Shown one piece after another: positions 1-64,000 of a stretch of DNA of 64,000 nucleotides. The notes beneath the pieces were generated by a model. It did not search any database. It saw only the letters and a program-made list of their open reading frames with translations, and had not been told where the DNA came from. Numbering within the stretch: the stretch's first letter is position 1; every line of letters begins with the position of its first letter. Location of the stretch: the sequence record NC_007623.1; one strand, written 5' to 3'. The position numbers were made by a program, and so were the translations under genes.

Positions 1-294
1 ATGGGTGTCGCTCCAGGGTTCCCGGATTATGATGTCGAAGCACTGATCGGGGTTATTAACGGACTGCGTAAGGAAGAAGACGACGTCATCGATGACTATG
101 TCTTCCACCGGAATGAGTCGGCTAATTACCGGAATCTGGATGAAGAACTTCAACCGTTTATTAAGCCCGCTGTACGGTTCAATGAGAATAACAAAATCGA
201 AATCAAGTTACTGGGCGGTTGGAAACCTTTTAACCCCGCTGTGTCGGGTTCTGTACGGAGAAAAATGAATGAAGACAAACACTTCACCGCCTGA
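1..294 (+). CDS. hypothetical protein, probably 5'-truncated by the window edge
   Basis: Open frame from base 1; overlaps the start of the next ORF, as expected in an operon. Confidence 0.55.
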   Translation: MGVAPGFPDYDVEALIGVINGLRKEEDDVIDDYVFHRNESANYRNLDEELQPFIKPAVRFNENNKIEIKLLGGWKPFNPAVSGSVRRKMNEDKHFTA

Positions 295-817
295 GTACAT
301 CATCAGTGAGAACGGTGACTGGTTCCATTTCAGTGGGTATTGGGGGGTGTTCTCCCGGTGCTTGTGTCGGATGGGTGGGAAGTTCCATGAGGCTATCGAT
401 GTCTCGTTAACCCCGATTAATGTCTGGCAGTGGGAAAACCTGAAACAGGTTCGTATTCGTAAACACCGCACCGCTGAGACCAATCCCTTTGCCTTTGCCC
501 ATTCGTTCCCCAAAGTGCGTTATGACCACCTGGTAGAAAAAGTGGGGGAGACGGTTGCGCACCTGCTGGTTCACGAGGATCTCTTGGCTGAAATAGACAT
601 GTCGCTGTTTCGCCACATGGATCGTGTGTGGGGATGGGGTGGTGGTGTCCCCTTTATCCTGGTGTGTAAAGAGCGAGACCGTTACCCTGAGCTCCTGGAA
701 CATTGGTTCACTGTATTGGATAACGAATCCGCGTACTTGAAAAGCATGGATGAGGACATGATGCAACGTTATCTCATCCATACTGAAAGCTGTCGGGCTA
801 AAGCCCACTCTCACTAA
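269..817 (+). CDS. hypothetical protein (182 aa)
   Basis: ORF co-directional with neighbours; no recognisable motif. Confidence 0.7.
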   Translation: MKTNTSPPEYIISENGDWFHFSGYWGVFSRCLCRMGGKFHEAIDVSLTPINVWQWENLKQVRIRKHRTAETNPFAFAHSFPKVRYDHLVEKVGETVAHLLVHEDLLAEIDMSLFRHMDRVWGWGGGVPFILVCKERDRYPELLEHWFTVLDNESAYLKSMDEDMMQRYLIHTESCRAKAHSH

Positions 818-888
818 TTCCGAACACCCGCTCCTATTCTTTACCTCGGAATGACAACTCAATCGTTAATGACCTATAAGGAACCTGA

Positions 889-1149
889 ATGACTACCATC
901 AAAGTCCAACAAAAACTGGGTCTGGCTGCTTTTGCTATCCTGTCGGACCAACTGAAAGCAGAAGGTATTCACGTGATTAACCCGGTAGAGGGCGAGGTGG
1001 TTACCGCTGACGATGTGGTTGGTAAAGTCCTGGCTGCCTTCAACCTGGGCAACAAGATTGAAGTGAACGCGGACGTCCCCGCTAGCAATAAAGGGGTGAA
1101 TTACCGGTTCGAACGGATTGGGGGAGCGTACTACCTGGTCCGGAAGTAG
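889..1149 (+). CDS. hypothetical protein (86 aa)
   Basis: AAGGA RBS upstream, biased codons, followed by a terminator hairpin; not GroES-like. Confidence 0.8.
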   Translation: MTTIKVQQKLGLAAFAILSDQLKAEGIHVINPVEGEVVTADDVVGKVLAAFNLGNKIEVNADVPASNKGVNYRFERIGGAYYLVRK

Positions 1150-1160
1150 CTAACGACTCG

Positions 1161-1203
1161 CCCTCCTGCCTTATTGGCAGGAGGGTGTATGTCCTTTATT
1201 TGT
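1161..1203 (+). terminator. intrinsic terminator
   Basis: CCCTCCTGCC-ttatt-GGCAGGAGGG 10-bp stem followed by a T-rich tract. Confidence 0.7.
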
Positions 1204-1215
1204 TATGAGGTGGTT

Positions 1216-1878
1216 ATGTCAAGACAATCGTTGTTGGAATATGGAAGAGGGTGGTTATGCGACCAGGGTGGTGAGGGTAAAGAGGAATGGACCGGGGGTG
1301 ACGCGGTGTTCTACTCCATGAGTGTCAGTCCTTTAGCTTATCCCACCACCACCTTTTGGACGGGTCGTTTCAATATCCACATGGAGAACATCACTGTTCG
1401 GTTACATTCGCACGATAATGATCCTGAATTGGTGTTGTTCTTCAATAAGCTCAATCTACTGGAGCAGGGCGTACGGGAGTATTGCAAGGCGTTCAGAAAG
1501 GTCCTCAATAACCCGAAGAAACCCCTAAAGGAACCCGTCTATAAGCGACAGTGGCTCAACCCTGAGAACATTGAAGCGCCCTTTACGGGGTATTATTTCT
1601 ATTGCATCGATCAGGATAAGGCAGGCCGGTTCTGCGTTGGGGATTGCCACCGGACCATTGTGATGTGGATGGACATTCACCACAATGACGGGAGGGTCTT
1701 TAACAAAGCGTTGTTAGAAGTTCAACTCAGCGCTCTCCAATGCCTGGTGACCTATTTGAAGGAGGCTCAGGTTAAGATCAAGAGTCTTCGTAAGCAATAC
1801 AAGGTCTTAGGTTGGGATAAACCTCAGGAGCTCCAGAGTGACACGTCCTCTGAGGACGTTCTTCCCGATCCCCAGTAG
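1216..1878 (+). CDS. hypothetical protein (220 aa)
   Basis: ATG 1216 with GAGGTGG RBS; the longer start at 1174 lies inside the terminator. Confidence 0.7.
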   Translation: MSRQSLLEYGRGWLCDQGGEGKEEWTGGDAVFYSMSVSPLAYPTTTFWTGRFNIHMENITVRLHSHDNDPELVLFFNKLNLLEQGVREYCKAFRKVLNNPKKPLKEPVYKRQWLNPENIEAPFTGYYFYCIDQDKAGRFCVGDCHRTIVMWMDIHHNDGRVFNKALLEVQLSALQCLVTYLKEAQVKIKSLRKQYKVLGWDKPQELQSDTSSEDVLPDPQ

Positions 1879-1884
1879 AAATTA

Positions 1885-1907
1885 ATAAACCTATATTACT
1901 CAGGTGT
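1885..1907 (+). promoter_or_regulatory. phage early promoter (TATATTAC core) upstream of the chaperonin
   Basis: ataaaccTATATTACtcaggtgt; TATATTAC is the phiKZ early-promoter core. Confidence 0.7.
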
Positions 1908-1942
1908 AATGCAATTAGGTATGGTTTAACAGGAGTACGAAG

Positions 1943-3619
1943 ATGTCTCAAACGCTACTGGTACATGGTAAAGATGCCCAAGGAATCATTAAACAGGTCT
2001 TGAGTGAGGTGTATGACGCCGTCACTTCGACCATGGGTCCGAATGGTCAGTTGGTGATGATCAAGAATGGGGTCTCCACCAAGACCACCAAGGATGGGGT
2101 GACGGTAGCCCGTTCCATTCGCTTTGCAGATGAAGCCCATGAATTGGTGAACCGGGTAATTACCGAGCCGGCTACGAAGACCGATGAGGAATGCGGGGAT
2201 GGCACTACCACCACCATCATGCTGACCCATGCGCTCTATCACCTGTTCAAGGACTTCCCAGGTTTCCAACACCACCGGAACATTGAAGACTTGGTAGAGC
2301 GGGTTATCCAACGTTTGGAATCCATGGCGATTCGGGTGGAAGTGGATGACCCTCGGTTGTATCAAGTGGCCCTGACCTCGTCTAACCAGGATGAAAAGCT
2401 CGCCCGACTGGTTAGTGAGCTCTATGCGAATAACAAAGGGAGTTATCCGGATATTGAACTCAAGGAAGGGGTCAACTTCGAAGACCAGATCGAACAAACT
2501 ACAGGGCGCACTATCCGTATGTTCTACGCGAATCCCTGGTTTGCGAAAGGCCACCAAGGGGGTGTGACAGAATTGACGGGGTTTACGGCGTTCGTTATCG
2601 ATCGTCGGATTGACAAGGAAGACACCCAGAAGTTGATTGATGGGGTGAATCACCTTGTGAAAACTCACAAACAACACCTGGCCCTTCCCATCCTGCTGAT
2701 TGCACGAAGTTTCGAAGAAGCCGCTAACTCGACCCTGATGCAATTGAATGCGGCGCACCCAACCCTGGTAGAAGACGGACGTCCTTGGTTAATCCCGTTG
2801 AGTACGCCGGTAGGTGGTGCAATTGGGACCTCTGAACTGCAAGACATCGCGGTCATGCTGAACGCCCCTATGCTCAGTGACGTAGCGGACCTGACCAAGT
2901 TGGATACCCATTCGATCAATGGCCAACACGGCCAACTGGAACTGGGGGGCAATCGGTCTATCCTGAAGAGTACCACACCTAAGGATGAAGACCGGATCGA
3001 ACAACATGCTCGGGGTATTGAGGAACTGTTGGAGGGGTTTAGCCTCAGCGATAAGTTCTCTGTACGCGCCCGGTACAACGAACGGCGTATTCGGACCCTA
3101 CGGGGTAAGTTGATCACCATTTCCGTAGGCGGCGAAACCTATTCTGAAGTCAAGGAACGGGTAGACCGGTACGAGGATGTGGTGAAAGCCATTCGTTCCG
3201 CCTTGGAGAACGGCATCCTTCCTGGCGGTGGCGTATCCCTGGTTAAGGCGGTCTTCGGTACGATCAAGGAAGGCCTCGAAGATAAAGACCAGAGCGCTGA
3301 GTTTGCTAAGCGGTATATCAACTCAGGCATTGCCAATGAGTTGATGCGACTGTCCACTATTCAGCATAAGCTGTTGTTCAAGGACACGGCGCTGTATAAG
3401 GAAAATGGGAGTTTCCATTTTAATGATGATTGGCTCAATACACCGACCGTCATGAATCTGGCAACTGGTGAGATTGGTACCCCGGAGGGATTGGGTATTT
3501 ATGACACCGCGTATGCCTCTATCACTGCGCTGAAAGGCGGACTCCAAACCGCTAAGATCTTGGCCACTACGAAGACACTGATCCTAGGGGAGAAGTTGTC
3601 GGCGGTTAAGGTGCGGTAA
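1943..3619 (+). CDS. groEL: GroEL-like phage chaperonin (558 aa; resembles phage EL gp146)
   Basis: STMGPNG, TKDGVTVA, GDGTTT, VGGETYSEVKERVDRYEDVVKAIRSALENGILPGGG motifs; lacks the GGM C-terminal tail. Confidence 0.98.
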   Translation: MSQTLLVHGKDAQGIIKQVLSEVYDAVTSTMGPNGQLVMIKNGVSTKTTKDGVTVARSIRFADEAHELVNRVITEPATKTDEECGDGTTTTIMLTHALYHLFKDFPGFQHHRNIEDLVERVIQRLESMAIRVEVDDPRLYQVALTSSNQDEKLARLVSELYANNKGSYPDIELKEGVNFEDQIEQTTGRTIRMFYANPWFAKGHQGGVTELTGFTAFVIDRRIDKEDTQKLIDGVNHLVKTHKQHLALPILLIARSFEEAANSTLMQLNAAHPTLVEDGRPWLIPLSTPVGGAIGTSELQDIAVMLNAPMLSDVADLTKLDTHSINGQHGQLELGGNRSILKSTTPKDEDRIEQHARGIEELLEGFSLSDKFSVRARYNERRIRTLRGKLITISVGGETYSEVKERVDRYEDVVKAIRSALENGILPGGGVSLVKAVFGTIKEGLEDKDQSAEFAKRYINSGIANELMRLSTIQHKLLFKDTALYKENGSFHFNDDWLNTPTVMNLATGEIGTPEGLGIYDTAYASITALKGGLQTAKILATTKTLILGEKLSAVKVR

Positions 3620-3628
3620 GGGGTTTGT

Positions 3629-3670
3629 AAAGGAGTAGGGGGAAGACCCCTACTCCTTTATTTTTTTTTT
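3629..3670 (+). terminator. intrinsic terminator after groEL
   Basis: AAAGGAGTAGGGG-gaaga-CCCCTACTCCTTT plus poly-T. Confidence 0.9.
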
Positions 3671-3781
3671 AAGGAAATCGATGGATGACGAAGCATTTGA
3701 AGGAGGTAGACATCCTATGCAGTGAGTCTTGTAACTTCTTTTGACTTACTCCCATTGGACCACCTTTAAGAGGATAAAGCA

Positions 3782-4411
3782 ATGGCTTCAAACCTTCCAA
3801 TCCAAACGATCTTCCTCGACAAATTCGTCGAGTTCAACAAAGACCGCTACAAAGACCAGGCGGAAATGCTCGCCCTCTTTGACGGCCTGACCCTCGCGGA
3901 CATCACGATCTCCGACATCACCGCCGACGGCGCCAACCCCGAGCTGCAAAGCGCCACGGTCACCTCTGTGAGCCGCAACTTCAAAGGTGTCGAACAAAAA
4001 TGGCTCCCGGCGAACATCAACACTCCGTTCGCCTTCGTGGTGGTGAACAAAGGCGCTCCCCTGACCGGCGAAGACCAACTGGCCGAGCAGACCACCCCGG
4101 GTGCCTACGTTTACCTGGTCGGTGAAGGCGAAGAAGCGGTTCAACGCGTGGGCCTGGTGCTGGCTTCCACCACCACCACTGAAACCCAAGCCGCCGACGC
4201 CCTGGCGCTGTTCAAGGCCAACTTCGAATACGTCCTGGACGACGCCGATGTCGATACTGCCACCGCCAAGGTGCTCAAGGTAACCACCAACCCGTTCACC
4301 CGCGGCGAGCTCGTGTACGAAATTGGTAAGGCTCCGATCATCGAGATTCCGGAAACTGACTACGGTCGTCTGGAATTCAAAGAAATCGTTCAACCCGAAC
4401 CCCAACCGTAA
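3782..4411 (+). CDS. probable abundant virion/tail-associated protein, paralogue of 16098..16691
   Basis: AAGAGG RBS, strongly C-ending codons; N-terminus FLDKFVEFNKDRY matches FLERFIAFNKERY of the other ORF. Confidence 0.75.
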   Translation: MASNLPIQTIFLDKFVEFNKDRYKDQAEMLALFDGLTLADITISDITADGANPELQSATVTSVSRNFKGVEQKWLPANINTPFAFVVVNKGAPLTGEDQLAEQTTPGAYVYLVGEGEEAVQRVGLVLASTTTTETQAADALALFKANFEYVLDDADVDTATAKVLKVTTNPFTRGELVYEIGKAPIIEIPETDYGRLEFKEIVQPEPQP

Positions 4412-4418
4412 GCTAGAT

Positions 4419-4450
4419 AACTACCAAGTGGGCTAGCCCACTTGGTAGTT
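4419..4450 (+). terminator. hairpin terminator
   Basis: Perfect 14-bp stem AACTACCAAGTGGG-ctag-CCCACTTGGTAGTT just after the stop codon. Confidence 0.75.
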
Positions 4451-4487
4451 TACCTCTCTTCGTACCTCATTTCAATTCCAGTGAATT

Positions 4488-4510
4488 TCAAATCTACATC
4501 ATCAGTGTGA
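4488..4510 (+). promoter_or_regulatory. variant of the 23-nt early-promoter motif
   Basis: tcaaatcTACATCATcagtgtga aligns with tcaagtcTATATTACttgggtga. Confidence 0.5.
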
Positions 4511-4566
4511 GCCAGGGGCAATAAAAGTTCACGGATGAATGAATTCTCTTGCAACTGGTGCTTTAA

Positions 4567-5148
4567 ATGTCATTAGGAATATTCACCATGAGTATGAGTA
4601 CTGCTAAAAGGGGTAACTTTTCTACGTCCCCCGGCAAGGAAGACGATGATCTTCCTCTGCACGAGATCCGGGATGCCTTTAATCCCGCGTTTGTGAAAAC
4701 GTTTGACAAACTGGGCCTCGACCCACAATTGATCAAAGAGTTTATTTACGCGCTTGATCTGCTCGACAACATCGTTAAGACCCCCAACTTCGTATCGGGC
4801 AGAATTCTGAATAACCGAGATATCGAAGCGTACGGCGAAGAAGCGGTCTTCGCGTTCAACCGGAATAACAATATCCCGTACTACTACGTGCGGTTGGGTA
4901 TTACCGTGTCGGAAACGGTGTACAAATTGCAGGACGAGTTTCTGGAACGTGATTATCCCAAAACGATCCTGAGTATTCTCCGCCCCATGCGCACGCCCGG
5001 TATTGACGTGACCGTAGACGGCCATCCTTACAACGTAGGGATTACCTTCAAAACGCCTCATCCTTTGTTCGGTTTGGTGAATTACCAAGATCTCCGGACT
5101 GGGATGAACACTTCAGTCCCCTTCCTACTCACTCGGGTGGGACTTTGA
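4567..5148 (+). CDS. hypothetical protein (193 aa)
   Basis: ORF between the promoter-like motif and a hairpin; start codon uncertain. Confidence 0.75.
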   Translation: MSLGIFTMSMSTAKRGNFSTSPGKEDDDLPLHEIRDAFNPAFVKTFDKLGLDPQLIKEFIYALDLLDNIVKTPNFVSGRILNNRDIEAYGEEAVFAFNRNNNIPYYYVRLGITVSETVYKLQDEFLERDYPKTILSILRPMRTPGIDVTVDGHPYNVGITFKTPHPLFGLVNYQDLRTGMNTSVPFLLTRVGL

Positions 5149-5152
5149 TCCT

Positions 5153-5195
5153 CTACCTGCTCCACTGGGCTTAACGCTCCGGTGGAGCGGGGTAG
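5153..5195 (+). terminator. imperfect hairpin/terminator
   Basis: CTACCTGCTCCACTGG...CCGGTGGAGCGGGGTAG with G-U pairs. Confidence 0.5.
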
Positions 5196-5248
5196 GGGTT
5201 ATTACCGCTTTAAATTTTTCAATACACCAACCCAAAAAGGTAATAACC

Positions 5249-6133
5249 ATGCCGAAGAATGAGAACAATCCTGATAAACAAGGTCTTACGTCTATCTCTG
5301 ATGAAGACTTGGATAAGGCACTCAACGAACTGGACAACGCAGGGGAAGACGTAACTCCGGTGTCCGAAGAGACCACTACGCGGCATCCGGGTACGTCGGA
5401 TATCCTCAACCGCTATTCACATCCCGCCCTTCAGCCGAAGAAGGGAACCCCTGAATACATCGAGTGGAAAGCCGCTCTCAAACAGAAGGAGGACCGATTA
5501 GTGGAATCCTTGAAGACTTCGGTGACCCAGGAACATGAAGAGAATGTCCTGAAAGGGAATACCCTGGGTACTAAACCGAAGACCAAGCAGGTAGAAGGCC
5601 TGTTGGAGATGGTGGTTCGTAAGAAGGCTGAACTCACCCAAGAAGACACCGTAGACGCCGCAGAACGCGCATTGGCAGCGCTGAAGCGGGTGCGGGAATA
5701 TAACCGTAAGAAACGTATTCGACTGTGGTGTATTGTTGTCGGGCTCTTGGTGGTTGTGGGAAGTGGTCTCTATGGGGGGTGGATGTTCGTCCAGAAACAA
5801 ATGCTCACCGGTCATTACACCGTGGTCGCGGAGTGCAAAGTCCCTTACGGGGATTTTGAAATTACCGGTAAGCGGTACTACCGCTACGCGTATCAATCGA
5901 TTCTGGGTTACCACCTCGTGGATGAGGGTACGGTCGAAGAAGTCACCGAAGTCAAACTCCCTGGGGATAAAATCATTATCCTGGGATTCGATGCGAGTAA
6001 AGGGAACTGGTGGCGGATGAACTATGACCGGGGAGAATTCGGTACCGTTAAACTCAAACCTACAGATAAGTACTGGTTCGTCGGCGAGAAAGACCGTACC
6101 ACCCTGGTACCTTATCACTCGTTCTGCCATTAA
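5249..6133 (+). CDS. single-pass membrane protein (294 aa)
   Basis: Charged/coiled N-terminus, basic RKKRIR then hydrophobic LWCIVVGLLVVVGSGLYGGWMFV. Confidence 0.8.
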   Translation: MPKNENNPDKQGLTSISDEDLDKALNELDNAGEDVTPVSEETTTRHPGTSDILNRYSHPALQPKKGTPEYIEWKAALKQKEDRLVESLKTSVTQEHEENVLKGNTLGTKPKTKQVEGLLEMVVRKKAELTQEDTVDAAERALAALKRVREYNRKKRIRLWCIVVGLLVVVGSGLYGGWMFVQKQMLTGHYTVVAECKVPYGDFEITGKRYYRYAYQSILGYHLVDEGTVEEVTEVKLPGDKIIILGFDASKGNWWRMNYDRGEFGTVKLKPTDKYWFVGEKDRTTLVPYHSFCH

Positions 6134-6162
6134 ACGGTAACCTTACCGAGGGAGTCAATCCC

Positions 6163-6741
6163 ATGCTGAATACTTCAGACCAACCTGTGGGTCTCTTGTC
6201 CAGTCGATTGTACATCGATCCCAACGATGGTTCTTTCTTTACCGGTCATTTGGAAAAGTCCCACAAGAAACGGTGTCACTTAGTACGCCACAAGCTCCAA
6301 TACGCGATCCGGTATTATTCATCCGTTAAACTGCCCGAGGGGTGGTTGGTGGGGATCAGTGACCGGGAGGCAAGCCGGTATTACTTCTTCCCTACCCAGG
6401 GAAAACGGAGGAGTATTCTGGTTCCTTTACCCAGTACAGCGTACCGAGAGATCTGGTTTAACCTGTTTAAAGGGATCTGGATGACTGGTACCCGGGAGGC
6501 TATCTACCTGCACAGTGTGGCGTATCCCCATCTCATGGAGCTCTTGAACGAATCCTTAGTCCCCAGAGTGATTTCTGTTGAAGGTGAATGGAAAGGGGAA
6601 GGGTATATTGCGTCTCTGGAATGGAAGCCTGAAAAACCCGGTCGGTTGATCGTAACAACGACCTTGGATAATGCTAAAGACCACAGTGTTCCGATCCAAT
6701 GGCATCCCATCGATGCGGTGGTTCGTCTCATCCGAAAGTAA
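6163..6741 (+). CDS. hypothetical protein (192 aa)
   Basis: GAGGGAG RBS; operon context. Confidence 0.75.
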   Translation: MLNTSDQPVGLLSSRLYIDPNDGSFFTGHLEKSHKKRCHLVRHKLQYAIRYYSSVKLPEGWLVGISDREASRYYFFPTQGKRRSILVPLPSTAYREIWFNLFKGIWMTGTREAIYLHSVAYPHLMELLNESLVPRVISVEGEWKGEGYIASLEWKPEKPGRLIVTTTLDNAKDHSVPIQWHPIDAVVRLIRK

Positions 6742-6753
6742 GAGGATTACATC

Positions 6754-7617
6754 ATGAAAGAAGAAAACCAGAAGAAGACCAACAGTTTCCAAGGTGGCGA
6801 TGTTCGGGTAGTGTCTTCTAAGACGCATCCCGGTAAATCGAAATTCCTCCCGGTAAACCTCATGGGACCGGATACGATCGAGAACCCTGACCAACTGGTC
6901 CTCCAAGTTCATCACCGTCTGACCGAAGGCCAGAAAGCGTTCTACCACACCCTGGAAACCTACGGGCTGTGTAAGGCCTACAGTTCGTCACCCGATCCCC
7001 GTACGTTGGTGATCAACATCGCTACCGGTCTTCCCCACACCAAGGAAGAGAAAGACGCTCCTCGCCGCAGCATCGAGCTGGACGCCGGCATTATCCTCTA
7101 TGCGGTTATCAGCGAACGGGAGGGTGGGGCCTTCAAAATCGTCATCGTGGGAACCGCTACCCATACGTCTTATTTGGTGATCCGTGAGGACGTTGCCTTC
7201 TCGTTTATCATCGATAAGGTGTCTTTGTCGGTTCAGGATGCGGTAGTCGCCCTGTACGCCAGCAACCTCAGCAAAGGTCGAGGGCTCTTCGAGAACACCG
7301 CTAAACACCTTCCGGACTTCTTCTACAAGCTGTTTAAAGCGGTCTTCCCGGAAATGGTTCGTCTGGAATTCACGATCACTCACATTCATGAAGACAGTGT
7401 TCGCGTTGCGCTGTACTGGGATCCTAGGGGACCTAACAAGAATCTCATTGCCTGCAATGGGTTTGTCTTCCCGTTGGACATTTCCCAGTTCCCGGGTAAA
7501 CAAATCTCCCGGGGGTATAACCTCCAGAAGAAAGAAACCCGTCATGTCGCTCACAAACAAAAGACATCTGACCTGTCAGTCAATACCCAGCGTCTGTTGG
7601 AAAAGTTCTCGAAATAG
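6754..7617 (+). CDS. hypothetical protein (287 aa)
   Basis: GAGGA RBS; operon context. Confidence 0.8.
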   Translation: MKEENQKKTNSFQGGDVRVVSSKTHPGKSKFLPVNLMGPDTIENPDQLVLQVHHRLTEGQKAFYHTLETYGLCKAYSSSPDPRTLVINIATGLPHTKEEKDAPRRSIELDAGIILYAVISEREGGAFKIVIVGTATHTSYLVIREDVAFSFIIDKVSLSVQDAVVALYASNLSKGRGLFENTAKHLPDFFYKLFKAVFPEMVRLEFTITHIHEDSVRVALYWDPRGPNKNLIACNGFVFPLDISQFPGKQISRGYNLQKKETRHVAHKQKTSDLSVNTQRLLEKFSK

Positions 7618-7628
7618 TCTGTGAGTAC

Positions 7629-7654
7629 GAGGTGGGGGGTAACACCCCTACCTC
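7629..7654 (+). terminator. hairpin
   Basis: GAGGTGGGGGGT-aac-ACCCCTACCTC. Confidence 0.55.
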
Positions 7655-7700
7655 TACCTATGCTGTAACGCGCTGTAACACCCTTTAAAGAGTTTTTAAC

Positions 7701-8201
7701 ATGAAAGGTACCCTACCCCATTACCAGATCAGAATTATCGCTAGAAGTGCCTTTACAGACGATTTAAAGGAGAGACTCAAACCACTGTATGAAAACCTCT
7801 TTCACCACGAACTCCATCTCGTCATTGGTACTAAAACAACCCGTAAGCTGTTTAAACCCTCCGCCCGTAAAAATCCCCACCCCTCCGTTATTGAGAAACG
7901 GTACGAAGACTTCTTCAAAGTAACCGACAAGATAGTACTCGTTACTCACTTGGGAGAAGCCGTGGGATATCTGGCGGTGGTTAAGAACAAGATCACCTCA
8001 CTCTTTGTTGAAGAAGACTTCCGGAAGCTAGGCTTAGGGCGGATCATGGTGTCCAAGTTACAACGGGGTGGACATCCTGTGAACCGGTTCCTCTACGTTC
8101 AATGCTTTACCCAGAATACAGCTGGTATCAACTTCTACCGGAAAGTTGGGTTTAAGGAAATTGACAGAGGAGAGATCTACACGGTTTTGTTAATGGAATA
8201 A
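7701..8201 (+). CDS. GNAT-family acetyltransferase
   Basis: Motif A ITSLFVEEDFRKLGLGR (Q/RxxGxG) and motif B NTAGINFYRKVGF. Confidence 0.85.
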   Translation: MKGTLPHYQIRIIARSAFTDDLKERLKPLYENLFHHELHLVIGTKTTRKLFKPSARKNPHPSVIEKRYEDFFKVTDKIVLVTHLGEAVGYLAVVKNKITSLFVEEDFRKLGLGRIMVSKLQRGGHPVNRFLYVQCFTQNTAGINFYRKVGFKEIDRGEIYTVLLME

Positions 8202-8209
8202 ACACCGTA

Positions 8210-8239
8210 CTAGGAGTAGCCCATAAGGGCTACTCCTAG
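8210..8239. terminator. bidirectional terminator between convergent genes
   Basis: 13-bp stem CTAGGAGTAGCCC-ataa-GGGCTACTCCTAG. Confidence 0.8.
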
Positions 8240-8259
8240 GGGTGTATTTTATTTTTGTT

Positions 8260-9186
8260 TCAAAAGAAGCGGTAGATATCACGGTAGCGTCCTGCTTGGT
8301 AGTAATCTCCTGATCCAATGGTGGAGGAATTAACACCCCCTACCAGGTAAATCCCACTGTCATCCGTGAGCATCTCAAAGGCATACCGTTTAGTTACCGT
8401 GGTCATTTGCTTGTACCAACGGTCTTTCAGTATGTCGTAAATATGGAACACGATGTAACCGTTTTCAACACCACAGAGAATCAGGAACTGTTTCCACGAA
8501 GTCCCCCCAGTCCAACTACTGGCAATAGGTGCTTCTGTTACCGTTCTCCAGGTGTTGGTAACGGGATCGTATTCCCTGACCAATCTTGACGTACCCGCGG
8601 GGTCGTTCCATCCCCCGAATACATAGATCTTTCCATTGAACTGTCCGATGTAATGCCCATTGAGCGCCATCGGCATATCCGCTTTACGGGTCCAGACGTT
8701 GGTGGTGGTGTCATACTGGTGGTTGAGGGCTGTGGGTTTATTGGTACTCCCCATGTAACCCCCCATGCAGAAGATCGTCTTATCATCCAGGGTAATACAC
8801 CGACCTTGTCCTCGGGCTCCATCCGGGAGGTTATTCAAGTTCGTTGAAGACCCTGTTGAAGGATTCAATTTCCACACGTGACTCACATAGTTCCCATTAT
8901 TACCGGTAATACCCCAGAAGGAACTGTTGCAGTAACACCCGCCACTCCAGGCCCATACGGAGATATTCCCGGTAGTGGCCCACGTACGGGTGGTAAAGTC
9001 ATAACGGGTATACGTCTGTTGTTGACCCCCACCGGCAAACTGACCTCCGAAGATATGAATCTTCCCTCCACCGATACCCGCACTGAAGTTAGCAATACCG
9101 TTGAAAGGAACTTGAGTCACCCATTCCATTCGTCCCAGAATGTAGGGGTTATCATCAGAAAGGGTAAATAGTTGACTCTCTAACAT
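8260..9186 (-). CDS. Kelch-repeat beta-propeller protein, probably tail-associated
   Basis: About 6 Kelch blades: KIHIFGG, TIFCMGG, KIYVFGG, IYLVGG with YD...W motifs. Confidence 0.85.
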   Translation of the reverse strand: MLESQLFTLSDDNPYILGRMEWVTQVPFNGIANFSAGIGGGKIHIFGGQFAGGGQQQTYTRYDFTTRTWATTGNISVWAWSGGCYCNSSFWGITGNNGNYVSHVWKLNPSTGSSTNLNNLPDGARGQGRCITLDDKTIFCMGGYMGSTNKPTALNHQYDTTTNVWTRKADMPMALNGHYIGQFNGKIYVFGGWNDPAGTSRLVREYDPVTNTWRTVTEAPIASSWTGGTSWKQFLILCGVENGYIVFHIYDILKDRWYKQMTTVTKRYAFEMLTDDSGIYLVGGVNSSTIGSGDYYQAGRYRDIYRFF

Positions 9187-9199
9187 GAAGCCGCTCCTA

Positions 9200-9224
9200 A
9201 AGAGAGGGAGTTAATCCCTCTCTT
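9200..9224. terminator. hairpin
   Basis: AAGAGAGGGA-gttaa-TCCCTCTCTT. Confidence 0.55.
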
Positions 9225-9231
9225 ACTGATT

Positions 9232-9915
9232 TCAGTTCAACACAAACAAAGGACCCGGAACGGAAGGGAGTTCCTCTGCGACGGTGGCTGCTTCGGCTCT
9301 ATCCATAAGGGACCATATCGTTTCCAGTCCTTCCTGGATACGAGAAGTCACTTCATTGGACAAGTCAATGGTTTCTTGAGCGGTCAGAGAAAGCGTTACA
9401 CCTTCCTTGGTACGAATAGAAGCGGAGAAGGGTTTCTCCTCACGCAATGCTTCTTTCGCCTGGATACTCAAGGCCGTCAAATGGATTCGGTGGGTGGATT
9501 CGATCAAGAGGGTGTGGGCCGTCTCCCCGAATCGCACTTCCATGCCTGTGTAGAACGCCGCTGCAATCACATTCTGGATTTCATTCTTACGAATGTCCTT
9601 AGCGGATCGGAGGCGTTCTGCGACTTCCTCAGGGGTAAAATCCCGAGTGGTCCACTGCTGGGTCCAATACCCATCAATCTGTTTAGGGGGAAGTTCAACC
9701 GGTACATCCCCGGCGGGTGGCTGGGTCAATTGAACGACAGCCATCAGGAAGGGTTCTCCTTCCAAGGCACTGGCTTGTAGCTTACTGGGAATGGGCCAGT
9801 CAGGGAACTTCTTCCGAACATCCTCAATGTAAAGAGGATATTCCCCCGTACGCGTGTCAATCAAGGCGGTGCTTTCATACACCACAGTTACCCTATCCAT
9901 ACTCATTCTCCTCAT
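9232..9915 (-). CDS. tail fibre assembly/chaperone-like protein (DUF4376-like C-terminus)
   Basis: WTQQWTTRDFTPEEVAERLRSAKDIRKNEI and W-rich C-terminal pattern typical of fibre chaperones; located in the fibre cluster. Confidence 0.6.
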   Translation of the reverse strand: MRRMSMDRVTVVYESTALIDTRTGEYPLYIEDVRKKFPDWPIPSKLQASALEGEPFLMAVVQLTQPPAGDVPVELPPKQIDGYWTQQWTTRDFTPEEVAERLRSAKDIRKNEIQNVIAAAFYTGMEVRFGETAHTLLIESTHRIHLTALSIQAKEALREEKPFSASIRTKEGVTLSLTAQETIDLSNEVTSRIQEGLETIWSLMDRAEAATVAEELPSVPGPLFVLN

Positions 9916-11417
9916 TACGTGATTTTAATCCGATACCCTTGGGAACCGCCAAAGAGGTAGAGGGCTTGGTTGTAGTTCACCCCCCACGCACTCGTAGCAA
10001 CACCCGAGCCCAAACTTCCCAATAGCACCCACTTGTTCAACCGAGGTTCAAAATACTGAATTGGTTGATCATTAACACTCCCCGCAATCGCGTAGAGTTC
10101 TCCATTGTTCCCCAGTACAAAGGCTGCACCAACTGGGATACCAGGAAGAGTCACCGTTGTCCAGGTGTTCGTAGCCGGGTTATACTGGTACATCCCAGGG
10201 TTGTTCGCCCCCGCCACTACCCCACCAATAACACTCACCTTCCCTTGGTAAACCATTACCGTAAAGTCAGAACAATCTCCACTCTCAGCGAAGGCCTTAA
10301 GGACAGTGTGGGTATTGGCAACAGGATCGTACGCGATCAAGAAGCCTTTATTCGTGGTGGGTGTTCCTGACTGTACCCCGCAGATGTACACCTTCCCATT
10401 GAGATAAACCGCTCCACCTGTCAGCGGAGTCAGGGGCATATTAGGTAAACGGGTAACGATGTTCGTAGTGGGATTATACCCGTACGCATCATTCGCAGCG
10501 CCTCCTAGGAAGTAAAGAACATCCTTACCATCAGAAACCAGGATGGAGTTCTTCCGGGGGGGATTGGTAGGCCCTGTTGGACTCAGGGTTTCAAGTACCC
10601 GGGTTTCAAAGTTAACCCGACGGAACTCTTTGGTAGCGGTCTCTACCCCACCGTAGTAGTAAATATGGTTTCCATGGACACATCCCCGTCCGGTATTGAA
10701 TAACAATGAACCCGGCCAGTTATCCATCGCCTCACTCTGACCTTCAATAAACGGGTACGTCCCCTTGGCATACAGAATAGGGCGCCATCCCTGGGTAGGG
10801 ACTTCAGAATCACTGGCAGAGTACGTGACATTCCTAATGGTGTACCACCCCCGATACGCTTGAGTGGTACCGGGTTCATTACCCGTAATGTCTTTACCCC
10901 AGTTGGTATTCCCGTCAGTATTCCCACCACTGGCCGCTTGATTCATCCCCAGTTCTGCATCCGTGAACCGAGTGGGCCAGTTGAATCCATTGGGATCCGA
11001 TACATGGACGTTATACAACAACCGGTCCCATTCAGACGTTGCTGTATTGCCATCACTCCCCATGGTCAAGAGACCTACGGTGTAAATAACCCCCCGGTAC
11101 CGTAGCTCATAGCTCCCTGTCCGTAGACCGGCTTGGGTCAACAGAATACGCCGAACATTATTCCGGATCGGCATTTGAGGAATGTAACAGGTTTCATTGT
11201 GGTTCGAAAACTTCAACCACGGTTTGCCTTCATTGATCACTTTACCAAAGGCAATCCCAGTGAGTTTCGCTAAATCCTCGTAACCAAACAATTCCGTTGC
11301 AGGAGTAATCCCGTACCATCCTTGGGCAGGACTACCTGCTTTCAGTTTAGAAGGCCCCGGATAAGGATCGTCCGGAAAGGCATTCGCGGTCGATGTAAAG
11401 AGTAACGCTTCTATCAT
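9915..11417 (-). CDS. phiKZ gp131-family-like tail protein with C-terminal Kelch propeller
   Basis: N-terminal PGPSKLKAG...GWYG...ELF...KPWLKF...IPQMPIR pattern recalled from the gp131 family; 6 Kelch blades (IYYYGG, LYFLGG, VSVIGG, LYLFGG). Confidence 0.75.
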   Translation of the reverse strand: MIEALLFTSTANAFPDDPYPGPSKLKAGSPAQGWYGITPATELFGYEDLAKLTGIAFGKVINEGKPWLKFSNHNETCYIPQMPIRNNVRRILLTQAGLRTGSYELRYRGVIYTVGLLTMGSDGNTATSEWDRLLYNVHVSDPNGFNWPTRFTDAELGMNQAASGGNTDGNTNWGKDITGNEPGTTQAYRGWYTIRNVTYSASDSEVPTQGWRPILYAKGTYPFIEGQSEAMDNWPGSLLFNTGRGCVHGNHIYYYGGVETATKEFRRVNFETRVLETLSPTGPTNPPRKNSILVSDGKDVLYFLGGAANDAYGYNPTTNIVTRLPNMPLTPLTGGAVYLNGKVYICGVQSGTPTTNKGFLIAYDPVANTHTVLKAFAESGDCSDFTVMVYQGKVSVIGGVVAGANNPGMYQYNPATNTWTTVTLPGIPVGAAFVLGNNGELYAIAGSVNDQPIQYFEPRLNKWVLLGSLGSGVATSAWGVNYNQALYLFGGSQGYRIKIT

Positions 11418-11481
11418 GATGACTTATACCCCAAAAAGAATACCAGGGAGACCCCGTAGAGCCCCCCTGGTAGTCATACTG

Positions 11482-14400
11482 TTAAGGAACAACAGCCCCC
11501 AACGCACCAATCCATTTGGTTCCATTCCAGGTAAAGACGTAGACCAGTTCAGATCCACTGACGGATGGGGGAGTTCCGTTATGCCACACCAAGGGTGTTG
11601 CATCCTTACCAGCGAAGGTCACAACACCCGCTCCGCCGGTGACATTAACCGTCAGGACCATCCCACGTACCGGGGCTTTAGGTCCATCAGCAATCACCAT
11701 TTGCTTACCCCCCGCCGCGGTGTTATTGATCTGGATGTACTGATCCACCAACGGATTGATTTCCCCACTGGTCGTAAAGACCTTAATCGGCAAATCATAG
11801 CGGTCAAAGGTGAGATCCAACTCCTTCCATTCAGGAATATCCGTACCGGCACGGAAGACCCGAACGTACTGTTTACCATCCTTGGCTTGGAGGTCTTCAA
11901 TACCCTTCGGAAACTCAATAGCTTTCCATTCGGTACCGTCACCTTCTGCATTGACAGCCTGGGCGTAATACGACCCTGGAACCGCATTCGGTACGGGACC
12001 AATAGGGAGGGGGACCCAACGGTTACCCAACCGGACAACCCGGCCTTCAGACTCCATGGGGGAATTGACATCACCCGCCACCAAACGCCCCCACAGGACC
12101 CAACCCCGATCAACGGTCTTGTAGAACACATTGAAGGTCTCAGAGACTGCCCAGTCACCGACTCGACCACTGAAGGCATCCGAAGGTGCGTCTACACCCG
12201 GCGGCAACGTAAGCCACCGGCTGCCTTGCTCACCCTGAATACCGGGTTTCCCTTGAGGTCCGGGAGGACCGTCACCCCCGGTCTTACCGGTTTGACCGCG
12301 CCATTCACCGGTTTCACGCCAGGCGTTAGTCGACGTACTCCAGATGGCTAGGGTGTTGGACTCCGCCAGGTAATACGCATCCCCCGCAACCCCCGCAGGA
12401 ATAGCCGCTTGTAAAGCTGCCAGGTTCGCATAATCCCCTTTAATGGGTACCGTAGGACCTTCGGGGCCTTGTTCACCCCGTTCCCCGTTCTTACCCGGTT
12501 CACCCCGGAAATCAAACCCAGGACTCCACTCGCGCTCATCATTCACGAAATACGTTAAATGATTCTCCAGAACGAGGATAGCGTCACCTTGCTTATAACC
12601 ACCTGACGCAGGCAGTTCCGCCAAGGTGGGTACCACATCCACCATGTTCAACCCAGCACCGGGAGCGCCATCACTCCCTGGCATGGACACCGGACCCACG
12701 TTATCCCAACGAGTTCCGGTATTCACCCAGAGGTCTTTATTCAGGTCAACGTAGGCTTTACCTTGAGTTTCCTCGTTAATCGGAGGAGGATCGGCATCCG
12801 CAGGTGTCAGGACCTTAATGATGTCCAAGGACTTACCATTCAGGCCATCCTTACCGTCCTCACCATCCTTCCCTTTAAAGACACCCAGATTCGCCCATGC
12901 ATTCGAAATGAATCCATAGATCGCGTTTTCATCACGAACAGCATAGACCCATTGATCTTCAGGATTCGCAGGAAGATCCGCTACTGTGTCAACCACACCC
13001 CGAAGAACAATGTTGGTACCGTCACGACCATGGAGGCTGGCTAGGAACTCCTCTTCACTGCCGGTGTTCCCTTTGGAAATCCAGAGTTCGTACGTGGACT
13101 GGCCATTGATACCATCTTCCCCTTTAAAGGGACCCAGGTCCAACCAGGTCGAACTCGCTGCACTCCATACGTACAACCGAAGGGTGTCTCGTGTCACATA
13201 CCCATCTTGGTTAGCCGGAGGGTTGGGTAAGTTGTCCAGATCAACACGAGTCCCTACAGTCCCCAAGACATTCAGGTTCTCACCGGGTTCGCCTTTCATG
13301 GCCGCCCAGTAATCATCTTCCGTCTTACCTTGGTTCTCGGGTTTATTCAACCAGACCTGAACACTGTTCAGACCACCCGGTCCTGCATCACCCTTTTCCC
13401 CTTTAAACCCCCCCAGCTTCCGCCACGCGCTGTTCAGGTAGATGTACAGGGTATTCTCATCCTGAACCGAATAAACATCCTGTTCTACACCGGGGTTGGG
13501 GAGGTCATCTATGGTCGCTACGGTGTCTTTAACGATCAAATTACGACCGTCAACACCGTTTCTACCATCTTCTCCCTTGAATTGACCCAGAATTACCCAG
13601 TTATTCTCAATCCACATACGGACTGTATTGTCCGCACGAACCGACCAGGCATCCTGTTCAACCGCGTTACTCGGGAGTTCACTGGCCAGGTCTACCGCCC
13701 CTTTCACCACGATACTCTTACCGTCGGTACCGTCCTTACCGTCCTTGCCCTTATACTGACCGACATCAACCCAATCCGTACGGTCTGCAATGTAGATCCA
13801 CAGGTGGCCCGTATCCAACGTCACCCAGCCATGTTGATCAACCGGGTCTTTAGCATTCAGCGCATTACGGTCAGCCACCGTTCCCTGTACCTGAAGGTTA
13901 GCCCCGCGTTCACCCCGAATGGCTTCCTGCCACTCTGTAATGGTTTTGTTCTCGTTACCGGGAATCTTCTTCCAGGTTTCGAACGCATCATCTCCCTGAG
14001 CACCTTTATCTCCTCGTTGGGAAGCCAGGAATTCCTGAAGGGTCTTTTCTTCATTCCCAGGAATCTCTTTCCACAGCTCGAAGGTACTCTTGCCGTCAGG
14101 ACCTCGAATGTTCAAACTTTCCCAGACAAACTCACCCGCTGTTTTACCCGGAACCAGAACATGGATATCATTCCGCCACAGGTAGGCATCTCCGGGTTTA
14201 TTCCCTTCAGGCAGTGGGAGATCGAGGTTGTCAGGCCAAACGCCCAACAGGTTAATCCCCCGTTCCCCTTGCAAGGAACCCGAAGACGCCCATTCGTTAC
14301 CGTTCCATACCCGTAGGGCAAAGTTAACGAAGTACGCGGTACCGATCGGAAGCTCTTGGGTATCAATAGCTTCCAGTTCAGCTTCCGAATTGAGTTTACC

Positions 14401-14622
14401 TTTAAGAACAACCCCTTGAGTTGAGAGGGATTCTAGACTCTCCTTCAACCACCGGGTACGCGCATCCAACACCCGAGCTTGGAAGTTAGCCGCACCCTCG
14501 CCGTTGTCTCCCCCGCGAACTCGTACGTCAGTCACCAAAGCCGGGAGGTGTTCTTCCCATCGAGACTCCTCGACAATCGCTGGTAGTTCACCCGGTGTTA
14601 CTGTTTCATCGCCAATAGCCAT
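11482..14622 (-). CDS. long tail fibre with collagen-like linkers and repeated bead domains (1046 aa)
   Basis: Fibre-type N-terminus (AANFQARVLDARTRWLK); about 10 repeats of roughly 55-65 aa separated by Gly-X-Y runs. Confidence 0.85.
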   Translation of the reverse strand: MAIGDETVTPGELPAIVEESRWEEHLPALVTDVRVRGGDNGEGAANFQARVLDARTRWLKESLESLSTQGVVLKGKLNSEAELEAIDTQELPIGTAYFVNFALRVWNGNEWASSGSLQGERGINLLGVWPDNLDLPLPEGNKPGDAYLWRNDIHVLVPGKTAGEFVWESLNIRGPDGKSTFELWKEIPGNEEKTLQEFLASQRGDKGAQGDDAFETWKKIPGNENKTITEWQEAIRGERGANLQVQGTVADRNALNAKDPVDQHGWVTLDTGHLWIYIADRTDWVDVGQYKGKDGKDGTDGKSIVVKGAVDLASELPSNAVEQDAWSVRADNTVRMWIENNWVILGQFKGEDGRNGVDGRNLIVKDTVATIDDLPNPGVEQDVYSVQDENTLYIYLNSAWRKLGGFKGEKGDAGPGGLNSVQVWLNKPENQGKTEDDYWAAMKGEPGENLNVLGTVGTRVDLDNLPNPPANQDGYVTRDTLRLYVWSAASSTWLDLGPFKGEDGINGQSTYELWISKGNTGSEEEFLASLHGRDGTNIVLRGVVDTVADLPANPEDQWVYAVRDENAIYGFISNAWANLGVFKGKDGEDGKDGLNGKSLDIIKVLTPADADPPPINEETQGKAYVDLNKDLWVNTGTRWDNVGPVSMPGSDGAPGAGLNMVDVVPTLAELPASGGYKQGDAILVLENHLTYFVNDEREWSPGFDFRGEPGKNGERGEQGPEGPTVPIKGDYANLAALQAAIPAGVAGDAYYLAESNTLAIWSTSTNAWRETGEWRGQTGKTGGDGPPGPQGKPGIQGEQGSRWLTLPPGVDAPSDAFSGRVGDWAVSETFNVFYKTVDRGWVLWGRLVAGDVNSPMESEGRVVRLGNRWVPLPIGPVPNAVPGSYYAQAVNAEGDGTEWKAIEFPKGIEDLQAKDGKQYVRVFRAGTDIPEWKELDLTFDRYDLPIKVFTTSGEINPLVDQYIQINNTAAGGKQMVIADGPKAPVRGMVLTVNVTGGAGVVTFAGKDATPLVWHNGTPPSVSGSELVYVFTWNGTKWIGALGAVVP

Positions 14623-14639
14623 TTAAGAAATTCCTCTGA

Positions 14640-16082
14640 TTAAGGGGTAAAAACAAGATGGGTGTTCAATTGACCCACCCGCACGGTGGTCGTTTGAGCG
14701 ACCCCTTTCTTCAACACAATCACGACCCGGAGTTTCAAGGTCTTAGGTGCGCTGGCCAATTCAAGGATTTGGGTATCGAAGATTCCCGAGAGATCCCCTT
14801 GACGCAGAGGGTAATTCAGTTCAGTGTTCTGACCCGAGCGCACAGTTTGGACTTGATCGTTCTGGTAGGTTACTTCCAGTTCCAACCCTACTTGCAAGAC
14901 TGCTTCCGCATCGGTTTGAATCGCCCAACGACCCTGAGCTACCAATTTCATCCCTACGGTCAGGTTTGTAATAGGGAGATCCTGTTCCATTCCCAGGGTC
15001 GGTTGATCACCGGTAGGCGTGCCCGTAAAGGACATTACCTGGTATTCACCCCCCGAAGGGTTGGTTTCCTTGGTAATAGCGACGGTCAAACCGATCAGTC
15101 GATTACCCCCAATACCGGTATTCGAGGCGATCTCAACCGTGGTAATGGTAGCACCTCCCGAATCCCCAGCACTACCATCATTACCGATCAACAAAGGGTT
15201 GGGGTTAATGCTCCCGAAGAAGTGGGCGGTCTCCGGCGGTGTCGTGCTGAACGGGATGTAACTGGTTGGCAAGGTAATGGTATTCTTGAACAGCTTGCTC
15301 ACCGCAGTGGCGACATGGTTACCGATGATCTCGGCTCCTTTGGGGCTTGGGTGTACACCGTCCCCCAGCATGCCCGCCAGCGGCTTATTGACATTACCCG
15401 GCTCTACCATGTCATCCCAGGGGTTAACCACGATAACACCCCGTTTAGGCAGCTCAGAGAGCATCCACAGGTGCACTTGGTAATGAATAGCCAATTGTTC
15501 ATCACTGAGCCCAATAGCGGCTTGTTCTACCGGGGTTTCAGCGATCACAATGACGGTTTTGCCATTGGCCAGCAATGTGGCGTAAATCTCGGAGAGGTTA
15601 TTGATCGTTTCATTGAACGTCTGGTTACGCAGACGGTCATTCCCCGAACCCAAATGGATAATGACATCGAACTTATCCAAGGAAGCCAGGAGTTGGGGAA
15701 GACGTTGGGCTTGTTGGGAGGTAGTATTCCCATCGACACCGGCGTTCATGGCATCCGGGAAGGCTACGGCTCCCTCGGTCTTCGCACTGGTCCAGAAGGC
15801 CAGACCAACGTTACCTTTCACGCACTGGTAAGCCCGGCTATCACCGTATACCACGATATTGCGGTTAAACGGCAACCGGTCATTACTTACCGCATTGACT
15901 TTGGTGGTCAGGGTATTCACTTCTTCTTTCAAATAACGGGTACGAGCGTCCAGCACACGTGCTTGCTTGTTCGCATTGCCGGTGCCTTCTTCGGTGGCTT
16001 CAACCTTGTCATCCGGCATCAGAGCCAGCAAAGGTTCAACCCATCCCGGTTGTTCATTAATCACTACGGGATTGTCAGCCAT
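14640..16082 (-). CDS. tail spike/fibre with SGNH/GDSL esterase domain
   Basis: Same N-terminal anchor as the fibre; SGNH blocks YGDS, NAGVDG, GSGND, DGVHP all present. Confidence 0.85.
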   Translation of the reverse strand: MADNPVVINEQPGWVEPLLALMPDDKVEATEEGTGNANKQARVLDARTRYLKEEVNTLTTKVNAVSNDRLPFNRNIVVYGDSRAYQCVKGNVGLAFWTSAKTEGAVAFPDAMNAGVDGNTTSQQAQRLPQLLASLDKFDVIIHLGSGNDRLRNQTFNETINNLSEIYATLLANGKTVIVIAETPVEQAAIGLSDEQLAIHYQVHLWMLSELPKRGVIVVNPWDDMVEPGNVNKPLAGMLGDGVHPSPKGAEIIGNHVATAVSKLFKNTITLPTSYIPFSTTPPETAHFFGSINPNPLLIGNDGSAGDSGGATITTVEIASNTGIGGNRLIGLTVAITKETNPSGGEYQVMSFTGTPTGDQPTLGMEQDLPITNLTVGMKLVAQGRWAIQTDAEAVLQVGLELEVTYQNDQVQTVRSGQNTELNYPLRQGDLSGIFDTQILELASAPKTLKLRVVIVLKKGVAQTTTVRVGQLNTHLVFTP

Positions 16083-16097
16083 GAGAATAAGTCCTGT

Positions 16098-16691
16098 TTA
16101 ATACGTGAGGGTGCCGTCGTAACGGAATTGTCCGTTAAAACGAGGAATGGCGTCGTAATGGCTTTCTACGACAGCGAGAGTACCGGTAACGGTGTTGGAA
16201 TCAATGATAGCCTGAGTGAACTCCCCGTCGAGGGTAATTTCATCATCCGTCAAGTCGTAGTAGCATTTGGCTTTGATCAGGGCTTTAATGTGTTCAGGGT
16301 TACGACTCCCTTTGAACACCAATACCGCACCTTCAATGATATCTTCGTCTCGTTTGACTTGGTAAATACCTTCCACCCCCTGGGTTTGTAAAACGTCCCA
16401 ATCAACCGGATCAGGGGTTTCCAGCATGGAGACCTTATTCTTCACATAATCCGCTGGGAGGTACCGTTGGTTCTTACCGGTCAGTTTACCTTCGGAATCG
16501 ATGTTGACCACCCGAGCAAATTCACCACCTTCTACCTCAACTTTCCTGAGGTCAGAGAGGGTAGTATTGTCCAGGGTGAGTTGTTCTAATACACTAACAA
16601 TGTTCGGTTCATCGGAATAACGTTCTTTATTAAAAGCGATGAACCGTTCCAGAAACAGTAGATCGTTTGGAAAGGCCATGGGCGTGTCCAC
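16098..16691 (-). CDS. probable tail-associated protein, paralogue of 3782..4411
   Basis: First gene of the minus-strand fibre operon; shared N-terminal pattern; start may be 16679. Confidence 0.7.
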   Translation of the reverse strand: MDTPMAFPNDLLFLERFIAFNKERYSDEPNIVSVLEQLTLDNTTLSDLRKVEVEGGEFARVVNIDSEGKLTGKNQRYLPADYVKNKVSMLETPDPVDWDVLQTQGVEGIYQVKRDEDIIEGAVLVFKGSRNPEHIKALIKAKCYYDLTDDEITLDGEFTQAIIDSNTVTGTLAVVESHYDAIPRFNGQFRYDGTLTY

Positions 16692-16795
16692 AGAAGTAGA
16701 TAGAGGGTTCGGTCATTAGACCATAAAATTGGTAAATAAAATAGTACCCAAACCCATATTCTTCACTTACCTGGTTATTTAACTTGAGGTTCTTT

Positions 16796-16818
16796 TCAAA
16801 CCTACATAATCAGGGTGA
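16796..16818 (+). promoter_or_regulatory. variant early-promoter motif
   Basis: tcaaaccTACATAATcagggtga. Confidence 0.55.
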
Positions 16819-16859
16819 AGCACAGACAGAGACCGTTTAACGGTCAAGGAGCCTTGTCA

Positions 16860-17036
16860 ATGAATACCCATCAGGCCAAACAGGGGTTAGCCCAGCGTGT
16901 TGAAACCCTGCGTCAAAAAGCTCGTCGTTATGCCCGTCAGGCGATGTGTTCCCTAGAACCGTCTTACCGGCAACATTACCGTCAACTGAGCTACGAAGCC
17001 AGCCGTATGGCAGATCGCCTTCAACGTCAACTGTGA
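16860..17036 (+). CDS. small basic helical protein (58 aa)
   Basis: AAGGAG RBS before ATG 16860. Confidence 0.7.
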   Translation: MNTHQAKQGLAQRVETLRQKARRYARQAMCSLEPSYRQHYRQLSYEASRMADRLQRQL

Positions 17037-17074
17037 TTGGTGTTTACCCCCCTTCCCCCACACACAGGTGTGAG

Positions 17075-17305
17075 ATGAGCAACGTTATCGATATGTTCAG
17101 CTGGCGGGACTCGAAGAATAAGCGTTCGAGTCAGTTCTCAGTGCTTCATCGTGAAATCGAAGCACTGTACGTCATTCAGAACCGCGCGCTTCAGGAGATC
17201 GCTTCAGCGGATACGGTCTTGGCGTATGAACAAGCTAAACTCTTCCTGATGGATGTCAGGATTGAAATCTACACCAAGACCATTGCGTTGAGTCAGTGTA
17301 TCTAA
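17075..17305 (+). CDS. small hypothetical protein (76 aa)
   Basis: AGGTG RBS before ATG 17075, in frame with track ORF 16946..17305. Confidence 0.65.
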   Translation: MSNVIDMFSWRDSKNKRSSQFSVLHREIEALYVIQNRALQEIASADTVLAYEQAKLFLMDVRIEIYTKTIALSQCI

Positions 17306-17328
17306 GGACATTTAACGTCCAGTGGTAA

Positions 17329-17351
17329 TCAAGTCTATATTACTTGGGTGA
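17329..17351 (+). promoter_or_regulatory. phage early promoter
   Basis: tcaagtcTATATTACttgggtga; exact 23-nt duplicate at 59309. Confidence 0.8.
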
Positions 17352-17391
17352 TTAGGTACACAACATTCATTCCTTTTTAGAGGTTTACACC

Positions 17392-17871
17392 ATGGCTAAA
17401 CAGTCGAACTTCACCATCGCTAACTACAACGCCGTCCTGGAAGCTGTTAAAGCCAACAACGGTTACGTGATCGACACCCACGGTGGTAGCCGTGGACCTT
17501 ATCGTGCTGCTGGTATCGCCGCACTGGTGAAGGACGAAAGGGTTACCCCGGTGCTGCTGTGCCATGGTTCCTACTTCTGCCTGAACTCGCTGCACAAGGA
17601 AGCCGATGGTTCGGTGACCCTCTCCAGCTGGTCGGTCGGTGTTACCATCTTCACCCACCAACACGGTGGGCTGGAAGAAGCGATCCAAGCCTACAACAAG
17701 GAGCAATCCGAGTGGGCGTTGTCGGGTGGTCAACTGATGCATGTACGCATCTTCGACTACACCGACGAAACCGCACCTGTGTTCGGCGAGCCAGTTGATC
17801 TGGCAGGCGAAGTCGTGGGTGCGCTGGCAGCACAAGAGCCGATCGCCAAGGTCGACATCCCTGCTCAATAA
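17392..17871 (+). CDS. early hypothetical protein (159 aa)
   Basis: GAGG RBS; C/G-ending codons; directly behind the early promoter. Confidence 0.85.
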   Translation: MAKQSNFTIANYNAVLEAVKANNGYVIDTHGGSRGPYRAAGIAALVKDERVTPVLLCHGSYFCLNSLHKEADGSVTLSSWSVGVTIFTHQHGGLEEAIQAYNKEQSEWALSGGQLMHVRIFDYTDETAPVFGEPVDLAGEVVGALAAQEPIAKVDIPAQ

Positions 17872-17916
17872 CGAGCAGTTTTCTGTACGTAATCTGACTT
17901 CATTAGGAGCAATGCC

Positions 17917-18324
17917 ATGAGTAATGTAATGCACGTTAGCACCATCGCCGGTCGTACCGCCCTGACGGTGATCACACCCGACGACCTGCCGGTTACCAAC
18001 TGGATGGAAAATGTGCTTGCTGCACAGATCCAGAAAGTGGTTGACGAAGGTAAGGGTTGGCCCAACGACGCCGAGTTCAAGGTGGAGGTTACCTACCACA
18101 CTTGGCCACAGGGTTGGGACCGGGAAGTGTACACGCACTTCTTTACCAACCGCGCCGAGCTGGACTCCTACATCAAGGACCAGCACGAGTGGGCCCGTTG
18201 TGAGGACAACATGGTGAAGATCAAGATCTACAACTGGGACCTCGGTCCGAACTTCATGGAAACTCGTGAGTTCGGTGGTCCTGAGTTGTGGAACAGCCCT
18301 CTGAGCCGTCCTTACTTGACGTAA
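17917..18324 (+). CDS. early hypothetical protein (135 aa)
   Basis: AGGAG RBS; C/G-ending codons. Confidence 0.85.
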   Translation: MSNVMHVSTIAGRTALTVITPDDLPVTNWMENVLAAQIQKVVDEGKGWPNDAEFKVEVTYHTWPQGWDREVYTHFFTNRAELDSYIKDQHEWARCEDNMVKIKIYNWDLGPNFMETREFGGPELWNSPLSRPYLT

Positions 18325-18332
18325 GGCTAGCG

Positions 18333-18377
18333 CTACCTCCCTGCCAGTGGCAGGGAGGTAGTACTCCTTTTATTTTT
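18333..18377 (+). terminator. intrinsic terminator
   Basis: 13-bp stem CTACCTCCCTGCC-agt-GGCAGGGAGGTAG followed by a T-rich tract. Confidence 0.85.
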
Positions 18378-18424
18378 TGCTTCATTTCCATTTTTATAGT
18401 TCACTCAACACAACGAGCAAAGTA

Positions 18425-18565
18425 ATGCCTGACACTAACAACGGTCCTGTGGAAATAAAGATGGAACGTGTGCAGTTCAAAAGAATAAAAGTAAGGGGTC
18501 TTCGTAAATTCTGGTTACTCATCAAACGCTTACTGAGTAAGGACACCGATTATAAGAACACTTGA
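18425..18565 (+). CDS. small basic peptide (46 aa)
   Basis: In-frame ATG 18425 in track ORF; weak RBS. Confidence 0.4.
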   Translation: MPDTNNGPVEIKMERVQFKRIKVRGLRKFWLLIKRLLSKDTDYKNT

Positions 18566-18617
18566 CGAACGCATGGCTAAGTCAATGGAACTAAGGGTAA
18601 TTAACTTCTAGTTGTAA

Positions 18618-18640
18618 TCAGGTCTATATTACCTTTGTGT
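18618..18640 (+). promoter_or_regulatory. phage early promoter
   Basis: tcaggtcTATATTACctttgtgt. Confidence 0.75.
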
Positions 18641-18700
18641 ATATTAAGGCGTGGTTGCCTTCCTATTTTTAAGACCGAATAAACACAAAGGATGTTATCT

Positions 18701-19048
18701 ATGAGTCAAGTCAAGAAAGCGATGAAAGGTGTTCTGAAAGGTAACAGTCGAACGGCCGATAAGTTTGTATTATGGATGCCAGTTGAGCTACGCGATAAGG
18801 TTAGCGAACGCGCAACGGCCAATGGGCGGAGTATGAATGCTGAATTTATCATGCTCATACAGGCTGCGATAGCCAGTGGGAACACAGGTGGAACCCAAAT
18901 AAGGACTATTCCATCGGTAGGTGACCCTGTTCGGGTTGAAGGGCTCCCAGGTGTGGTGACTGAATTGATACCGACACCGACTGGATTAAAGATCCGGGCA
19001 AAAACCTGTGAGGGAGAGGATATTTATTCGTTATGGGAGATTGTTTGA
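18701..19048 (+). CDS. Arc-family ribbon-helix-helix DNA-binding protein, AmrZ-like
   Basis: [34 protein letters not shown] versus P. aeruginosa AmrZ [34 protein letters not shown] (recalled); AAGGA RBS 8 nt before ATG 18701. Confidence 0.88.
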   Translation: [115 protein letters not shown]

Positions 19049-19049
19049 T

Positions 19050-19250
19050 ATGACTCGTTTCGAGAACTCGGATAAGGAAAAGAAACCCAGTGTTCCTTTG
19101 CAGAACAAAATCGGGTTTGCGGGGATAGGGCCCGACGATGAGCCCATGTCGTGGACACTCACCCTCCCCGGTGAAAACTCGGTGGGTTACGCAGAACCCT
19201 TTCGACCTGAGAAAGAAGACCTGATCCCCCAACCGGTCTCTTTCGATTAA
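19050..19250 (+). CDS. hypothetical protein (66 aa)
   Basis: ATG 1 nt after the upstream stop; GGAGA RBS. Confidence 0.6.
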   Translation: MTRFENSDKEKKPSVPLQNKIGFAGIGPDDEPMSWTLTLPGENSVGYAEPFRPEKEDLIPQPVSFD

Positions 19251-19261
19251 AAGCGTTGTAT

Positions 19262-19295
19262 ACCCCTACCCAGCCCTTTTCGGCTGGGTAGGGGT
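19262..19295. terminator. bidirectional terminator
   Basis: 14-bp stem ACCCCTACCCAGCC/GGCTGGGTAGGGGT between convergent genes. Confidence 0.8.
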
Positions 19296-19313
19296 TAATC
19301 TCTTTATTTTTGT

Positions 19314-20369
19314 TTACTTCACTTTGGTAACACACGACGATCTGACCAGTTCGGTGATGTCGATCATCGTAGCTGCCACCGTCACGGTGATCTTATCCAC
19401 CTCGACCACCCCACTCAGCAATCCTTTCAGCTCATCGAGTCGCTTATTGAGGGCTTCCTTATCGGTGTCGTTACTGTAGTGGTTAATTTGACCTTCCACC
19501 TTGGCAATCTTGCTCTCCAGTGCTTGGCGGGTCTCAAAGATGCTCACCCAACTGTTGGACATTGCTTCTTCACAACGACCGATTTTGCGGACAAATTCCT
19601 TAGCGGAATTGAGGTCTTTGATCGTTGTCACTTTAGGCAGGCCGATAAGTCCATTCACGTATTGCTGGATACCAATAACCATGCCGTCCGCTACGCCAGA
19701 ATCCTCACCTTCATCCGCCAGTTTCTGGTACTTCGCTTTACGCTCATTCAAACGACCCACCGCGGCTTCCAGTTTGGCGACCTGGCTGCGCATTAGACTG
19801 CTGTGAATGATTCTGGAATCAAAGACTTCCTTGATCACCTTTTTAACCTGTTCAGGTTGGTGTTCCACCGGGAGGGCTTTAATGTCGTCAAGTTTCTTAA
19901 CTACGGTCTCCTTAGCACTTTGGTCCTCGATCTTGTTGGCGATCTGAGTGGCTTCTTGGAGAACAGGACCCACGTTGGTCGTTGTCACCTTAGGACTCGC
20001 TACGGCGTCTATCGCCTTTTCAGCGGCCTTAGCGGATTCATCTACCTTATCCAGTTTGTCTTTAACGTTCTTCTTGAAGAGACCCCCGAAGATCGACTTG
20101 AACAGGTTCTTGATGTATTCCCAGGCTTTCTTAATCCCTTCGCCAATCGACGACAGGAACCCCTCATTCCCCGCCACTTCATTACGGGTCAGGTAACCCG
20201 CGGTATGGAGAACGGACTGAAGGTAACGCTGATTCGCAGTCAGGTCCATTCCTTCAGTTCCCATGACCGTATCCGAAAGACCATCGAGTACTTGCTCAAT
20301 ATGTTCCATTTCTGGAACACCGTCCATCAGTTCGTCTTCGTATTCAACCGTGTTGGCTTGCTGTTCCAT
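19314..20369 (-). CDS. phiKZ-type internal head (ejection) protein with acidic propeptide
   Basis: Acidic N-terminus, G-T-E|G and G-N-E|G sites, then amphipathic GFLSSIGEGIKKAWEYIKNLFKSIFG helix. Confidence 0.7.
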   Translation of the reverse strand: MEQQANTVEYEDELMDGVPEMEHIEQVLDGLSDTVMGTEGMDLTANQRYLQSVLHTAGYLTRNEVAGNEGFLSSIGEGIKKAWEYIKNLFKSIFGGLFKKNVKDKLDKVDESAKAAEKAIDAVASPKVTTTNVGPVLQEATQIANKIEDQSAKETVVKKLDDIKALPVEHQPEQVKKVIKEVFDSRIIHSSLMRSQVAKLEAAVGRLNERKAKYQKLADEGEDSGVADGMVIGIQQYVNGLIGLPKVTTIKDLNSAKEFVRKIGRCEEAMSNSWVSIFETRQALESKIAKVEGQINHYSNDTDKEALNKRLDELKGLLSGVVEVDKITVTVAATMIDITELVRSSCVTKVK

Positions 20370-20386
20370 TATTTGCTCCTTAAGGG

Positions 20387-23209
20387 TTAAAAGAGTGAGA
20401 GAACACTCCGGGAGGTATACAAGGAATGGGTTTCAGGTTCATCCCCCATATCAAACATTTCTTGGCCGGTGATATTACCCAACAACTCATGGCCCTGTTC
20501 TTTACTCATAAGAATGTCCACTTGTTCCTTAGACCATTCCATGATGTTAATACTGCGGGTCATAATGTTGAGTTTATCCCCGGTGTCCATATCCAAGAGT
20601 TTAAAGTAACAGGGAGCATCCTGACCGGTACGCCAGGTACGGGCTTGGACCTGTTTCACTTCATACTCTCGGAAAGGGGCATTCAACAGAATGGTCAGGT
20701 TCGCCATAATCAAGGGATACCCTTCCTTCAGGGAATCAAAGATCGCAATCAACGCACGGAGAGTGGGGTCTTTCTCAAAGCGTTTGATATTGGTGTCTCG
20801 TTCGTTGCTGTTTTCACCGTATACTGTCACATTCGGATACCCGACCTTCGTGAGGTATTCCTCGCAGAGTTTAAGGGCATCCACGTAGGAGGTAAAGATC
20901 AGAGTCTTCTTCTCCACGTTATCGATGAGCTCAGGGAGTCCTGCGTGCGCAATGGTGTCTTTAATAGCGTTAATACGGGCTCGTCCTAAAACGTTCCCTA
21001 AGGCCTCTCCACGCAGTTTTAGACCCAAGTACTTAACCGCGGACTTAATGTTCCTGAAATCCTTCAGGGTGGTCCCTTTAAGGCCCTTCTCGATGTCTTC
21101 TTCCACCAGCTTACAGAACTGACTGTCTTGGTTATCCGTAAAACTGTTGTACCCCCGGGTTCTGAACCGGTGAACAATCTGTTTGTACTTCACCAGATTC
21201 TCAACCGCTTTAGCATTCCCCTGGATAGACAATTCATACGACGTCATAACATCGTTGTAGAATTCCAGGAAGCTCGGCATATGCTTCGTATAGAACGCAA
21301 TCCGTTCTCCAATGTAAATCTGCATTTGGAGGCGAATAGCATCCAAGGTGTATTGATCCGAATTCGGGATCTTCACCTTAACCAGTTCCATAGGAGGAGG
21401 ATCGCCCAATCCCACCAGTTCAGGAATGGTGAACTTCATACGTCCAATACGTCTACTCAGCAAATCCATTAACGAGGGACGGTTACGTCCATAGGACGCC
21501 ATAAAGAACTCCCGAGCCTTCTTATCGAAGTAGGGATCGATCATACAGGTCGTTGGGAAGATTTCACTCCCCTGAGCCTTTAGCGGCGTCCCTGACATCG
21601 GAAGGTGATGCCCGAACAGTTCCATGTCGCACCATTCGATCAACTTCCGTGTACGGGCTGCTTTAGGGTCATTGAAGTTCTGGGATTCATCCAGAATCAT
21701 CTTCAAAGCGCCTTTATGCTTCTTACTCAGCGCAATGAGGAAGTTCTCCAAGTATTTCCCCATACCACTGGTCATGTAATCGTAATGGACGATGTAGAAG
21801 TCATACCCTTCTTCTAAGACCTTACCGCTGATACTGGTCCAGATACGGGGTGGAACCTTAAAGTGCTGGAGGGGTTGTTCTACCCAGACTTTATCCACAA
21901 TGTTCATAGGGCAAAAGACAACCGTCGGAGCCGTATTGATCAATTGAGACCACGCCAAGGACGTAAAGGTATTGTGGGTCACGATGTAGTCATCCACCAC
22001 ATACAGCTTCTCGTCATTATCCAAGGCAATGCAGCAAGTCTCTTGATTCTCCACTTTCTCCCAGTACGCCAGCTTCAGTTGCAGGTCTTCATACTGGGAG
22101 AAGTTATACATTCCTTGAATACGGGGATTGTCTCCAATTAACCCAGTCATCATCTTGCCGACGTCTCGGTGCTTAAAGTCAACCTTATACAAACCGTTAA
22201 CCAACACTGGCTCCGTAGCTGTTCCTCCAATGGACCACATCAACCGACGGAAGTTCTCCATCCCAATCCGGTTCTCGTGATACGCGGATAAGACGGATTC
22301 ACTGATTAAACACCCCACGTGTTCAATCACCGATGTGACTATATTAAAGCGATCCCGATACGGGAGCTCCAATACGTTGTCCCCTATTACAACGTCGGTA
22401 TTGACCAGCTCCCTTGCAGCGACTTCAGAAGACGTATCGCAATGGGGGTTGCATCCATTGATCTCACCCACTAAGGGGAAGTACACATCCTCTTTACGGG
22501 CTTTATGGAGTACTTCCAACGTGGTTAAGATTTCATCGACCCCATTCACCGTGGTTTTCCACAAATGATACGGATGAGAGTCAGCCGTTCTACCGTCTTC
22601 GAAATAGAAGCGATAAACTTCCGTGATCCCCTGGGGGTAAATACTCTCCACACACGCGGTATCACCCCCGGGGGTCACTACGATATCCTTGACCTTTAGG
22701 TCACCCAAGGCTTTCCACCCATTTGGGACTTTAACCCGGGTTGAGAGAGGCATGGCTTTTCCTGAACCCGGTTTAGCATCCAACAACATCCCTTTCAAGT
22801 GATAACTGTTCACAATGATAGGGTATTGCTGAAGAAAGTCCAACTGCTGAGGAAAGGGAACTGTGTTGAACTGATTCAGTTTCTTAAGATCAAAAGGTTT
22901 ACCTCCCGGATTAACCGTATCTTTAATCCAGGTCTCGGTTTCAATGAGTTCCTTCAATTCACTCAACGCTCGTCTGCGGGTACGGAGGTTCCGTATTTTG
23001 AGGAGTTCCCCCACAATGTGGTGCAATTCTACCAGGAAGAAGTTATGCACCTTAATGGTGTCCCAGGATTCGCGTCGAATCTGATGTTTCGTTAAGAGAG
23101 AAGTGCTGTAGAACTTCTCAATGTCTTTGGCTAAATCGTAATAGGACACACCCGTAATGTGTACGTAGTCTCCCGTTTGTTTGATCTTAACTGAAAACAG
23201 TCCTAACAT
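20387..23209 (-). CDS. superfamily 2 (SNF2-like) helicase, intein-containing precursor
   Basis: Walker A KPGSGK|T, Walker B ILDESQ, motif III SGTP, motif VI QARTWRTGQ. Confidence 0.92.
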   Translation of the reverse strand: MLGLFSVKIKQTGDYVHITGVSYYDLAKDIEKFYSTSLLTKHQIRRESWDTIKVHNFFLVELHHIVGELLKIRNLRTRRRALSELKELIETETWIKDTVNPGGKPFDLKKLNQFNTVPFPQQLDFLQQYPIIVNSYHLKGMLLDAKPGSGKAMPLSTRVKVPNGWKALGDLKVKDIVVTPGGDTACVESIYPQGITEVYRFYFEDGRTADSHPYHLWKTTVNGVDEILTTLEVLHKARKEDVYFPLVGEINGCNPHCDTSSEVAARELVNTDVVIGDNVLELPYRDRFNIVTSVIEHVGCLISESVLSAYHENRIGMENFRRLMWSIGGTATEPVLVNGLYKVDFKHRDVGKMMTGLIGDNPRIQGMYNFSQYEDLQLKLAYWEKVENQETCCIALDNDEKLYVVDDYIVTHNTFTSLAWSQLINTAPTVVFCPMNIVDKVWVEQPLQHFKVPPRIWTSISGKVLEEGYDFYIVHYDYMTSGMGKYLENFLIALSKKHKGALKMILDESQNFNDPKAARTRKLIEWCDMELFGHHLPMSGTPLKAQGSEIFPTTCMIDPYFDKKAREFFMASYGRNRPSLMDLLSRRIGRMKFTIPELVGLGDPPPMELVKVKIPNSDQYTLDAIRLQMQIYIGERIAFYTKHMPSFLEFYNDVMTSYELSIQGNAKAVENLVKYKQIVHRFRTRGYNSFTDNQDSQFCKLVEEDIEKGLKGTTLKDFRNIKSAVKYLGLKLRGEALGNVLGRARINAIKDTIAHAGLPELIDNVEKKTLIFTSYVDALKLCEEYLTKVGYPNVTVYGENSNERDTNIKRFEKDPTLRALIAIFDSLKEGYPLIMANLTILLNAPFREYEVKQVQARTWRTGQDAPCYFKLLDMDTGDKLNIMTRSINIMEWSKEQVDILMSKEQGHELLGNITGQEMFDMGDEPETHSLYTSRSVLSLF
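21971..22756 (-). mobile_element. class 3 intein (262 aa) in the helicase Walker A
   Basis: Ala1 start (AMPL), block B HPYHLW, block F TCCIALD, end VTHN followed by Thr+1. Confidence 0.93.
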
Positions 23210-23238
23210 TGAAGTCGTCCTTAAAGAAGGGGTTTAAA

Positions 23239-24405
23239 ATGCGTCAAGTAGAAGTAGGATCCGCGGTCTATAACAACCTGGCTCGTCTATACGACCACCT
23301 GTGGGGTGGAGAATTGGTTGAGGTAGGCCAACGGGTAGAAGGGGAAACGGAATATCGAGATGTGCTGACCCTCGGAGATGTCGAGATCCATTACTTCTTT
23401 ACCCTCAATAAAGAAGGTAAAGAAGAAGCCTACGTGCGGTATACCCGTGACAACGGTACCCTCACGTTCCGACTGAACGAGAAGTGGACCCAATACCTCT
23501 TCAATGACGAAATCTTCACCATTCCAGAAGAGATCGTAGAGGGTATGGGGAGGGTCTCTATAGAGTTCCCCAGTAGTTGGTTACAGGTCGCGGCTAAACA
23601 CCCCGCTGATGATGTGCTTCAAGATGACCTGAAAACCACGGATAAACTGGTGATTAAGCTCTCCAATAAACTCCGTCATGCCGTGGATGTTATCACCAAG
23701 AAAAGCAACCATTTGGTTGAATGGGTGGGTAAACGTGACCACGACCTCTACCTCACGTTCAAAACCAAGAAAGACGACCTTTCTTACTTTACGGTTCGGT
23801 TTGATAAAGTCTACCCCGAAGTCCCTAAAGAAGGGATTACCCTCGGGGAAGGGGAAACGTTGGAGATTGATAACCCCGATAACCGTCAGGAAGTTAAGGA
23901 CCTTATTAAGACTATCGGTGAACTGGAACACCAAGTGAACCGACAGATTCAATATTACCGCAAGCATGCAGACCTGACTGACGCGGGTAAAGCACTCTTC
24001 GAGCAGGAAGTCCGTACCCTTCTATTTGCCGCCAGTCACTTCAGCAAACGCATTTATCCTTTCAACAGTGTGCATGGTAAGGAATGGTTGGATAAGGCGG
24101 CTAACGAGATCCTGGAGCGCCTGTACGCCTATAAAGCCACCACAGACGTTCCCTTCGGGTTGGATGTGAACAGTTGGTTCGTGTGGAGTTATCCACTGGA
24201 TGGAAGTGAGCCGGTTAAGGTCACGGATGAATCGGTTGACTTTATTGAGTGCGTACTTAATCGGTACACGGAGAGTTTTGTTGATATCCTGACGGGTTTC
24301 CTGATGGATTTGAACCACACGGAAGTCATCCGTCCGTATCACTACGTGGTGCCTGCTGACCTCAGTGACGGATACTCGATCGGCTCGATTCGTCGGGTAA
24401 AATAA
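23239..24405 (+). CDS. hypothetical protein (388 aa)
   Basis: ATG 23239 with AAGGGG RBS; divergent from the helicase. Confidence 0.8.
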   Translation: MRQVEVGSAVYNNLARLYDHLWGGELVEVGQRVEGETEYRDVLTLGDVEIHYFFTLNKEGKEEAYVRYTRDNGTLTFRLNEKWTQYLFNDEIFTIPEEIVEGMGRVSIEFPSSWLQVAAKHPADDVLQDDLKTTDKLVIKLSNKLRHAVDVITKKSNHLVEWVGKRDHDLYLTFKTKKDDLSYFTVRFDKVYPEVPKEGITLGEGETLEIDNPDNRQEVKDLIKTIGELEHQVNRQIQYYRKHADLTDAGKALFEQEVRTLLFAASHFSKRIYPFNSVHGKEWLDKAANEILERLYAYKATTDVPFGLDVNSWFVWSYPLDGSEPVKVTDESVDFIECVLNRYTESFVDILTGFLMDLNHTEVIRPYHYVVPADLSDGYSIGSIRRVK

Positions 24406-24417
24406 CGAAAACGACTA

Positions 24418-24451
24418 TACTCCAGGAGAGCCGTTGGGCTCTCCTGGAGTA
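24418..24451. terminator. bidirectional terminator
   Basis: 15-bp stem TACTCCAGGAGAGCC-gttg-GGCTCTCCTGGAGTA. Confidence 0.8.
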
Positions 24452-24458
24452 GTCGGTA

Positions 24459-25091
24459 TTACGGTACACCCAATCGAGACTCTAGATCCTTAATGTATTC
24501 ATCCCTGGCCACTAAGGCCGCTTCCAGATCTCGAATACGAGACAAATCATTACTGTCATCCGTAATCGTGTTCTTGCGGGTGGTTTCAAACACATCATGC
24601 TCATTCTTCGAGACATACCCAATGACCGGTACAGTTCCCAAAGTGGATTTCCCTTCCACTCCGAAATGGGCTTTGATGTAGGTATCGAAATGTTGCATCG
24701 CCAAGACAAGGTTATCCTTCATCTCAGGGGGTAACGCACCACAGTCGGTGACAATACACATGCGTTCGTACGAATACCCATCTACCAACGGGAAACTCTT
24801 CAGGTAGGTAGTCAGCACATAGACCGGAGGACCACTCCGCGGTATTAACGACACCACCACGGCGTTTTCACTGATCGCCTTTTCCAGTACCGCAGGGTAA
24901 TCTGCTTCGCTGAGTCCAATGGGTTTAAAGACCCGCTCGTAGATCTTAATCTTCAATCCCTGCATTTCAGGGATCGTTCGAGTGGCCTCTACGGTGTAGA
25001 ACGTATTGGGATTCACCACGGTTGAGAAGGGTGCGATAGCTTCAAACCGTCCGGCTGCACCAATGGCTGGAATGATGTTTTGCTCAGCCAT
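24459..25091 (-). CDS. hypothetical protein, probably virion structural (210 aa)
   Basis: Coupled to the upstream ORF; structural role inferred from phiKZ-like gene order. Confidence 0.7.
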   Translation of the reverse strand: MAEQNIIPAIGAAGRFEAIAPFSTVVNPNTFYTVEATRTIPEMQGLKIKIYERVFKPIGLSEADYPAVLEKAISENAVVVSLIPRSGPPVYVLTTYLKSFPLVDGYSYERMCIVTDCGALPPEMKDNLVLAMQHFDTYIKAHFGVEGKSTLGTVPVIGYVSKNEHDVFETTRKNTITDDSNDLSRIRDLEAALVARDEYIKDLESRLGVP

Positions 25092-25094
25092 TCA

Positions 25095-26441
25095 TTAATC
25101 CTCCTCTACAATCCCGTCTTGAATCATTTGCCACCGGGTGAACATCACGTATTTCACTTTACCAATACGCTTGGCCACACAGACCTTATCCAAGCGAGTC
25201 AGACGGCTGACCCCGGGAGGCAGCAAAGAGAACGGCGTAACCACTTCAGCGGCTGCTACCAGGTCCTCCATTCCACGGATAAACGCCATAGTAGCCTCAC
25301 CCATGGATCCAAAATCAGGATCCAGGGAGGGGATCAATTGGTACTGGGGAACAATTGAACGAATCTTCTGCATCCCTTGACGGTTGTTCTTTTTAGCTAC
25401 AAACCCAATCTGAACCGATTTATACAGCATGGGTAGGGTTTGGAAGGATTTTATGATGAAGTCTTCTGGTATTGTTGGGACCAAGTACTGCTTGGCAATA
25501 TCGATTTCAGTCTCACGATCGACAATGGGGGAGAACGAGCTAGCACCGGTGGTGCGGTCTACAATCCCAATCATGTCGAAACGGGGGATGGCATAGAACT
25601 CCAGCGGGTTGAAGAGATCGGGGATCTTTTCTTCCCAATCTTCACGAGGATACTTCGAATCTTTCAAGATTTCATCTTGAATCTGTTCGTAGAGCTGATC
25701 TTCCGCCTCGGTACCATTACCCCAGGACAGGATAGACCAGTACCCCATGTTGAACTTGCCGGTGTTAATCAGGTCAAGTATCTGGAATTCTTCGACGTTG
25801 CGCTCTGTATAGGGCCAGCCTGCATTCCGAGTCGCTTCATGTTCACGTTGCGCGATGACCGTCGGGGTTTCCCGTGCGAACCGCTCAGCAATCTGCTGAT
25901 AGTTCATGGTCATCAGGTTGTCCATCTCGTTTAACGGGATGGGGTGGATAATCGTAAACTGAACACGGGGATATTGGATCAGGAAGTACGCGTCAGCCAT
26001 CCACAAGTAGAACGGCTGCTTATCACCACCCACGACATGATAGCCACGAACAAAGCTCGGTAGCCAGATCGTGTTATTGGTGACCATTTCACCAACGTCT
26101 TCAATCACAACATTGGTGGTGAATTGGGCTTTGAGTAGCGCAAGGGTGTTAGGACGACTGTCAGTGATTTTCCCGCTTAGAGCTTGTTCATACAACCAGT
26201 TGGACACACCGATTTGAGCTTCAGCAATCGCTTGCGGCATAACAATCTCTGTTCCATCGGTTTCGGAATAGAAATTGACCAATACGGTTGCACTGGGAAT
26301 GTTCGCAGCCAGGGTAAACTTACCCGGGTCTTTGGCGTAACTGTTGGACTTGTTCGACAGCTCGCCAATAGGGGAGGTTGTGAGTAGACTGTTGTCGTGA
26401 AGCTTTGCTATACTTGCGAAAGAAAGGAACGTGGTACTCAT
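25095..26441 (-). CDS. hypothetical protein, probably virion structural (448 aa)
   Basis: Long ORF with phage codon usage; role inferred from context. Confidence 0.75.
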   Translation of the reverse strand: MSTTFLSFASIAKLHDNSLLTTSPIGELSNKSNSYAKDPGKFTLAANIPSATVLVNFYSETDGTEIVMPQAIAEAQIGVSNWLYEQALSGKITDSRPNTLALLKAQFTTNVVIEDVGEMVTNNTIWLPSFVRGYHVVGGDKQPFYLWMADAYFLIQYPRVQFTIIHPIPLNEMDNLMTMNYQQIAERFARETPTVIAQREHEATRNAGWPYTERNVEEFQILDLINTGKFNMGYWSILSWGNGTEAEDQLYEQIQDEILKDSKYPREDWEEKIPDLFNPLEFYAIPRFDMIGIVDRTTGASSFSPIVDRETEIDIAKQYLVPTIPEDFIIKSFQTLPMLYKSVQIGFVAKKNNRQGMQKIRSIVPQYQLIPSLDPDFGSMGEATMAFIRGMEDLVAAAEVVTPFSLLPPGVSRLTRLDKVCVAKRIGKVKYVMFTRWQMIQDGIVEED

Positions 26442-26474
26442 GATTGGCTCACCGTTGATGTAAGGAATACGCCC

Positions 26475-26930
26475 ATGGTTTTAGGTATTGCAAAGGAGAT
26501 GGCGGATAGATTCATAGAATTCGTTCTTAAATTCTTCAAAGGGGAGTCTGCTGAAGACCAACTGAGCAAAGCCCTTAAAGTTTCAGTACTTACTATTGCC
26601 CTGCTACTGTTTGGTTTGTTTGCATTGTTGAGTAACAACCTCAACCTGCGCATGGATCTGGCGGATGCTGAAATTGGTCTGGCTAAGATTAATATGCTCT
26701 TCGACCCTACTGTGGGGGAAGGGGGACCTTTAAAAGAGTTCGTTCGTATCAATGATGCGTTGAGTCGACAACTAGACAGTGTTAAGAATCAAAATATCAT
26801 CTTGTCGAAACGAACCATTACTGCAACGGCTGAAAACAAGGTACTTAAGGAACACCTACTTAAGGTCCTTGAAGAGAACAAGATTCTACAAAATAATAAC
26901 CAAATGCTGTTGAGAAAATGTACACAATAG
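26475..26930 (+). CDS. membrane-anchored coiled-coil protein (151 aa)
   Basis: TAAGGA RBS; TM segment VSVLTIALLLFGLFALL; heptad-rich C-terminus. Confidence 0.7.
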   Translation: MVLGIAKEMADRFIEFVLKFFKGESAEDQLSKALKVSVLTIALLLFGLFALLSNNLNLRMDLADAEIGLAKINMLFDPTVGEGGPLKEFVRINDALSRQLDSVKNQNIILSKRTITATAENKVLKEHLLKVLEENKILQNNNQMLLRKCTQ

Positions 26931-26996
26931 GGACCGGTTAAATTCCACAAGGATGTGTATCCCATGTACACGCACCTACTAGAATGAGTTAACGTA

Positions 26997-28508
26997 ATGG
27001 AAGCCATCACACCGTCTGTCAACTGGGTTATGTACCTCCTGGTAGGACATAACAGCAAGTTAAAGAAAAACGGCTACTTCCTGGGTGGTCATGGGTATTC
27101 TTACGATATCCAACAAGAAGGTAAGCGTAAGCTAACCAAGGATGTCCCGACGTCGGCGGGGTATTATACCGGTAATCCTCAGAAGACCAATACGGCTGTA
27201 ACGATTCGGGATATTGTGTCGTTGACCGTAGTGAATGCGGAGAGTGAGCTGGAAGCCCTCTTGAAGGGATATTGGGAAGTCCTGAATGCCCTTACCACCG
27301 ATCCCATCCTGAAGAACCTGTGTGTCATTACCGAACACAAAGTCTTGGAAGCCTTGAGTAAGGTGGACAAGAAGAAAGTCGAAGACGCTGAAGAGTTCAA
27401 ACTCGGAAGACTGGTTTTAAGCGCAACGGAGCGAGCGGTGTTGTTAGACATCCTCACCTGCTTGGAAATAGCCAGTCAAACAGACCGTCGGGTGGTCTTC
27501 GATTTCCCAGGTGTTGCAGAAGGGGGTCAAGGGAATAAGGAAGCTGCCAAACAAAGGGACCTTGCTGAAACGATCAGTCTGTTTGGGTTTAAGAAGGAAA
27601 CCAACCTGGAAGTGGTTTCCCGTAAGGAGTATGAAAACCCAGAGGTGGAATTCAACAAGATCGTCAGTGCCTCTCGGTGGTATTTCAATACCTTGGATCC
27701 TGAAGCGTTCTATAAAGAACAACACGGGTATCGAGTGTACGGGTTTGGTAAAGTCGAACGGGATAAAACGTACTACGGTAAGCTCACCCCGGATGTGACC
27801 TACTCCAAACTCTACACCAAACGACCCCTTCGTTTACTGGATAAGTTGTTTGACTTTACGGTACAACGGATTGCCAATCCCGAGGGGTATTTGTCAGCAG
27901 GGGATCTGAACCACATTGTTACCAAGGATGTGGCGCGGTTAGTGGATCATTTCCCAGGGGTTCCTAAGGAAAAGGAACTGATCTCCCCTTTCACCAAACA
28001 GAACACGAAACCGGTTCTGATTGAGCTTATATCCCCGGTCTTGATGTCGTATCGGATCAGGGATTTCTTAATTGGGATGGATATTCTGTTTGAAGGGTTT
28101 ATGAACAAGGATACCGAGAACAGGTATGGGTATCTGACGTTCTACATTATCACGGATTTGATTTACCAGAAGGAAGTCAATGGAAAAGGGGTGGAGAAGC
28201 TTAAGCTGGATCCAGCCTTTACCCAGACTCGGGAAACGATCAGTTTAAAGGTCACTCATCCCAGCGCAATTAAACCGGTAACCATCAAGCTGTCCATTGG
28301 GTACGACACTCCGGATCGGAACGCTTTTAATTCGATTACGGACCCTAAGGTTAAGGTCTGGTGTGTGACAGACACCCGGAACAAGGAAGGTTTGCGGTAC
28401 GCGACGATTGTGGAGACGGATGAGTTTATCTATATCCATACGTCGGCGATTGCTAACCTTCGGGTGTTAACCTTGGCGGAGTTAGGACGAAGTACTGATA
28501 AAGCGTGA
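26997..28508 (+). CDS. RNase H-fold protein with apparently degenerate active site (503 aa)
   Basis: GGHGYSY, ESELEAL, VITEH and GNKEA segments in RNase HI order; long C-terminal extension. Confidence 0.55.
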   Translation: MEAITPSVNWVMYLLVGHNSKLKKNGYFLGGHGYSYDIQQEGKRKLTKDVPTSAGYYTGNPQKTNTAVTIRDIVSLTVVNAESELEALLKGYWEVLNALTTDPILKNLCVITEHKVLEALSKVDKKKVEDAEEFKLGRLVLSATERAVLLDILTCLEIASQTDRRVVFDFPGVAEGGQGNKEAAKQRDLAETISLFGFKKETNLEVVSRKEYENPEVEFNKIVSASRWYFNTLDPEAFYKEQHGYRVYGFGKVERDKTYYGKLTPDVTYSKLYTKRPLRLLDKLFDFTVQRIANPEGYLSAGDLNHIVTKDVARLVDHFPGVPKEKELISPFTKQNTKPVLIELISPVLMSYRIRDFLIGMDILFEGFMNKDTENRYGYLTFYIITDLIYQKEVNGKGVEKLKLDPAFTQTRETISLKVTHPSAIKPVTIKLSIGYDTPDRNAFNSITDPKVKVWCVTDTRNKEGLRYATIVETDEFIYIHTSAIANLRVLTLAELGRSTDKA

Positions 28509-28512
28509 ACAT

Positions 28513-28550
28513 TATACCTACTGGGAGGTGTGAACCTCCCAGTAGGTATA
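28513..28550. terminator. bidirectional terminator
   Basis: Perfect 17-bp stem TATACCTACTGGGAGGT-gtga-ACCTCCCAGTAGGTATA. Confidence 0.85.
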
Positions 28551-28559
28551 CGTATGTTA

Positions 28560-29402
28560 CTATTTTGCTTTGGTTACAATCGTCTCGGTCTGATCACGGA
28601 AGACGGCCGCCAGTTCGTTCAGGAGGGTCATCATCGCTCCGCAGATGTCCGTAAACTCCACAAAACGATTAACCACCAACTCCACTTCGGTCAGAATCTT
28701 CTCATCCACGACGAGATCATTGGTTTTGATCTTCTCAACCAGGAGTTGTCCCAGTTCATAGACCCGAGACAATTCCCGACTGGCCATTTCAACATCCCGA
28801 GCGCCCAGTAGCTTGGCCGACACGTTGTAGGTTTCCAGTACGTTGTACAGTTCTTCGAAATTGACGTAAACTTCACCCAGGGTACACGTCTTGCGGTGGG
28901 GGTTGGATGGGAGACCTTTAAGGAACTGTTCGGAACGGTCCAGTACCGTATCGAAGTTGGTAATGGTCCAACGGAAACGGGTTTCAGGACGACCGGTCTT
29001 AATCAGTTGTTTAAGCCAATCGTATAGTCGAATTGCTTCAGTTTTCATACTACTGACCAGATAGACCCCATCCGTGGCTACGAATTGGGTATAAGCCATC
29101 ATATTACCGAGGCCGGGTGTGTAGGTCTCCGGGACAATGACTGGCAACCCAGCGTTCTTAACAAAGAGAATCTCTTTCCGCTGGATCGTTTTACGGAACT
29201 TTTCAACGTCCAGAGTGATAACCGACTTTTCGAAGGCGGCCAGACGGCGGTCTATAGAGGCACCGAACTCAGAGAAGAAAAGACCCACACTTTCCCCTAC
29301 ACTGAGTTTTTCAGCCCCCAGGACTGAGAGAAGCTGGGGATTCTTGATCCGTTCGATGAAGTCTTTCGATGTAAAGGAATGTTCCATAACTGAAAATCTC
29401 AT
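28560..29402 (-). CDS. hypothetical protein, probably head-associated (280 aa)
   Basis: Long ORF; SVGESVG may hold an S/A/G-x-E processing site. Confidence 0.7.
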   Translation of the reverse strand: MRFSVMEHSFTSKDFIERIKNPQLLSVLGAEKLSVGESVGLFFSEFGASIDRRLAAFEKSVITLDVEKFRKTIQRKEILFVKNAGLPVIVPETYTPGLGNMMAYTQFVATDGVYLVSSMKTEAIRLYDWLKQLIKTGRPETRFRWTITNFDTVLDRSEQFLKGLPSNPHRKTCTLGEVYVNFEELYNVLETYNVSAKLLGARDVEMASRELSRVYELGQLLVEKIKTNDLVVDEKILTEVELVVNRFVEFTDICGAMMTLLNELAAVFRDQTETIVTKAK

Positions 29403-29499
29403 GAGTATAGTTTGGGGAATGGGTTTTTACGCAGACCCATCTAAAGCAGGGCGTTGCCCTTTCAGCTAAAGTTCATAAAATACGAGGAATAAGAGGAAC

Positions 29500-30969
29500 A
29501 TGAGTACGCCTCTTCTGTTTACCCAAGAGTTGGAATCGTCGGATACGTTGATTGTAAATCTTCCGTTTTCCCCTATTTTCGATATGTTAAACACCGAGAT
29601 CTTGATGAGTGCATCAGGGGTGGCGTATAACAACGGGGGTCTTTGTCGTAACAATGCGATCGTCGGTGGGAACAACACCCAGAAGACCGGGATGACCGTA
29701 CTGGGTATGGCACGGGTCTTGATTCGGTTTAAAGGGTCTGTTGTCTTCTTCTTTGATATTGAGGCCACCTTCTCCGTAGACCGTCTGGCGGAAATGATAG
29801 ACCGAGAGATCGGTATTCACGGGTACTTCAACGAACAGATACTCGGCAAGCGCTTCTTCTACTTCTCTCGGAATGATTTGGTAAATCCCTGTGATGGCAC
29901 CTTTGTTCATGATAAGTTCAAATGGTTGAAGGGGAAGATCGCTGAACAGATTAAGGCCAAAGCCGATATCTTCATGAAGACCCCGTTTACGGACAGCAAA
30001 GGCAACCCCGTTAAAATCATTACCCCTATTCTGTGCGTGGTCGACTCTATCTCTGAAATGCCCTTCCATCGGGTATCGGAACATTTCCAAGAAGGGGATG
30101 TTGATCAAGGCGGAGAGAAGAAGACGCGCGATCTGGTGATTGGGAACCTCCGTCGTATCGTCTATGAAGACGCCGATATCTTGGGTGGGGTATCGGGTTG
30201 TTACCAGATTTGGGTTGCTCAGGTTGTTGATAAGATCAACATGACTGGGCGTCCTGAGGAGAAGGAATCTATTTTCATCCGTCCGGGTAAGAAGCTGAAA
30301 GGTCCTAAGGCCATGATGCGTATTCCGCAGATCGGTCACGAGATCCTTAAAGGTTCAGTGCTTAAAGGCGGAAGTAATGGTCAAGAGTGGTTGTACCCGA
30401 ATCCCTTTGGTAAAGATGTTATTGTGACTCCTGATGCCAAAGAAATGCCTGACTTGATGATTTATAATAATCAACCCTATCGGAATAAGGCGGGGATGTC
30501 AGGTATTAACGCGTTCTTCATTGGTTCCCAGTCCATGGGAATTCAAGAAGGTCTGACCATGTACCATGTACTGAAGACAGCTAAGTACTTCGGCCTGGAA
30601 GGGAGTGACCGCAGTCATCACTGCATTCTGTACCCTGATCTGAAGGTGGGACGTACCACTGTATGGGAAAATACCATTGAAGACCGTAAATTCCTGCGAG
30701 CACTGACCATCATTTACCACTTGTGGTTCATGCAAACCTTCTGGCTGACACTTCCCCACAAATACCGTCTGACTCCTCAGGCATTGTACGACGGTATTAT
30801 TGCTCAAGGACTGGACTGGAACGATATTCTGGAGAACACAGTAGACTACTGGTACACGAATCCAGATATTGACAAGTACACTGTTACAACGTATGAACTC
30901 ATTCGCATTGCACTGGGTGAACGTAAACCTTACTGGAAAGAGAAAGGTGCACCTAAGGCTATTATTTAA
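29500..30969 (+). CDS. uvsX: RecA/UvsX-like recombinase
   Basis: Walker A-like GGNNTQKT, FFDIEAT, Walker B VVDSISEM, WVAQV, RNKAG; phiKZ-type size. Confidence 0.8.
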   Translation: MSTPLLFTQELESSDTLIVNLPFSPIFDMLNTEILMSASGVAYNNGGLCRNNAIVGGNNTQKTGMTVLGMARVLIRFKGSVVFFFDIEATFSVDRLAEMIDREIGIHGYFNEQILGKRFFYFSRNDLVNPCDGTFVHDKFKWLKGKIAEQIKAKADIFMKTPFTDSKGNPVKIITPILCVVDSISEMPFHRVSEHFQEGDVDQGGEKKTRDLVIGNLRRIVYEDADILGGVSGCYQIWVAQVVDKINMTGRPEEKESIFIRPGKKLKGPKAMMRIPQIGHEILKGSVLKGGSNGQEWLYPNPFGKDVIVTPDAKEMPDLMIYNNQPYRNKAGMSGINAFFIGSQSMGIQEGLTMYHVLKTAKYFGLEGSDRSHHCILYPDLKVGRTTVWENTIEDRKFLRALTIIYHLWFMQTFWLTLPHKYRLTPQALYDGIIAQGLDWNDILENTVDYWYTNPDIDKYTVTTYELIRIALGERKPYWKEKGAPKAII

Positions 30970-30973
30970 ATAA

Positions 30974-31005
30974 AGGGTGGGAGGGTAGCCTGAGTCCTCC
31001 CACCC
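30974..31005 (+). terminator. imperfect hairpin
   Basis: GGGTGGGAGG...CCTCCCACCC. Confidence 0.5.
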
Positions 31006-31027
31006 CGACTTTGTAAAGGACCCCCTC

Positions 31028-31402
31028 ATGGAAACAGCACCGTGCCCTACCACCATTCTCATTATGGCGGACAGTAACTTTATTAATCTTTGCCTGGATC
31101 CGTTCGACTACATCAGGCGGTTGAAAGAACGGGTGTCTGCCGTGCGGGAGGATAACCCGTTGTTGTATACCGTCAGTGGTCGCTATGGTGTGAGCGCGAT
31201 TGACAGTGAAATCCCGGTGATTGAAGTGAATGACCGGAATAAGACCCTCTTCAGTCAAACCTTGGAGAACTGCTCCATGTTGTTTGACGAACTCCTGGCG
31301 ATCAGTACGGTCGAAAGTGATCCCTTTATTAACTCCGCCAAAGAAGTGATTACATTGGCCAACAAGACGTTTACACATTACAAATACCCGAGGAAAGTGT
31401 AA
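31028..31402 (+). CDS. hypothetical protein (124 aa)
   Basis: AAGGA RBS; TAATG overlap with the next gene. Confidence 0.75.
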   Translation: METAPCPTTILIMADSNFINLCLDPFDYIRRLKERVSAVREDNPLLYTVSGRYGVSAIDSEIPVIEVNDRNKTLFSQTLENCSMLFDELLAISTVESDPFINSAKEVITLANKTFTHYKYPRKV

Positions 31403-32079
31403 TGGCTGGCAACCGGAAGGCATTTGAAGAACATGTGTATAAAGCCTTTGGTCCTCTGACCAAAGGGGGTGGCAATAAGAAGATTTATGAGAAACTCTTT
31501 GCCACCATGGACGATGACGCTTTTGAAGACTTCGTCCAGTGGTTGGAAAAAGGGAATCCGTTAGCGATTTGGGCCAGTAACTTTGTTCCTGAAGAGAAAC
31601 TGAATTTCGATAACCTGATGAGACTCTGTAAACAGTTCGGTATTGAAGTTGAACACCAACTGGTTATTTACGACGAAGACACCGGGATCAAGTCACTGAC
31701 CGCTTATAAGGCGATTGTAGGACGTGCTGAAGTCCGTAAACAACGTCAGATGTTGTCCAAGAAGTTCAGTGCGGCTAAGAACGACTACGAAATCGATGAC
31801 CTCACCGGTCAACCCATGGGGGACAGCCGGAGTGCGGGGATCAGCGGTCCTGAGGTTACCGTACTGCGTAACCTGGGTTTGAACATCATGGCGAATGAAC
31901 TGTACAACGTTAAAGGCGGCGACCAAGAGGCCTTTAAGGCGTACAAGAACGATTTGTTGACCACCGGTAAGACCACCACCAATGGGAGCCTGCGTAAAGG
32001 CTCAGGTACCAAGGTGTTGAGCACGGTCCACCACCTCATGCGTGGTCGTCATATCGACACTAACTTTAACCAGAAGTGA
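31402..32079 (+). CDS. rpoB: virion RNA polymerase beta subunit, C-terminal part (phiKZ gp149-like)
   Basis: LTGQPMG...ISGPEVTVLRNLG...NELYNVKGGD aligns with bacterial beta VTQQPLG...FGEMEVWALEAYG...QEMLTVKSDD. Confidence 0.88.
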   Translation: MAGNRKAFEEHVYKAFGPLTKGGGNKKIYEKLFATMDDDAFEDFVQWLEKGNPLAIWASNFVPEEKLNFDNLMRLCKQFGIEVEHQLVIYDEDTGIKSLTAYKAIVGRAEVRKQRQMLSKKFSAAKNDYEIDDLTGQPMGDSRSAGISGPEVTVLRNLGLNIMANELYNVKGGDQEAFKAYKNDLLTTGKTTTNGSLRKGSGTKVLSTVHHLMRGRHIDTNFNQK

Positions 32080-32088
32080 TCTCTCCCC

Positions 32089-32502
32089 ATGGATAAACTC
32101 ATTCATTTGTCGAATACCATTCAAGAAGTATGGTTGGACCTGTCAACCGGAGAAGCTCCTCCTCCCATTCTTCAGAACTTCTCGTCGCTTATCAACCGTC
32201 CTTTGATCTGTTTTAATGAAGCCTATTCAGTCTTCATGAACCAAGTGGGAAGTAGTAGTGATCTCTTCGACAGTTGGGTCAGTATTCAAATGATGGTTAT
32301 CACCCGCTTGGGCGAGCATCAGGTGGCGTTCAGTCAGTTCAGTCAAATGTTCAAGGAAGTCTTTAAGACCATTGAAGGGGGTAATGGACTGGATATTTCC
32401 GACGAGAATGAATATAAACGCTGGAGTTTCTTGATTGCTTTAGCGTTTAGGGTGTATACCACTCATTTCATTGTACCCCCACCTAAAGGACGTAAGGCAT
32501 GA
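32089..32502 (+). CDS. hypothetical protein (137 aa)
   Basis: Operon context. Confidence 0.7.
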   Translation: MDKLIHLSNTIQEVWLDLSTGEAPPPILQNFSSLINRPLICFNEAYSVFMNQVGSSSDLFDSWVSIQMMVITRLGEHQVAFSQFSQMFKEVFKTIEGGNGLDISDENEYKRWSFLIALAFRVYTTHFIVPPPKGRKA

Positions 32503-33281
32503 ATCGGGTATTAACCGCCTACGCGGATGTGGACAGTCTCTTCGATTATCGGAGGGGATTGATTCAGAAGTGGTTAACACGAGACATGGCTGTTAGTGAT
32601 GAAAACAGCTTGAGTGATGAAGCCTTTGCAGCGTATCAAGAGAAACGCCGGCTTCAAGGGGACACCCTGTGGGAACTTCATATTGAGAAGAACTACAGGG
32701 AGAGAAGGATGGATACGTTTAACTATCCGTTCTTTGGGTTCACCCGACAGATATTCAGGGAACTCTATCAGAAACGGAGTTTACGGGATTGGGGGTACGG
32801 GTATTACCCCACAGGGTTCCTGTCTAATTTCGTCAAGGTGATTATCGAGCATGAACAACTGACCGATAAACCTATCGAGATCAAAGGGGTGACCCTCACG
32901 ATCAACTGTTTCCCTTATGTCATGGATACAGCCCTTAAGGAGGAGTTGATCGAGCACGTTAAGACTCGGTTAGGCTACCGGGTAGAGGTGAAGACCGTTG
33001 ATGACGACATTATCAATGCGACACCCTCCTACTATCGACAGTTCGATTATGTCTTCAAATACGACTTCCTGTTGAATGAAGACTATAAGTCCTTCTTTGA
33101 GAACGTCGGTAAACCGCCTATTCCTGATACGGCGTTTTTGGTTCCAGATCTCCTGGTTCAAGAAACCGAGTATTTGGAAGGGAGTATTTACGACCGTATC
33201 TTCGCCCAATCCATTGCGCTGGCTCCTGTATTGAAATTGATTCCGATCAACAAAGGTTTCTATGATTACTTGACGGAATAA
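32499..33281 (+). CDS. hypothetical protein (260 aa)
   Basis: ATGA overlap with the upstream gene; TAAGG RBS. Confidence 0.8.
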   Translation: MNRVLTAYADVDSLFDYRRGLIQKWLTRDMAVSDENSLSDEAFAAYQEKRRLQGDTLWELHIEKNYRERRMDTFNYPFFGFTRQIFRELYQKRSLRDWGYGYYPTGFLSNFVKVIIEHEQLTDKPIEIKGVTLTINCFPYVMDTALKEELIEHVKTRLGYRVEVKTVDDDIINATPSYYRQFDYVFKYDFLLNEDYKSFFENVGKPPIPDTAFLVPDLLVQETEYLEGSIYDRIFAQSIALAPVLKLIPINKGFYDYLTE

Positions 33282-33290
33282 CCCCTTTAT

Positions 33291-33320
33291 TAACTGGGTG
33301 GGGATCTCCCCACCCAGTTA
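33291..33320. terminator. bidirectional terminator
   Basis: 14-bp stem TAACTGGGTGGGGA-tc-TCCCCACCCAGTTA. Confidence 0.75.
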
Positions 33321-33331
33321 TGTTCGCTTGG

Positions 33332-33844
33332 TTAAATTTCCTCACCATCGATATCCACCAGCTGATTCCCCTGCACCAGCTCTTCTTCCGTAATGGGACT
33401 CAAGGTAGGATCCAGAGGCAGGGGTTTAGAGGGATCCAGTACGAACTGCGAGAACTCAAAGGTGGGGAGTTTAATCCCTCCACTTTGAATACGCTCCATA
33501 GCCTCCAGCATTTGGTTAAAGGCCAGTCGGTTGCCTTCATTCTCTTTCTTCTTAGCCCGCTCTTTACGGTCATCCCGTACGGTCTTCTCAATCTGCGCAA
33601 TAATCTGGGTGACCCCTTCCAGCAGATGCGCGTTCTTCGGATTATCCAAATACGCAGACATAGCGTATTCCAGAATGAAAGCCCGGTTACGTTGTACTAC
33701 CTTAACCAGTTCTTCCTGTTCGATATCCTCCAGATTACCAGTCATTGCCTTACGGAGTTCTTCCAGAACCGTTTGCATTTTATCCGTATCCAAAGGACTG
33801 GCTTTCTTCTTTTCCTTTTCGGGTGTGTCGTCAGGCGTTTCCAT
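33332..33844 (-). CDS. hypothetical helical protein (170 aa)
   Basis: Helical, charged ORF convergent on the terminator. Confidence 0.7.
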   Translation of the reverse strand: METPDDTPEKEKKKASPLDTDKMQTVLEELRKAMTGNLEDIEQEELVKVVQRNRAFILEYAMSAYLDNPKNAHLLEGVTQIIAQIEKTVRDDRKERAKKKENEGNRLAFNQMLEAMERIQSGGIKLPTFEFSQFVLDPSKPLPLDPTLSPITEEELVQGNQLVDIDGEEI

Positions 33845-33850
33845 GATTTT

Positions 33851-33873
33851 TCAGACCTACATTATTCGTTTGA
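33851..33873 (+). promoter_or_regulatory. variant early-promoter motif
   Basis: tcagaccTACATTATtcgtttga. Confidence 0.45.
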
Positions 33874-33893
33874 GTGGTTAGGAGTATGTGTAA

Positions 33894-34472
33894 ATGGCAC
33901 TAACTAAACGGGCTCTATTCAGGTGGTTAAGCTGGATACCTGGTATAGGTAACCTGTTTAACCGAAAACTGGATTCCCTCACGATCGAGCGGCTGACTGA
34001 GATTAATCAACGGTTCTCTAAGGCTTCAGTACGGTTCGCAGCTCAGATCCAGGATCTATACGATTGCTTAAAGCCCCTAAATACGTCCTTTGACATCGAT
34101 CCGAGGGTCTACCTACCCTTACCTATTGAACTGTCAACAAAGTCCTCTAAGGACGCTCACAGGCTGGTAGAGAGGGTACTGTCAGGTTACTCGTGGAACC
34201 CTGACGAACACTTCGTGAGTAACATGATCGAACACTACCCCAGTTTCCTAGACTGGTACAGTAACGGTTACAGTCTCGACGGGTATTACCAGGGAATGGT
34301 GAAACTCATGGAACTGTATTGTGCCTTATTCCCCGTTATACCGAATGAGGACGATCCTGTTGAATGTCATCCTGTCGTAGAGAACTTCTTAACCAGCCGG
34401 TGGTTTAGGCTGATGGTTATTGACCTGATCAAAATACTGACTCTGGTACTTATCCAACGTCGGGGAGGTTAA
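33894..34472 (+). CDS. hypothetical protein (192 aa)
   Basis: AGGAG RBS. Confidence 0.75.
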   Translation: MALTKRALFRWLSWIPGIGNLFNRKLDSLTIERLTEINQRFSKASVRFAAQIQDLYDCLKPLNTSFDIDPRVYLPLPIELSTKSSKDAHRLVERVLSGYSWNPDEHFVSNMIEHYPSFLDWYSNGYSLDGYYQGMVKLMELYCALFPVIPNEDDPVECHPVVENFLTSRWFRLMVIDLIKILTLVLIQRRGG

Positions 34473-34907
34473 ATGGAAGAAAACAGAAAGAGACCCAAAG
34501 CCAGCCGGTTGGAGAGTATCTCCCACAAGTTTGTACGGGATGAAGAACTCAGAGATCCCCCCGCCCGGTTATTCCGGGCAATTCTGAACAAAGTGGTTCC
34601 TACCCCTCACAAGTGGAAGAACTACTTACGGGATTATCTGGAGTATGTGGTGACCACCCGAGATCCCCAACGGGCTAAGACCGAACGCATTACCCGGCAA
34701 GGTAACATTAAGGCAACCTATTTCCAAAGCTATACGTTAACCTTCCAGAAACTCTTGGAAGGGTTGTCTATCCTACGGATGAAATCTTGCAGAATCATCA
34801 TCGAGGTTGTTGATGAACACGGTGAAATACTCACAGTGGAAGAAACTATTCGCATCGTAGAGAAGAAGCGTTTGGAGAAACCCATTGTGGATGAACCGGA
34901 AGAGTGA
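34473..34907 (+). CDS. basic hypothetical protein (144 aa)
   Basis: GGAGG RBS; abuts the upstream stop. Confidence 0.8.
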   Translation: MEENRKRPKASRLESISHKFVRDEELRDPPARLFRAILNKVVPTPHKWKNYLRDYLEYVVTTRDPQRAKTERITRQGNIKATYFQSYTLTFQKLLEGLSILRMKSCRIIIEVVDEHGEILTVEETIRIVEKKRLEKPIVDEPEE

Positions 34908-34912
34908 ATGCA

Positions 34913-34955
34913 GGAGTAGGTGCGCTAACGCACCTACTCCCCTTCCCCCTTTATT
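34913..34955 (+). terminator. intrinsic terminator
   Basis: GGAGTAGGTGCG-ctaa-CGCACCTACTCC plus pyrimidine tract. Confidence 0.7.
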
Positions 34956-34977
34956 CTTTATTTTTTGGAGTGCCGCT

Positions 34978-36087
34978 ATGGGTATCCTTGACGGGTTCAA
35001 TCTGTCTTCGGGTATTAATGCCTTTAAGAAAGAAACCGAAACCGCAATGCGGGGGGTTAAAAGTGAAACCCTAACCCCTATTGATGTCACCGCCAGTCGC
35101 CTTAAAGAAGGGGTGGCTCTTACTAACCCGAATGACACCACACTCAAGTCAACCATCACCGCGTACCGGAGTTCGGTTGTAGAAGCCCTAGACGGTGTTA
35201 TTGGAGCCCTGTCAGGCGGTTTACTCAATACGAAGGACATTACCCGAGCCATTCGTATTGATAGCAATGGGGTCAGTTTCAGTGATGATGACTTGATTAC
35301 CGCGGCAGGGAGTCAAATGGGCGTTAACGTCTGGGGTAAGAACGGCGTTAAGCAACTCATCGCAGACACTCTCACCGCAGAATTCAATCGGCTCACTGGA
35401 TTGAATGTGGGTCAAATTATCCAGGTCGGTTATGGTGACAAAGGTTCACCCTTCCGTATCAATGACAGTTGGAGAACTCAGCTCGGTAGTGCCACCCTCG
35501 ATATGCTCAGGGATTATACCGGTATTGATGAGTTTGTAGACGTCAGTGTTCAATCGGCGTTTTACAACGCCATCCTGTACAACTCAGCGATGTACGGGAT
35601 GAGTGACAGTTATAAAACCCAATGGGATAACTACCCGTATCTCTCTCTGAGACAAGATGCCTTTATTGAAGCCATTCAGTACATGATTACGAATGGGGAT
35701 GTTGAGAGTATCAGTAAGGTCTTTGAACTCATTAATACCGAAGGGAAGAATACCTTACTGAGTAAATACCCGGATTTCATTGAAACCCTCTTTACGAAGT
35801 TCTCTTTCGACAGTCAAGTCCACAGTGAAGAGCACCCCGCCATTCGTACGAAACTCTTAAACGTTTTAGAAACGGTAGCGGGTAAAGAGTGGTATTACCG
35901 GGAGACCCAATTCGGTAAAGCGTACAACCTGGGGTTGGTATCGAACATCAGTGACGACATGGTAACCCTGTTAACGCCTGTTGAAGAGTTGATTCCCCTC
36001 TTAACCACTCGGGGGATCTTTCAGACTGAACGGGCAACGGATGTATTGAATCAATCCTTCCCGAATGCCCCTATTCGCATTAAATAA
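34978..36087 (+). CDS. hypothetical protein, probably virion structural (369 aa)
   Basis: GGAG RBS before ATG 34978; next to tail genes. Confidence 0.75.
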   Translation: MGILDGFNLSSGINAFKKETETAMRGVKSETLTPIDVTASRLKEGVALTNPNDTTLKSTITAYRSSVVEALDGVIGALSGGLLNTKDITRAIRIDSNGVSFSDDDLITAAGSQMGVNVWGKNGVKQLIADTLTAEFNRLTGLNVGQIIQVGYGDKGSPFRINDSWRTQLGSATLDMLRDYTGIDEFVDVSVQSAFYNAILYNSAMYGMSDSYKTQWDNYPYLSLRQDAFIEAIQYMITNGDVESISKVFELINTEGKNTLLSKYPDFIETLFTKFSFDSQVHSEEHPAIRTKLLNVLETVAGKEWYYRETQFGKAYNLGLVSNISDDMVTLLTPVEELIPLLTTRGIFQTERATDVLNQSFPNAPIRIK

Positions 36088-36098
36088 CCCTAACGAAG

Positions 36099-36130
36099 AC
36101 TCCCCTACCCCAATTAAGGGGTAGGGGAGT
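36099..36130. terminator. terminator hairpin
   Basis: ACTCCCCTACCCC-aattaa-GGGGTAGGGGAGT. Confidence 0.75.
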
Positions 36131-36184
36131 TATTACTGAATAAGTTCTTTTTGTATTGATTAATAGAGGGTGTGATTTCCGCTT

Positions 36185-36219
36185 AGTAGACTCGGGGGCG
36201 TGAAACCCCCGAGTTTACT
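36185..36219. terminator. terminator hairpin for the minus-strand tail operon
   Basis: AGTAGACTCGGGGG-cgtgaaa-CCCCCGAGTTTACT. Confidence 0.7.
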
Positions 36220-36225
36220 GGCTTT

Positions 36226-38418
36226 CTATCTTGCAAGAGGGCGTGTTGCCAAGCGAAGCAGATCTGCCGCTATCGAGTCATTTATCTTAGCCGCGATGTT
36301 GTCAGAACGAATACTGGTCTTAATATCCGTGACCACACCCGTCAGTTGACGGTTCAAACGCGACCACCGCAGAATGGTATCCAGGTAGTCCATCCCTGTG
36401 ATACGACTGGCAAAGTTGTTGAACGCACTGTCATCCGACAGAATACGACTGACCACCGCATTCGGATTAGTAAGATCCAGGATACTAATGGACCGATCAA
36501 TGGGAAGGGTGACCAGGGGTTCCAGATCGGTAATCTGTAAACTGGCCGTCATATTCAACGGTTTACGATCACGAGTCCACCCCGCATCTCCTTCCCCCAG
36601 GGTCAGATCCAATTGAGTCACCAGACCGGTACGGATGATTCCACGAGACTTACAGAAAGCTTTCACGTAGAAGGGGGAGGTATGGGTTCCACCGCCTGAG
36701 GTATTACCGGCCACTAAGGGCAGTAGGAGGGAAATCAATACCCAGATCTTAACAATCTGCTCATACGGGTGTGCGTAGTTACACACTGACTTAATGGTGT
36801 AGGTCTCCGTATGGAGATTGCAGGTGGATTCAGTCCAGTGGTCAGGGATCTTGACGTAACTGTTATTGGCAACAGCCAGGGGGATATTTCCAATAACAGA
36901 CCCTGAAAGGGCTCCCATAGCCGCGTCTTTAACAATGTTAATCAGTCCATCGACAATGGCTAAGCCAGTTTGACCTTTAGCCACATCGAAGGTGAAGTCA
37001 TTGGTAGTGCGAACAATGGAATTGAACTTTTCCGCCATAGGCGATTGCCCAGTGCTATTAGAGAAGGAATCCCGAGTAGCTCCCCCGTTCCCCTCTACGC
37101 GGAAGGTGATCCCATCCATACCACCGGCTACAGCGGTTTTAACGAGGTCGTAAATATCTCCCATCCAGGTACGATCGTTAGGGTTGTCTTCGTAGTAGAA
37201 CTGATCCCCATTGTTAATAGCGGGATTAGCGGTTACTGAGGGGGTAGCGGGAGAGGGGCGTTGAGGCCGTTCGTTGGGGTTTACAGGAGGAGCTGAAGTA
37301 CCATAAGACTCACCCGTTCCCATAGGCTGCATGGTGGAGGTGGGTTGTCCGTCAGGTCCGGTTGGGGGTTGTTCCAGTTCAAGGTTGGCAATTCCATATT
37401 GCTTATTACGTGCAGGGTCGATGTCTTGATAAGCGCCTCGGTTGAGGTAGGCACTGTCTTCTTCAACGTAGTTGGGTTCGTTATCACCCCGGTATTTACC
37501 GACTGTGCTCATTTCCTTTTCAATATACTCTTGAGAAGGTCTGCCAGCGGTTACTGAACGATCGAAGGTGACTTCTTGAAGGATTTGTTTGGCTCGTTCC
37601 AATTTCTGTTGGGGGGAGTTAATTGAAGTGTCGTTGTCCATAGAGGCCAGACGCTCCAACATTACCCGGTGTTTACGCACCCCTTTATTGACCAACCGCA
37701 TGAGGTCAATAGTCCCATCCTGGTTGACGCAATCAGGAAAGAGGGTAGACAAACTGGAAACGACTTTACTGTTGTCGTAATCGGGTTTAAGACCGTACAG
37801 GGGATCGGTCTGTTGCTGGTTCATCTTAGGTAGGATGGGATCGATGTACCCCAGTTTCACCATGAAGTCATTCAGTACACCGGTAGCCACCATGGTGTAC
37901 GCCCCAACCGCAGGCTTAACAGTCCAGAACTGATGCTTGGGGGAATCTGCTAAGAATGCCAGGAATTGGGTGCTGATACTCAACAGCTGCATAGGCCAAA
38001 AGGCAATAGAACCGATGGCTTGTCCCATGTAGAACGACAGACTGGGCGCCCGCCCTTTGTTCGCAATGATAGCCGCTGCGGGAGAGAACATGTTTGTAAT
38101 GAATGACAACAGACCAGCGAACTGAGCCACGCCTGGGGTAATGGTTAAGAGGGTGGCGTTGTTGTCGTAGATCTCTTTATACATGGAGCCGAATCCCCCT
38201 TCTGGGGTGACCATTAACCGTCCGTAACGAGGATCGGTCGCAGGGCTCCATTGAGGCACAGGGTTCACAAAGCGGTTATCCCCTGTTGCACTACTGAAAA
38301 CGTTGAAATATTTGTCCCAATCGAGGATGTCTAATACTTCACTCGGTGGGATACCGCGGGTTAACAGACGGAACGATTTCGTGATAATGTCCCGGTCGCG
38401 TGTCGTCACCTGAGCCAT
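36226..38418 (-). CDS. probable tail/baseplate-associated protein (730 aa; phiKZ gp182-like by synteny)
   Basis: AGGAA RBS before MAQVT; follows the giant tail protein; Pro-rich linker in the middle. Confidence 0.7.
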   Translation of the reverse strand: MAQVTTRDRDIITKSFRLLTRGIPPSEVLDILDWDKYFNVFSSATGDNRFVNPVPQWSPATDPRYGRLMVTPEGGFGSMYKEIYDNNATLLTITPGVAQFAGLLSFITNMFSPAAAIIANKGRAPSLSFYMGQAIGSIAFWPMQLLSISTQFLAFLADSPKHQFWTVKPAVGAYTMVATGVLNDFMVKLGYIDPILPKMNQQQTDPLYGLKPDYDNSKVVSSLSTLFPDCVNQDGTIDLMRLVNKGVRKHRVMLERLASMDNDTSINSPQQKLERAKQILQEVTFDRSVTAGRPSQEYIEKEMSTVGKYRGDNEPNYVEEDSAYLNRGAYQDIDPARNKQYGIANLELEQPPTGPDGQPTSTMQPMGTGESYGTSAPPVNPNERPQRPSPATPSVTANPAINNGDQFYYEDNPNDRTWMGDIYDLVKTAVAGGMDGITFRVEGNGGATRDSFSNSTGQSPMAEKFNSIVRTTNDFTFDVAKGQTGLAIVDGLINIVKDAAMGALSGSVIGNIPLAVANNSYVKIPDHWTESTCNLHTETYTIKSVCNYAHPYEQIVKIWVLISLLLPLVAGNTSGGGTHTSPFYVKAFCKSRGIIRTGLVTQLDLTLGEGDAGWTRDRKPLNMTASLQITDLEPLVTLPIDRSISILDLTNPNAVVSRILSDDSAFNNFASRITGMDYLDTILRWSRLNRQLTGVVTDIKTSIRSDNIAAKINDSIAADLLRLATRPLAR

Positions 38419-38452
38419 CGTGAATAAATTCCTAAGGTTAACTAAAAGAGGC

Positions 38453-38474
38453 GGGGAGTACATCAGTACTCCCC
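38453..38474. terminator. intergenic hairpin
   Basis: GGGGAGTAC-atca-GTACTCCCC. Confidence 0.5.
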
Positions 38475-38486
38475 TATTAAGATGGA

Positions 38487-41400
38487 TCAATTCAAACGGA
38501 CGGTTTTATCGGTTCCCTGATTCACCTGTTTGTCTTGCATCTCCGCCATCCGACCCAGTACCTTGTAGATCTCAGCCAGAATACTGTTCGTATCCGAACT
38601 GTTATCACCCAGTTTACCCAACGAGGCCTTAAGCTCAGCCACCAACGCAGAGTCATCACTACGGGTGGTCGTAAGTGCCTCGGTACCCCGAGGGGACTGA
38701 GGAACAGGTTCAGACGGCGCAGGCGGAACCGGTTGAGGTGCAGAGGGAGGTGGAGAACCCTCATTAGACCTCGGAGTCGAGATCGGAACATCCGTAGCCG
38801 GGTTACCAAAGGTGGGAGTAGGCGTAGGTGGAACGTTCCGTTGCATCGGTCCTACCACACCACCGCCCAGTCCGGTGGTATCCTGTCCATTCACGGACTG
38901 CCCGCCTTGCACAGCGTTAAGGAACTTGTTCGCTGCTTCAGGGGACTTAAAGGCCGCGTGGATATGCCCGCCCGTACCGAGTGCCGTTCGACTGCGGTAT
39001 TCATTGATGACTTGGAATTCCTGAGGGCTTAACCCTGCCCGACGAAGAATATCCGTTACAATGGCAACCGCTTGGTCACTTCCTTGTGCACCATTCACCA
39101 GGGTGAAGTCTAACGCCAGGCCTTTAGGATGAGCGCCTTTAGACCCCTTATTGACGTGGTAGGCGTCATTCAGTGCAGAGAAGTACCGGAAACCCGGAAC
39201 TGTCTGTTGAATGATTTTACCCAGTTCTTCCACAGCAGGGTGGTGTTCACCCCCCGCAATGGCTTCAGGGGATTTCAGGCGCAATCCACTGCTACCCGGT
39301 GTATTGGTGTTAACGATCATCCCACCGTTATCACCTGACCCGTATTGTCCCCCTCCGCCTCCCATGGTTCCATTCAGGGACGGCAGACTACCACCCACAA
39401 CGCCCGGAGCCGGTCTACTGACTTGAGGACGCTGGGGTTCGCTGGGGGCTTCTTGACCGTACAGGTCGGACCCGGTTTGGCTCCCTAACCCACTCCCAGC
39501 CGTTTTATCAGCTGTGGTCAGTTCACCACTTTGTAGTTTCTTCAGGTAATTCAGATAGAGCGCATAGCGCTGAGGCATTTCAGGTAACGGATTACCTCCA
39601 TTCAACCCTGTTGCCGCTCTACCGAAGTCACCGGTTTGGCTAATACTTCTCAAGAGCTTAGAGTTCCTGAAGAAGTTCACCGCAATGGCTGCCATGACGT
39701 TCGGATCGTTACTGGCCAGCTCTGGTCTGTTCTCCAGATCAATACCCAGCTCTTGGCCAACCCTCCGGTAATTAGCGCGACCCGTCAGCTGAATAAACCC
39801 ACGCCCTCGGTAACGGTACCCATCACCGGCTTCCCTGTTCCCTAAGGAAGCACCTTTACCCCCACCGTACACGGTATTGGCGATGGCCACTTCACCGGCT
39901 TGTACGAGCGCTCTCGCTTGTTCCATGCTCTTCACTTCCCTGAAGAGTTGAACCAAGCGTTCCGGACTGCTGTACTTCATGTTCTCAGTGGTCCGGGAAT
40001 AGCCTGAAGACTCGTAGTTGGTAAGGGCGAGCATTTCAGCGATTTCACGAGGGTCCGTAAAGCCTTGTTTCAGCATCTCACGGATGATCAACTGCTCCGC
40101 CAACGGCTTAGGAACACTCACCCCTCGATCCGTTCCTTGGTTCGTACGTACACCGGTCATATCCAAATGACTGGTGTCCGAATCACCCGTAATAGGCGTG
40201 AAACCAAAGGCATTCTCAGGGGTTCTGAACCGACCGTCGCTGCTGTACGTATTCCCAGCGTCTCCGCCAAAGGTACCGTACATCCCTCCTAGAGCAGAAT
40301 CTCTCCGAGACCGGAATTGTTCCGGGGTAGAAACATTCGCTTGTTGGTCGGTGAACCCACCCCCTACCCGGTGAGGACTGATCTTCTCAGCCCAGGTTTG
40401 GGCGTTGGTCTTACCCGCTTCCAATTCAGGGTCTTTGAGTTTAGCTTCTACCGACGCTTCCCCCAAGAGGTTCAACATCCTGTCAACTTTATCCGACCGT
40501 CCGGGAGAGGTTTCCCAGGCGAAGGGTGCTGCTCTCACATTCCACACCGAGATGGTAAAGCCAAAGACGCCATTGACTTGGGTTTGAGTCAGTTCCTTGG
40601 CGATCTCATACCGTGCGGTAGCGGAAAGGGTTCTCCAAACCACACCCGGTAGCCCCCGACGGTATTTCCTCATCAGGGTCATGTAGTTGGTCAGCACCGG
40701 CAGGAACCGATCCCTGAACCACTTGCACCAGGCATCCGCGTACCGATCATCCACCCGGAAGGCGTCCTTGAACCGAGCGAAGAGTTCACCTATGTTGCCC
40801 TTGAACACCATGTCATCCCCTTTCGCCATAAACAGGGATTCACAATGACGTTCCAACTTGAGGACGGCTTCGACTCGCCAGGGGACATCCTTATCGTTCC
40901 CGTAGGTAGCCACCCGGATAGCGGTAAGCATATCCAAGGCTTTACCATCTGGCATCAGGTCTTGGATATAGATCTGGCCGACAACCGCATTGGCGGTATA
41001 CGCTTTCCCTAACCGATCGATTTCACCTTTAACCTCCTTCAGGCGATCGGTGGCCTCCATCTTCTCCCCGAAGTCTTTCCACTGGGTACTCCGGTCTTCC
41101 AGCTTCCGTTCCAGTTGAACCCGTTCCTTCTGAAGGGACTCCAGACTTTGGCCTTTAACCGTAGAGACGGCAAAGGGATCAATGGTGGGATCTTTAGCCC
41201 CGACATACTTCTTAAGGGCATCCAAGAGGTTACCCACCCGGATGATCGTCATTTGTTGATCAAGGAGAGGAGTCTCTTTGTCAATCTTAGCTACGATCTG
41301 GTACGGGGAAGGCACCAACCCACTGAGGGCACTGTGGGCTTGTTTGGCCACTTTGTACACGATTAAGTCAGACGAATCGTCATAGTCCTTCAACGATCGC

Positions 41401-44400
41401 AGTTTAACCGCATCCAAACAGGCCAGGTAGGTCAAGTAAACGGGTTTGAACCGTCCATTGAACCAGGTAAAGACTTCACCAATTTCATTACGGTCTTGAG
41501 GATTGCCTACGAAGAGACGAAGGACTTCCTCAATAGGCGCTTGCTTAGACAGCGACGCGCGCCCATTCCCAATCACCACATGGTCTTTTAGCAGGTTCTC
41601 AACGTTGAGGATTTTAGCCGCCAGGGGACCGTGAGGATCTGAGAGACCGTACTGAACCATCCGTAGTTCAATTTGCTTCCCTTTACCTGAACCAAACAGG
41701 GAATCCCATCCCCATTTAGAAGTCCCCAACATCACCCCAAAGGGACTGTACATCGAAGACCCCAGGGCATCCGTAGTAGGACTCTTTCCTTTGACCTTTT
41801 CCAAAATCCATTTCGCAATGGTCTGTCCACCCAGTAAGCCCGCGGTGGCACCCACTTGTTGGTAAAGACTATTACCGGCTTTACCCACTTTAAGGATTTG
41901 GTCGGTGGTACCGAGTTTCTTCGTTTCTTCGTCAGTAGCGACCTGGTACATTTCGTACGCAGACAATGCACCTGCGCCAATCAAACCGGCGCGTCCTGCA
42001 CCCAGTTTACCCAAGTGTCCGAGTCCACCCAGACCATTCAATAACCCACCGAGTCCACCAGCGACGCCCTTAGCGATAATCGTCAACAGTTTAAGTCCCA
42101 TACGACCGAACTTAAACAATGCACTGAACCCGCTCCAGAGGACCTCAGAACCCAGGAAGCTGGTCAGCCACTCGAAGCCTTTCTTAACACCCCCTACCAA
42201 ACTGCTCAGGAGACCGAAGATACCGAACTTCTTCTTCTTACCGAGTTCTTTCTCATCCTTCATACCGAAACCGAAGTTTTCAGCAATCGAGATGATGGCG
42301 TTCTTAACGGTGTTGTCTTTCTCTTCCTGGAGTTTTTGCGCACGGTCGGCCAGGGAGTTAGCTCGGGTGGCATCATTGGACGACGCTGACCGACGGAACC
42401 GATCGGTGTTGTCCCCTTCCCCCGCTTTTCCTTTAGCGGCTCTAAAGCTCTCCAGGGCGTCTTTAAGCGCTGGATTCTTTTCCATAAGGGCTTCGGTAAG
42501 GGTAAGATCGTTTCGATCTCCTAGGGACCCTGGAGGGCCTTCTGGGCCATCTTGGGAACCTGGTGCCGGGGGAGTGAAGGGATTGGGGCTACCATCCGGT
42601 GAGTTATACCCCCAATGTTTCAAGAGGAGGTAATAGATCCGATCCACGGAATTGACCACTGGAGAGTGATCCGTACTGAACGGATTCTTAACCCGACCCC
42701 CCATGCCTTTCGCATACCCACCTGCGCGGTCTTTCAATTTACCGAAGAGGTCCAACCCGAACTGTCCGGCTTGTCTAAGGCCCGCGCCCAGCTTGTTGAT
42801 ACTGGTCCCCATGGAGGTTTTAAGTCCACGGTCGTATTCTTCAGCCGTGATCAGGGTATTCCCTTCCTTGTCATACACCGGGCCATCGATCTCATCCCAT
42901 CCCTGGAGTTCAACGAACCCGTCTCCACTCCGTTTGAAGTATTGACCTTTACCAAAGCGACTCCCCAGCAAAACCGGTTCGTCTTCACCTTCAATGTAAA
43001 TATCCATCCGGTACAGACGGGTACGAGCTTTATCCCAAAACCCTTTAATGCGGTTAACAGGATCCAGCCAGTTAAAGGCTTTCATAAAGAGATCCCGAAC
43101 CTTATTCAGGCCTTTAAGGAATACTTCCTTGTTGTCTTCGGTAAAGAGTTTACCCGCTAAGCGGCTAGCGCCAATAACGGCTCCATTGGCCAGGTCTTTA
43201 ATACTCCCAGTAATCTGATCCCACCCCTGAATGATCTTCCCGGTGAGCATATCCAGATACTCACCCTTAAAGAGTTTAAAGGATTCAAGGATCGGGGTAT
43301 CAGACCCTTCTTCGTACAGGTCTTCCGTGTTCTCGGCTCGATGAGCAGCCGCTCGGGCACGCAACTTGTTATATGCCATCCCTAGCGCCAAGCCACCTCC
43401 TACCAATGCAGCACCTTTCGGGTTGTAGATCGCCATACCCGCCAATCCACCCAGTAAGCCACCCAGTACCAACGGTTGGTTATCCAGGAGTTTGTCTATT
43501 CCCTTATTAAACAGATCCCCAAACGACGTACTCTTAATCCGTTCCAGAATACTCCGTTTTTGTTGCTGGAGGGTTTCTTCAGCTTCAGGAGTGGGTTTCT
43601 CGTAGGGTTGACGTTCCAAGATCTTGGTGAGGATATCGTTCCGGTTCCCTCCCAGTTCTACCAGTTTACCCAGCAGGCTGTTCCCTTGAGTCACCTGGTC
43701 GTTCAGAGCGGTGAACATCGAAGACGGATCCGTAAGACCCGAACGACTTACACCTCCCTGTTCAATATGTGCCCCGAGTTTATCCAAAGTTTCCCGTACA
43801 CCCTGAAGGGTTTCATTCAACTGAGCGTTCTCAGCTGCAATCATACCTCCGGAGTCTCGACGCCCTCTTCCCCGTCTGCCAAAGGAACGGGTCTTACGCA
43901 CCGCTTCTTCCAGAGGGTTGTCATACACCATAGCACGGTCAGGGTTATCAATGAAGGACTGGAGGACGTTCCGGAAGGTGTCCATATTGACTTCATCGTG
44001 GCCATTTTCAGACTTGATGATGCCAGCTTCTTTCATGACGTTGTAATACCCAGACGAACGCAGCATATCGACGCGCTCGGCAATGTCCGGCATAAACCGA
44101 CCCAGGAGGTTGGATTGTTCCGTTAACTTGGCGGCGCGTTCTCGGGCTTGTTCTGTAGGAAGACGAGCAATAGCGCTCGCCCGGTCCAGGGTACTGCCCT
44201 CCTTAAAGGCCGTAAAGGCTTCCGGGGTAATATCAAAATTCCGTTGGAACAATTCCCGGATTTCATCCGCTACCTGACGGTTTACCCCTTTGGTCTCCAA
44301 GTTCATGTACAGGTACGGACTGAACCCTTTCCGTTTATCCGCATTCTGAACCAGTTGCATCGCCAATACACGGCGGGCTTCGTTGGACAATTCCTTATTG

Positions 44401-46118
44401 GGGTCAATGGAATCCACCAATCGAAGGGACGTATCCGCTTGGGACTTGAATTGGTCTTTATCCATTACCCGGTTAAAGGTATCCGCTACCTTTTGGTTAT
44501 GGCTGACCAACTTACCCCGTACGTAGTCATAACTCGACGCTTTAAGGGTATCATCCCCCGTACGGATCTTTTCAATCGACAAGTGAATGTGGCTGAGCAG
44601 TTCGGGGATCACTTCATTCAGGGTACGGGAGGACTGTTTGTTCCAGATCTCCGGTTCGTGGGCATCCATTAACCCCCGACGTTTTAGGCTGTAACGACTC
44701 CCGGTGGGTTGGTACAACTCATCCAACAACCCCGCCATGCCTTTATTCGCCCCTTTCTTCAGGGTATTAATAACCGTCCATTCCACTTTACCCAAGGGCT
44801 TTTGACCTGAACGGAGCGTACTGAGGTATTGTTCGTAGTCCCCGTCCTCGTCAAACGAGGATCCCCAGTTGTGGTATTCCGAAAGGGTATTGACCATTCC
44901 TTCCGCATTACTGAGGTTATACGACGCTATGTTACCCAAATCCGTGAGTTGCGCGTACGCGTTATCCGCCCATTTCCCCAGTTCCGGGAATTGTTTCTTG
45001 AACTTAGCAACGTATTCCTTTCCCTTACGGGAATTGATCATCCGGGGGAGGTTGCTAATGAACATTTGGGCCGCAACGTTACCCACCATGGTCCCTACGT
45101 TGAGCGGCATGCCTTCCGACATCTCCGCCGCCATGCGCATGGCGCCAATCAGGTCACCTGCACCTCGGATTCCGTCCCCTCGCGCATCCTTACCGAACCG
45201 CTCGTTAATAAACTCACGTATTCCTCCAAAGGAGCCTTTAACCGTATTGAAGACCGATTCCCGAATGCTATTACGCATCGCTTGACTGTGGGTGGTCTTT
45301 TCGTAATCACTCTTAGCGGAGTTCAGGGCAATGGTCTTCAGTTCAGCAATCATCCGGTGATTACTGGCTTCCATGAACTTGTAGAACTTCGCGCTGGTCA
45401 AATAGGAACGGGCCAACAGGTTCACCTTGAGGGTATCATTCCTCAATTGAACTTTACGTTGGTAATTCACCATTTGTTCCAGCAGTTGGTTACTCCGCCC
45501 AATACTCAGGTTCAGGGTATTCAACCCCCCAATGGTGCGGCCACCTACTTCGGTCATCATGGCGGTAATACTTTCACCCACCCCAATGACCGTTTCCCGC
45601 TCTAACAGGGAGTTAGCGTCTTCACTCCCCAGTAGGTCTTTCACATCATTTTCGCCCACATTTTCCATGGACGGGGTGTCACTCGCCGACGACGTATATG
45701 GCTTCCAACTGCTGAAGTCATTTTGACTGAACCGAGTCAGCCCACTGGCTACACCCCCGGTGATCTTATTAGGAGCTATTTTACCTAACTTATCACCACC
45801 CCGTTTAGCCAAGTATTGGAGGTCCACGACTGCATCGTAGCTTTCACGTTTAAGTTCGTCTACGATCTCCCTCCGACGACGGTTAATGTCCGACGCCGTA
45901 GTAAAGGCAGTCCCCCAGGTCTTAGGGAGGACCATCTTCAGGGTGTTCAACCGAGCATCGGTGTCCCCTACTGTCTGATTCACTACACCTGACAAAAACC
46001 CGGTTGCTACCGAACGAATGAACCCCGGTTTCTTCCCATCGAAATCGGTATCGAAATCAATATCCCCAGTAAAGGGATCCTCTCCCCAATCGAAATCATC
46101 GAATGTATTATCCGCCAT
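38487..46118 (-). CDS. giant virion tail (tape-measure-like) protein with C-terminal GH19 glycosidase and M15-like peptidase domains (2543 aa)
   Basis: Helical body with Gly-rich hydrophobic segments; GH19 motif DGYRYRGRGFIQLTGRANY; HPKGLALD (HX6D) plus HIH. Confidence 0.88.
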   Translation of the reverse strand: MADNTFDDFDWGEDPFTGDIDFDTDFDGKKPGFIRSVATGFLSGVVNQTVGDTDARLNTLKMVLPKTWGTAFTTASDINRRRREIVDELKRESYDAVVDLQYLAKRGGDKLGKIAPNKITGGVASGLTRFSQNDFSSWKPYTSSASDTPSMENVGENDVKDLLGSEDANSLLERETVIGVGESITAMMTEVGGRTIGGLNTLNLSIGRSNQLLEQMVNYQRKVQLRNDTLKVNLLARSYLTSAKFYKFMEASNHRMIAELKTIALNSAKSDYEKTTHSQAMRNSIRESVFNTVKGSFGGIREFINERFGKDARGDGIRGAGDLIGAMRMAAEMSEGMPLNVGTMVGNVAAQMFISNLPRMINSRKGKEYVAKFKKQFPELGKWADNAYAQLTDLGNIASYNLSNAEGMVNTLSEYHNWGSSFDEDGDYEQYLSTLRSGQKPLGKVEWTVINTLKKGANKGMAGLLDELYQPTGSRYSLKRRGLMDAHEPEIWNKQSSRTLNEVIPELLSHIHLSIEKIRTGDDTLKASSYDYVRGKLVSHNQKVADTFNRVMDKDQFKSQADTSLRLVDSIDPNKELSNEARRVLAMQLVQNADKRKGFSPYLYMNLETKGVNRQVADEIRELFQRNFDITPEAFTAFKEGSTLDRASAIARLPTEQARERAAKLTEQSNLLGRFMPDIAERVDMLRSSGYYNVMKEAGIIKSENGHDEVNMDTFRNVLQSFIDNPDRAMVYDNPLEEAVRKTRSFGRRGRGRRDSGGMIAAENAQLNETLQGVRETLDKLGAHIEQGGVSRSGLTDPSSMFTALNDQVTQGNSLLGKLVELGGNRNDILTKILERQPYEKPTPEAEETLQQQKRSILERIKSTSFGDLFNKGIDKLLDNQPLVLGGLLGGLAGMAIYNPKGAALVGGGLALGMAYNKLRARAAAHRAENTEDLYEEGSDTPILESFKLFKGEYLDMLTGKIIQGWDQITGSIKDLANGAVIGASRLAGKLFTEDNKEVFLKGLNKVRDLFMKAFNWLDPVNRIKGFWDKARTRLYRMDIYIEGEDEPVLLGSRFGKGQYFKRSGDGFVELQGWDEIDGPVYDKEGNTLITAEEYDRGLKTSMGTSINKLGAGLRQAGQFGLDLFGKLKDRAGGYAKGMGGRVKNPFSTDHSPVVNSVDRIYYLLLKHWGYNSPDGSPNPFTPPAPGSQDGPEGPPGSLGDRNDLTLTEALMEKNPALKDALESFRAAKGKAGEGDNTDRFRRSASSNDATRANSLADRAQKLQEEKDNTVKNAIISIAENFGFGMKDEKELGKKKKFGIFGLLSSLVGGVKKGFEWLTSFLGSEVLWSGFSALFKFGRMGLKLLTIIAKGVAGGLGGLLNGLGGLGHLGKLGAGRAGLIGAGALSAYEMYQVATDEETKKLGTTDQILKVGKAGNSLYQQVGATAGLLGGQTIAKWILEKVKGKSPTTDALGSSMYSPFGVMLGTSKWGWDSLFGSGKGKQIELRMVQYGLSDPHGPLAAKILNVENLLKDHVVIGNGRASLSKQAPIEEVLRLFVGNPQDRNEIGEVFTWFNGRFKPVYLTYLACLDAVKLRSLKDYDDSSDLIVYKVAKQAHSALSGLVPSPYQIVAKIDKETPLLDQQMTIIRVGNLLDALKKYVGAKDPTIDPFAVSTVKGQSLESLQKERVQLERKLEDRSTQWKDFGEKMEATDRLKEVKGEIDRLGKAYTANAVVGQIYIQDLMPDGKALDMLTAIRVATYGNDKDVPWRVEAVLKLERHCESLFMAKGDDMVFKGNIGELFARFKDAFRVDDRYADAWCKWFRDRFLPVLTNYMTLMRKYRRGLPGVVWRTLSATARYEIAKELTQTQVNGVFGFTISVWNVRAAPFAWETSPGRSDKVDRMLNLLGEASVEAKLKDPELEAGKTNAQTWAEKISPHRVGGGFTDQQANVSTPEQFRSRRDSALGGMYGTFGGDAGNTYSSDGRFRTPENAFGFTPITGDSDTSHLDMTGVRTNQGTDRGVSVPKPLAEQLIIREMLKQGFTDPREIAEMLALTNYESSGYSRTTENMKYSSPERLVQLFREVKSMEQARALVQAGEVAIANTVYGGGKGASLGNREAGDGYRYRGRGFIQLTGRANYRRVGQELGIDLENRPELASNDPNVMAAIAVNFFRNSKLLRSISQTGDFGRAATGLNGGNPLPEMPQRYALYLNYLKKLQSGELTTADKTAGSGLGSQTGSDLYGQEAPSEPQRPQVSRPAPGVVGGSLPSLNGTMGGGGGQYGSGDNGGMIVNTNTPGSSGLRLKSPEAIAGGEHHPAVEELGKIIQQTVPGFRYFSALNDAYHVNKGSKGAHPKGLALDFTLVNGAQGSDQAVAIVTDILRRAGLSPQEFQVINEYRSRTALGTGGHIHAAFKSPEAANKFLNAVQGGQSVNGQDTTGLGGGVVGPMQRNVPPTPTPTFGNPATDVPISTPRSNEGSPPPSAPQPVPPAPSEPVPQSPRGTEALTTTRSDDSALVAELKASLGKLGDNSSDTNSILAEIYKVLGRMAEMQDKQVNQGTDKTVRLN

Positions 46119-46148
46119 TGTTAATGCACTCCCGCATAAGGAAACCGT

Positions 46149-47591
46149 ATGAAACCGACTAACATTACCCTCTTAGACCCCCGGACGATTGTTCCGGGTG
46201 TCTTTAAACCTATTACGTCTACAGACTCATTTGAAGGGATGACCCAGAACCTCAATGATGACGGTCTCTTCTCCCTTGACATCTTCGGTAAACTGGGTAG
46301 TAAACAACGTGATAACACGGAAGCGTATATCGACGTTAAACTTCCCATCTTCAATCCCACTTACCTAAAAGCCCTTATACAGATCAAAAGTCTGTATCAT
46401 TCAATTTTGAAAGGGTCGGAATACGCGGTATGGGATCCCGAACTGAAGGATTTCATAAAATCGAACATCCTGGAAGGGGAAAAGGGTTTCGCCTTCTTCC
46501 TGAAACACTTCGATGAAACCGTCTTCTCCCTGACCCCCTCTCATAAACGCAAACAACGGGTAGAACTGGCGAACCAATTCCGTAACACGGCGTTAACGGA
46601 TAAGGTCCTGGTCATCCCCGCGGGTCTCAGGGATATCCAATTCAATCCAGATGGTTCCCACACCGAACCTGAAATCACTGAATTCTACCGCGCCTTAATG
46701 TTCCGGGTGAGAGTGATCCTCGGGAATAAGGAAGATGCCCTGAACCCCCTTTACGATACCGTTCGGTGGGGGGTACAGAATGCTTTCTTGGAATTGGATA
46801 ATTACCTCTTTGGTTTACTCCAGGGGAAAGGGGGTGTTCTCCAGCGTCGTATGTCCACCCGAGGGGTTCACAACAGCACCCGGAACGTCATTACCGCCCG
46901 TAAAGTCTCCAGGACACGTTTAGACTTCGACGACGGTGTAGGTCCTAACTCTGCGGACATGGGACTCTACCAAGCCCTGCTGAACTTCCCTTATGTCTGC
47001 ATCAATGCGTTAACCAACGGCTACCTTTCCAACATCTTCACCCCCAGCTCTCAAACCGCTAAGCTGGTGAATACCAAGACCCTGGAATACGAATACGCTG
47101 AAGTCTCCCCTGAGGTGGTAGAGAAATGGACCACCGCCACCGGGTTAATGAAACTCTTCAACGGGTTTGCCGATCCCTCCTTACGGAGTAAACCCATTGT
47201 CATTGAGTGGAAATACTTAGCCCTCATTTATGATGATGGGACTGATGTGTGTGTTCTCCATGACATCAACGATCTCCCTCAAGGGAAAGACCGTAAATGG
47301 GTGAAACCTATCACCTACATGGAACTCTTCTACTTGAGTTGCCACAGTGTCATCGAAGAACAGATTACAGGACAAACCCGGTATCCCATTACGGGGATTG
47401 GCTCTATCTTCCCGGCTAAGGTTAACCTACGTACCACCACCAATGCGAGCCAGCGGGTCATTCGTAATCCGATTGATTGGAGTGTGCGGGAAACCTGTAA
47501 ACGGTTCCCTAAACGTGAAGCCCACCCCGATTACTTCGATGCCATGTCCGTAGACCCCTCTAGAGAAGCTTTGCTCGACAGTGACCATGAT
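46149..47591 (+). CDS. rpoC: virion RNA polymerase beta-prime N-terminal subunit, exon 1 (phiKZ gp180-like)
   Basis: DGLFSLDIFG, VLVIPAGLRD, LQGKGGVLQRR, RYP; ends in DSDHD, the first half of the catalytic motif. Confidence 0.93.
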
Positions 47592-47621
47592 TAGATAGTG
47601 ATGCATGATATAAACTCACTA

Positions 47622-47673
47622 TACAACTCCTATTGTATGCGGAAGTGTTCGCATTCGACCATAAGGAGTTGTA
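47622..47673 (+). promoter_or_regulatory. hairpin sequestering the HNH ribosome-binding site, with internal TATG
   Basis: TACAACTCCT (47622-31) is perfectly complementary to AGGAGTTGTA (47664-73), which includes the Shine-Dalgarno. Confidence 0.7.
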
Positions 47674-47676
47674 AAG

Positions 47677-48948
47677 ATGCTAACGTGTTTTGGAAAGAAA
47701 TACGTGTTGTCTACAACCAACACGGTTTACAATGTCACCGATAAGACAGATGTTCCAGTCCATCGGATGACAGACGGGAATACGTTCTTCATCGCACGGG
47801 GCGATGAAAACGAACTGGTTAAGATCAAACTGGGGTTAATGATCCTCCATGGAGAAGGAAAGTTCCATCTTCCTCTCTCTGAATGGGAACAGGTGAAAGT
47901 AGGTTTTCTGGATGACGATACAGGAAACTTTGCAGCGGATAACCTTTACTTGGTCTATCCTGAAGAGGGCATCCCTTACCCTGAACTCTCTGGGTACTAC
48001 TACATCCCTGGGTTTGAACTCAACGCAATCAACCGAGACGGTGTGGTATACCGAACAGTTAGAAAGAATCTTTACCCACCGTATCTGGGTGGTAACACCG
48101 TTCCTAACAGTTTCTACCCCTTTGTTCGACTGGATGTGGTCAGTGGGGATGAACGCAAGTATGTCCACCGGCTACTGGCGGAGACCTTCGGTAAGCCGCC
48201 TAAGGGCTACCCCAAGCTACTGGTCGACCATAATGACGGTAACAAGATGAACTTCAAGCTCTTTAACTTGATTTGGGTTACCGCTAAGGACAACTCCTTC
48301 AAAGCGTACAACAATCAAGAAGCGAGAGCGGACAATAATCCCTTGGAGGTTTTTGACAGGGAATTAGGTCAAGTCTTTAAGTACGTCAGTCAAAATGAGT
48401 TTGCGAGAACCATGGAGGTGGATTCTTGGTGCATTAGTCTGGTACTCAAACGTCCTCGTTCAGTGTACAAGAACAGGTACGTTCTTCGTCGGAAGGGAGA
48501 TACACGTGACTTCCAAGAGATCTGGGACTATAAGCCCCCTGTGGGTAAGAAGATCCTTGCCCGGAATGTCTTCACCGGTGAAATCACGGTGTATAATTCA
48601 TTGGCGGAGGCCTCTAGAGCAACACAGGTAGGGACAACAGGCATCCTGACGTCCCTGAGTAACACCAACCCGAGATCCGCCTTTAAAGACCTTCAATTCA
48701 AGCGGGAGTCTGACGAGACCCCTTGGCCTGATTTGAATGAATACGAACTGGAATGCATCCGGCGCAAGATGCACCCTGCTACAGCTGTGTATGAAATGTT
48801 TGATTCGGTAACCCAGGAGACGTCGATTGTGTATGGCGTTGATGCAGTTACCCGAATCACCGGAGCCAATCCCCGTACCGTTATCGTTTGCGCACGAGAA
48901 GGTAAGTTGCTCCATTCCCGTTATCGTTTCAAGAAACTTACACGTTAA
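47677..48948 (+). CDS. intron-encoded HNH homing endonuclease with NUMOD1/IENR1-like repeats
   Basis: VHRLLAETF...VDHNDGNKMNFKLFNLIWVTAKDN; three C-terminal repeats such as VYNSLAEASRATQV. Confidence 0.92.
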   Translation: MLTCFGKKYVLSTTNTVYNVTDKTDVPVHRMTDGNTFFIARGDENELVKIKLGLMILHGEGKFHLPLSEWEQVKVGFLDDDTGNFAADNLYLVYPEEGIPYPELSGYYYIPGFELNAINRDGVVYRTVRKNLYPPYLGGNTVPNSFYPFVRLDVVSGDERKYVHRLLAETFGKPPKGYPKLLVDHNDGNKMNFKLFNLIWVTAKDNSFKAYNNQEARADNNPLEVFDRELGQVFKYVSQNEFARTMEVDSWCISLVLKRPRSVYKNRYVLRRKGDTRDFQEIWDYKPPVGKKILARNVFTGEITVYNSLAEASRATQVGTTGILTSLSNTNPRSAFKDLQFKRESDETPWPDLNEYELECIRRKMHPATAVYEMFDSVTQETSIVYGVDAVTRITGANPRTVIVCAREGKLLHSRYRFKKLTR

Positions 48949-49363
48949 CGAGTTTATATCCATCACTTAGTCCGGCTAGGCACGAAAGTCCTAGACCGTA
49001 TTCCTCTGAATTGCTGGGAGTTCACAAAAGTCTGTTGGCTACAACGTAACTGGAAACAGTAAGCGTGAATGCGACCGAAAGGTAGAAAGAACAACAGACC
49101 TGACCTACGCTAACCAATAACGCTAAGGGTCGTAAACAAGGGACAATCAGCCGCTAAGACGCTACCGGGTATTAAACCCTATGCGTAAAGTTCAACGACT
49201 AAGGGAGTTATGACCCTGTACACCTACCAAGGAAGGGGGTGGAAGTGGAGGAGACCTAAGGGGGAATAGACCTATTCCCTACGGTCAAGATATAGTCTGG
49301 CCCTGTTTAATAAACAGGCAGGCACCTGAGTGTGCCGGGTCCTAGTACGGACTGACCACCGCG

Positions 49364-49546
49364 GGCGATCAATTGTCGAGCCATTCTGTTGTAGCGGAAG
49401 ACAGCAAACAACAGGCCTACGAACTCTTTGGGAAACGGGAGTATTACATCAGTGGTACGGGTCGGTTTTTGTACGATCCGATCAATGAACCGATTCTCTT
49501 TATGTTTAAAGCAGCGACGAGCGGCTTAGAGGATATTGAGGTATGA
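49364..49546 (+). CDS. rpoC: virion RNAP beta-prime N-terminal subunit, exon 2 (60 aa, absent from the ORF track)
   Basis: Reads GDQLSSHSVVAEDSKQQAYELFGKREYYISGTGRFLYDPINEPILFMFKAATSGLEDIEV*; completes DHDGD; stop overlaps the next ATG (ATGA). Confidence 0.9.
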   Translation, partial: GDQLSSHSVVAEDSKQQAYELFGKREYYISGTGRFLYDPINEPILFMFKAATSGLEDIEV

Positions 49547-52500
49547 GCAATCCAATTACGTATTCCGAGTTCTTTAAGCACTTTGTGCTGCGTAAGAAAC
49601 AAGACGTTGTAAACCCTAAAGTCCTGGGTATTGGTGAAGTGATCCTTCCTAAGGGGAGTTTACTGCACTTCGTACCGAAGACGATTAACGAAAAGGGACC
49701 GGGTAGTAGTGAAGCGTTTATCAGTAACTTCCCTAAAGAGGTCTTTATTGAGTTTGTAAGGGACGGGTATAAGCCGGTGATGGGGCATGGGCGGACAGTC
49801 GCCTATGACTACCCTAAGGCGGTTAAGGCGTACCGGGCGAGTCACTACATGTACAGCTGGGTGCGAGAGATCAGCACGGTGTACAACAAAGAGAACGTGT
49901 TGGTCGTTAAGAACTACGGGATGATTCCTCAGGGGTTCGTTTACCGTCCGAGTATTTTCGTGAATTATGAAAAATACTACAACATGATGCACCTGCTCAT
50001 TGAGAACATCAATGCAGAAGCCGAGAAAGGGGTGCGTCGGCAGTATATGCGGATTGACCTGCCGTTGAACCTGCCGTCCCTGGTTGAGCTTGAGAAAGAC
50101 TACGGACGGTTTATTGATGGGTTTAATGATGGGCATCCTGTCCTGATGCGCAATATGTTGGAGAGTACGAAGGCTGAGAACTGCTATTGGCTGTTGGACC
50201 TACTGGGGTTCCTGTTTGGCCAGTATTCGTTCAGTTTGTTCGGTAAACTCACCGACCAGGCGTATAAGGATTTGCATATCCTCTTTACGTCACAAAGTAA
50301 AGTCATTGTAGTACAACTGGGGCTGTTGAAGGGTTGGTTAGATGAAACAAATCCTAAAGACGAGAAAACCTACCCCTCTGCTCGGAAAGAGTTTGAAAGT
50401 CTGAAGACATTGACCCGCCATAATGCGGTTAAACGTTTCTATTTGGCTTTGATGAATCTTTCTCGTGGAGGCGTTCCTGAGAATGTACTCATTAAAGAGG
50501 AAACGAAAAATGTCATCCCAATTGCCGGAGAGAAAGGTACCGTTGACCAAGTGGCTGCGGGAACGTCACGAGAAGAAGAAGAAGAAACATCCAATCTTCC
50601 AGAAACCCGAGACCATACTGGCTCGGGCACGGTTCCCCGTGCTGATCGTCCTGCTGGTTCTATCCTTGATGTTTTCAGCCGAAGTGAAGGACCTGGCGAG
50701 GCACATGACGAAGAGCAAGACACAGCGGGAGAACGAGGTGCTGATTCAAATCTTGAAGAGTGGACATCGCCGGTAGATGATGAACTGCTGGAGGTGGAGA
50801 AAGTCCAAACCGAGATCAATACCAACAAGAATGTGTTTAAGACGCCTGAGAGTGGTGTAAAGCGGGCGTTGGAGGAGCGGGCTAAGGAAGGTACGCTGAC
50901 GGTGGCTGAACATGATTTCTTCATGCGTAAAGCGACCCGTTATCAGCACATTGAGATGGAGAACGGTCAAACGTTCGAAGAGTTCATTCAGATCAAACCC
51001 GAAGAGGTTAAAGACCTGGGTGGAGAGATTGAAGGTGAGTTTCTCCCCGTACTGGATGAGAGCATGTTGCGGAGTCGTGCCAAATCCCTCAAGATCGAAT
51101 ATCCTCAGAAGTTTTTACACCGGGATATTGGTCGAATGGTGTTGGGTCTTCAGAACGCTGGCTTTGCGATGAACGACTACCGGCGTGAGAAGGTCGTCAG
51201 CGTAGAAGGCAGTTACGAGGTCCACAGCATTCAGTTACACGAAGTCAATGGTGATCAGGTCACTGTACATACTCGGTTGCCTACGGTGCTGAAAGACGGC
51301 ACCTACGTCATTGATGGTGTTAAGCAACACATGCAACTGCAACGTCGGGAGAAACCTTTCCGGAAGATCAGTCCTCGGGAAGTGGTGCTGTCGAGCTATT
51401 ACGACCGTAAGCTCATGGTGAGTCGTAGTCCGAAGATGGTGGATAACCTCTCTACGTTCATGGTGAAGCAAATCTCCCTCCAGAGTAAGCGGAAAGGGTA
51501 TACGGTCACTAAAGGCAGTACGTGGGATCGCTCCCTTAAAGCCCCCCGGATTTACAGCATTCTGGCTCGTCAGTACAAGTACATTACTGTCGACGGGTTG
51601 GTATTGGACTTCCGGTTGAAGGATCTCCTGGAACTCCACCCTGAGTTCAAAGCCTATACCCGCCCTGATCGGTTCTTGATTGGGGTAAAAGACGGATTAC
51701 CTTTGATCATTGATGATTACGGTAACCTGTACAAAGGGGAAGAGGAACTCGGTACTGTTGAAGACTTGCTCGGTATTGATGTTCGTAAAGCGCCTTTGGA
51801 ACACGTGGTGATTAACATCAGCGGGTATTCGTTTCCGTTGGGAGTGGTCCTGTGCTTCTACTTCGGTATTGATGAACTGTTGCGGGTGATTAAAGCCACG
51901 ACGCGTTCGGTACCCGTAGGGACTCGCCCTAAATTGACGGAGGATGAATACGCGATTCAGTTCAATGACGAATACTTGATCTTTAACCGTCGGGAGAAGC
52001 TCACCACGTTGATCTTCGGTGGAATGCCGAAGTTGAACAACATCAGTAACTTCAGTCGGAGTGATTTGAATAATAACAGTATTTGGAGTGCGTTAATGGG
52101 AGACCCTCGGGTTCGCCCATCTCAGTTCCAGGAAATGAAGAACCTCTTCGATCTCTTTATCGATCCCATTACGAAAGACCTCTTGAAAGAGATGAAGCTG
52201 TCTGAAGACTTCCATTACTTGCTGATTGATGCGGCTAAGGCATTGGAAACGGATTACAGTCGACACGAGGTGGAGATTGAAGAGCAACGCATTGTAGGGT
52301 ATGAACGCTTCGCGGGTCATCTCTACACGGAATTTGTAAAGTCCATTCGTCAATACCGGAATAAGGGGAAAGGACGTAAACACAAACTGGACTTTAATCC
52401 GGACGCGGTTATTATTGCCATTGGTACTGACCGGTCTACGAACTTGGTGGAGGAAGTGAATCCAGTTCACCAAGTGAAGGACCAAGAGGAAGTGACGTTT

Positions 52501-52743
52501 GGGGGTACGGGTGGTCGTAGTGAAATCACCATGGTCAAACGCGCACGGACTCAGCTGGAGAGTTACAAAGGGGTCATCAGTGAAGCCAACAAGGACAGTG
52601 GTAAAGTGGGGTATGTGACCTACACCACCTCTGATCCGGGTATCGCTGATTTCCGAGGCAATGTTGATCCCAAGAACAAACGTACTCCTACCGGTGACGG
52701 TTCGGTAACTATGAACCTGATGTACGGTGGAACGCATGACGAT
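49543..52743 (+). CDS. rpoB: virion RNA polymerase beta N-terminal subunit, exon 1 (phiKZ gp178-like)
   Basis: VIDGVKQHMQLQ, EVNPVHQV...VTFGGTGGR, SEANKDSGKVG; ends in GTHDD. Confidence 0.92.
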
Positions 52744-53158
52744 TGAGCTGTTGTGAAAACAATAGATCACTCAGTCCAACCAGGGAGTAATCCCTTGTTG
52801 CCATTACCTTTAATTGCGGGAACCTACTGAGAGCCTTATCTACCAAACCCGAGCAGGAAACCAACGGGTGGCCAACCATAACGGGTTGGGGACGGTAATA
52901 ACGATAAGGATTGGGGAACCCTACGCAGCGAAGCACCTACGTATTGTCGAGAGGACAAGATAGGGTGAACGTTCAACGACTACGGATGAAATTTCCGGTA
53001 GAGGTGTCAGGATGATACTTCCAAAAGTAAGGTTGCCCTGTATGCTTGAGGTGTGAATAACACTGAGTACAGGGATGAAATATAGTCTCGTCATCTAAGG
53101 GAAAACCTTAGAGCGTGGTGCTACGCGCACCGGCGGATAGGATATCCGTGAAGAAACG
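52744..53158 (+). mobile_element. ORF-less group I intron (415 nt)
   Basis: P1 ACGAU/GUUGU; P AATTGCGGGAA 52812, R GTTCAACGACTAC 52971, S GAAATATAGTCT 53077; terminal G 53158. Confidence 0.93.
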
Positions 53159-54277
53159 GTCAAACGAGCAGTATTCACATCGACTCAGGCCTCTCAAGCA
53201 GTGATGGCTAAGAACTACGAGATCGTTACCCTGAGAACGGGTTACGAGAATGTACTGGCTCACCGGACCTCTGACCTCTACAGCAAAGTAGCCGCTGAAG
53301 ATGGTAAGGTCACTAAAGTGGAGAACGATCGCTTACTCGTCGAATACAAGGACGGAACAACGGACTCGTATCCCTTGGGGTTGGTGATTGGGGAAGCCAG
53401 TGGGGAATATCATCCCCACAGCCGTACCACAGATCTGAAGGTCGGAGATACCTTCCGTAAGGGAGATGTCATCGGTTGGGATGAAAACTGGTTCGGTCGA
53501 GATCCCTTCTGCCCAGGGCAAGTCGGGGTTAAGATGGGTAAAATGTGCCAGATCGTTATGGTGGAAGATCAGGATGTGTACGAGGACTCTATTGCAATTT
53601 CGAAAGAATTGGCGATGGAAGCACGTACCCCATTCATTAAACCCAGTCGGTTTGCCGAGGACGTGTCAAACAACCTGGTAATGCGGGTTAAGGTAGGAGA
53701 TTACGTCGAACAGGACACGATTTTATGTGATATCGAAGAGCCTCACTTGGTGGAGGGCGAGGAGCTTCCTGAGCTCGAAGCAGACATCAACAAACTCGGT
53801 ATCAAACAGATCCGTTCGAAGCATCATGGAAAGATCGTACACATCGATGTTCGGTACAACTCTCCCTTAGACAAGATGTCTGACTCGTTCCGTTCGTTCA
53901 TTGTTCAGAAGGATAAGGAAACGAAACGGAAAGGGTTGGTGGAAGGAACCGGTGTCGAGAACAATGCCATTTCCACGATGTTCAATCTTAATCGTCCCAT
54001 GTTAGGTCCAGGTAAGGCGTTCATTACGTTCTACATCGAGTCGTTAGACCCGAGTACCAATGCGGATAAGTATGTCATTGGGAACCAGATGAAAGCCACT
54101 GTGGGTCGTATCATGGAAAGACCGCTTAAGACCGCCAGTGGGATTGTCATTGATGTGAAGTCGAGCTTTAAAGGGATGTTTAACCGAATGGTGCTCAGTT
54201 TGAGGAACAAGCTGGTTGCTAACGAGTATGGTTACCAAATCACTCGCCAGGCCATTAAACTCTACAGAGGTAAATAA
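53159..54277 (+). CDS. rpoB: virion RNA polymerase beta N-terminal subunit, exon 2 (372 aa)
   Basis: Starts VKRAVFTSTQASQAV, in frame with track ORF 53201; EDSIAIS, VKVGDYV, DKYVIGNQMKATVG correspond to bacterial beta motifs. Confidence 0.92.
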   Translation, partial: VKRAVFTSTQASQAVMAKNYEIVTLRTGYENVLAHRTSDLYSKVAAEDGKVTKVENDRLLVEYKDGTTDSYPLGLVIGEASGEYHPHSRTTDLKVGDTFRKGDVIGWDENWFGRDPFCPGQVGVKMGKMCQIVMVEDQDVYEDSIAISKELAMEARTPFIKPSRFAEDVSNNLVMRVKVGDYVEQDTILCDIEEPHLVEGEELPELEADINKLGIKQIRSKHHGKIVHIDVRYNSPLDKMSDSFRSFIVQKDKETKRKGLVEGTGVENNAISTMFNLNRPMLGPGKAFITFYIESLDPSTNADKYVIGNQMKATVGRIMERPLKTASGIVIDVKSSFKGMFNRMVLSLRNKLVANEYGYQITRQAIKLYRGK

Positions 54278-54279
54278 CG

Positions 54280-55158
54280 ATGAACTTCCGGACGAAGAAC
54301 GGTTACCGAGACCTGCAAGCGTTGGTTAAGGAACTGGGTCTTTATACCGGGCAGATTGACGGTGTGTGGGGGAAGGGAACTTCCTCCTCCACTGAAACCC
54401 TGCTCCGGGGGTATGCCGAGGTGGTGGGTAAGAATACCGGAGGTATCGGTCTCCCCACCACCTCGGATGCCAGTGGTTATAACGTCATTACAGCGCTCCA
54501 GCGTAATCTGGCCTTCTTGGGTCTCTATTCCCTGACTGTGGATGGTATTTGGGGGAATGGGACCTTGAGTGGCTTGGATAAGGCATTCGAGGTGTACAAG
54601 GAGCGTTACCGCACGCCGACCTACGACATTGCGTGGAGCGGTAAAGTCAGTCCTGCCTTTACGGCGAAAGTGAAGGATTGGTGCGGCGTTCATGTGCCGA
54701 ATCACCGAGCTCCTCATTGGCTGATGGCCTGTATGGCTTTTGAGACCGGCCAGACATTCAGCCCGTCTATTAAGAATGCGGCGGGTTCTGAAGCGTATGG
54801 GTTGATTCAATTCATGAGCCCAGCCGCCAATGATTTGAATGTTCCGTTGAGTGTGATTCGATCTATGGATCAGCTGACTCAATTGGACCTGGTCTTTAAG
54901 TACTTCGAAATGTGGATGAAACGGGGTAAGCGTTATACCCAGCTGGAAGATTTCTATTTGACGATCTTCCATCCGGCCTCAGTAGGTAAGAAGGCTGATG
55001 AAGTCCTCTTCCTTCAGGGGAGTAAAGCGTATCTCCAGAACAAGGGGTTCGATGTAGATAAGGATGGTAAGATCACCCTGGGTGAAATTTCTTCTACATT
55101 GTACACCACGTATTACAAAGGTCTGTTGCCTGAAAATCGTCACGTTATTTCGTATTGA
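54280..55158 (+). CDS. modular endolysin (peptidoglycan-binding plus lytic transglycosylase-like domain; resembles EL188)
   Basis: Two DGxWGxGT PG-binding repeats; catalytic AFETG and AYGLIQFM. Confidence 0.93.
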   Translation: MNFRTKNGYRDLQALVKELGLYTGQIDGVWGKGTSSSTETLLRGYAEVVGKNTGGIGLPTTSDASGYNVITALQRNLAFLGLYSLTVDGIWGNGTLSGLDKAFEVYKERYRTPTYDIAWSGKVSPAFTAKVKDWCGVHVPNHRAPHWLMACMAFETGQTFSPSIKNAAGSEAYGLIQFMSPAANDLNVPLSVIRSMDQLTQLDLVFKYFEMWMKRGKRYTQLEDFYLTIFHPASVGKKADEVLFLQGSKAYLQNKGFDVDKDGKITLGEISSTLYTTYYKGLLPENRHVISY

Positions 55159-55189
55159 TTCACCTTCTTTTCCGTAGGAGAGTTTCCCT

Positions 55190-55366
55190 GTGAAAGCAGA
55201 ACTAATCAACAATGTCATTGCACTGGCGAATACCGCGGAGTTCGTTAAACAGACGATCCGTAAGGTAGGGCTGGAGTACATTGCGCCGCTGGATCCCAGT
55301 ATTCAGGCTGAGAAGATCAGCAAGGCCCTCACGAAGCGTGTTGTTAAACAAGGAGCGAACCAATGA
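55190..55366 (+). CDS. small hypothetical protein (58 aa), below the track cutoff
   Basis: AGGAG RBS, GTG start, TGA overlapping the next ATG. Confidence 0.7.
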   Translation: MKAELINNVIALANTAEFVKQTIRKVGLEYIAPLDPSIQAEKISKALTKRVVKQGANQ

Positions 55367-56913
55367 TCAGTAAGGACAGCCTGGCGTTGGCAGAGAACAT
55401 CGCCGTCGCGCTCCCTGAAGGCACTGTAGTCCCATCCACCCCGATCCTTCAGGGGTTGAATACCCTGAGTTATGGGGCGTTCCCGTACGAGGAGGACTTC
55501 CGGGATAAGGTGGTTGAAGTGACTTCCGAGATCACGGAGCATTCGGCAGCGATTGAGGCGGGGAGTGACAAAGCCGCTGAGACCATCCGCGGTGCGTTCG
55601 AGATGGTGAAGTCCTACGGCGTCCCGATGGCGGACGCCATCCAGGAGAAAGTGGGTCTGCTGTACAGCCGAGGTGATCTGAACTGGGCGTCGTTGCGTCA
55701 TTTCAATATCACGTACATCAATGTCTCGGATCCGTTCTTTGACTCGGCTATTTATCCTACTGAAGTCAAGAACAAGGCGTTGTCGTTTGACAGTGTGGGT
55801 CTGGATGTCCTGAAACGGTTGGAGTTTGAATTCGCAACGGAACAGGAGATCCGGGATTACGTGGCAACGTCTCACCCAGAGATTAATGCCATCCTGGATT
55901 CCAAACTCGAAGACATCGTGTACGCGTTCTACGCGATTACGATGCTGGCCGATCTCAAATCCCTTTTCCACTACAAGGGTGAGGCGACCTTTGACTTCAC
56001 GCGTGTGAAATCGGTACGCCTTAACCTGCTGCTGAAGACCTACGTGATCTTGACGAAGATGTACAGTCAGGAAGACCCGGCGTTCCTGGTTAAGGGGTCG
56101 TTGGAGGATTACCGGGAGTATATCAACCTGCTGTGGAATGGGATGACCCATTACCTCATTGCGTTGAAGAACACGGTTCAACTTTACCGTAACCGTAAAG
56201 CGGCTATCTACGAGGCTGAAGCCTCTAAGTTGGTGGACTTTAAACCAGTTGATGCCCTGGACGTTACCGTTAAGGGATTGAGTGGTAATGTCGTCGTGTA
56301 TTACAGTGATGAGGTCCTCAAGACAGTAACCGGTAATGGGGGGAGTTTGAACGACTGTGTGATCGCCTCGATCTATGGGCGTCTCACCGGTCGTCCGAAT
56401 GGCTTCCTGGACCTCATCAATAACCCTGACCTGGTTAAAGACTTGACGGCTAACTACTTCGAGGGTATTCACCGTCCACTGAACCAAGATGCCCGTAAAC
56501 ATTTCATTAACAACAGTGTTGGGGCTATTGTTCAGTTCCTGAATGAACGGGAAGAAGCTCGGGCGGCGTTGTATGAGCATTTGGATGCAGAAGGGTCTTC
56601 GGTCCGTACCCTCATTGAAGAGAACCTGAGCGGTGACCTGGACGTTCTCTACACCCTCTACGAGAACGACGTCCGCAAGAGCAGTGGCGTTGAACCTGTG
56701 AGCATGGAGATTGAGGCTCAACGGGCGAAAGAGGTCATCTTCCAAACCAAACTCGTCCCTAACTTCTTGAAGTTGTTGGGGTGTGAACTGGCTGCGGAGA
56801 TCATTGAGCTGACCTTTGTTAAGCTCGGTGAGGAAGACAACCTCAACAGCAAGCGTGAACGCCTCCATGGGGCGTTGATTGAACTGCTGGTGGGTGAACT
56901 GCTGGGAGTTTAA
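55363..56913 (+). CDS. probable head protein (516 aa; phiKZ gp177-like by synteny)
   Basis: AAGGAG RBS; precedes the protease in the phiKZ-type cluster. Confidence 0.7.
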   Translation: MISKDSLALAENIAVALPEGTVVPSTPILQGLNTLSYGAFPYEEDFRDKVVEVTSEITEHSAAIEAGSDKAAETIRGAFEMVKSYGVPMADAIQEKVGLLYSRGDLNWASLRHFNITYINVSDPFFDSAIYPTEVKNKALSFDSVGLDVLKRLEFEFATEQEIRDYVATSHPEINAILDSKLEDIVYAFYAITMLADLKSLFHYKGEATFDFTRVKSVRLNLLLKTYVILTKMYSQEDPAFLVKGSLEDYREYINLLWNGMTHYLIALKNTVQLYRNRKAAIYEAEASKLVDFKPVDALDVTVKGLSGNVVVYYSDEVLKTVTGNGGSLNDCVIASIYGRLTGRPNGFLDLINNPDLVKDLTANYFEGIHRPLNQDARKHFINNSVGAIVQFLNEREEARAALYEHLDAEGSSVRTLIEENLSGDLDVLYTLYENDVRKSSGVEPVSMEIEAQRAKEVIFQTKLVPNFLKLLGCELAAEIIELTFVKLGEEDNLNSKRERLHGALIELLVGELLGV

Positions 56914-56916
56914 TGA

Positions 56917-57645
56917 ATGGACGTTACTTCTCTCGTACGAGACCGAAGTAAGATCCGTAAGGCGTACACCCTCCACGACGATCACAGTGTCACTGCAAAT
57001 CGTCCTCTGGAAGTTCATATTCCCAAACGTTTTACTGAACATGGGTTAGCGTTTATTGGGGATAAGGTGACCACTACGTTAGTGGCGGGTGTTGTCATCC
57101 CGGGGGAGTGTTACTCCCCTTGGGTGGCGTTGACGGATGTCACGATGGTCCCTATGAACGTTCGGGAGACGGGTATTGACGGCGTTCAGTACCTTATCCT
57201 GGAGTTTGAAGAAGGGGATACCCTTATTGAGAACCTTCGGTATATCCAAGACCCCAATAAGCCCTACTTCTATTTCACTGAGTTTGACCTCTACGCGAAG
57301 ATTCCTTGGTACTTATCAGACAATGATGTCACCTCCTTGTTTGATAACGCTAAGATACAATCAGGCAGTGAAGTTGGTGATACGCCGCAACACATGCGGA
57401 TCTTTAATTCCGTTATGATGCGGGATCCGGATAACTTGGACAATCCGTATCGCAACAGTCAAGCCATGCTAGACGGTCGCCCTCCGGTATGGGTAGGGTT
57501 GAATAACAGCTCAATGCTGATTGACGGCACCTACTTGAAACTCACCGGAGGTTTCCTCCAAGACAACACGGTGGCTGCTATTATCAAGCAAGACACCAAA
57601 GTAACCGATCTGGAAATGATCGTTAAAGGGGTCCCAGATGAGTAA
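56917..57645 (+). CDS. conserved virion protein (242 aa; phiKZ gp176-like by synteny, candidate extra vRNAP subunit)
   Basis: Directly upstream of the prohead protease; functional call is from synteny only. Confidence 0.55.
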   Translation: MDVTSLVRDRSKIRKAYTLHDDHSVTANRPLEVHIPKRFTEHGLAFIGDKVTTTLVAGVVIPGECYSPWVALTDVTMVPMNVRETGIDGVQYLILEFEEGDTLIENLRYIQDPNKPYFYFTEFDLYAKIPWYLSDNDVTSLFDNAKIQSGSEVGDTPQHMRIFNSVMMRDPDNLDNPYRNSQAMLDGRPPVWVGLNNSSMLIDGTYLKLTGGFLQDNTVAAIIKQDTKVTDLEMIVKGVPDE

Positions 57646-58501
57646 TACTTTAACCTTTGAGAATACCCTGCTGGCAAACAGTGGTAAACGGGGTATTCTC
57701 AAACCCATGGACAGTTCGGGGTACTACCGGATCAATGCGGGAGGGTTCAATATCCCTAACCGTTCCGGTATTACCTACCGGGTGAATGACTACATTCGTG
57801 AGTGTGCTCGTCCAGGCAGTGATTTTGACCGTCGGGTGAACGAAGGCCAGATGTATTGTGAAATCGGCCACCCACCTCAGTATTACAAGATCTTGGTCAA
57901 TGGCGAAGTGGTTCGCAAGCAGATCACGGATCTCTTCGAATGGATTAACCGCCTTCGGACCATTGACTTTGATAATGTCTGTGGTCATATTCGTAAAGTC
58001 CATTGGATCTTTACGGGTGGACCGAACGATCCGGTTTACAATGACATTGAAGTGATTCCGTGGGCGAAGAACCCACATCATAAGCAACTGCTGCAAGAAA
58101 GTCTGGATAATCCGGATATCAATACGGCGTTTAGTATCCGTACGGTAACCAAGCCTCAGAACTTTGGCGATAAAACGCGCGAGGTGGACTACTGGAGCAC
58201 GTATGACGCTGTCATAGAGCAGGGTATACTCCGTGCGTGTAAACACCTCACAGCGGGCTTGGAGAGCCTTCTGGACGACTATTCCGCTGAGGGTGGTGAA
58301 ATGGAGTTCACCACGACCATGGAAGAGCTCTTCTTTATCTGCGATCAGAAGATGCGTTCACCTGAAGTGGCGGAACGTTATGCGGGTACGGAAAGCTTTG
58401 TTCGAGTACAGGAAATGCTGGATGATCTCCGTAGACGAACACCTGCTCAATCCAAACCTGCGCGGTTGATTGTGTCCAGTTCGTTGGATGTGTTCCGGTA
58501 A
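57638..58501 (+). CDS. prohead (head maturation) serine protease, T4 gp21/phiKZ gp175-like
   Basis: NIPNRSGITY, CEIGHP, VCGHIR (His), AFSIR (Ser), STYDAV; C-terminal AGLE self-cleavage-type site. Confidence 0.85.
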   Translation: MSNTLTFENTLLANSGKRGILKPMDSSGYYRINAGGFNIPNRSGITYRVNDYIRECARPGSDFDRRVNEGQMYCEIGHPPQYYKILVNGEVVRKQITDLFEWINRLRTIDFDNVCGHIRKVHWIFTGGPNDPVYNDIEVIPWAKNPHHKQLLQESLDNPDINTAFSIRTVTKPQNFGDKTREVDYWSTYDAVIEQGILRACKHLTAGLESLLDDYSAEGGEMEFTTTMEELFFICDQKMRSPEVAERYAGTESFVRVQEMLDDLRRRTPAQSKPARLIVSSSLDVFR

Positions 58502-58516
58502 GCCTGAGCCAGCATG

Positions 58517-58546
58517 CCTAGCCTTGGGGTAGACCCCAAGGCTAGG
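58517..58546 (+). terminator. terminator hairpin
   Basis: CCTAGCCTTGGGG-taga-CCCCAAGGCTAGG. Confidence 0.75.
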
Positions 58547-58619
58547 TTATTAATTTTAGCTGTTTGTTTATTCTTATAGTCCGTTGCGGCTAACCATTTA
58601 AACCAGAAGGAATTTCCTT

Positions 58620-59288
58620 ATGTTGATTGAAAAGCTTAATTTCCAAACCCTGGTGCTTCATCTGCGTGAGGTGAAGGGAGGGTTTAATGTTCTCCAGGTA
58701 TTGTGGGAAACCGCCCAGAAGGAATGGGAACGTTCCAAGAATGCTGATACAGACATCCATTTCATCAAAGGCGTGTTTACTTCCACTCAGAAAACCGATG
58801 CGGTCCGGATCTATGTGGCGAAGCTGGCTAAGCTGTACATGAACACCGTGGGGGTACTGCCGGGGATGTGGTCCAAACATACTCTGACCCATGAGCATAT
58901 CCTGACCAAAGCCACTGTGGACAAGATTTGCACCATGGAAGTGAACAGTTCCGAACAGTTGTTCGAATTGGTTGCCACCCGTGTATTGGGAGTTGATAAA
59001 ACCCTGGTGGAGTATATCCTGACCGATGAAGACAAACCCCGGGATCGCGCCCGTATCCTGATTAACTACCTGGGGTACCGTGTGGATGAACCGGGTGTCC
59101 CGGAAGAGGACTACCCTGACCTCATCAGTAGCCTGAGTGAGTTGATCGGTAACAATGGGTTTACAGATGAGTTCTTTGAGAACCTGTTGAAGGAAGCAGA
59201 AACCTACTTCGATAGCGGATCGGTTGACTTCCAACAAACCCCGTTGGATGTGTTGGAGAACTTCCTGCACCAACCCTGCAAGCAATAA
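58620..59288 (+). CDS. hypothetical protein (222 aa)
   Basis: AAGGA RBS. Confidence 0.8.
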   Translation: MLIEKLNFQTLVLHLREVKGGFNVLQVLWETAQKEWERSKNADTDIHFIKGVFTSTQKTDAVRIYVAKLAKLYMNTVGVLPGMWSKHTLTHEHILTKATVDKICTMEVNSSEQLFELVATRVLGVDKTLVEYILTDEDKPRDRARILINYLGYRVDEPGVPEEDYPDLISSLSELIGNNGFTDEFFENLLKEAETYFDSGSVDFQQTPLDVLENFLHQPCKQ

Positions 59289-59308
59289 GGGGTTTTGCCC
59301 AAAAGATT

Positions 59309-59331
59309 TCAAGTCTATATTACTTGGGTGA
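59309..59331 (+). promoter_or_regulatory. phage early promoter
   Basis: tcaagtcTATATTACttgggtga, identical to 17329..17351. Confidence 0.8.
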
Positions 59332-59427
59332 GCGACATCAGGACCTACCTGACGAGGGCAGTACACCACTTCCCTTGCTTTGTCTTGGTGTCGTCACACC
59401 ACCACTTTTGGACAGTAAGAGGTTGTT

Positions 59428-59868
59428 ATGTCGATCAATAAAGAATACGGCGAATGGATGGAAAAGGGTGTTAAGGGTCTGGTAGACTCGCACGACTACA
59501 ACAAGGCCACCAACCACATCACGTTCGATTCGGAGAAGGTGGAACTGCCTAAGGGTGTTACCCAAGACAGTATTCTCCAGCACGTCAATTTCTTCAACGA
59601 TATCAGCGCGCAGGTTGAAACAGCCACCTCCCAGATCGCCCGGAGTCAATTCGAAGACAACAAGGAACTGACCACCGTCGACGGCACCCTGAACCTCGGG
59701 GGGTTGAACATCAATTCCCAGCATCACCTGAAACAGAAGGTGGGTGAAGATTATTTGTGGGGGCAAAGCACCACCGCAGTCGATTACACGCATACCGAAG
59801 AACAAGCCGTTTGGTTGGATACCCAACGTACGGCCAGCCAGGAACAGGCCGCCAAGCTGTTCGAGTAA
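59428..59868 (+). CDS. early hypothetical protein (146 aa)
   Basis: GAGG RBS; biased codons; single-gene unit between promoter and terminator. Confidence 0.85.
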   Translation: MSINKEYGEWMEKGVKGLVDSHDYNKATNHITFDSEKVELPKGVTQDSILQHVNFFNDISAQVETATSQIARSQFEDNKELTTVDGTLNLGGLNINSQHHLKQKVGEDYLWGQSTTAVDYTHTEEQAVWLDTQRTASQEQAAKLFE

Positions 59869-59880
59869 GCATTCCTTCAA

Positions 59881-59930
59881 TAAAGCTAGTGACCGTTAGT
59901 GTCACTAGCTTTATAGGGACTATTTTTTGA
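59881..59930 (+). terminator. terminator hairpin
   Basis: TAAAGCTAGTGAC-cgttagt-GTCACTAGCTTTA, T-tract downstream. Confidence 0.75.
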
Positions 59931-59988
59931 TTTAGGGAACGGACCCCTGTTGACCGTTACCTTCCTAAGACCTCAATGGAGACAGAGA

Positions 59989-60204
59989 ATGAAGTGGTTA
60001 AAAGCGTTGCTTGACCTTCTCTTTGGGAGTGGGGAAGGTCAGCGTGAGACGAGGGACGTGACGTTGGAGAACCTCCACGAAACCTTGTTACCTCGGGTTA
60101 GATTCCCTTTGGAAAGTCACCACGAAGACAATTATAAACCCCTCTTACTCCCAGAGTCTTCTAAAGTGATTGGAGAGAAGGAGCAGAAACGGAATGAAGG
60201 ATAA
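59989..60204 (+). CDS. small hypothetical protein (71 aa)
   Basis: GGAG RBS before ATG 59989. Confidence 0.6.
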   Translation: MKWLKALLDLLFGSGEGQRETRDVTLENLHETLLPRVRFPLESHHEDNYKPLLLPESSKVIGEKEQKRNEG

Positions 60205-60228
60205 CTTCACGTCGGTAGGTAAACGAAT

Positions 60229-60618
60229 ATGAGTCATGAACGGTGGAACACGGCTCGTTTTGAAGCCATCAATTGGGAGGACAATCAACGCGGTATCCCT
60301 ATTGGTATTAAGAACAACCTGTATTTCCGGTTTGATTATACCCGTAAGGGTGAAGGCTGGGAGGTTACCCTCTGGAATACAGAAGGGACGATTGCCCGGA
60401 TTGAAGATAGCCCGACCGGGTTCTCATTCTCCAGTTACCGAGTGGATCTCGTAGATGCCGAGTTGTTGGCTGAGATCCATACCCAATTGAAAGATCAGAT
60501 CAATAAGGTTAAACCCACTGAACTGATCGAGGTAGGGGGGTTAAAGCATCTGAATCACATCGTCTTTACGGAACCAGATGCGGAAGAAGGGTCTCTCGCG
60601 CCTTATGATCCAGCCTAA
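60229..60618 (+). CDS. hypothetical protein (129 aa)
   Basis: TAGG RBS; operon context. Confidence 0.75.
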   Translation: MSHERWNTARFEAINWEDNQRGIPIGIKNNLYFRFDYTRKGEGWEVTLWNTEGTIARIEDSPTGFSFSSYRVDLVDAELLAEIHTQLKDQINKVKPTELIEVGGLKHLNHIVFTEPDAEEGSLAPYDPA

Positions 60619-60645
60619 CCGATTTCAAGACCACGAGGGGTACCT

Positions 60646-60951
60646 ATGCTAAGTAATCACATCATTACGTTCGAGATGGCACTGGAAGCTGAACCTTCGG
60701 TGATTCGGACATTTGAATATAAACCCTTGAGGGTTATGATGGGACAGCTTGAAACCTTCATTGTCATTGAACAGGGGAAGGAGGATGTGGTGTATGCCAC
60801 GATCGAAATCCCCAGTGACGGTGATATTAGTGTGAATATTGAAGGGAGTCCGTTTAGCCGTAAAGACACTGAAAAAGCCCTCTCGCTGATCTTTGAACAG
60901 ATCTCAGAGAAACTCAAAGCTACAACACCCCCATCTTCCACTCTCAACTAA
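60646..60951 (+). CDS. hypothetical protein (101 aa)
   Basis: GAGGGG RBS. Confidence 0.7.
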   Translation: MLSNHIITFEMALEAEPSVIRTFEYKPLRVMMGQLETFIVIEQGKEDVVYATIEIPSDGDISVNIEGSPFSRKDTEKALSLIFEQISEKLKATTPPSSTLN

Positions 60952-60963
60952 GAGGTTTATTCC

Positions 60964-61782
60964 ATGATCATCCCTAAACAAGTGGCTAAAGAACCGCACG
61001 AATTCAAGAAGTACGGCGAATTCACCTACGGGGTTCATTCTCCCAGTGTTGAAGCCTTGATGCCTGTTAACGAGGCCACGATCTTGGGCCAAGAAGCCAC
61101 CCTCAAGATCCTGAACGAACTGGATAGTGCAGTCATGGGTTCTGTTCGTTCCCTGAACAACCAGTATGAACTCTTCCGTCAAGGGATTGCCTACGGTCTC
61201 CCGTACCGTATCAGTACCGACGGGAATATCGAGTTCGCAGTGTACCAACGTACCAAGAAAGCTGGGGATCAACGCCTGAGTAGCTGCTTGTCCCTGGCCC
61301 CCGGGGGTCATATCGAGAAGGAAGACATTTCCTACTACCCGGAAGCTGATAAGTTCTACGGGGAAACTTCGGTGATCGATTGGGCTTATACCGTGGAGGC
61401 TAACCTCCGGCGTGAATTCCTGGAGGAGATCGCCTTCTACTCATTTAACTGGGGTGATATCACCGAAGAAGTTACTCAGAAGGCGTTTCCTATTGGGTTC
61501 GTGATGGATAAGGGTGAACCCGGGTACGTTGGGAATATTCACGTCGGTGTCATCTGTCTAGTTCCAGTGGTGGAACACAACGCCACGTTCGATATGTCCA
61601 ACGAAGTGAACAACAAAGAAATTGGGTGGTTTACGGTCAAAGAGTTGGTCGCCCAACATACCGGCGAAGACGCCCACATCAAGTCGGATGACGGTGAACT
61701 CGTTCGCTTCGAACCCTGGTCAGGTTTGATCATCAACCGGATTGACCAGATTGTGGATATCATCAAGGGGCAGGGTCAGTGA
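60964..61782 (+). CDS. Nudix-family hydrolase
   Basis: YQRTK, SLAPGGHIE ... NLRREFLEEI (split Nudix box), VGNIHVGVI. Confidence 0.8.
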   Translation: MIIPKQVAKEPHEFKKYGEFTYGVHSPSVEALMPVNEATILGQEATLKILNELDSAVMGSVRSLNNQYELFRQGIAYGLPYRISTDGNIEFAVYQRTKKAGDQRLSSCLSLAPGGHIEKEDISYYPEADKFYGETSVIDWAYTVEANLRREFLEEIAFYSFNWGDITEEVTQKAFPIGFVMDKGEPGYVGNIHVGVICLVPVVEHNATFDMSNEVNNKEIGWFTVKELVAQHTGEDAHIKSDDGELVRFEPWSGLIINRIDQIVDIIKGQGQ

Positions 61783-62114
61783 GAGGGGATTCCTTCTGTA
61801 CCAAAGCAACCAGTAAGACACTTTTGGACACGTTCTTCCAACTGTTGGAGGTTCTTAAAGAACAGGGGAAGGATCAAGCGACCACAGTATACCAGACCGA
61901 AAGTCGTAACGGGTTGACCGCTGTTATCAGTCCGAATGGGGTTTGGTTCTACCATTTCCCATCCCGGGAAACACCGGTGGCTAAACTGACCTCTACGGGT
62001 GAGTATGTCTCTTTGGGGATTATCAGTCTGTCCACGCGAGAACGGATCGCTTTCCACGAGGAAGATCTCACCGTGGTACTTAAAGAGATCATTGCTCACT
62101 ATCAACCGCAATAA
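61779..62114 (+). CDS. hypothetical protein (111 aa)
   Basis: GTGA overlap with the Nudix stop. Confidence 0.65.
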   Translation: MRGDSFCTKATSKTLLDTFFQLLEVLKEQGKDQATTVYQTESRNGLTAVISPNGVWFYHFPSRETPVAKLTSTGEYVSLGIISLSTRERIAFHEEDLTVVLKEIIAHYQPQ

Positions 62115-62123
62115 CCAGACGCT

Positions 62124-62165
62124 CAGTAGGTAGGGGTATCCCCTACCTACTGGTTTCTTTATTTA
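62124..62165 (+). terminator. intrinsic terminator
   Basis: CAGTAGGTAGGGG-tat-CCCCTACCTACTG plus T-rich tract. Confidence 0.8.
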
Positions 62166-62180
62166 TTTGGAGGAAAGAGA

Positions 62181-63098
62181 ATGGCTGTTATTAATTTGGC
62201 TTGGAGTGGTGGGGTGGAATCTGTGGCGATGTATCATAAAGCCATGAAAGCCGGCCATACGGTGAATCCTTGCTTGGTGAATGCCACGGGCAGTGCATGC
62301 GTGACCTTGGTGGAATTAATGGCACTCGCTAAAGTGGAAGATTATTTCAGAGATCACACGAATGACTATCCAGGGTCCATTGGAAAGACCTTCGTGATGA
62401 TGGACACGAGTATGGCCGTTCCTTCCATTTACACCATTGATAGCAACAGACAGAGTCCATTCGTTCATATTGCTAATCAATCCCTGAATGTGGTATTGGG
62501 GATGATGCAAGCGTCTCGGAGTAACATTCACCTATTCCCCAGTACGTGGGTAGGGTTCATACAAGAAGATAGCTCAGAACACACATTAAATATCAATGAA
62601 TGGAGCGAAGCAGATTACCAGGTGCTGCTGAATCTTCCCGCCACACTCGGTAAATTGGCGGGCACGGACATAGGTTGTCGGCCATTCATAGCCCCATTGT
62701 GGGATGTTCCTAAGCGAATCCTTTATAACGATCTTCCCGGGGAATTGAAAGAGCTAGTACTCCCCAATCTCATTTCACATTGGTATACTCTAAAAGAGAA
62801 TGATGAAGTGGTCCTTACGGTCTCTAAGGAGAAGGAAGTAGAGTGGGAAAGGGCGGGTATCCCTCTACCGACTCAACGCTTTGTCTTTCGTTTGAAAGAC
62901 TCCACCCCTGCGATGAGGTTATTGGTAGGGTTGCCCACCCCTAAAGACCTAGAGATAGAAGATGATCTTGGTGGAACACTGCATGAGATCACCCAGGGTA
63001 TCATCAGGAGGAAATCCGGTTACTGGATGAACGATTATGAAGAAGTTAAGGGGGTTTATCTGGATGTGATTAATGATATCTTACGGAGTAGAGAATAG
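62181..63098 (+). CDS. PP-loop (adenine nucleotide alpha hydrolase-like, QueC-like) protein
   Basis: N-terminal INLAWSGGVES resembles SGGxDS; APLWDVPK resembles the QueC PL...K motif. Confidence 0.65.
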   Translation: MAVINLAWSGGVESVAMYHKAMKAGHTVNPCLVNATGSACVTLVELMALAKVEDYFRDHTNDYPGSIGKTFVMMDTSMAVPSIYTIDSNRQSPFVHIANQSLNVVLGMMQASRSNIHLFPSTWVGFIQEDSSEHTLNINEWSEADYQVLLNLPATLGKLAGTDIGCRPFIAPLWDVPKRILYNDLPGELKELVLPNLISHWYTLKENDEVVLTVSKEKEVEWERAGIPLPTQRFVFRLKDSTPAMRLLVGLPTPKDLEIEDDLGGTLHEITQGIIRRKSGYWMNDYEEVKGVYLDVINDILRSRE

Positions 63099-63121
63099 CC
63101 TTTAACACTGGAGTATTCGTT

Positions 63122-63301
63122 ATGGCTAACAACGATGTTAAAATCGACCGTAAACTACTGGAATCCCTCGGTAAGGTTTACGATCATATTCCTGAAGAAC
63201 GCCGTCCGTACGACCCCAGCAGACCTGAAGGGGATGCGGGTATCCTCAAGACGTATGAGAAACCCAAGCGATTCAACTTTGAAATAAAAATCGGGAAATG
63301 A
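63122..63301 (+). CDS. small hypothetical protein (59 aa), below the track cutoff
   Basis: GGAG RBS; MANNDVKIDRK...KIGK*; ATGA overlap with tmk. Confidence 0.65.
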   Translation: MANNDVKIDRKLLESLGKVYDHIPEERRPYDPSRPEGDAGILKTYEKPKRFNFEIKIGK

Positions 63302-63951
63302 CTATGAATTTCGCTAGTCTCTACTCCGGAATGTTTTGTGTGGTGGAGGGGTTGGATGGAACGGGTAAGACCACTGTTGTTAATCGCATAACGGACTGGT
63401 TAGTAGAACGTGGTGTGGATGTGGTTAAGACCCGAGAACCGGGTGGGACCCCGTACTGTAACCGTATCAGGGATTTGCTCCTGTCGCTGGATGAGGGTGG
63501 AGAAGGTCCTTGCCAAATGACGGAACTCCTGTTGTTCAATGCCGCTCGGGTACAACACCTTGAAACCTTGGTTAAACCCAGCTTGCAAGCCGGGAAGTTT
63601 GTACTCTGTGATCGGTATGTGCATACGACCATAGCGTACCAAGGGGAAGCCCGGGGATTGGGGGTAGGGAAGATCCTGGAGTTACACCGCTTGCTGACCC
63701 AAGACTTTTGGCCTCACTTTACGTTCATTCTGGATGCACCGGTTGAGGTGGTGTTGGACCGAGTCCATCAACGGGGTGGTATGAACCGTCTGGATTCTCA
63801 AACGGTTGAATTCTATGAAAAGGCCCGTACAGCGTATCGTCGTATGGGGCAGACAGGCCGTGATTGCGCACTCATTGACGCCACTGTGAGTGAAGACGAG
63901 GTGTTCAATCAAATGACCACCTATCTGGAACGCCTGTGTAATAAATATTAG
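63298..63951 (+). CDS. tmk: thymidylate kinase
   Basis: VEGLDGTGKTT P-loop, TREPGGT, ELLLFNAARVQH, LCDRY. Confidence 0.97.
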   Translation: MTMNFASLYSGMFCVVEGLDGTGKTTVVNRITDWLVERGVDVVKTREPGGTPYCNRIRDLLLSLDEGGEGPCQMTELLLFNAARVQHLETLVKPSLQAGKFVLCDRYVHTTIAYQGEARGLGVGKILELHRLLTQDFWPHFTFILDAPVEVVLDRVHQRGGMNRLDSQTVEFYEKARTAYRRMGQTGRDCALIDATVSEDEVFNQMTTYLERLCNKY

Positions 63952-63960
63952 AACACATCG

Positions 63961-63992
63961 CTACTGCCTAGCCGTAATGGGCTAGGCAGTAG
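63961..63992 (+). terminator. terminator hairpin
   Basis: CTACTGCCTAGCC-gtaatg-GGCTAGGCAGTAG. Confidence 0.7.
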
Positions 63993-64000
63993 GTTGTCGT

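Follow-up and report, generated by a model that had tools for sequence, protein, structure and literature searches.

The gene gp163 of Pseudomonas phage EL encodes a known kind of phage regulator that carries an unusual natural variant of its DNA-reading head. Sequence and profile comparisons place the protein in a large phage family, in which a ribbon-helix-helix (RHH) domain is followed by a small C-terminal beta domain that is undescribed in databases. We consider it probable that gp163 serves EL as an accessory regulator of transcription, that its family binds AmrZ-type host operators early, and that the EL allele reads DNA in an altered manner.

The DNA analysed, a window of 64 kb, represents the terminal 64 kb of phage EL and is 100% identical to NC_007623 (window position = NC_007623 record position - 147215). 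EL is a virulent, nucleus-forming jumbo phage; its replication takes place within a protein shell, and it encodes RNA polymerases of its own, as its relatives do. It is not evident why such a phage should adjust the promoters of its host.

The gp163 gene and its transcription unit

The coordinates of the features of the locus are collected in Table 1. The ATG at 18701 was preferred as the start of gp163 over 18692, because a Shine-Dalgarno sequence sits 8 nt upstream of it. The upstream intrinsic terminator closes the gp161-gp162 unit and forms the left edge of the gp163 transcription unit; in GXNNE2 a different hairpin is found in its place. The original prediction had set gp163 behind an early promoter, and a phiKZ-type core, TATATTAC, was indeed present 69 nt upstream of the gene. 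The same core, published as that of phiKZ promoters (PMC7058600, table 2), occurs in four copies in the window, all on the + strand, 51-76 nt before gene starts and with similar upstream flanks. The 10-mer count of the motif was only weakly above that of shuffled sequence, and the copy at gp163 was invariant across five Elvirus lineages. AT-rich motifs of this class have been linked with early transcription by the virion RNA polymerase in related phages (PMC11512511), and from the promoter motif alone we infer a putative early expression of gp163.

The inverted repeat of the leader (14 nt, 93% complementary) overlaps the Shine-Dalgarno sequence AAGGA (18688-18692) and encloses a hairpin with the pattern GGC-N6-GCC at 18646-18661. 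The predicted fold of the leader RNA had an energy of -18.4 kcal/mol (z = -2.1), and identity across the leader region was 99.4-100% among all Elviruses compared. A riboswitch or other known RNA in the leader or the intergenic region was rejected, as no Rfam match came near the gathering score and the z-score of the fold was only -2.1. Downstream, gp164 is probably co-transcribed and translationally coupled with gp163, and the second terminator closes this two-gene unit. No Pfam or PHROG family was found for gp164, which is not a conserved neighbour either, as the downstream genes differ among nine family loci.

No gp163 gene was detected in phiKZ-type relatives at a threshold of E <= 1e-3, and the gene is therefore accessory. 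Against the Arg-type alleles, dN/dS was 0.30-0.37 for the whole gene and 0.12-0.18 for the C-terminal domain, values which indicate purifying selection on the gene, with an overall ratio of about 0.3. Positive selection was rejected, with dN/dS < 1 in both domains and numbers too small for tests of single sites; the diversity of the lineage with Trp25 and Glu29 was insufficient for testing relaxed selection within that lineage.

Table 1. Features of the gp163 locus, in positions of the 64-kb window
Feature	Position	Strand	Description
Upstream intrinsic terminator	18332..18362	+	14-bp stem (9 G-C pairs), 3-nt loop, T-run
Phage-type promoter-like motif	18616..18632	+	core TATATTAC (18625-18632) with its upstream flank
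Structured 5' leader	18632..18692	+	inverted repeat 18632-18645 / 18678-18691
gp163 CDS	18701-19048	+	intact, 115 aa plus stop; annotated PPEV_gp163, phage EL
Predicted RHH DNA-binding domain	18746..18874	+	residues 16-58; from Pfam Arc, 3QOQ/1MNT alignments and AlphaFold2
Codon 25, TGG (Trp)	18773-18775	+	aligned with AmrZ Arg22, Arc Arg13, Mnt Arg10, Gp53 Arg15
Codon 29, GAG (Glu)	18785..18787	+	perfectly linked to Trp25 in Elvirus
Predicted C-terminal all-beta domain	18902..19045	+	residues 68-115 (48 residues); family-specific, no Pfam model
gp164	19050..19250	+	66 aa; start codon one base past the gp163 stop
Downstream intrinsic terminator	19262..19295	+	14-bp stem (10 G-C pairs), 6-nt loop

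Two domains, two alleles and a phage family

A likeness to AmrZ had been predicted for gp163, and an RHH domain was recognised by the Pfam Arc model (PF03869), which matched residues 16-56 with 52.1 bits (cut-off 20.4; E 5.7e-14). A phmmer search of the PDB with gp163 returned Mnt (1MNT) at 2.3e-6 and AmrZ (3QOQ) at 3.3e-6, while the family profile matched 3QOQ at 6.7e-28 and Mnt at 1.3e-8, Arc and Mnt both lying at about 1e-8. The family profile would place the domain in the AmrZ clade. Its parts are an N-terminal loop with Ser16-Arg17, a beta strand at residues 21-27, taken from a single-sequence AlphaFold model (pLDDT 50, and left out of account for the C-terminal domain), and two helices at 30-41 and 45-58, which AlphaFold2 with an alignment modelled at pLDDT 85-94. 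Residues R43, S44, M45 and N46, which make up the Arg-Ser-x-Asn turn that opens helix 2, fall in columns that are 90-100% conserved.

The alignment of gp163 with AmrZ (3QOQ) was free of gaps and showed identity at 18 of 43 residues, with conservation of the hydrophobic positions. Residue roles in AmrZ were taken from PMC3325190, and the chain index of 3QOQ was read as the AmrZ number + 3, as judged from the positions of Lys18, Val20 and Arg22. Residues S16, R17, K21 and V23 of gp163 correspond to S13, R14, K18 and V20 of AmrZ, and W25 to R22. The residue assignments of the original prediction, that R14, K18 and V20 are kept and R22 is a tryptophan (TGG at 18773), therefore held in the gap-free alignment. 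In other words, the Lys18-Val20-Arg22 reading head of AmrZ persists in gp163 as Lys21 and Val23, and Trp25 occupies the third outward-facing position of the ribbon, at which Arc (R13), Mnt (R10) and AmrZ (R22) all have arginine. A tryptophan that was common here in ordinary Arc proteins would have counted against the prediction. It proved rare: among 292 aligned RHH domains the column held Arg in 284, Trp, His and Gln in 2 each, and Asn and Tyr in 1 each.

Within Elvirus, Trp25 and Glu29 occur together in four of the eight sequenced phages and the other four have Arg and Gly; HHBS8_1, HHBS47_1, MIZ-Pa99 and phiRU have CGG (Arg) as codon 25. Three sequence variants were of the Trp/Glu type and 11 of the Arg/Gly type. 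Gly occupies position 29 in every Arg-type allele and in 58 of the 62 family members, and the syntenic orthologue P0003, which adjoins a helicase homologous to EL gp166 (5e-82), has Arg at position 25. Four genomes, which come from three countries, carry the EL-type ORF intact and without a difference in sequence, and further contigs do so too; a pseudogene or a sequencing error behind Trp25 was ruled out, the same TGG being present in all of these. Judged from this distribution, Trp25 is a derived natural allele of low diversity and not a trait of the family. Across the 292 domains, Glu29 accompanied a residue other than Arg at position 25 in 5 of 8 cases, against 15 of 284 with Arg (Fisher p = 4e-5, uncorrected for phylogeny). 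The only other relative with Trp, P0088, also has Glu29 and takes the place of Mnt in an arc-ant immunity region; known from one low-coverage contig, it offers an apparent precedent that Trp can occur in a working repressor.

For residues 68-115, AlphaFold2 with an alignment of 50 sequences gave a pLDDT of about 90 and strands at 76-79, 82-92, 95-102 and 105-110. A profile of this C-terminal domain detected 62 of the 259 collected relatives at E < 1e-3 (gp163 itself at 7e-18), with P71 and G74 in columns at least 90% conserved. Of 64 chromosomal AmrZ-type proteins (104-110 aa), one of which was confirmed against 3QOQ at 1.2e-24, none was matched by the profile; in hhalign comparisons with the same 64 the RHH parts aligned with a probability of 100% and the tails with 0.04%. 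The tail was thus correctly predicted not to be that of AmrZ, and by these comparisons the C-terminal domain is unrelated to the tail of the chromosomal AmrZ orthologues. A KOW/SH3-like character had been proposed for the segment; it had no match in Pfam (E <= 0.1) or in PHROGs, and the whole protein gave no KOW signal (E <= 1). PDB sequence searches with the segment, with the segment of a relative and with a nine-sequence profile yielded no significant match, and a region-restricted search with the C-terminal region of P0070 returned only itself. CarD_TRCF_RID matched weakly in 2 of 50 family members (best E 0.026). The predicted four-stranded all-beta arrangement is compatible with a small barrel of the KOW, SH3, Tudor or CarD type.

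The relatives of gp163 numbered 2722, many of them on contigs of 220-280 kb, and the family genes lie amid arrays of small unknown ORFs, as is typical of phage early regions. Among the 62 members bearing the C-terminal domain the reading head was K21 in 62, V23 in 61 and R25 in 61. The C-terminal profile also matched SM1 gp115 at 1.2e-6 (hhalign probability 71%, E 3.7e-5), a protein of 126 aa with R15, R21, M35 and N36 as in PhiPA1019 Gp53. Through this co-numbered protein, of the same length and with the same four residues, the sequence-defined family would include Gp53, an early protein that binds the host ftsZ, fleQ, pslA and amrZ promoters (Li et al. 2026, PMC13650114) and whose binding is abolished by R15A (PMC13650114). 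PaBG gp184 (138 aa) probably shares the C-terminal domain (profile E 0.02; hhalign E 0.002, probability 14%). With a chromosomal AmrZ orthologue as query, tblastn found the homologues of PaBG, phi3 and JBD68 together with the Elvirus genes. According to Borges et al. (bioRxiv 10.1101/673095), the AmrZ homologues of PaBG, phi3 and JBD68 are active within the host's network, and the DNA-contacting residues are perfectly conserved in six aligned AmrZ homologues.

These results bear on three further claims that had been made for gp163. Tryptophan had been taken as a design feature of an AmrZ mimic, and it is instead one allele within Elvirus, with CGG in four sister phages and Arg in 61 of 62 family members. 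The C-terminal segment had been viewed as a fusion, and the architecture is a family trait and nothing peculiar to EL, common to the phage regulators of the Gp53 type, which bind host promoters via the same ribbon arginine (PMC13650114). For a two-level attack on the exopolysaccharide barrier, together with an SGNH spike, there was nothing beyond the co-residence of gp163 and gp157 in one genome; gp157, a GDSL lipase, adjoins a tail-fibre gene and lies 2.6 kb from gp163 on the opposite strand.

Possible roles of gp163 and of its tryptophan allele

In the mechanism we favour, two gp163 chains would form an RHH dimer that inserts its beta ribbon into the DNA major groove, while the C-terminal domain would join dimers or bind a partner. 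By analogy, this domain could serve in tetramer formation, as do the tails of AmrZ and Mnt, to which it is unrelated. Early in infection, members with the Lys-Val-Arg head would bind operators of the AmrZ type in the Pseudomonas host, and in the EL haplotype the arginine that would read guanine has become Trp and the neighbouring Gly29 has become Glu. The pair Trp25/Glu29 must alter the reading of DNA by the ribbon; an altered or weakened specificity of the EL allele is the most likely outcome, and an inert protein is less likely.

The Trp allele could, however, be a hypomorph, since replacement of the equivalent arginine by alanine costs both AmrZ and Gp53 their binding: AmrZ R22A showed a 44-fold rise in Kd and a null-like phenotype (PMC3325190), and Gp53 R15A failed to bind as described above. 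On such an account, the Trp allele arose by drift and is largely devoid of sequence-specific binding, the gene is dispensable under the conditions in which these phages were isolated, and the function of the family rests with the Arg type alone. The near-universal Arg of the column (284 of 292), the youth and near monomorphism of the Trp/Glu lineage, and the accessory nature of a gene missing from phiKZ-type relatives all agree with this. Against it stand the intactness of the ORF and its unchanged sequence across the genomes and contigs mentioned above, the perfect linkage of Trp25 with Glu29 and the recurrence of the same pair in the independent repressor P0088, and the overall dN/dS of 0.3; we regard loss by drift as unlikely, although it deserves serious consideration. 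At the other extreme, Trp25/Glu29 might be an alternative RHH reading head and not a defect, so that two natural alleles of a mimic of a host regulator would read different DNA sites, an idea that we hold to be distinctly doubtful. Were it true, the Trp form might favour T-rich, methyl-bearing sites, or might dispense with base-specific contacts and act via the conserved beta domain; the host genes rewired would then differ between the two allele classes, for instance those of defence or surface polysaccharide, and host diversity would maintain both alleles.

It could also be envisaged that gp163 acts on EL DNA and not on the host chromosome, either in autoregulation at the leader palindrome or in the timing of phage genes. 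Arc and Mnt, its next-best structural relatives, are repressors of phage operators, the GGC-N6-GCC palindrome lies between promoter motif and start codon in an almost invariant leader, and the amrZ1 operator has GGC/GCC half-sites (PMC3325190). The leader is, however, identical in phages of the Trp and Arg types, and the reading head has therefore changed without a matching change of operator. GGC-N5/6-GCC sites showed no enrichment in the window, which had 5 and 7 of them where shuffled sequences had about 14, and no consistent, comparable palindrome was present upstream of 11 other family genes. On these grounds an autoregulatory operator of the AmrZ type at the hairpin was rejected as a candidate and is kept as a weak rival. 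Moreover, EL DNA is enclosed in the phage nucleus, which a small cytoplasmic protein might not be able to enter, and a role within the phage is in our view improbable. A dominant-negative action, one of the two modes put forward in the original prediction, in which gp163 and host AmrZ would form mixed RHH dimers or oligomers and Trp would poison the reading of DNA, could appeal to the similarity of the two RHH cores (18 of 43 residues identical, hydrophobic positions conserved) and to the placement of Trp on the DNA-facing side of the ribbon. Yet Arg is kept by the family and by half of the Elviruses, and poisoning therefore cannot be the family's mode of action; in addition, the tetramerisation tail of AmrZ has no counterpart in gp163 and the characterised relatives bind DNA themselves. 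No result of the analysis spoke for heterodimers with AmrZ, and this action is very improbable. Finally, gp163 might pair with gp164 as an RHH antitoxin, or be a ParG-like centromere binder, in line with the weak matches to Pfam RHH antitoxin models (FitA-like at 1.9e-4; HicB and ParD-like in relatives), the coupled translation of gp164, the partition label on PHROGs 795 and 2685 and the RefSeq name 'partition protein ATPase'. However, gp164 belongs to no family and is not conserved beside the relatives, gp163 itself, at 115 aa, has no P-loop and no match to an ATPase domain, and the annotation shows no ParA gene in the vicinity. Mnt and the phi3 homologue of AmrZ bear the same PHROG label, which is therefore an annotation error. 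With no conserved adjacent toxin and no ParA partner, the toxin-antitoxin and partition readings were rejected, and we attach next to no probability to them.

Significance and comparison with known systems

It was known before that copies of AmrZ carried by phages take part in the regulatory network of Pseudomonas and lower CRISPR-Cas expression. In the case of Gp53, the promoters shut down are those of cell division and motility (PMC13650114). What is new here is the placement of EL gp163 in a much larger family, common in large Pseudomonas phages, with a shared C-terminal beta domain, and the existence in nature of two matching alleles, one Arg/Gly and the other Trp/Glu, at a base-reading residue. 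The placement also corrects the wrong database label of gp163. Study of the two natural proteins side by side would reveal to what extent one or two residues can change the reading head of an RHH protein, and whether a phage with its DNA hidden in a shell still needs to steer host promoters.

Among known systems, the Mnt and Arc repressors of phage P22 share the RHH fold with gp163, and Mnt is formally its best match in the PDB (2.3e-6). The Glu29 of gp163 is the state found in Arc and Mnt, and Mnt likewise has a C-terminal module after its RHH domain, which serves in oligomerisation; the two tails are unrelated. In contrast to gp163, both repressors have Arg at the position of Trp25, and the virulent phage EL has no ant or immunity-region context. 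With AmrZ (PA3385, 3QOQ), gp163 has in common the Ser-Arg loop, Lys18, Val20, Arg28 and Asn43, which positions residue 22. It differs from AmrZ in the change of Arg22 to Trp and of Gly26 to Glu, in the loss of Tyr11 and Glu25, which support the N-terminal loop, in the unrelated beta domain that stands in place of the C-terminal tetramerisation tail, and in being encoded by a phage behind a phage-type promoter.

The AmrZ homologues of PaBG, phi3 and JBD68 are, like gp163, RHH proteins of Pseudomonas phages. While the DNA contacts are all conserved in the six aligned AmrZ homologues, EL gp163 departs from them at Trp25, and phi3 gp09, with only 81 aa, differs in having no C-terminal domain. The resemblance extends further in Gp53 and SM1 gp115. 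In both, as in gp163, an AmrZ-like RHH domain is followed by what appears to be the same small beta domain, the Ser/Arg, Lys, Val and Arg-Ser-Met-Asn positions recur, and the gene belongs to a virulent P. aeruginosa phage and lies among small ORFs of early type. The Gp53-type regulator comes, however, from Pseudomonas phages of about 94 kb, and identity between the SM1 type and gp163 is low, the SM1 type being missing from the tblastn matches of gp163 at 1e-3. At the reading head itself, Gp53 has Arg15 where EL gp163 has Trp25.

The gp163 transcription unit

Over the 3.1-kb stretch around gp163, identity to Pseudomonas phage EL (AJ697969 / NC_007623; 211,215 bp) was 100%. The window forms the final 64 kb of this genome, and window positions are record positions minus 147,215. 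EL belongs to the genus Elvirus, placed by one related record in the Chimalliviridae (nucleus-forming jumbo phages). Of two in-frame ATG codons, at 18692 and 18701, the latter was favoured as the gp163 start, being preceded by AAGGA at a distance of 8 nt. RefSeq names the product 'partition protein ATPase', while two sister records give 'transcriptional regulator'; the ATPase name is a mis-annotation propagated from PHROGs 795 and 2685, and plain ribbon-helix-helix (RHH) proteins other than gp163 bear it as well: phi3 gp09, a Mnt homologue and a gene of F10. No known family was found for gp164 in Pfam or PHROGs.

Features around gp163
Feature	Position	Strand	Remark
gp157, GDSL/SGNH lipase (E 6.9e-14)	14640-16082	-	adjoins tail-fibre gene gp156
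Strong terminator	18332-18362		3' of gp162
TATATTAC promoter-like motif	18625-18632	+	between the two terminators
gp163 ORF	18701-19048	+	115 aa, uninterrupted; annotated PPEV_gp163
Codon 25, TGG (Trp)	18773-18775	+
gp164			66 aa, start one base past gp163 stop; without family
Terminator	19262-19295		3' of gp164
gp165	19314-20369	-	351 aa, PHROG 21850; convergent to gp163-gp164 unit
gp166, SNF2-type helicase	20387-23209	-	RefSeq 'DarB-like antirestriction'

The motif TATATTAC corresponds to the promoter core of phiKZ given in PMC7058600. Four copies are present in the window (1892, 17336, 18625 and 59316), all on the plus strand and with similar flanks, and those with a gene downstream (gp146 chaperonin, gp161 and gp163) lie 51-76 nt 5' of its start; the 10-mer count was weakly above shuffles (5 vs 2.5). 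The three record-annotated promoters (4485, 16793 and 33848) seem to represent a variant related to this motif. In phiKZ and 201phi2-1, AT-rich motifs of this class distinguish the early genes transcribed by the virion RNA polymerase (PMC11512511), and by analogy early expression of gp163 may reasonably be expected. The placing of gp163 behind an early promoter in the original prediction thus holds as to the phiKZ-type core, 'early' being read from the motif. In the gp163 leader, 18632-18645 could pair with 18678-18691 over part of the Shine-Dalgarno sequence, enclosing a GC hairpin and then a T-run (18646-18669; fold z-score -2.1), and no Rfam family matched 18632-18692. A leader palindrome, GGC-N6-GCC, resembles AmrZ half-sites, and its reading as an AmrZ-type site found no statistical or comparative support.

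Among the neighbours, gp165 weakly resembled internal head proteins of the phiKZ-like type (E 0.0075). When compared with the homologue from the phage encoding P0003, a relative of gp163, gp166 showed an in-frame insertion of ~260 residues just after Walker A; Pfam reported Helicase_C only, and the insertion may be an intein or homing element. For gp157, which is the SGNH spike of the original prediction, and the suggested two-level attack on exopolysaccharide with gp163, no link between the two was found beyond a shared genome.

RHH domain, ribbon column and C-terminal domain

Residues 16-56 of gp163 matched Pfam Arc (PF03869) with 52.1 bits (cut-off 20.4), Arc-like regulator PHROGs matched at about 1e-13, and the best solved-structure matches were Mnt (2.3e-6) and AmrZ (3QOQ, 3.3e-6), followed by Arc. 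In a gap-free alignment S16, R17, K21, V23, R31 and N46 of gp163 correspond to S13, R14, K18, V20, R28 and N43 of AmrZ, and W25 falls on AmrZ R22, the column of R13 in Arc and R10 in Mnt. Alignment, Pfam and codon thus bore out in every checkable detail the RHH domain, the kept R14, K18 and V20 and the R22-to-W change at 18773 that had been read from the sequence. In the AmrZ-DNA structure the base-specific contacts are made by Lys18, Val20 and Arg22, the last reading a guanine through a bidentate hydrogen bond, and in the R22A mutant Kd rises 44-fold and the phenotype is null-like (PMC3325190).

A search of 1.84 billion representative proteins gave 183 matches at E <= 1e-3, and a profile search then gave 2722. 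Across 292 RHH domains from 259 collected relatives, the ribbon column held Arg in 284, Trp, His and Gln in two each, and Asn and Tyr in one each; Trp is therefore unusual at this position, and the refuting outcome named in the original prediction, Trp as a frequent residue of ordinary Arc proteins, did not arise. Trp occurs in just one further relative, P0088 (locus L098, 1475-1702), a 75-aa protein that also has Glu at position 29; its gene, known from one contig of 3x coverage, lies divergently beside an arc-ant pair, as does Mnt in P22.

The C-terminal 50-60 residues also align among distant relatives, with Pro71 and Gly74 at columns conserved at >=90%, and a profile of this segment matched 62 of the 259 proteins at E < 1e-3. 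AlphaFold2, run with a 50-sequence alignment, predicted four beta strands over residues 68-115 (pLDDT about 90), joined to the RHH helices by a low-confidence linker (59-67). Since the family profile fits AmrZ 3QOQ (6.7e-28) far better than Arc or Mnt (about 1e-8), the RHH domain probably belongs to the AmrZ clade. Members with the C-terminal domain keep the AmrZ reading head almost throughout (Lys 62/62, Val 61/62, Arg 61/62), EL being the sole one with Trp and the sole one with Glu29. Genes of the family sit within runs of short ORFs that share one direction and match no known family, in many cases on 220-280 kb contigs, and these arrays resemble phage early regions.

In a scan of one genome per species, 582 stretches were confirmed to carry the family's N-terminal motif and 80 loci were kept, almost all from Pseudomonas, Halopseudomonas and Thiopseudomonas. 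Proteins of 104-110 aa are encoded by 64 of these, and one that was checked was AmrZ-like (1.2e-24 against 3QOQ). The C-terminal profile matched none of these 64 chromosomal AmrZ-type proteins, and in a profile-profile comparison the RHH parts aligned with 100% probability (E 2e-41) and the tails with 0.04%, which supports the view that the gp163 tail replaces the AmrZ oligomerisation tail. The further label of 'KOW/SH3-like' was not established: the segment had no Pfam match, and neither it, a relative's segment nor a profile had a PDB sequence match. CarD_TRCF_RID was matched weakly by two of 50 family members.

Two allele classes in Elvirus

Among eight distinct Elvirus phages in the phage collection, codon 25 is TGG (Trp) in EL, IR-QUMS-PaBa1, GXNNE2 and GXNNA8, and CGG (Arg) in HHBS8_1, HHBS47_1, MIZ-Pa99 and phiRU. 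Fifteen distinct proteins fell into two 90%-identity clusters: three with Trp25, always with Glu29, eleven with Arg25, always with Gly29, and one fragment without the region. Outside the genus, the nearest relative is P0003 (39% identity), which has Arg at the ribbon position and is taken as a syntenic orthologue of gp163 because its gene adjoins a helicase homologous to EL gp166 (5e-82). The Trp is thus real and rare at the Arg22 position, but with Arg in four sister phages and in P0003 it is, on sequence comparison, an allele within Elvirus and no trait of the family. Since the Arg/Gly class is more diverse, the Trp/Glu class nearly monomorphic and the syntenic P0003 Arg-bearing, the Trp/Glu haplotype is derived and young.

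The 331 bp 5' of gp163 are 99.4-100% identical across all lineages, while gp163 itself differs by 4.6-7.5%; the reading-head change is therefore not matched by a change of operator. Similarly, 17917-18700 (gp162, the intergenic region and a small ORF) is 99.4-100% identical in EL, HHBS8_1, MIZ-Pa99 and phiRU, with gp162 100% identical in three lineages, and in GXNNE2 the gp163 allele is exactly that of EL, with another gene in the place of gp162 and a different terminator hairpin. This pattern looks like mosaicism through recombination, with a junction where gp163 begins. A putative 46-aa ORF (18425-18565, plus strand), annotated in several sister records and absent from the EL RefSeq annotation, is identical in DNA in all lineages and matched no Pfam or PHROGs family.

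Against Arg-type alleles, gp163 as a whole gave a dN/dS of 0.30-0.37, its RHH half one of 0.44-0.54 and its C-terminal half one of 0.12-0.18. By this measure, the gene is under purifying selection and is not decaying.

Function of the EL allele and characterised relatives

Upon these observed or predicted features (RHH domain, reading-head residues, separate beta domain, family, allele structure and purifying selection), and by reference to RHH biology, Gp53, AmrZ and the PaBG homologue, a mechanism may be proposed in which two gp163 chains would form a ribbon reading the major groove, the C-terminal domain would build higher oligomers or hold a partner, and the family would bind AmrZ-type host sites. 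As Trp is incapable of the bidentate guanine contact, the site read by the EL allele must change or weaken. A hypomorph with weakened DNA binding is a serious rival, if an improbable one; we lean towards an altered but working reading head, because Trp25 is perfectly linked to Glu29, because P0088, placed as Mnt is within an arc-ant immunity region, also has Glu29, and because non-Arg25 residues go with Glu29 across the 292 domains (5/8, vs 15/284 with Arg25; Fisher p = 4e-5, uncorrected for relatedness). The dominant-negative heterodimer with host AmrZ that was originally envisaged draws on fold similarity and nothing beyond, is at odds with the Arg-bearing majority, and is not supported. Tuning of host promoters fits poorly with a phage that has RNA polymerases of its own and shields its genome. 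The natural Arg/Trp allele pair is useful, the striking part of the original interpretation being unsupported.

With a chromosomal AmrZ orthologue as tblastn query, 72 Pseudomonas phage records were recovered, including PaBG, phi3, JBD68, Noxifer and the roughly 93-94 kb phages SM1, PA_L9 and BHU-1, together with the Elviruses (Arg type about 1e-6, Trp type 1e-4). Phage AmrZ-like regulators are already known, and gp163 is, on its sequence, an RHH-plus-beta member failing one functionally defining feature, the ribbon Arg. The homologues of PaBG, phi3 and JBD68 were tested by Borges et al. (bioRxiv 10.1101/673095), who found the DNA-contacting residues perfectly conserved in aligned mobile AmrZ homologues, a statement to which the EL allele (Trp25) is an exception. 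A C-terminal domain of the gp163 type is probably present in PaBG gp184 (E 0.02; hhalign E 0.002) and is absent from phi3 gp09, a protein of 81 aa. SM1 gp115 shares this domain (E 1.2e-6; hhalign probability 71%) and, with 126 aa and Arg15, Arg21, Met35 and Asn36, matches exactly in length and in the four mutated residues Gp53 of the 94-kb phage PhiPA1019 (PMC13650114). Gp53, which is produced early, binds the ftsZ, fleQ, pslA and amrZ promoters of the host, and its R15A mutant loses binding and phenotype (PMC13650114); the position of this Arg15 is occupied by Trp in EL gp163.

Follow-up and report, generated by a model that had tools for sequence, protein, structure and literature searches.

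Two C-terminal modules, a GH19 domain and a putative LAS-like zinc peptidase, in the giant gp181-type protein gp183 of Pseudomonas phage EL

Among the described systems closest to the one reported here are members of the LAS (lysostaphin/D-Ala-D-Ala peptidase/Sonic hedgehog) superfamily. The MT3 domain of VldE (Spr1875, C-terminal; Streptococcus pneumoniae; PDB 9FLH-9FLN) adopts the LAS alpha/beta fold and acts on peptidoglycan as a Zn L,D-endopeptidase, which cleaves L-Ala-D-Glu and holds one catalytic Zn via His/Asp/His, with H301 and D308 among the ligands (PMC11667670). In addition, R294 of VldE is treated as catalytically important and is presumed to stabilize the transition state (PMC11667670). 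The founding example of the MT3 family, which includes VldE, is mt3 of the mycobacteriophage TM4 tape-measure protein (PMC11667670). TM4 mt3 is peptidoglycan-degrading and aids the infection of stationary-phase cells; it is dispensable for viability and helps infection where the cell wall is tougher (PMC1796659). A different peptidase, phi29 gp13 (PDB 3CSQ), is an M23 D,D-endopeptidase and a tail-associated lysin, and M23 is a sister group that shares the H-x-H metal motif (PMC9662197). According to a 2018 review, a lysin that combines a glycosidase with a peptidase is typical of phages of Gram-positive hosts, and two catalytic domains are frequent in the virion-associated lysins of such phages (PMC6024856). 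Lastly, gp181 of the jumbo phage phiKZ is a tail-associated virion peptidoglycan hydrolase (PMC5380687).

The DNA analyzed here, a window of 64,000 nt, is from Pseudomonas phage EL and contains the gene for gp183 (PPEV_gp183) on the minus strand at 38487..46118, stop codon included. Both the ORF list and the translation show that the reading frame is uninterrupted over 38487-46118, giving an intact giant protein of 2543 aa, which is 100% identical to the product in AJ697969/NC_007623. The existing labels are 'tail fiber protein' in RefSeq and, in GenBank, a reference to a lysozyme domain only. In the open literature, no publication on EL gp183 ('EL183') or on the second domain described below turned up. 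When queried in three pieces, gp183 matched the phrog_3201 profile (2408 positions) over its full length, at 7-862 (E 2.7e-223), 865-1917 (E 3.5e-241), and 1921-2401 (E 2.6e-74). The same PHROG contains phiKZ gp181, to which gp183 has weak collinear homology over aa ~430-1860.

The gene neighborhood is shared as well. EL gp183 is placed between the RNA polymerase genes and gp182, a conserved partner gene directly downstream (730 aa, 36226..38418, minus strand), whose product has no Pfam match. The order of a giant protein gene followed by a gene for a protein of ~700 aa is common to EL, phiKZ (gp182), RisingSun (gp227, annotated 'putative structural protein'), and the Klebsiella phage Miami, and in all four a virion RNA polymerase beta gene lies upstream on the opposite strand. 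gp183 is the counterpart of phiKZ gp181, from which a location in the tail is provisionally carried over by analogy. Two regions of gp183 contain Gly-rich hydrophobic stretches. The stretch at aa 877-915 (43374..43490, minus strand; Kyte-Doolittle window 21, maximum 1.27) has a single charged residue, and its Gly, Leu, and Pro columns are ≥90% conserved among the giant homologs; the stretches at aa 1298-1367 (42018..42227, minus strand) reach Kyte-Doolittle maxima of 1.46-1.53. These stretches are similar to those of tape-measure and ejection proteins.

Like gp183, phiKZ gp181 has an enzymatic module near its C-terminus. However, that module is a Pfam SLT (lytic transglycosylase) domain; gp181 has no GH19 domain and does not match the second-domain profile, in agreement with the preliminary description, which held that a lytic transglycosylase takes the place of the EL modules in phiKZ. 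The C-terminal cassette of the giant tail protein is exchanged within the phiKZ-like group: phiKZ carries SLT, Miami has only GH19, and EL and RisingSun combine GH19 with the LAS-like domain. In Miami the counterpart bears a tape-measure annotation, and that of RisingSun scores 37.3 bits against the GH19 model PF00182. Phages with the GH19 module only (Miami) or the SLT module only (phiKZ) evidently manage without the LAS-like module.

The first of the two EL modules is a GH19 glycosidase (lysozyme/chitinase-type) domain at aa ~2005-2200, and its bounds of 39519..40106 on the minus strand are close to the range of about 39530-40110 proposed before. The domain is recognized by Pfam (PF00182, E 1.9e-8; score 34.8 bits, gathering cut-off 25.5), by PHROG (the phrog_181 endolysin, E 2e-41), and by the solved GH19 endolysins 4ok7, 9ms6, 9eoi, 7r6s, and 8p8e in the PDB (E 1e-17 to 1e-15). 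The alignment with 4ok7 (E 1.4e-17) covers 174 residues and places E2036 and E2045 (39984..40013, minus strand) on Glu residues of the solved enzyme. Both are kept in 45/45 giant homologs, and they are presumably the catalytic acid/base pair of GH19 endolysins. The motif YESSG is at 40002-40016. The motif YRGRGFIQLTGRANY is present as reported earlier, but at 39768-39812 and not at 39781-39830, a shift of about 15 nt. The mean identity of the domain to EL is 70% among 44 giant homologs. The GH19 identity of the first module is confirmed at the level of sequence, and glycan hydrolysis is presumed.

The GH19 domain is separated from the second domain by ~75 residues. This linker 1 (aa 2201-2275; 39294..39518, minus strand) is rich in Gly, Pro, Ser, and Gln in the translation, averages 25% identity with 13% gaps across the homologs, and shows low pLDDT in the portion covered by the AlphaFold2 model. 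The second domain follows at aa ~2276-2410 (38889..39293, minus strand), with an HMM envelope of aa 2273-2407; it is present in a single copy within the window. The layout of a GH19 domain, a Gly/Pro linker, and a second domain had thus been described correctly, but the second domain is not the end of the protein, which continues for ~133 residues at 38490..38888 (minus strand). From the translation, this remainder consists of a Pro-rich linker 2 (aa 2411-2478) and a C-terminal tail (aa 2479-2543), with mean identities among giant homologs of 25% and 14%, respectively. Family scans found no match in either part except a chance-level match to DEC-1_N. A conserved C-terminal anchor was considered and rejected, as BLAST with the last 140 residues among EL, RisingSun, Miami, and phiKZ gave low-complexity matches only.

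The second domain is a real, conserved, and separately folding unit. Among the giant homologs it is conserved at 58%, versus 25% for the flanking linkers, and 61 giant GH19 proteins from metagenomes also bear it. Its relatives form at least 702 clusters (50% identity) at E≤1e-3 and 235 at E≤1e-10. The GC and GC3 content of the coding segment gives no sign of a recent foreign origin.

Several residues stand out in the alignments of the second domain, which comprise a set of 74 diverse relatives and a domain alignment of 34 sequences. The first two putative metal ligands are H2330 and D2337, in the stretch HPKGLALD together with G2333 and A2335. H2330, G2333, and D2337 are invariant in 74/74 and 34/34 relatives and A2335 is found in 70/74, and in alignments this segment falls opposite the Zn ligands and adjoining residues of VldE MT3 and Sonic hedgehog. 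The preliminary description had recognized this H-x6-D motif and its end at 39131; its start is 39108 instead of 39105 (39108..39131, minus strand). The H-x-H motif, H2385-I-H2387, is exactly where it had been placed (38958..38966, minus strand), at the beginning of a predicted strand in the AlphaFold2 model. This motif would provide the third ligand and a water-activating His, roles that are taken from those of LAS enzymes (PMC11667670, PMC9662197). H2385 is kept in 74/74 relatives, and position 2387 is His in 71 of them and Asp in the other three. Upstream of the ligand motif is a conserved pair, D2318 and H2321 (39156..39167, minus strand), of which the Asp is kept in 74/74 relatives and the His in 72/74 and 32/34. 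An acidic residue, E2373 (39000..39002, minus strand), lies in the strand that precedes the H-x-H strand and is kept in 73/74 and 34/34 relatives and in 45/45 giant homologs; it could be the general base. In all, the putative ligands and four more polar residues are invariant or nearly so across the 74 relatives.

By itself the motif is no more than suggestive, because shuffling gp183 yields the loose pattern H-x6-D...(30-80 aa)...H-x-H in 0.6% of shuffles, while the stricter pattern H-x-x-G-x-A-x-D...H-x-H arises in 0.015%. It goes beyond chance because its residues are conserved both in the 74 diverse relatives and in 45/45 giant homologs, which share only 32-61% identity with EL across the portion of the C-terminus that was aligned.

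Curated domain libraries do not recognize the EL copy. It has no Pfam or NCBIfam match even at E≤10, it matches nothing among the PHROGs except the phage's own, and it does not reach the gathering score of the curated M15 models (PF08291, PF13539, PF02557). The earlier remark that the domain is easy to miss is apt, since no Pfam or NCBIfam model matches it. A profile search of a 5.8-billion-protein set, which was dominated by low-complexity words from the flanks, gave nine close relatives, none of them Pfam-labeled, and the EL domain has no individually significant match to any characterized peptidase.

The weaker signals, by contrast with these nulls, are consistent with one another. A profile of the domain only was compared with the PDB, with the alignment restricted to the domain, as a 74-sequence full-length alignment drew coiled-coil matches from tape-measure-like flanks. 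At E≤10 it matched 28 sequences, 26 of which have the LAS fold, including VldE MT3, Hedgehog N-domains, DacB/LdcB, and the T5 L-Ala-D-Glu peptidase, with 4nt9, 4d0y, 4ox5, and 2mxz among the entries. The best match was VldE MT3 at E 0.07, which is below significance. When 34 relatives were scanned singly, 13 matched Peptidase_M15_4, 10 M15_3, eight HH_signal, and four VanY, weakly (best E of 2.2e-4 to 6.6e-3), and every other Pfam family was matched by two relatives at most. The AlphaFold2 model of the domain (pLDDT 88.6, pTM 0.82) has an alpha/beta order of elements that puts the putative ligands on strands. With regard to the Hedgehog/M15-type fold suggested earlier, Foldseek returned 15 M15/LAS chains among the best 50 PDB matches (4oxd, 4oak, 23ri, 8q2g, and 5opz are among the entries, and VldE reached a probability of 0.90), but with E≥0.01, TM-scores of 0.35-0.59, and none at E≤0.001. 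Against BFVD, the family's own members came first, followed by many 'Peptidase M15A' entries with probabilities of 0.9-0.99. M23 was considered as an assignment and rejected: the model has an alpha/beta order, and M23 structures did not appear among the Foldseek PDB matches. Taken together, these independent weak signals from sequence profiles and a predicted model converge on the M15/Hedgehog (LAS) superfamily and on nothing else, which supports the M15/Hedgehog-type assignment of the preliminary description, with zinc binding presumed.

Of the described systems, VldE is near the top by fold, with a probability of 0.84-0.90 and a target-normalized TM of 0.55-0.59 to the EL domain model. Both have an H-x6-D stretch with an inner Gly and Ala plus an H-x-H pair. 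However, the H-x-H follows the Asp at a distance of 48 residues in EL and of 65 in VldE, the zinc-zipper loop to which VldE owes its four-zinc state has no counterpart seen in the EL domain, and R294 of VldE aligns with H2321, such that the Arg is replaced by His in the EL family. Moreover, VldE is bacterial, secreted, and equipped with LysM, whereas the EL domain belongs to a phage tail protein. TM4 mt3 is a small peptidoglycan-hydrolase module inside a tail-travelling protein, as is proposed for the EL domain. Nevertheless, the central Ile-Trp pair of mt3 has no conserved counterpart in the EL-family alignment, none of the columns that are invariant or nearly so in the 34-sequence domain alignment holds a Trp, and the envelope of the TM4 host differs from that of the EL host. 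When the EL domain and a prophage member were used as tblastn queries against 50,697 phage records, no mycobacteriophage was returned.

The superfamily signals of the EL family also point to the M15 families (VanY/LdcB/DacB, M15A, and the L-alanyl-D-glutamate endolysins of T5 and RB49). These enzymes differ from the EL domain in that TM-scores are low, peripheral elements are not the same, and they act as free endolysins or housekeeping enzymes, whereas the EL domain is a module of a tail protein. The phi29 protein gp13 resembles the EL domain in its H(x)nD plus H-x-H zinc motif, and it also bears a lysozyme-type domain, the same glycosidase-plus-peptidase logic. However, M23 is mostly beta, while the alpha/beta EL model finds its matches among M15-type and not M23 structures, and lysins of the gp13 type are small proteins directed at thick-walled Gram-positive hosts, in contrast to the 2543-aa gp183. 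The second domain represents a divergent and so far uncurated branch of an established superfamily, and the bifunctional virion lysin to which it would belong is of a kind already described.

The second domain recurs in other proteins. Its relatives follow an SLT, Phage_lysozyme2, or glucosaminidase domain and also occur within tape-measure proteins, and 61 of the 74 relatives are without a Pfam glycosidase. The domain was found in a siphophage tape-measure protein (assigned by gene position), in proteins at T7-like ejection-protein positions, and in a myophage baseplate-region protein. The proteins that carry it exit through the tail or occupy the tail tip. Somewhat more tentatively than the reading of gp183 given below, and at slightly less than even odds, the second domain may represent a large uncurated LAS branch (at least 702 clusters) in which a Hedgehog-like His replaces the Arg of M15/MT3, which is specialized for tail-exiting proteins such as tape-measure, T7-like ejection, and baseplate-center proteins and the giant proteins of EL-like jumbo phages, and which in EL and RisingSun forms part of a two-enzyme lysin.

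Based on these findings, our current hypothesis, to which we assign a probability of roughly 0.65, is that gp183 is a giant tail protein of the gp181 type with two C-terminal wall-degrading modules, GH19 and a LAS-like Zn peptidase. Of the other explanations, a chance resemblance of the motifs within a low-complexity tail that contains no domain can practically be dismissed. The 0.6% frequency of the loose motif in shuffles and the lack of a curated family match for the EL copy would fit it, but it is refuted by the 702 homologous clusters, the confident AlphaFold2 model, the conservation of the domain relative to its flanks (58% versus 25%), and the invariant motif residues. It is also quite improbable that the second domain is a peptidase that processes gp183 itself or its tail partners during assembly rather than the host wall. 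Processing is common among the giant virion proteins of phiKZ-like phages, and the second domain is flanked by long exposed linkers; yet the characterized superfamily members that we encountered all act on peptidoglycan-type peptides, and the domain regularly accompanies glycosidase domains.

Two further explanations accept a LAS fold and differ from our hypothesis in what the domain does. In one, which we consider unlikely, the domain is an active LAS peptidase that trims, as a carboxypeptidase like LdcB/DacB/VanY, or that acts on another D-amino-acid or protein substrate, so that its role in penetration is indirect. The best Foldseek PDB match and several of the profile matches are the L,D-carboxypeptidases LdcB/DacB, and Peptidase_M15_4, the Pfam family matched by the largest number of relatives, is described as a D-alanyl-D-alanine carboxypeptidase. 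On the other hand, the best match overall by sequence and fold is the endopeptidase VldE, further matches include ChiX and the L-Ala-D-Glu endopeptidases of T5 and RB49, and the tape-measure, ejection, and baseplate contexts are better suited to opening of the wall. The similarities are too weak to assign the bond specificity of the second domain. Only marginally more probable is a LAS fold that is non-hydrolytic, perhaps Zn-binding, and that serves as a peptidoglycan or stem-peptide anchor to position GH19, in the manner of certain LAS-fold domains that bind and do not cleave. This is suggested by the His that stands where VldE has its presumed catalytic Arg, and by the Hedgehog N-domains, which were matched weakly as often as peptidases; in addition, virion-associated lysins are usually without separate binding domains, which leaves room for one (PMC6024856). 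The replacement of the Arg may carry less weight in that the oxyanion-stabilizing residue of M23 also varies, between Tyr, Arg, and Gln (PMC9662197). Furthermore, invariance or near invariance extends well beyond the three ligands, since D2318, H2321, and E2373 show it along with the two His of the H-x-H motif, and a binding-only role is disfavored because this conservation pattern is that expected of a catalytic center. A further point against such a role is that the second domain is often the sole recognizable wall module, as in the 61 of 74 relatives noted above.

Returning to a two-enzyme lysin, gp183 probably acts on the host wall as infection begins, where it would cleave sugar chains as well as peptide links, since it has a GH19 domain plus a second, zinc-peptidase-like domain. 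The analyses show the domain architecture, its conservation, the superfamily placement, and the distribution; we infer the metal binding, catalysis, substrate, timing, and topology of the modules as follows. Most of gp183 would be non-enzymatic, with both modules acting independently near the C-terminal end on flexible linkers. Upon sheath contraction, this end would reach the periplasm, where the GH19 module would cut the MurNAc-GlcNAc glycan. The second domain would hold one Zn via H2330, D2337, and one His of H2385-x-H2387, while activation of water and stabilization of the transition state would fall to the other His of this motif along with D2318, H2321, and E2373. In this way the domain would hydrolyze a stem-peptide or cross-link peptide bond in Pseudomonas peptidoglycan, and a local opening made in the murein by both enzymes would let the tail tube and DNA pass.

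The finding opens no new kind of biology; it corrects and completes the annotation of EL, a well-studied jumbo phage of Pseudomonas aeruginosa. It indicates that a two-enzyme virion lysin, of which the second activity is putative, can occur in a phage whose host is Gram-negative. It also brings to light a widespread peptidase-like family that current domain libraries do not recognize, and because these libraries are without a model for it, many metagenomic tape-measure and ejection proteins are under-annotated. The modules described here are relevant to how phages cross the murein and to the search for cell-wall-degrading enzymes.

The large minus-strand open reading frame is PPEV_gp183 (window 38487-46118, minus strand; the window coordinate plus 147,215 gives that of the EL record), which encodes an uninterrupted protein of 2543 aa. 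Over its C-terminal 637 residues, it shows 100% identity to Pseudomonas phage EL (AJ697969/NC_007623, genus Elvirus) and 99.2-99.7% identity to seven other EL-like isolates. The product is named "putative phage-related lysozyme domain" in GenBank and "tail fiber protein" in RefSeq, and the gene appears in other records as an endolysin, a chitinase, a tape measure protein, or a structural lysozyme. Three pieces of gp183 cover phrog_3201 (tail category, 2408 positions) end to end (E = 2.7e-223, 3.5e-241, and 2.6e-74). The label "tail fiber protein", used by RefSeq and PHROG, is probably a misnomer for the family of gp183, phiKZ gp181, and RisingSun gp228. Gp183 carries two conserved modules of enzymatic type, on flexible linkers, near its C-terminus. 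The preliminary description had the protein ending in two hydrolase domains; both are indeed close to the C-terminus, but beyond the second lie a Pro-rich linker and ∼65 tail residues. In a hydrophobicity scan, aa 877-915 and aa 1298-1367 stood out as Gly-rich hydrophobic stretches. The N-terminus (aa 1-45, window ∼45984-46118, minus strand) is acidic and Phe-rich, with Asp, Phe, and Gly columns that are at least 90% conserved in 45 giant homologs, and may serve as a docking or packaging signal.

As had been proposed, the first module is a GH19 domain (aa ∼2005-2200, window 39519-40106, minus strand); it scores 34.8 bits with Pfam PF00182, for which the cut-off is 25.5. The region also matches phrog_181 "endolysin" (E = 2e-41) and five solved GH19-type phage endolysins (E = 1e-17 to 1e-15). 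Residues E2036 and E2045, which we take from family knowledge to be the catalytic pair, align opposite two Glu of 4ok7 and are retained in all 45 giant homologs. This part of the protein was already known in substance from the lysozyme domain annotated in GenBank.

The second domain spans aa ∼2276-2410 (window 38889-39293, minus strand) and occurs once in the window. Every motif quoted in the preliminary description was found: HPKGLALD (39108-39131) and HIH (38958-38966) at the places given and, in the GH19 domain, YESSG at 40002-40016 and YRGRGFIQLTGRANY at 39768-39812, ∼15 nt from its reported position. The domain had been called easy to miss, and it matches nothing in Pfam (E ≤ 10), NCBIfam, or the PHROGs other than the phage's own family. 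The motif alone is weak evidence, as a loose H-x6-D...H-x-H pattern arises in 0.6% of gp183 shuffles and a strict H-x-x-G-x-A-x-D...H-x-H pattern in 0.015%; it is conservation that decides. A HMMER search of 1.84 billion representative proteins returned at least 702 relatives at E ≤ 1e-3, of which 235 reach E ≤ 1e-10, in proteins 60 to 3200 residues long. Five residues (D2318, H2330, G2333, D2337, and H2385) never vary among 74 diverse relatives, and others are nearly invariant: 72 of the relatives have His at position 2321, 73 have Glu at 2373, and at 2387 there is His in 71 and Asp in three. Mean identity to EL in 45 giant proteins is 70% for GH19 and 58% for the second domain, compared to 25% for both linkers and 14% for the tail. 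The AlphaFold2 model built from the 74-relative alignment is confident (pLDDT 88.6, pTM 0.82) and contains four strands and about five helices, with H2330 directly preceding the strand that bears D2337 and the H-x-H pair starting the last strand. We regard this unit as a genuine domain although it lies outside curated models. The segment before its first helix (aa 2276-2290, window 39249-39293, minus strand) is conserved family-wide, is modeled with lower confidence than the domain core, and may be part of a substrate groove or lid.

For superfamily placement, a domain-only alignment of 34 sequences cut from viral loci was used as a profile against the PDB. At E ≤ 10 it found 28 sequences, 26 of which have the LAS (lysostaphin/D-Ala-D-Ala peptidase/Sonic hedgehog) fold, including VldE MT3 (the best, E = 0.07), 20 Hedgehog N-terminal domains, DacB/LdcB, and the T5 L-alanyl-D-glutamate peptidase. 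When the 34 sequences were scanned singly against Pfam, Peptidase_M15_4 was matched by 13, Peptidase_M15_3 by 10, HH_signal by eight, and VanY by four (best E values of 2.2e-4 to 6.6e-3), while any other family was matched by only one or two. In a Foldseek search of the PDB with the model, no match reached E ≤ 0.001, but M15/LAS structures make up 15 of the 50 best matches, among them LdcB, VldE (probability up to 0.90), DacB, VanXYc, the RB49 and ECD7 endolysins, and ChiX. In BFVD, only unnamed members of the second-domain family, five in number, match significantly, and many of the next entries (probability 0.9-0.99) are labeled "Peptidase M15A", microvirus "Peptidase", "Peptidase M15", or D-Ala-D-Ala carboxypeptidase. 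Each comparison is below significance singly, but the profile, Pfam, and Foldseek signals agree with one another on the LAS superfamily, in line with the M15/Hedgehog-type reading first suggested. An M23 assignment was rejected, as the predicted fold is alpha/beta and M23 structures are absent from the matches.

VldE MT3 has a LAS fold with a catalytic zinc on H301, D308, and H375, an H373-x-H375 pair, and a functional R294 (PMC11667670). In the profile alignment, EL H2330 and D2337 lie opposite VldE H301 and D308, and H2321 lies opposite R294, so that the family has His for Arg; Hedgehog also has His at this position in the same alignment. From the sequence comparisons and the predicted fold, we conclude that the second domain probably represents a separate branch of the LAS/Peptidase_MD clan, outside curated models.

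The domain is present in 61 clusters of 2500-2780-aa metagenomic proteins, 60 of which have a precomputed GH19 match; several are on 214-240 kb contigs and thus derive from EL-like jumbo phages. Only 14 of 50,697 cultured phage records contain it (nine Elvirus, three RisingSun/Joad, Psychrobacter phage D'Alembert, and Vibrio phage VH-8), and bacterial genomes with the domain include Bradyrhizobium, Nitrobacter, Methylobacterium, Vitreoscilla, Haliscomenobacter, and one Saccharibacteria MAG. Pfam GH19 was found in none of the 74 diverse relatives; 13 carry another glycosidase or cell-wall hydrolase (Phage_lysozyme2, SLT, SLT_3, Glucosaminidase, or Hydrolase_2), several more match tape-measure models, and, where flanks are readable, the glycosidase precedes the second domain, as in EL. 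All identified carriers are proteins at, or passing through, the tail tip. On a 35-kb siphovirus-type contig, the domain sits midway in a 977-aa ORF directly after lambda-like tail tube and tail assembly chaperone genes, the tape-measure position; in D'Alembert it is part of a 574-aa protein encoded between tape-measure and baseplate genes; and in two T7-like structural modules the carrier follows a T7_gp14-like gene, the ejection-protein position. The protein after the carrier in these two modules is very large (2055 aa, L009 12679-18846; 1406 aa, L008 13947-18167), one of the two has Pfam LPD38, and L008 encodes a separate Phage_lysozyme2 protein a little way downstream; in these phages, degradation of the wall seems to be divided among several ejection proteins. 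One of the five significant BFVD matches, A0A6J5SXI3 (442 aa, from an uncultured phage), is labeled GH19 and also fits the model of the second domain (E = 2e-5), so that GH19 and the LAS-like domain occur together outside giant proteins as well, possibly as a mobile cassette.

Comparison of jumbo-phage counterparts supports the proposed exchange of modules at the C-terminus. PhiKZ gp181 (2237 aa), collinear with gp183 at 22-28% identity and with the same neighbor genes, has, as the preliminary description states, a lytic transglycosylase instead (Pfam SLT in the C-terminal part, E = 2.9e-7), and the second-domain profile does not match it. Gp228 of Erwinia phage RisingSun (2561 aa, sharing 42-44% identity with gp183) combines GH19 with the second domain (aa 2301-2428); in the Klebsiella phage Miami counterpart (2268 aa) only ∼143 residues follow GH19, which leaves no room for it. 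The second domain seems to have been added in the EL/RisingSun lineage. Its GC3 is 0.53, versus 0.57-0.58 elsewhere in the gene, which does not point to a recent foreign origin.

Several neighboring elements were also noted. Just past the gp183 stop codon and ahead of the gp182 start (38418) lies a 9-bp GC-rich hairpin followed by a T-rich run (window 38453-38474, minus strand), a possible terminator or attenuator separating gp183 from gp182. Gp185 (47677-48948, plus strand), annotated as an HNH endonuclease, sits between two genes labeled RNA polymerase beta subunit (46149-47594 and 49543-52746) that are adjacent in RisingSun and Miami, with no intervening HNH gene, and appears to be a homing-endonuclease gene inserted among the virion RNA polymerase genes. 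Gp188 (54280-55158, plus strand) is a "hypothetical protein" in RefSeq, yet contains a PG_binding_1 domain; judging from a title cited in PMC5380687, it is the EL endolysin studied in the literature, and EL therefore has a separate endolysin besides the virion enzyme.

Bifunctional virion-associated lysins and LAS-type tail modules are known from phi29 gp13, lactococcal Tal proteins, and TM4 mt3 (PMC6024856, PMC9662197), and a review describes two catalytic domains as typical of lysins from phages of Gram-positive hosts (PMC6024856). In the open literature, including the RisingSun/Joad description, we found no mention of the second module of gp183 and its relatives. What appears to be new is the presence of such a module in gp183 and its relatives, the large family without a curated model, and, as read from the alignments, its His-for-Arg variant.

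In the phiKZ virion, gp181 is a structural protein that hydrolyzes peptidoglycan and is located at the cell-puncturing device of the tail (PMC5380687), and peptidoglycan-hydrolase modules of tape measures aid DNA delivery into tougher-walled cells (PMC1796659). Upon sheath contraction, the C-terminal end of gp183 would reach the periplasm, where GH19 would cleave glycan strands and the LAS-like domain, with H2330, D2337, and one of the two H-x-H histidines as putative Zn ligands, would cleave stem peptides or cross-links. The nearest relative of the LAS-like domain is an L-Ala-D-Glu endopeptidase, with carboxypeptidases nearly as close. Jointly, the two domains would clear a passage, and the Gly-rich hydrophobic stretches may then engage the inner membrane, as has been generally proposed for tape-measure and ejection proteins.

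Follow-up and report, generated by a model that had tools for sequence, protein, structure and literature searches.

The 64,000-nt stretch of DNA analyzed here (hereafter "the window") comes from Pseudomonas phage EL. It contains two adjacent genes for RNA polymerase subunits, each interrupted by a group I intron (Table 1). The first is recorded as gp184, an open reading frame (46149..47594) whose product ends in LLDSDHD, with the last GAT reaching 47591 and the TAG at 47592-47594. Downstream of gp185 and of a ribozyme core, a second exon opens with GGC GAT CAA TTG TCG AGC CAT (G-D-Q-L-S-S-H) after G49363, and its TGA stop (49544-49546) overlaps the gp186 ATG at 49543. Neither RefSeq nor GenBank annotates a CDS over this exon of EL. 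A preliminary description of this DNA had proposed that exon 1 ends with GAC CAT GAT (D-H-D) at 47591, that an intron of 1772 nt begins there with TAG, and that its terminal G, 49363, is followed by GGC GAT and by a hidden 60-codon frame whose stop lies over the gp186 ATG. All these elements were read in the sequence, and the length agrees (49363-47592+1 = 1772 nt).

Table 1. Features of the interrupted polymerase genes of phage EL. Positions are those of the window.
Feature	Position	Strand	Remarks
Beta'-like N-terminal subunit, exon 1 (annotated gp184)	46149..47591	+	481 codons, ends D-S-D-H-D; from ORF list
Group I intron 1	47592..49363	+	1772 nt; directly follows U47591 and ends with G49363
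P1, 5' strand GAU|UA	47589..47593	+	splice site after U47591
P1 extension, 5' strand AGUGAUG	47597..47603	+	endonuclease gene in the loop of the helix
Predicted hairpin burying AAGGAG of the endonuclease gene	47622..47673	+	9-bp stem
gp185, intron-encoded HNH homing endonuclease	47677..48948	+	423 aa
P1 extension, 3' strand CAUCACU	48961..48967	+	7/7 bases pair
P1, 3' strand UAGUC (internal guide sequence)	48968..48972	+	directly 5' of P2
Ribozyme core and periphery	48974..49353	+	helices listed below; covariation
P2	48974-83/48988-97	+	
P3	49002-07/49247-52	+	
P4-P5	49012-23/49141-52	+	P5 extensions 49030-49132
P7	49197-201/49293-97	+	GACUA/UAGUC invariant
P7.1	49202-05/49214-17	+	
P7.2	49221-28/49234-41	+	
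P8	49253-56/49283-86 and 49261-64/49277-80	+	
P9	49301-08/49312-18	+	
P9.1	49321-25/49332-36	+	
P9.2	49338-42/49349-53	+	
Terminal guanosine of intron 1	49363	+	3' splice site CG|GG; sole G setting exon 2 in frame
Beta'-like subunit, exon 2	49364..49546	+	60 codons (GDQLSSHSVVAEDSK...) and stop
Beta-like subunit, exon 1 (gp186)	49543..52743	+	ends G-G-T-H-D-D; probable virion RNA polymerase gene
Group I intron 2	52744..53158	+	415 nt, ORF-less
Beta-like subunit, exon 2	53159..54277	+	opens V-K-R-A-V-F, 42 nt before the GTG annotated for gp187

The search with the group I model RF00028 proposed in the preliminary description gave a match at 48945-49317 (51.1 bits for a gathering score of 50; E 4.6e-10 for the 64-kb window against 4227 families). 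This match is beyond chance, and no other in the window exceeds the gathering score of its family. The P/Q/R/S-type core elements expected at 49009-49298 were also recognized, with AATTGCTGGGA starting at 49009 and AAGATATAGTCT extending to 49298, as was the P3 pairing of TTCCTCT (49001-49007) with GGAGGAG (49247-49253). The Rfam model stops at G49317, the end of P9, and the true 3' end lies 46 nt further, past hairpins P9.1 and P9.2. Ending the intron at G49317 was rejected, as it brings an in-frame TGA after three codons.

The fold was then compared over 96 pairs in five related introns, namely those of EL and VP4B and three diverged introns inserted at the EL site. In this alignment, 92.8% of the cells were paired, versus 35-47% when partners were slid, and in 37 pairs both partners had changed, compared with 14.4 +/- 2.7 after shuffling (0/500 shuffles reached 37). 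Within P7.2, such two-sided changes affect 4 of the 8 pairs. P7.1 and P7.2 separate P7 from the 3' strand of P3, and intron 1 has in this respect the extra hairpins of subgroup IA phage introns, a shared trait rather than a formal subgroup classification. The three diverged same-site introns (L007, L009 and L011) score 63.8-68.3 bits with RF00028. In all four introns at this site, the insert starts after a U, ends in a G, and has ...CG before GGN GAY.

At the 5' splice site, P1 consists of G47589-C48972, A47590-U48971, the wobble U47591-G48970, U47592-A48969 and A47593-U48968, with 3 bp only on the exon side. The GAU/GUC pairing (G-C, A-U and U-G wobble) is common to six introns, and AGUCCGG is invariant in all five aligned ones. 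The P1 extension measures 7 bp in EL and 13, 17 and 11 bp in L007, L009 and L011 respectively, with unrelated sequences. Two local models of P1 were dropped because they are not conserved in L007 and L009, while GAU/GUC is present in all six. One is CAUGAU/GUGAUG, which includes a G-G mismatch. The other is the hairpin of minimum free energy at 47586-47607 (U47591-A47601), which surrounds the splice site and competes with the P1 retained here. An alternative pairing returned by RNAalifold, GUCC with GGGC, would also compete with P1. A 5' splice site after CAU, which L012 and L011 could pair as GAUCAU/GUGAUC with a U-G wobble, was discarded as well, since the second Asp would then be lost whatever the 3' site. 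No canonical P10 was found for intron 1, U48968 and A48969 being unable to pair with G49364 and G49365. Many group I introns can do without P10, and its absence therefore does not decide group I membership.

The boundaries of intron 1 are fixed, because intron-less homologues define them. Exons 1 and 2 were queried separately by tblastn, never joined, and their matches abut to the nucleotide in Kc263, AH04, AerS_266 and Aphrodite1. Kc263 gp216 runs unbroken through the junction (...GGDFDGDALSANSIMAEDS..., motif string GGDFDGDALSANS), and the closest full-length homologues, which are metagenomic (75-76% identical, 538-540 aa), read LDSDHDGDQLNSNS across it. Among the best 120 homologues, DxDGD is found in 101 and DHDGD in 74. 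On the 539 positions of PHROG 2986, exon 1 covers 5-486 (E 9e-193) and exon 2 covers 487-538 (E 1.9e-8), so that the hidden exon, absent from the EL annotations, matches both this profile and the intron-less relatives. The junction proposed earlier, CATGAT|GGCGAT, is the only one that yields an in-frame product like theirs. It also restores D-H-D-G-D, as had been claimed: DHD (47583-47591) joins GD (49364-49369), and DxDGD exists only after joining.

A homologue of exon 1 is present in 310 phage records, and exon 2 was found by tblastn in 68. All nine EL-like phage records keep intron 1 (97.5-100% identity), and exon 2 protein is 100% conserved in them. Between EL and its sister phage GXNNE2, we counted 29 synonymous and 3 non-synonymous changes in exon 1, and 3 and 0 in exon 2, which points to strong purifying selection on both exons.

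Searching the PDB with EL exon 1 alone gave no match, and no Pfam family was matched by the two exons or gp186. The intact Kc263 homologue (49.5% identical) matches the AR9 beta' chain 7s00_d (4e-7), with GDFDGD of Kc263 aligned with GDYDGD of AR9. By this indirect route, the EL subunit is identified as beta-prime-like, though its RefSeq label is 'beta'. It would be a virion polymerase subunit by homology to phiKZ gp180 and gp178, both annotated as structural head proteins, gp178 having been described as a virion polymerase subunit. From the established knowledge of this motif, the unspliced product should be catalytically dead.

The gene housed in the P1 extension codes for an HNH protein. 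The domain spans residues 161-207 of gp185, at about 48157-48297 (Pfam HNH_3, 4.7e-11), and the protein matches PHROG 59 (6.7e-50), the I-HmuI structure 1u3e (E 1.3e-3) and phiKZ gp179 (26% identical). Its motif (His ... Asn ... Asn), VDHNDGNKMN...NLIWVTAKDN, aligns with VDHKDGNKDN...NLRWVTQKIN of I-HmuI. Between EL and GXNNE2, gp185 shows 18 synonymous and 20 non-synonymous changes; it evolves almost neutrally, and may be losing its function. Upstream of the gene, the minimum-free-energy fold of 47578-47682 (z-score -2.5) pairs ACAACUCCU (47623-47631) with AGGAGUUGU (47664-47672), and analogous stems, read from the sequences, overlap GGAG in L007 and L011. This suggests translational control by the hairpin.

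These data support the view that a self-splicing group I intron lies inside the Mg-binding motif and hides the 60-codon last exon. We are confident that intron 1 is a mobile self-splicing group I intron inserted after the second Asp and before the Gly of D-x-D-G-D. The core and its covariation, the exact junction, the coding constraint on the exons and the fold family of the endonuclease are established here, and we infer actual splicing. In the pre-mRNA, the last three exon and first two intron bases (GAU|UA) would pair with UAGUC upstream of P2, placing U47591 in the U-G wobble of P1. A free guanosine bound in P7 would attack after U47591, whose freed 3' OH would in turn attack after the terminal G49363. 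Joining GAC CAT GAT to GGC GAT CAA would give a 541-residue subunit (...LDSDHDGDQLSSHS...), with GACCATGATGGCGATCAA as predicted spliced sequence at the junction and EALLDSDHDGDQLSSHSVVAEDSK as tryptic junction peptide. Translation of the unspliced message would stop at the TAG (47592), leaving a 481-residue protein deprived of the third Asp and of the last 60 residues. The I-HmuI-like gp185, with its ribosome-binding site held in the hairpin, most likely would nick intron-less alleles in co-infecting relatives, spreading the intron by homing.

Other readings of the locus are improbable. There is a slight chance that the intron is group I by descent only and self-splices inefficiently, with a protein helper or in a largely non-functional gene. 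The RF00028 score of EL is indeed the lowest among members examined (51.1 vs 64-92 bits), P1 is short, and constraint on the endonuclease gene is relaxed. Decay is however difficult to reconcile with the retention of intron and exon 2 in all nine EL-like records, with the strong purifying selection on both exons, and with the 12 positions at which the EL and GXNNE2 cores differ, most of which, as read by eye, fall in loops or are wobble-keeping. Moreover, EL-like phages are propagated and viable.

Even less probable is a truly split gene, with the 481-aa gp184 and a separate 60-residue peptide made without splicing, and gp185 free-standing between them. Jumbo-phage polymerase genes do come naturally in several pieces (PMC7598289), and the records annotate the end of gp184 at 47594. 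Here, however, the break would separate adjacent residues of a metal-binding loop, and a full group I core with covariation sits exactly between the two pieces, in an insert that, in each of the four introns at this site, is preceded by U and has G as its last base. Furthermore, the 60-codon frame lacks an ATG, its first possible start being TTG 49373, past the G-D codons. Finally, an intein, a group II intron or another junction can practically be dismissed: the abstract of the EL genome paper reportedly also mentions intein-type elements in EL, but this insert cannot be an intein because it opens with an in-frame TAG, only RF00028 matches it, and other junctions, besides the early TGA met with G49317, give products that no longer match the PHROG profile or the homologues without an intron.

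The second intron, in the beta gene, scores 40.5 bits with RF00028 (window-wide E 6.8e-7), short of the gathering score of 50, and its P1 pairs GAU|UGAG (52741-52747) with CUCAGUC (52770-52776). GXNNE2 lacks exactly these 415 nt, and its beta subunit is a single CDS of 1439 aa. The gp186 exon aligns to residues 889-1088 of Kc263 beta, which is unbroken (...TKDD|TKRTLF), and tblastn alignments of beta exon 2 start from its residue 1-2 in 305 records. This ORF-less intron, absent from GXNNE2, is new for EL, as are the exact junction of intron 1 and the unannotated exon 2; a description of the EL junction was not found in the literature searched, which comprised papers other than the EL genome paper (Hertveldt 2005). 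Two essential polymerase genes of EL and its relatives are accordingly misdescribed in public records: gp184 stops 60 codons early, before the third catalytic aspartate, and gp186 and gp187 are one gene, with the recorded gp187 start 42 nt late. Proteomics, structure prediction and phylogeny based on such jumbo-phage polymerase records deal with truncated proteins.

Introns of this kind have been described before in phiKZ-like phages. The phiKZ gp180/gp179 pair concerns the same gene and the same catalytic motif, and has the same layout, with an exon 1, an HNH endonuclease gene, a ribozyme core and a short final exon adjoining the beta gene. There, gp180 ends in ...LGAD*, RF00028 scores 92.2 bits downstream of gp179, and the frame that comes next reads FDGDTVSFNAV.... 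phiKZ gp179 has been called intron-encoded (PMC12676376, PMC11512511), and splicing was not detected in phiKZ by ONT-cappable-seq under the conditions used (PMC10914365). The phiKZ intron differs in its position, which is two codons further upstream (D|FDGD, following the first Asp, versus DHD|GD in EL), and its core, judged by eye, lacks the P2 hairpin of the EL lineage (CGGCUAGG...CCUAGACCG). EL thus provides a second well-defined mobile intron inside the beta' metal-binding loop.

The HNH enzyme of the PhiPA3 gp210 intron introduces a nick into the allele of a co-infecting phage that lacks this intron (Birkholz et al. 2024, Science; PMC11620839). Like the EL introns, the PhiPA3 intron belongs to group I and interrupts a virion polymerase gene of a jumbo phage within a conserved segment of the active site; it lies in the beta gene, whereas EL intron 1 lies in the beta'-like gene. 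EL intron 2 occupies the very site of the gp210 intron, right after the conserved H-D-D, but has no endonuclease gene, and the competition phenotype on record is that of PhiPA3. The DNA polymerase introns of SPO1 and SP82 (I-HmuI and I-HmuII) and T4 td (I-TevI) are other phage group I introns in essential genes, and those of the SPO1/SP82 type encode nicking HNH enzymes, in line with the match of gp185 to 1u3e. Host gene and ORF position differ, the EL ORF being in the P1 extension. Translation of I-TevI is held back by RNA structure over its ribosome-binding site, an arrangement that the EL hairpin at 47622-47673 resembles, with a putative regulatory role.

The VP4B intron follows the third Asp, and over a 64-nt stretch of the core it is 91% identical to EL intron 1. 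Scanning viral_contigs with the P2 pattern only re-found EL and VP4B, and the 255-nt insert of ZPAH34 gave no Rfam match at E < 0.1. A further new detail is that insertions split the five residues of DxDGD at no fewer than 4 positions among jumbo phages. EL intron 1, the VP4B intron and EL intron 2 all use GAU| with GUC. As a tentative speculation, one lineage with a three-base guide (GUC), able to settle after any GAU Asp codon, might have colonised several active-site positions, neighbouring insertions destroying each other's endonuclease targets; if so, the introns would provide mutual immunity and also act as weapons during co-infection, as shown for PhiPA3 gp210. EL-like phages vary in the presence of intron 2, and intron 1 together with this variation offers a simple laboratory system for intron spread or phage-phage competition of the kind reported for PhiPA3.

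The RNA polymerase locus at 46149-49546 matches Pseudomonas phage EL (AJ697969 / NC_007623; record position minus 147215 gives the position used here) at 100% identity, and the entire stretch is found in 8 more EL-like phage records (9 in total), with 97.5-99.0% identity. RefSeq annotations are listed in the table; 48949-49542 carries none. The preliminary description had placed there the core of a group I intron and a hidden exon, and all its coordinates proved correct. First, gp184 ends GAC CAT GAT TAG, the last T of GAT being 47591. At the other end, G49363 is followed by GGC GAT CAA TTG TCG AGC CAT, and the frame it precedes has 60 codons and a closing TGA overlapping the gp186 ATG at 49543. 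In between, the core elements and P3 (TTCCTCT/GGAGGAG) sit where they had been predicted. RF00028, the sole Rfam family above its own gathering score in the 64-kb window, matched 48945-49317 (51.1 bits, gathering score 50, E 4.6e-10); the match ends with P9, and two further hairpins (49321-49336 and 49338-49353) precede the terminal G. In phage HHBS8_1 (L002 6001-7444), two overlapping CDSs are annotated across exon 1, and three tblastn pieces are needed to cover it; this otherwise 98% identical gene would carry either a frameshift or sequencing errors.

Coordinates of genes and introns (EL features in window positions, others in positions of the sequence named)
Feature	Positions	Content	Annotation or insertion site	Rfam score
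gp184	46149-47594		RefSeq: RNA polymerase beta subunit	
gp185	47677-48948		RefSeq: HNH endonuclease	
gp186	49543-52746		RefSeq	
gp187	53201-54277		RefSeq	
EL intron 1	47592-49363	gp185		
EL intron 2	52744-53158	415 nt, no ORF, no endonuclease gene	beta-like gene, right after H-D-D	
L007 intron (metagenomic contig)	2073-3810	423-residue HNH gene	EL site exactly	63.9 bits
L009 intron (metagenomic contig)	5944-6400	457 nt, no ORF	EL site exactly	68.3 bits
L011 intron (metagenomic contig)	5823-7590	421-residue HNH gene	EL site exactly	63.8 bits
VP4B intron (Vibrio phage, L003)	3944-4440	497 nt, no ORF	two codons downstream of EL site	51.2 bits

The two exons were queried separately and never joined. 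With tblastn, exon 1 had matches in 310 phage records and exon 2 in 68, and the two matches adjoin to the nucleotide in Kosakonia phage Kc263, Erwinia phage AH04, Aeromonas phage AerS_266 and Vibrio phage Aphrodite1. Kc263 gp216 is one 539-residue protein containing ...GLAGGDFDGDALSANSIMAEDS... Of the 120 top-ranking database homologues found with exon 1, 101 had DxDGD, 74 of them reading DHDGD. The nearest full-length homologues among these 120 (538-540 residues, 75-76% identical) have LDSDHDGDQLNSNS, and the predicted EL product reads LDSDHD/GDQLSSHS across the junction (slash). Likewise, exon 1 matched positions 5-486 of the PHROG 2986 profile (539 positions) and exon 2 positions 487-538. 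The interpretation as a group I intron hiding an exon is thus right, since the junction fits both the intron-less homologues and the PHROG split. No other splice-site pair gives an in-frame product; an intron end at G49317 was rejected, as a stop follows three codons later. Judging from the sequence, the RNA would self-splice by the standard group I mechanism, and it encodes a predicted HNH homing endonuclease. The last six exon bases, CATGAT (47586-47591), recur 13 nt into the intron (47604-47609), permitting an alternative local hairpin (47586-47607) which would hide the 5' splice site.

The subunit encoded by the split gene is beta'-like. Evidence comes from the intact Kc263 protein, which matched 7s00_d, the AR9 phage polymerase beta' chain, with E 4e-7; another matched stretch, weak and not significant alone, aligned GDFDGD with GDYDGD. 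D-x-D-G-D is the counterpart of the bacterial beta' NADFDGD metal-binding loop. Only 55-58 residues follow the motif, because jumbo-phage beta' subunits are split directly after the domain bearing this loop (PMC7598289).

Introns at the EL site were reached via truncated homologues, on three metagenomic contigs (see table). Over 64 nt of their cores, the VP4B and EL introns are 91% identical. Aligning these five introns with ORFs excised gave a consensus structure of 96 pairs, in which 92.8% of cells are paired, versus 35-47% with partners slid by 1-3 columns. Changes on both sides were found at 37 pairs, versus 14.4 +/- 2.7 in column shuffles, and none of 500 shuffles reached 37. Two hairpins, P7.1 and P7.2, lie between P7 and the P3 3' strand in this model, which suggests subgroup IA, the usual phage type.

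Between gp186 and gp187 is a second group I intron, whose RF00028 match (40.5 bits, window-wide E 6.8e-7) is below the gathering score. gp186 ends G-G-T-H-D-D and EL resumes V-K-R-A-V-F at 53159, while the Kc263 beta sequence is unbroken (...TKDD/TKRTLF). The sister phage GXNNE2 (97.5% identical) lacks exactly 52744-53158 and has a single annotated beta gene of 1439 residues; this natural empty site fixes both boundaries of intron 2. gp186 and gp187 form a single gene, with exon 2 reaching 42 nt upstream of the GTG (53201) annotated as the gp187 start. Presence of intron 2 varies among EL-like phages. Its insertion point, directly after two conserved aspartates, is that described for PhiPA3, where the intron in the virion polymerase beta gene encodes gp210, an endonuclease characterised by experiment (PMC11620839); unlike that intron, EL intron 2 has no endonuclease gene. 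Past the site, the first two codons show synonymous differences (GTC AAA in EL, GTG AAG in GXNNE2; window 52743/53159, L017 ~11795), which could reflect a co-conversion tract or an altered endonuclease target.

Obvious local hairpins at the 5' splice site of intron 1 were rejected because they are not conserved. Instead, six introns (the four at the EL site, VP4B and EL intron 2) have a conserved P1, formed by exon G-A-U and the G-U-C directly 5' of P2. In it the last exon U is part of a U-G wobble, and one to four more intron-side pairs follow. The EL intron 1 pairs are G47589-C48972, A47590-U48971, U47591-G48970, U47592-A48969 and A47593-U48968; intron 2 has a clean P1 of 7 bp (GAUUGAG/CUCAGUC), whose U-G wobble falls at the splice site. 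The P1 extension helix has a wholly different sequence in each intron (7 bp in EL, AGUGAUG/CAUCACU; 13, 17 and 11 bp in L007, L009 and L011), and its loop holds the endonuclease gene when there is one. The weakest points of this P1 model are its exon side of only 3 bp and the missing canonical P10, which was looked for in EL intron 1 and not found. For four of the five introns in the alignment, RNAalifold paired the guide GUCC (48970-48973) with the terminal G and first three exon 2 bases (GGGC, 49363-49366), a pairing which differs from canonical P10 and would compete with P1.

gp185 matches PHROG 59 along its whole length, carries an HNH_3 domain (4.7e-11) and aligns across the catalytic motif with the nicking enzyme I-HmuI (1u3e). 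A 9-10 bp stem (47622-47631 with 47664-47673, fold z-score -2.5) sequesters its ribosome-binding site AAGGAG, and stems of different sequence overlap GGAG in L007 and L011. By analogy with I-TevI, for which translational restraint is described, the hairpin at 47622-47673 suggests that endonuclease translation may be restrained. EL and GXNNE2 differ in gp185 by 18 synonymous and 20 non-synonymous changes, versus 29:3, 3:0, 51:2 and 28:2 in the polymerase exons, the first two flanking gp185; constraint on gp185 is therefore much weaker than on the gene that hosts it. Despite this, gp185 is intact in all 9 EL-like records.

Introns of this kind are already known, given phiKZ gp179/gp180, PhiPA3 gp210 and the literature on jumbo-phage introns, including a 2026 review that refers to the EL genome paper on this point (PMC13282480); the main interest lies in the corrected annotation and the comparative picture. 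phiKZ gp179, a gp185 homologue (26% identity), lies between gp180 and gp178. In this locus (L015 2718-4160), gp180 ends ...LGAD before a stop, a group I core (92.2 bits) comes after gp179, and the next frame reads FDGDTVSFNAV..., so that phiKZ has an intron in the same motif, but after the first Asp instead of after DxD. gp179 has been treated as intron-encoded and gp180 listed among genes with introns (PMC11512511, PMC12676376); in phiKZ long-read cDNA, splicing was not seen under the conditions used (PMC10914365). Across jumbo phages and metagenomic contigs, DxDGD is interrupted at at least four codon boundaries, a group I core having been checked for some inserts: after the first D (phiKZ; homologues P0074, P0076, P0078, P0101), after DxD (EL; P0002, P0003, P0014, P0019, P0051, P0092), after DxDG (Aeromonas phage ZPAH34; P0061, P0075, P0077, P0080, P0097, P0118) and after DxDGD (VP4B; P0010). 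The 255-nt ZPAH34 insert (L004 3947-4201) had no match in the Rfam search.

A near relative of the EL core lies in another gene of Klebsiella phage phiKp_32 (L005 3461-3812, record 30118-30469; 51.3 bits, 86% identity over 63 nt). It is preceded by an ORF (L005 2102-3475) that, by eye, is probably a homing endonuclease, and the exon that follows resembles a portion of another polymerase beta subunit; core, ORF and exon are all unannotated.
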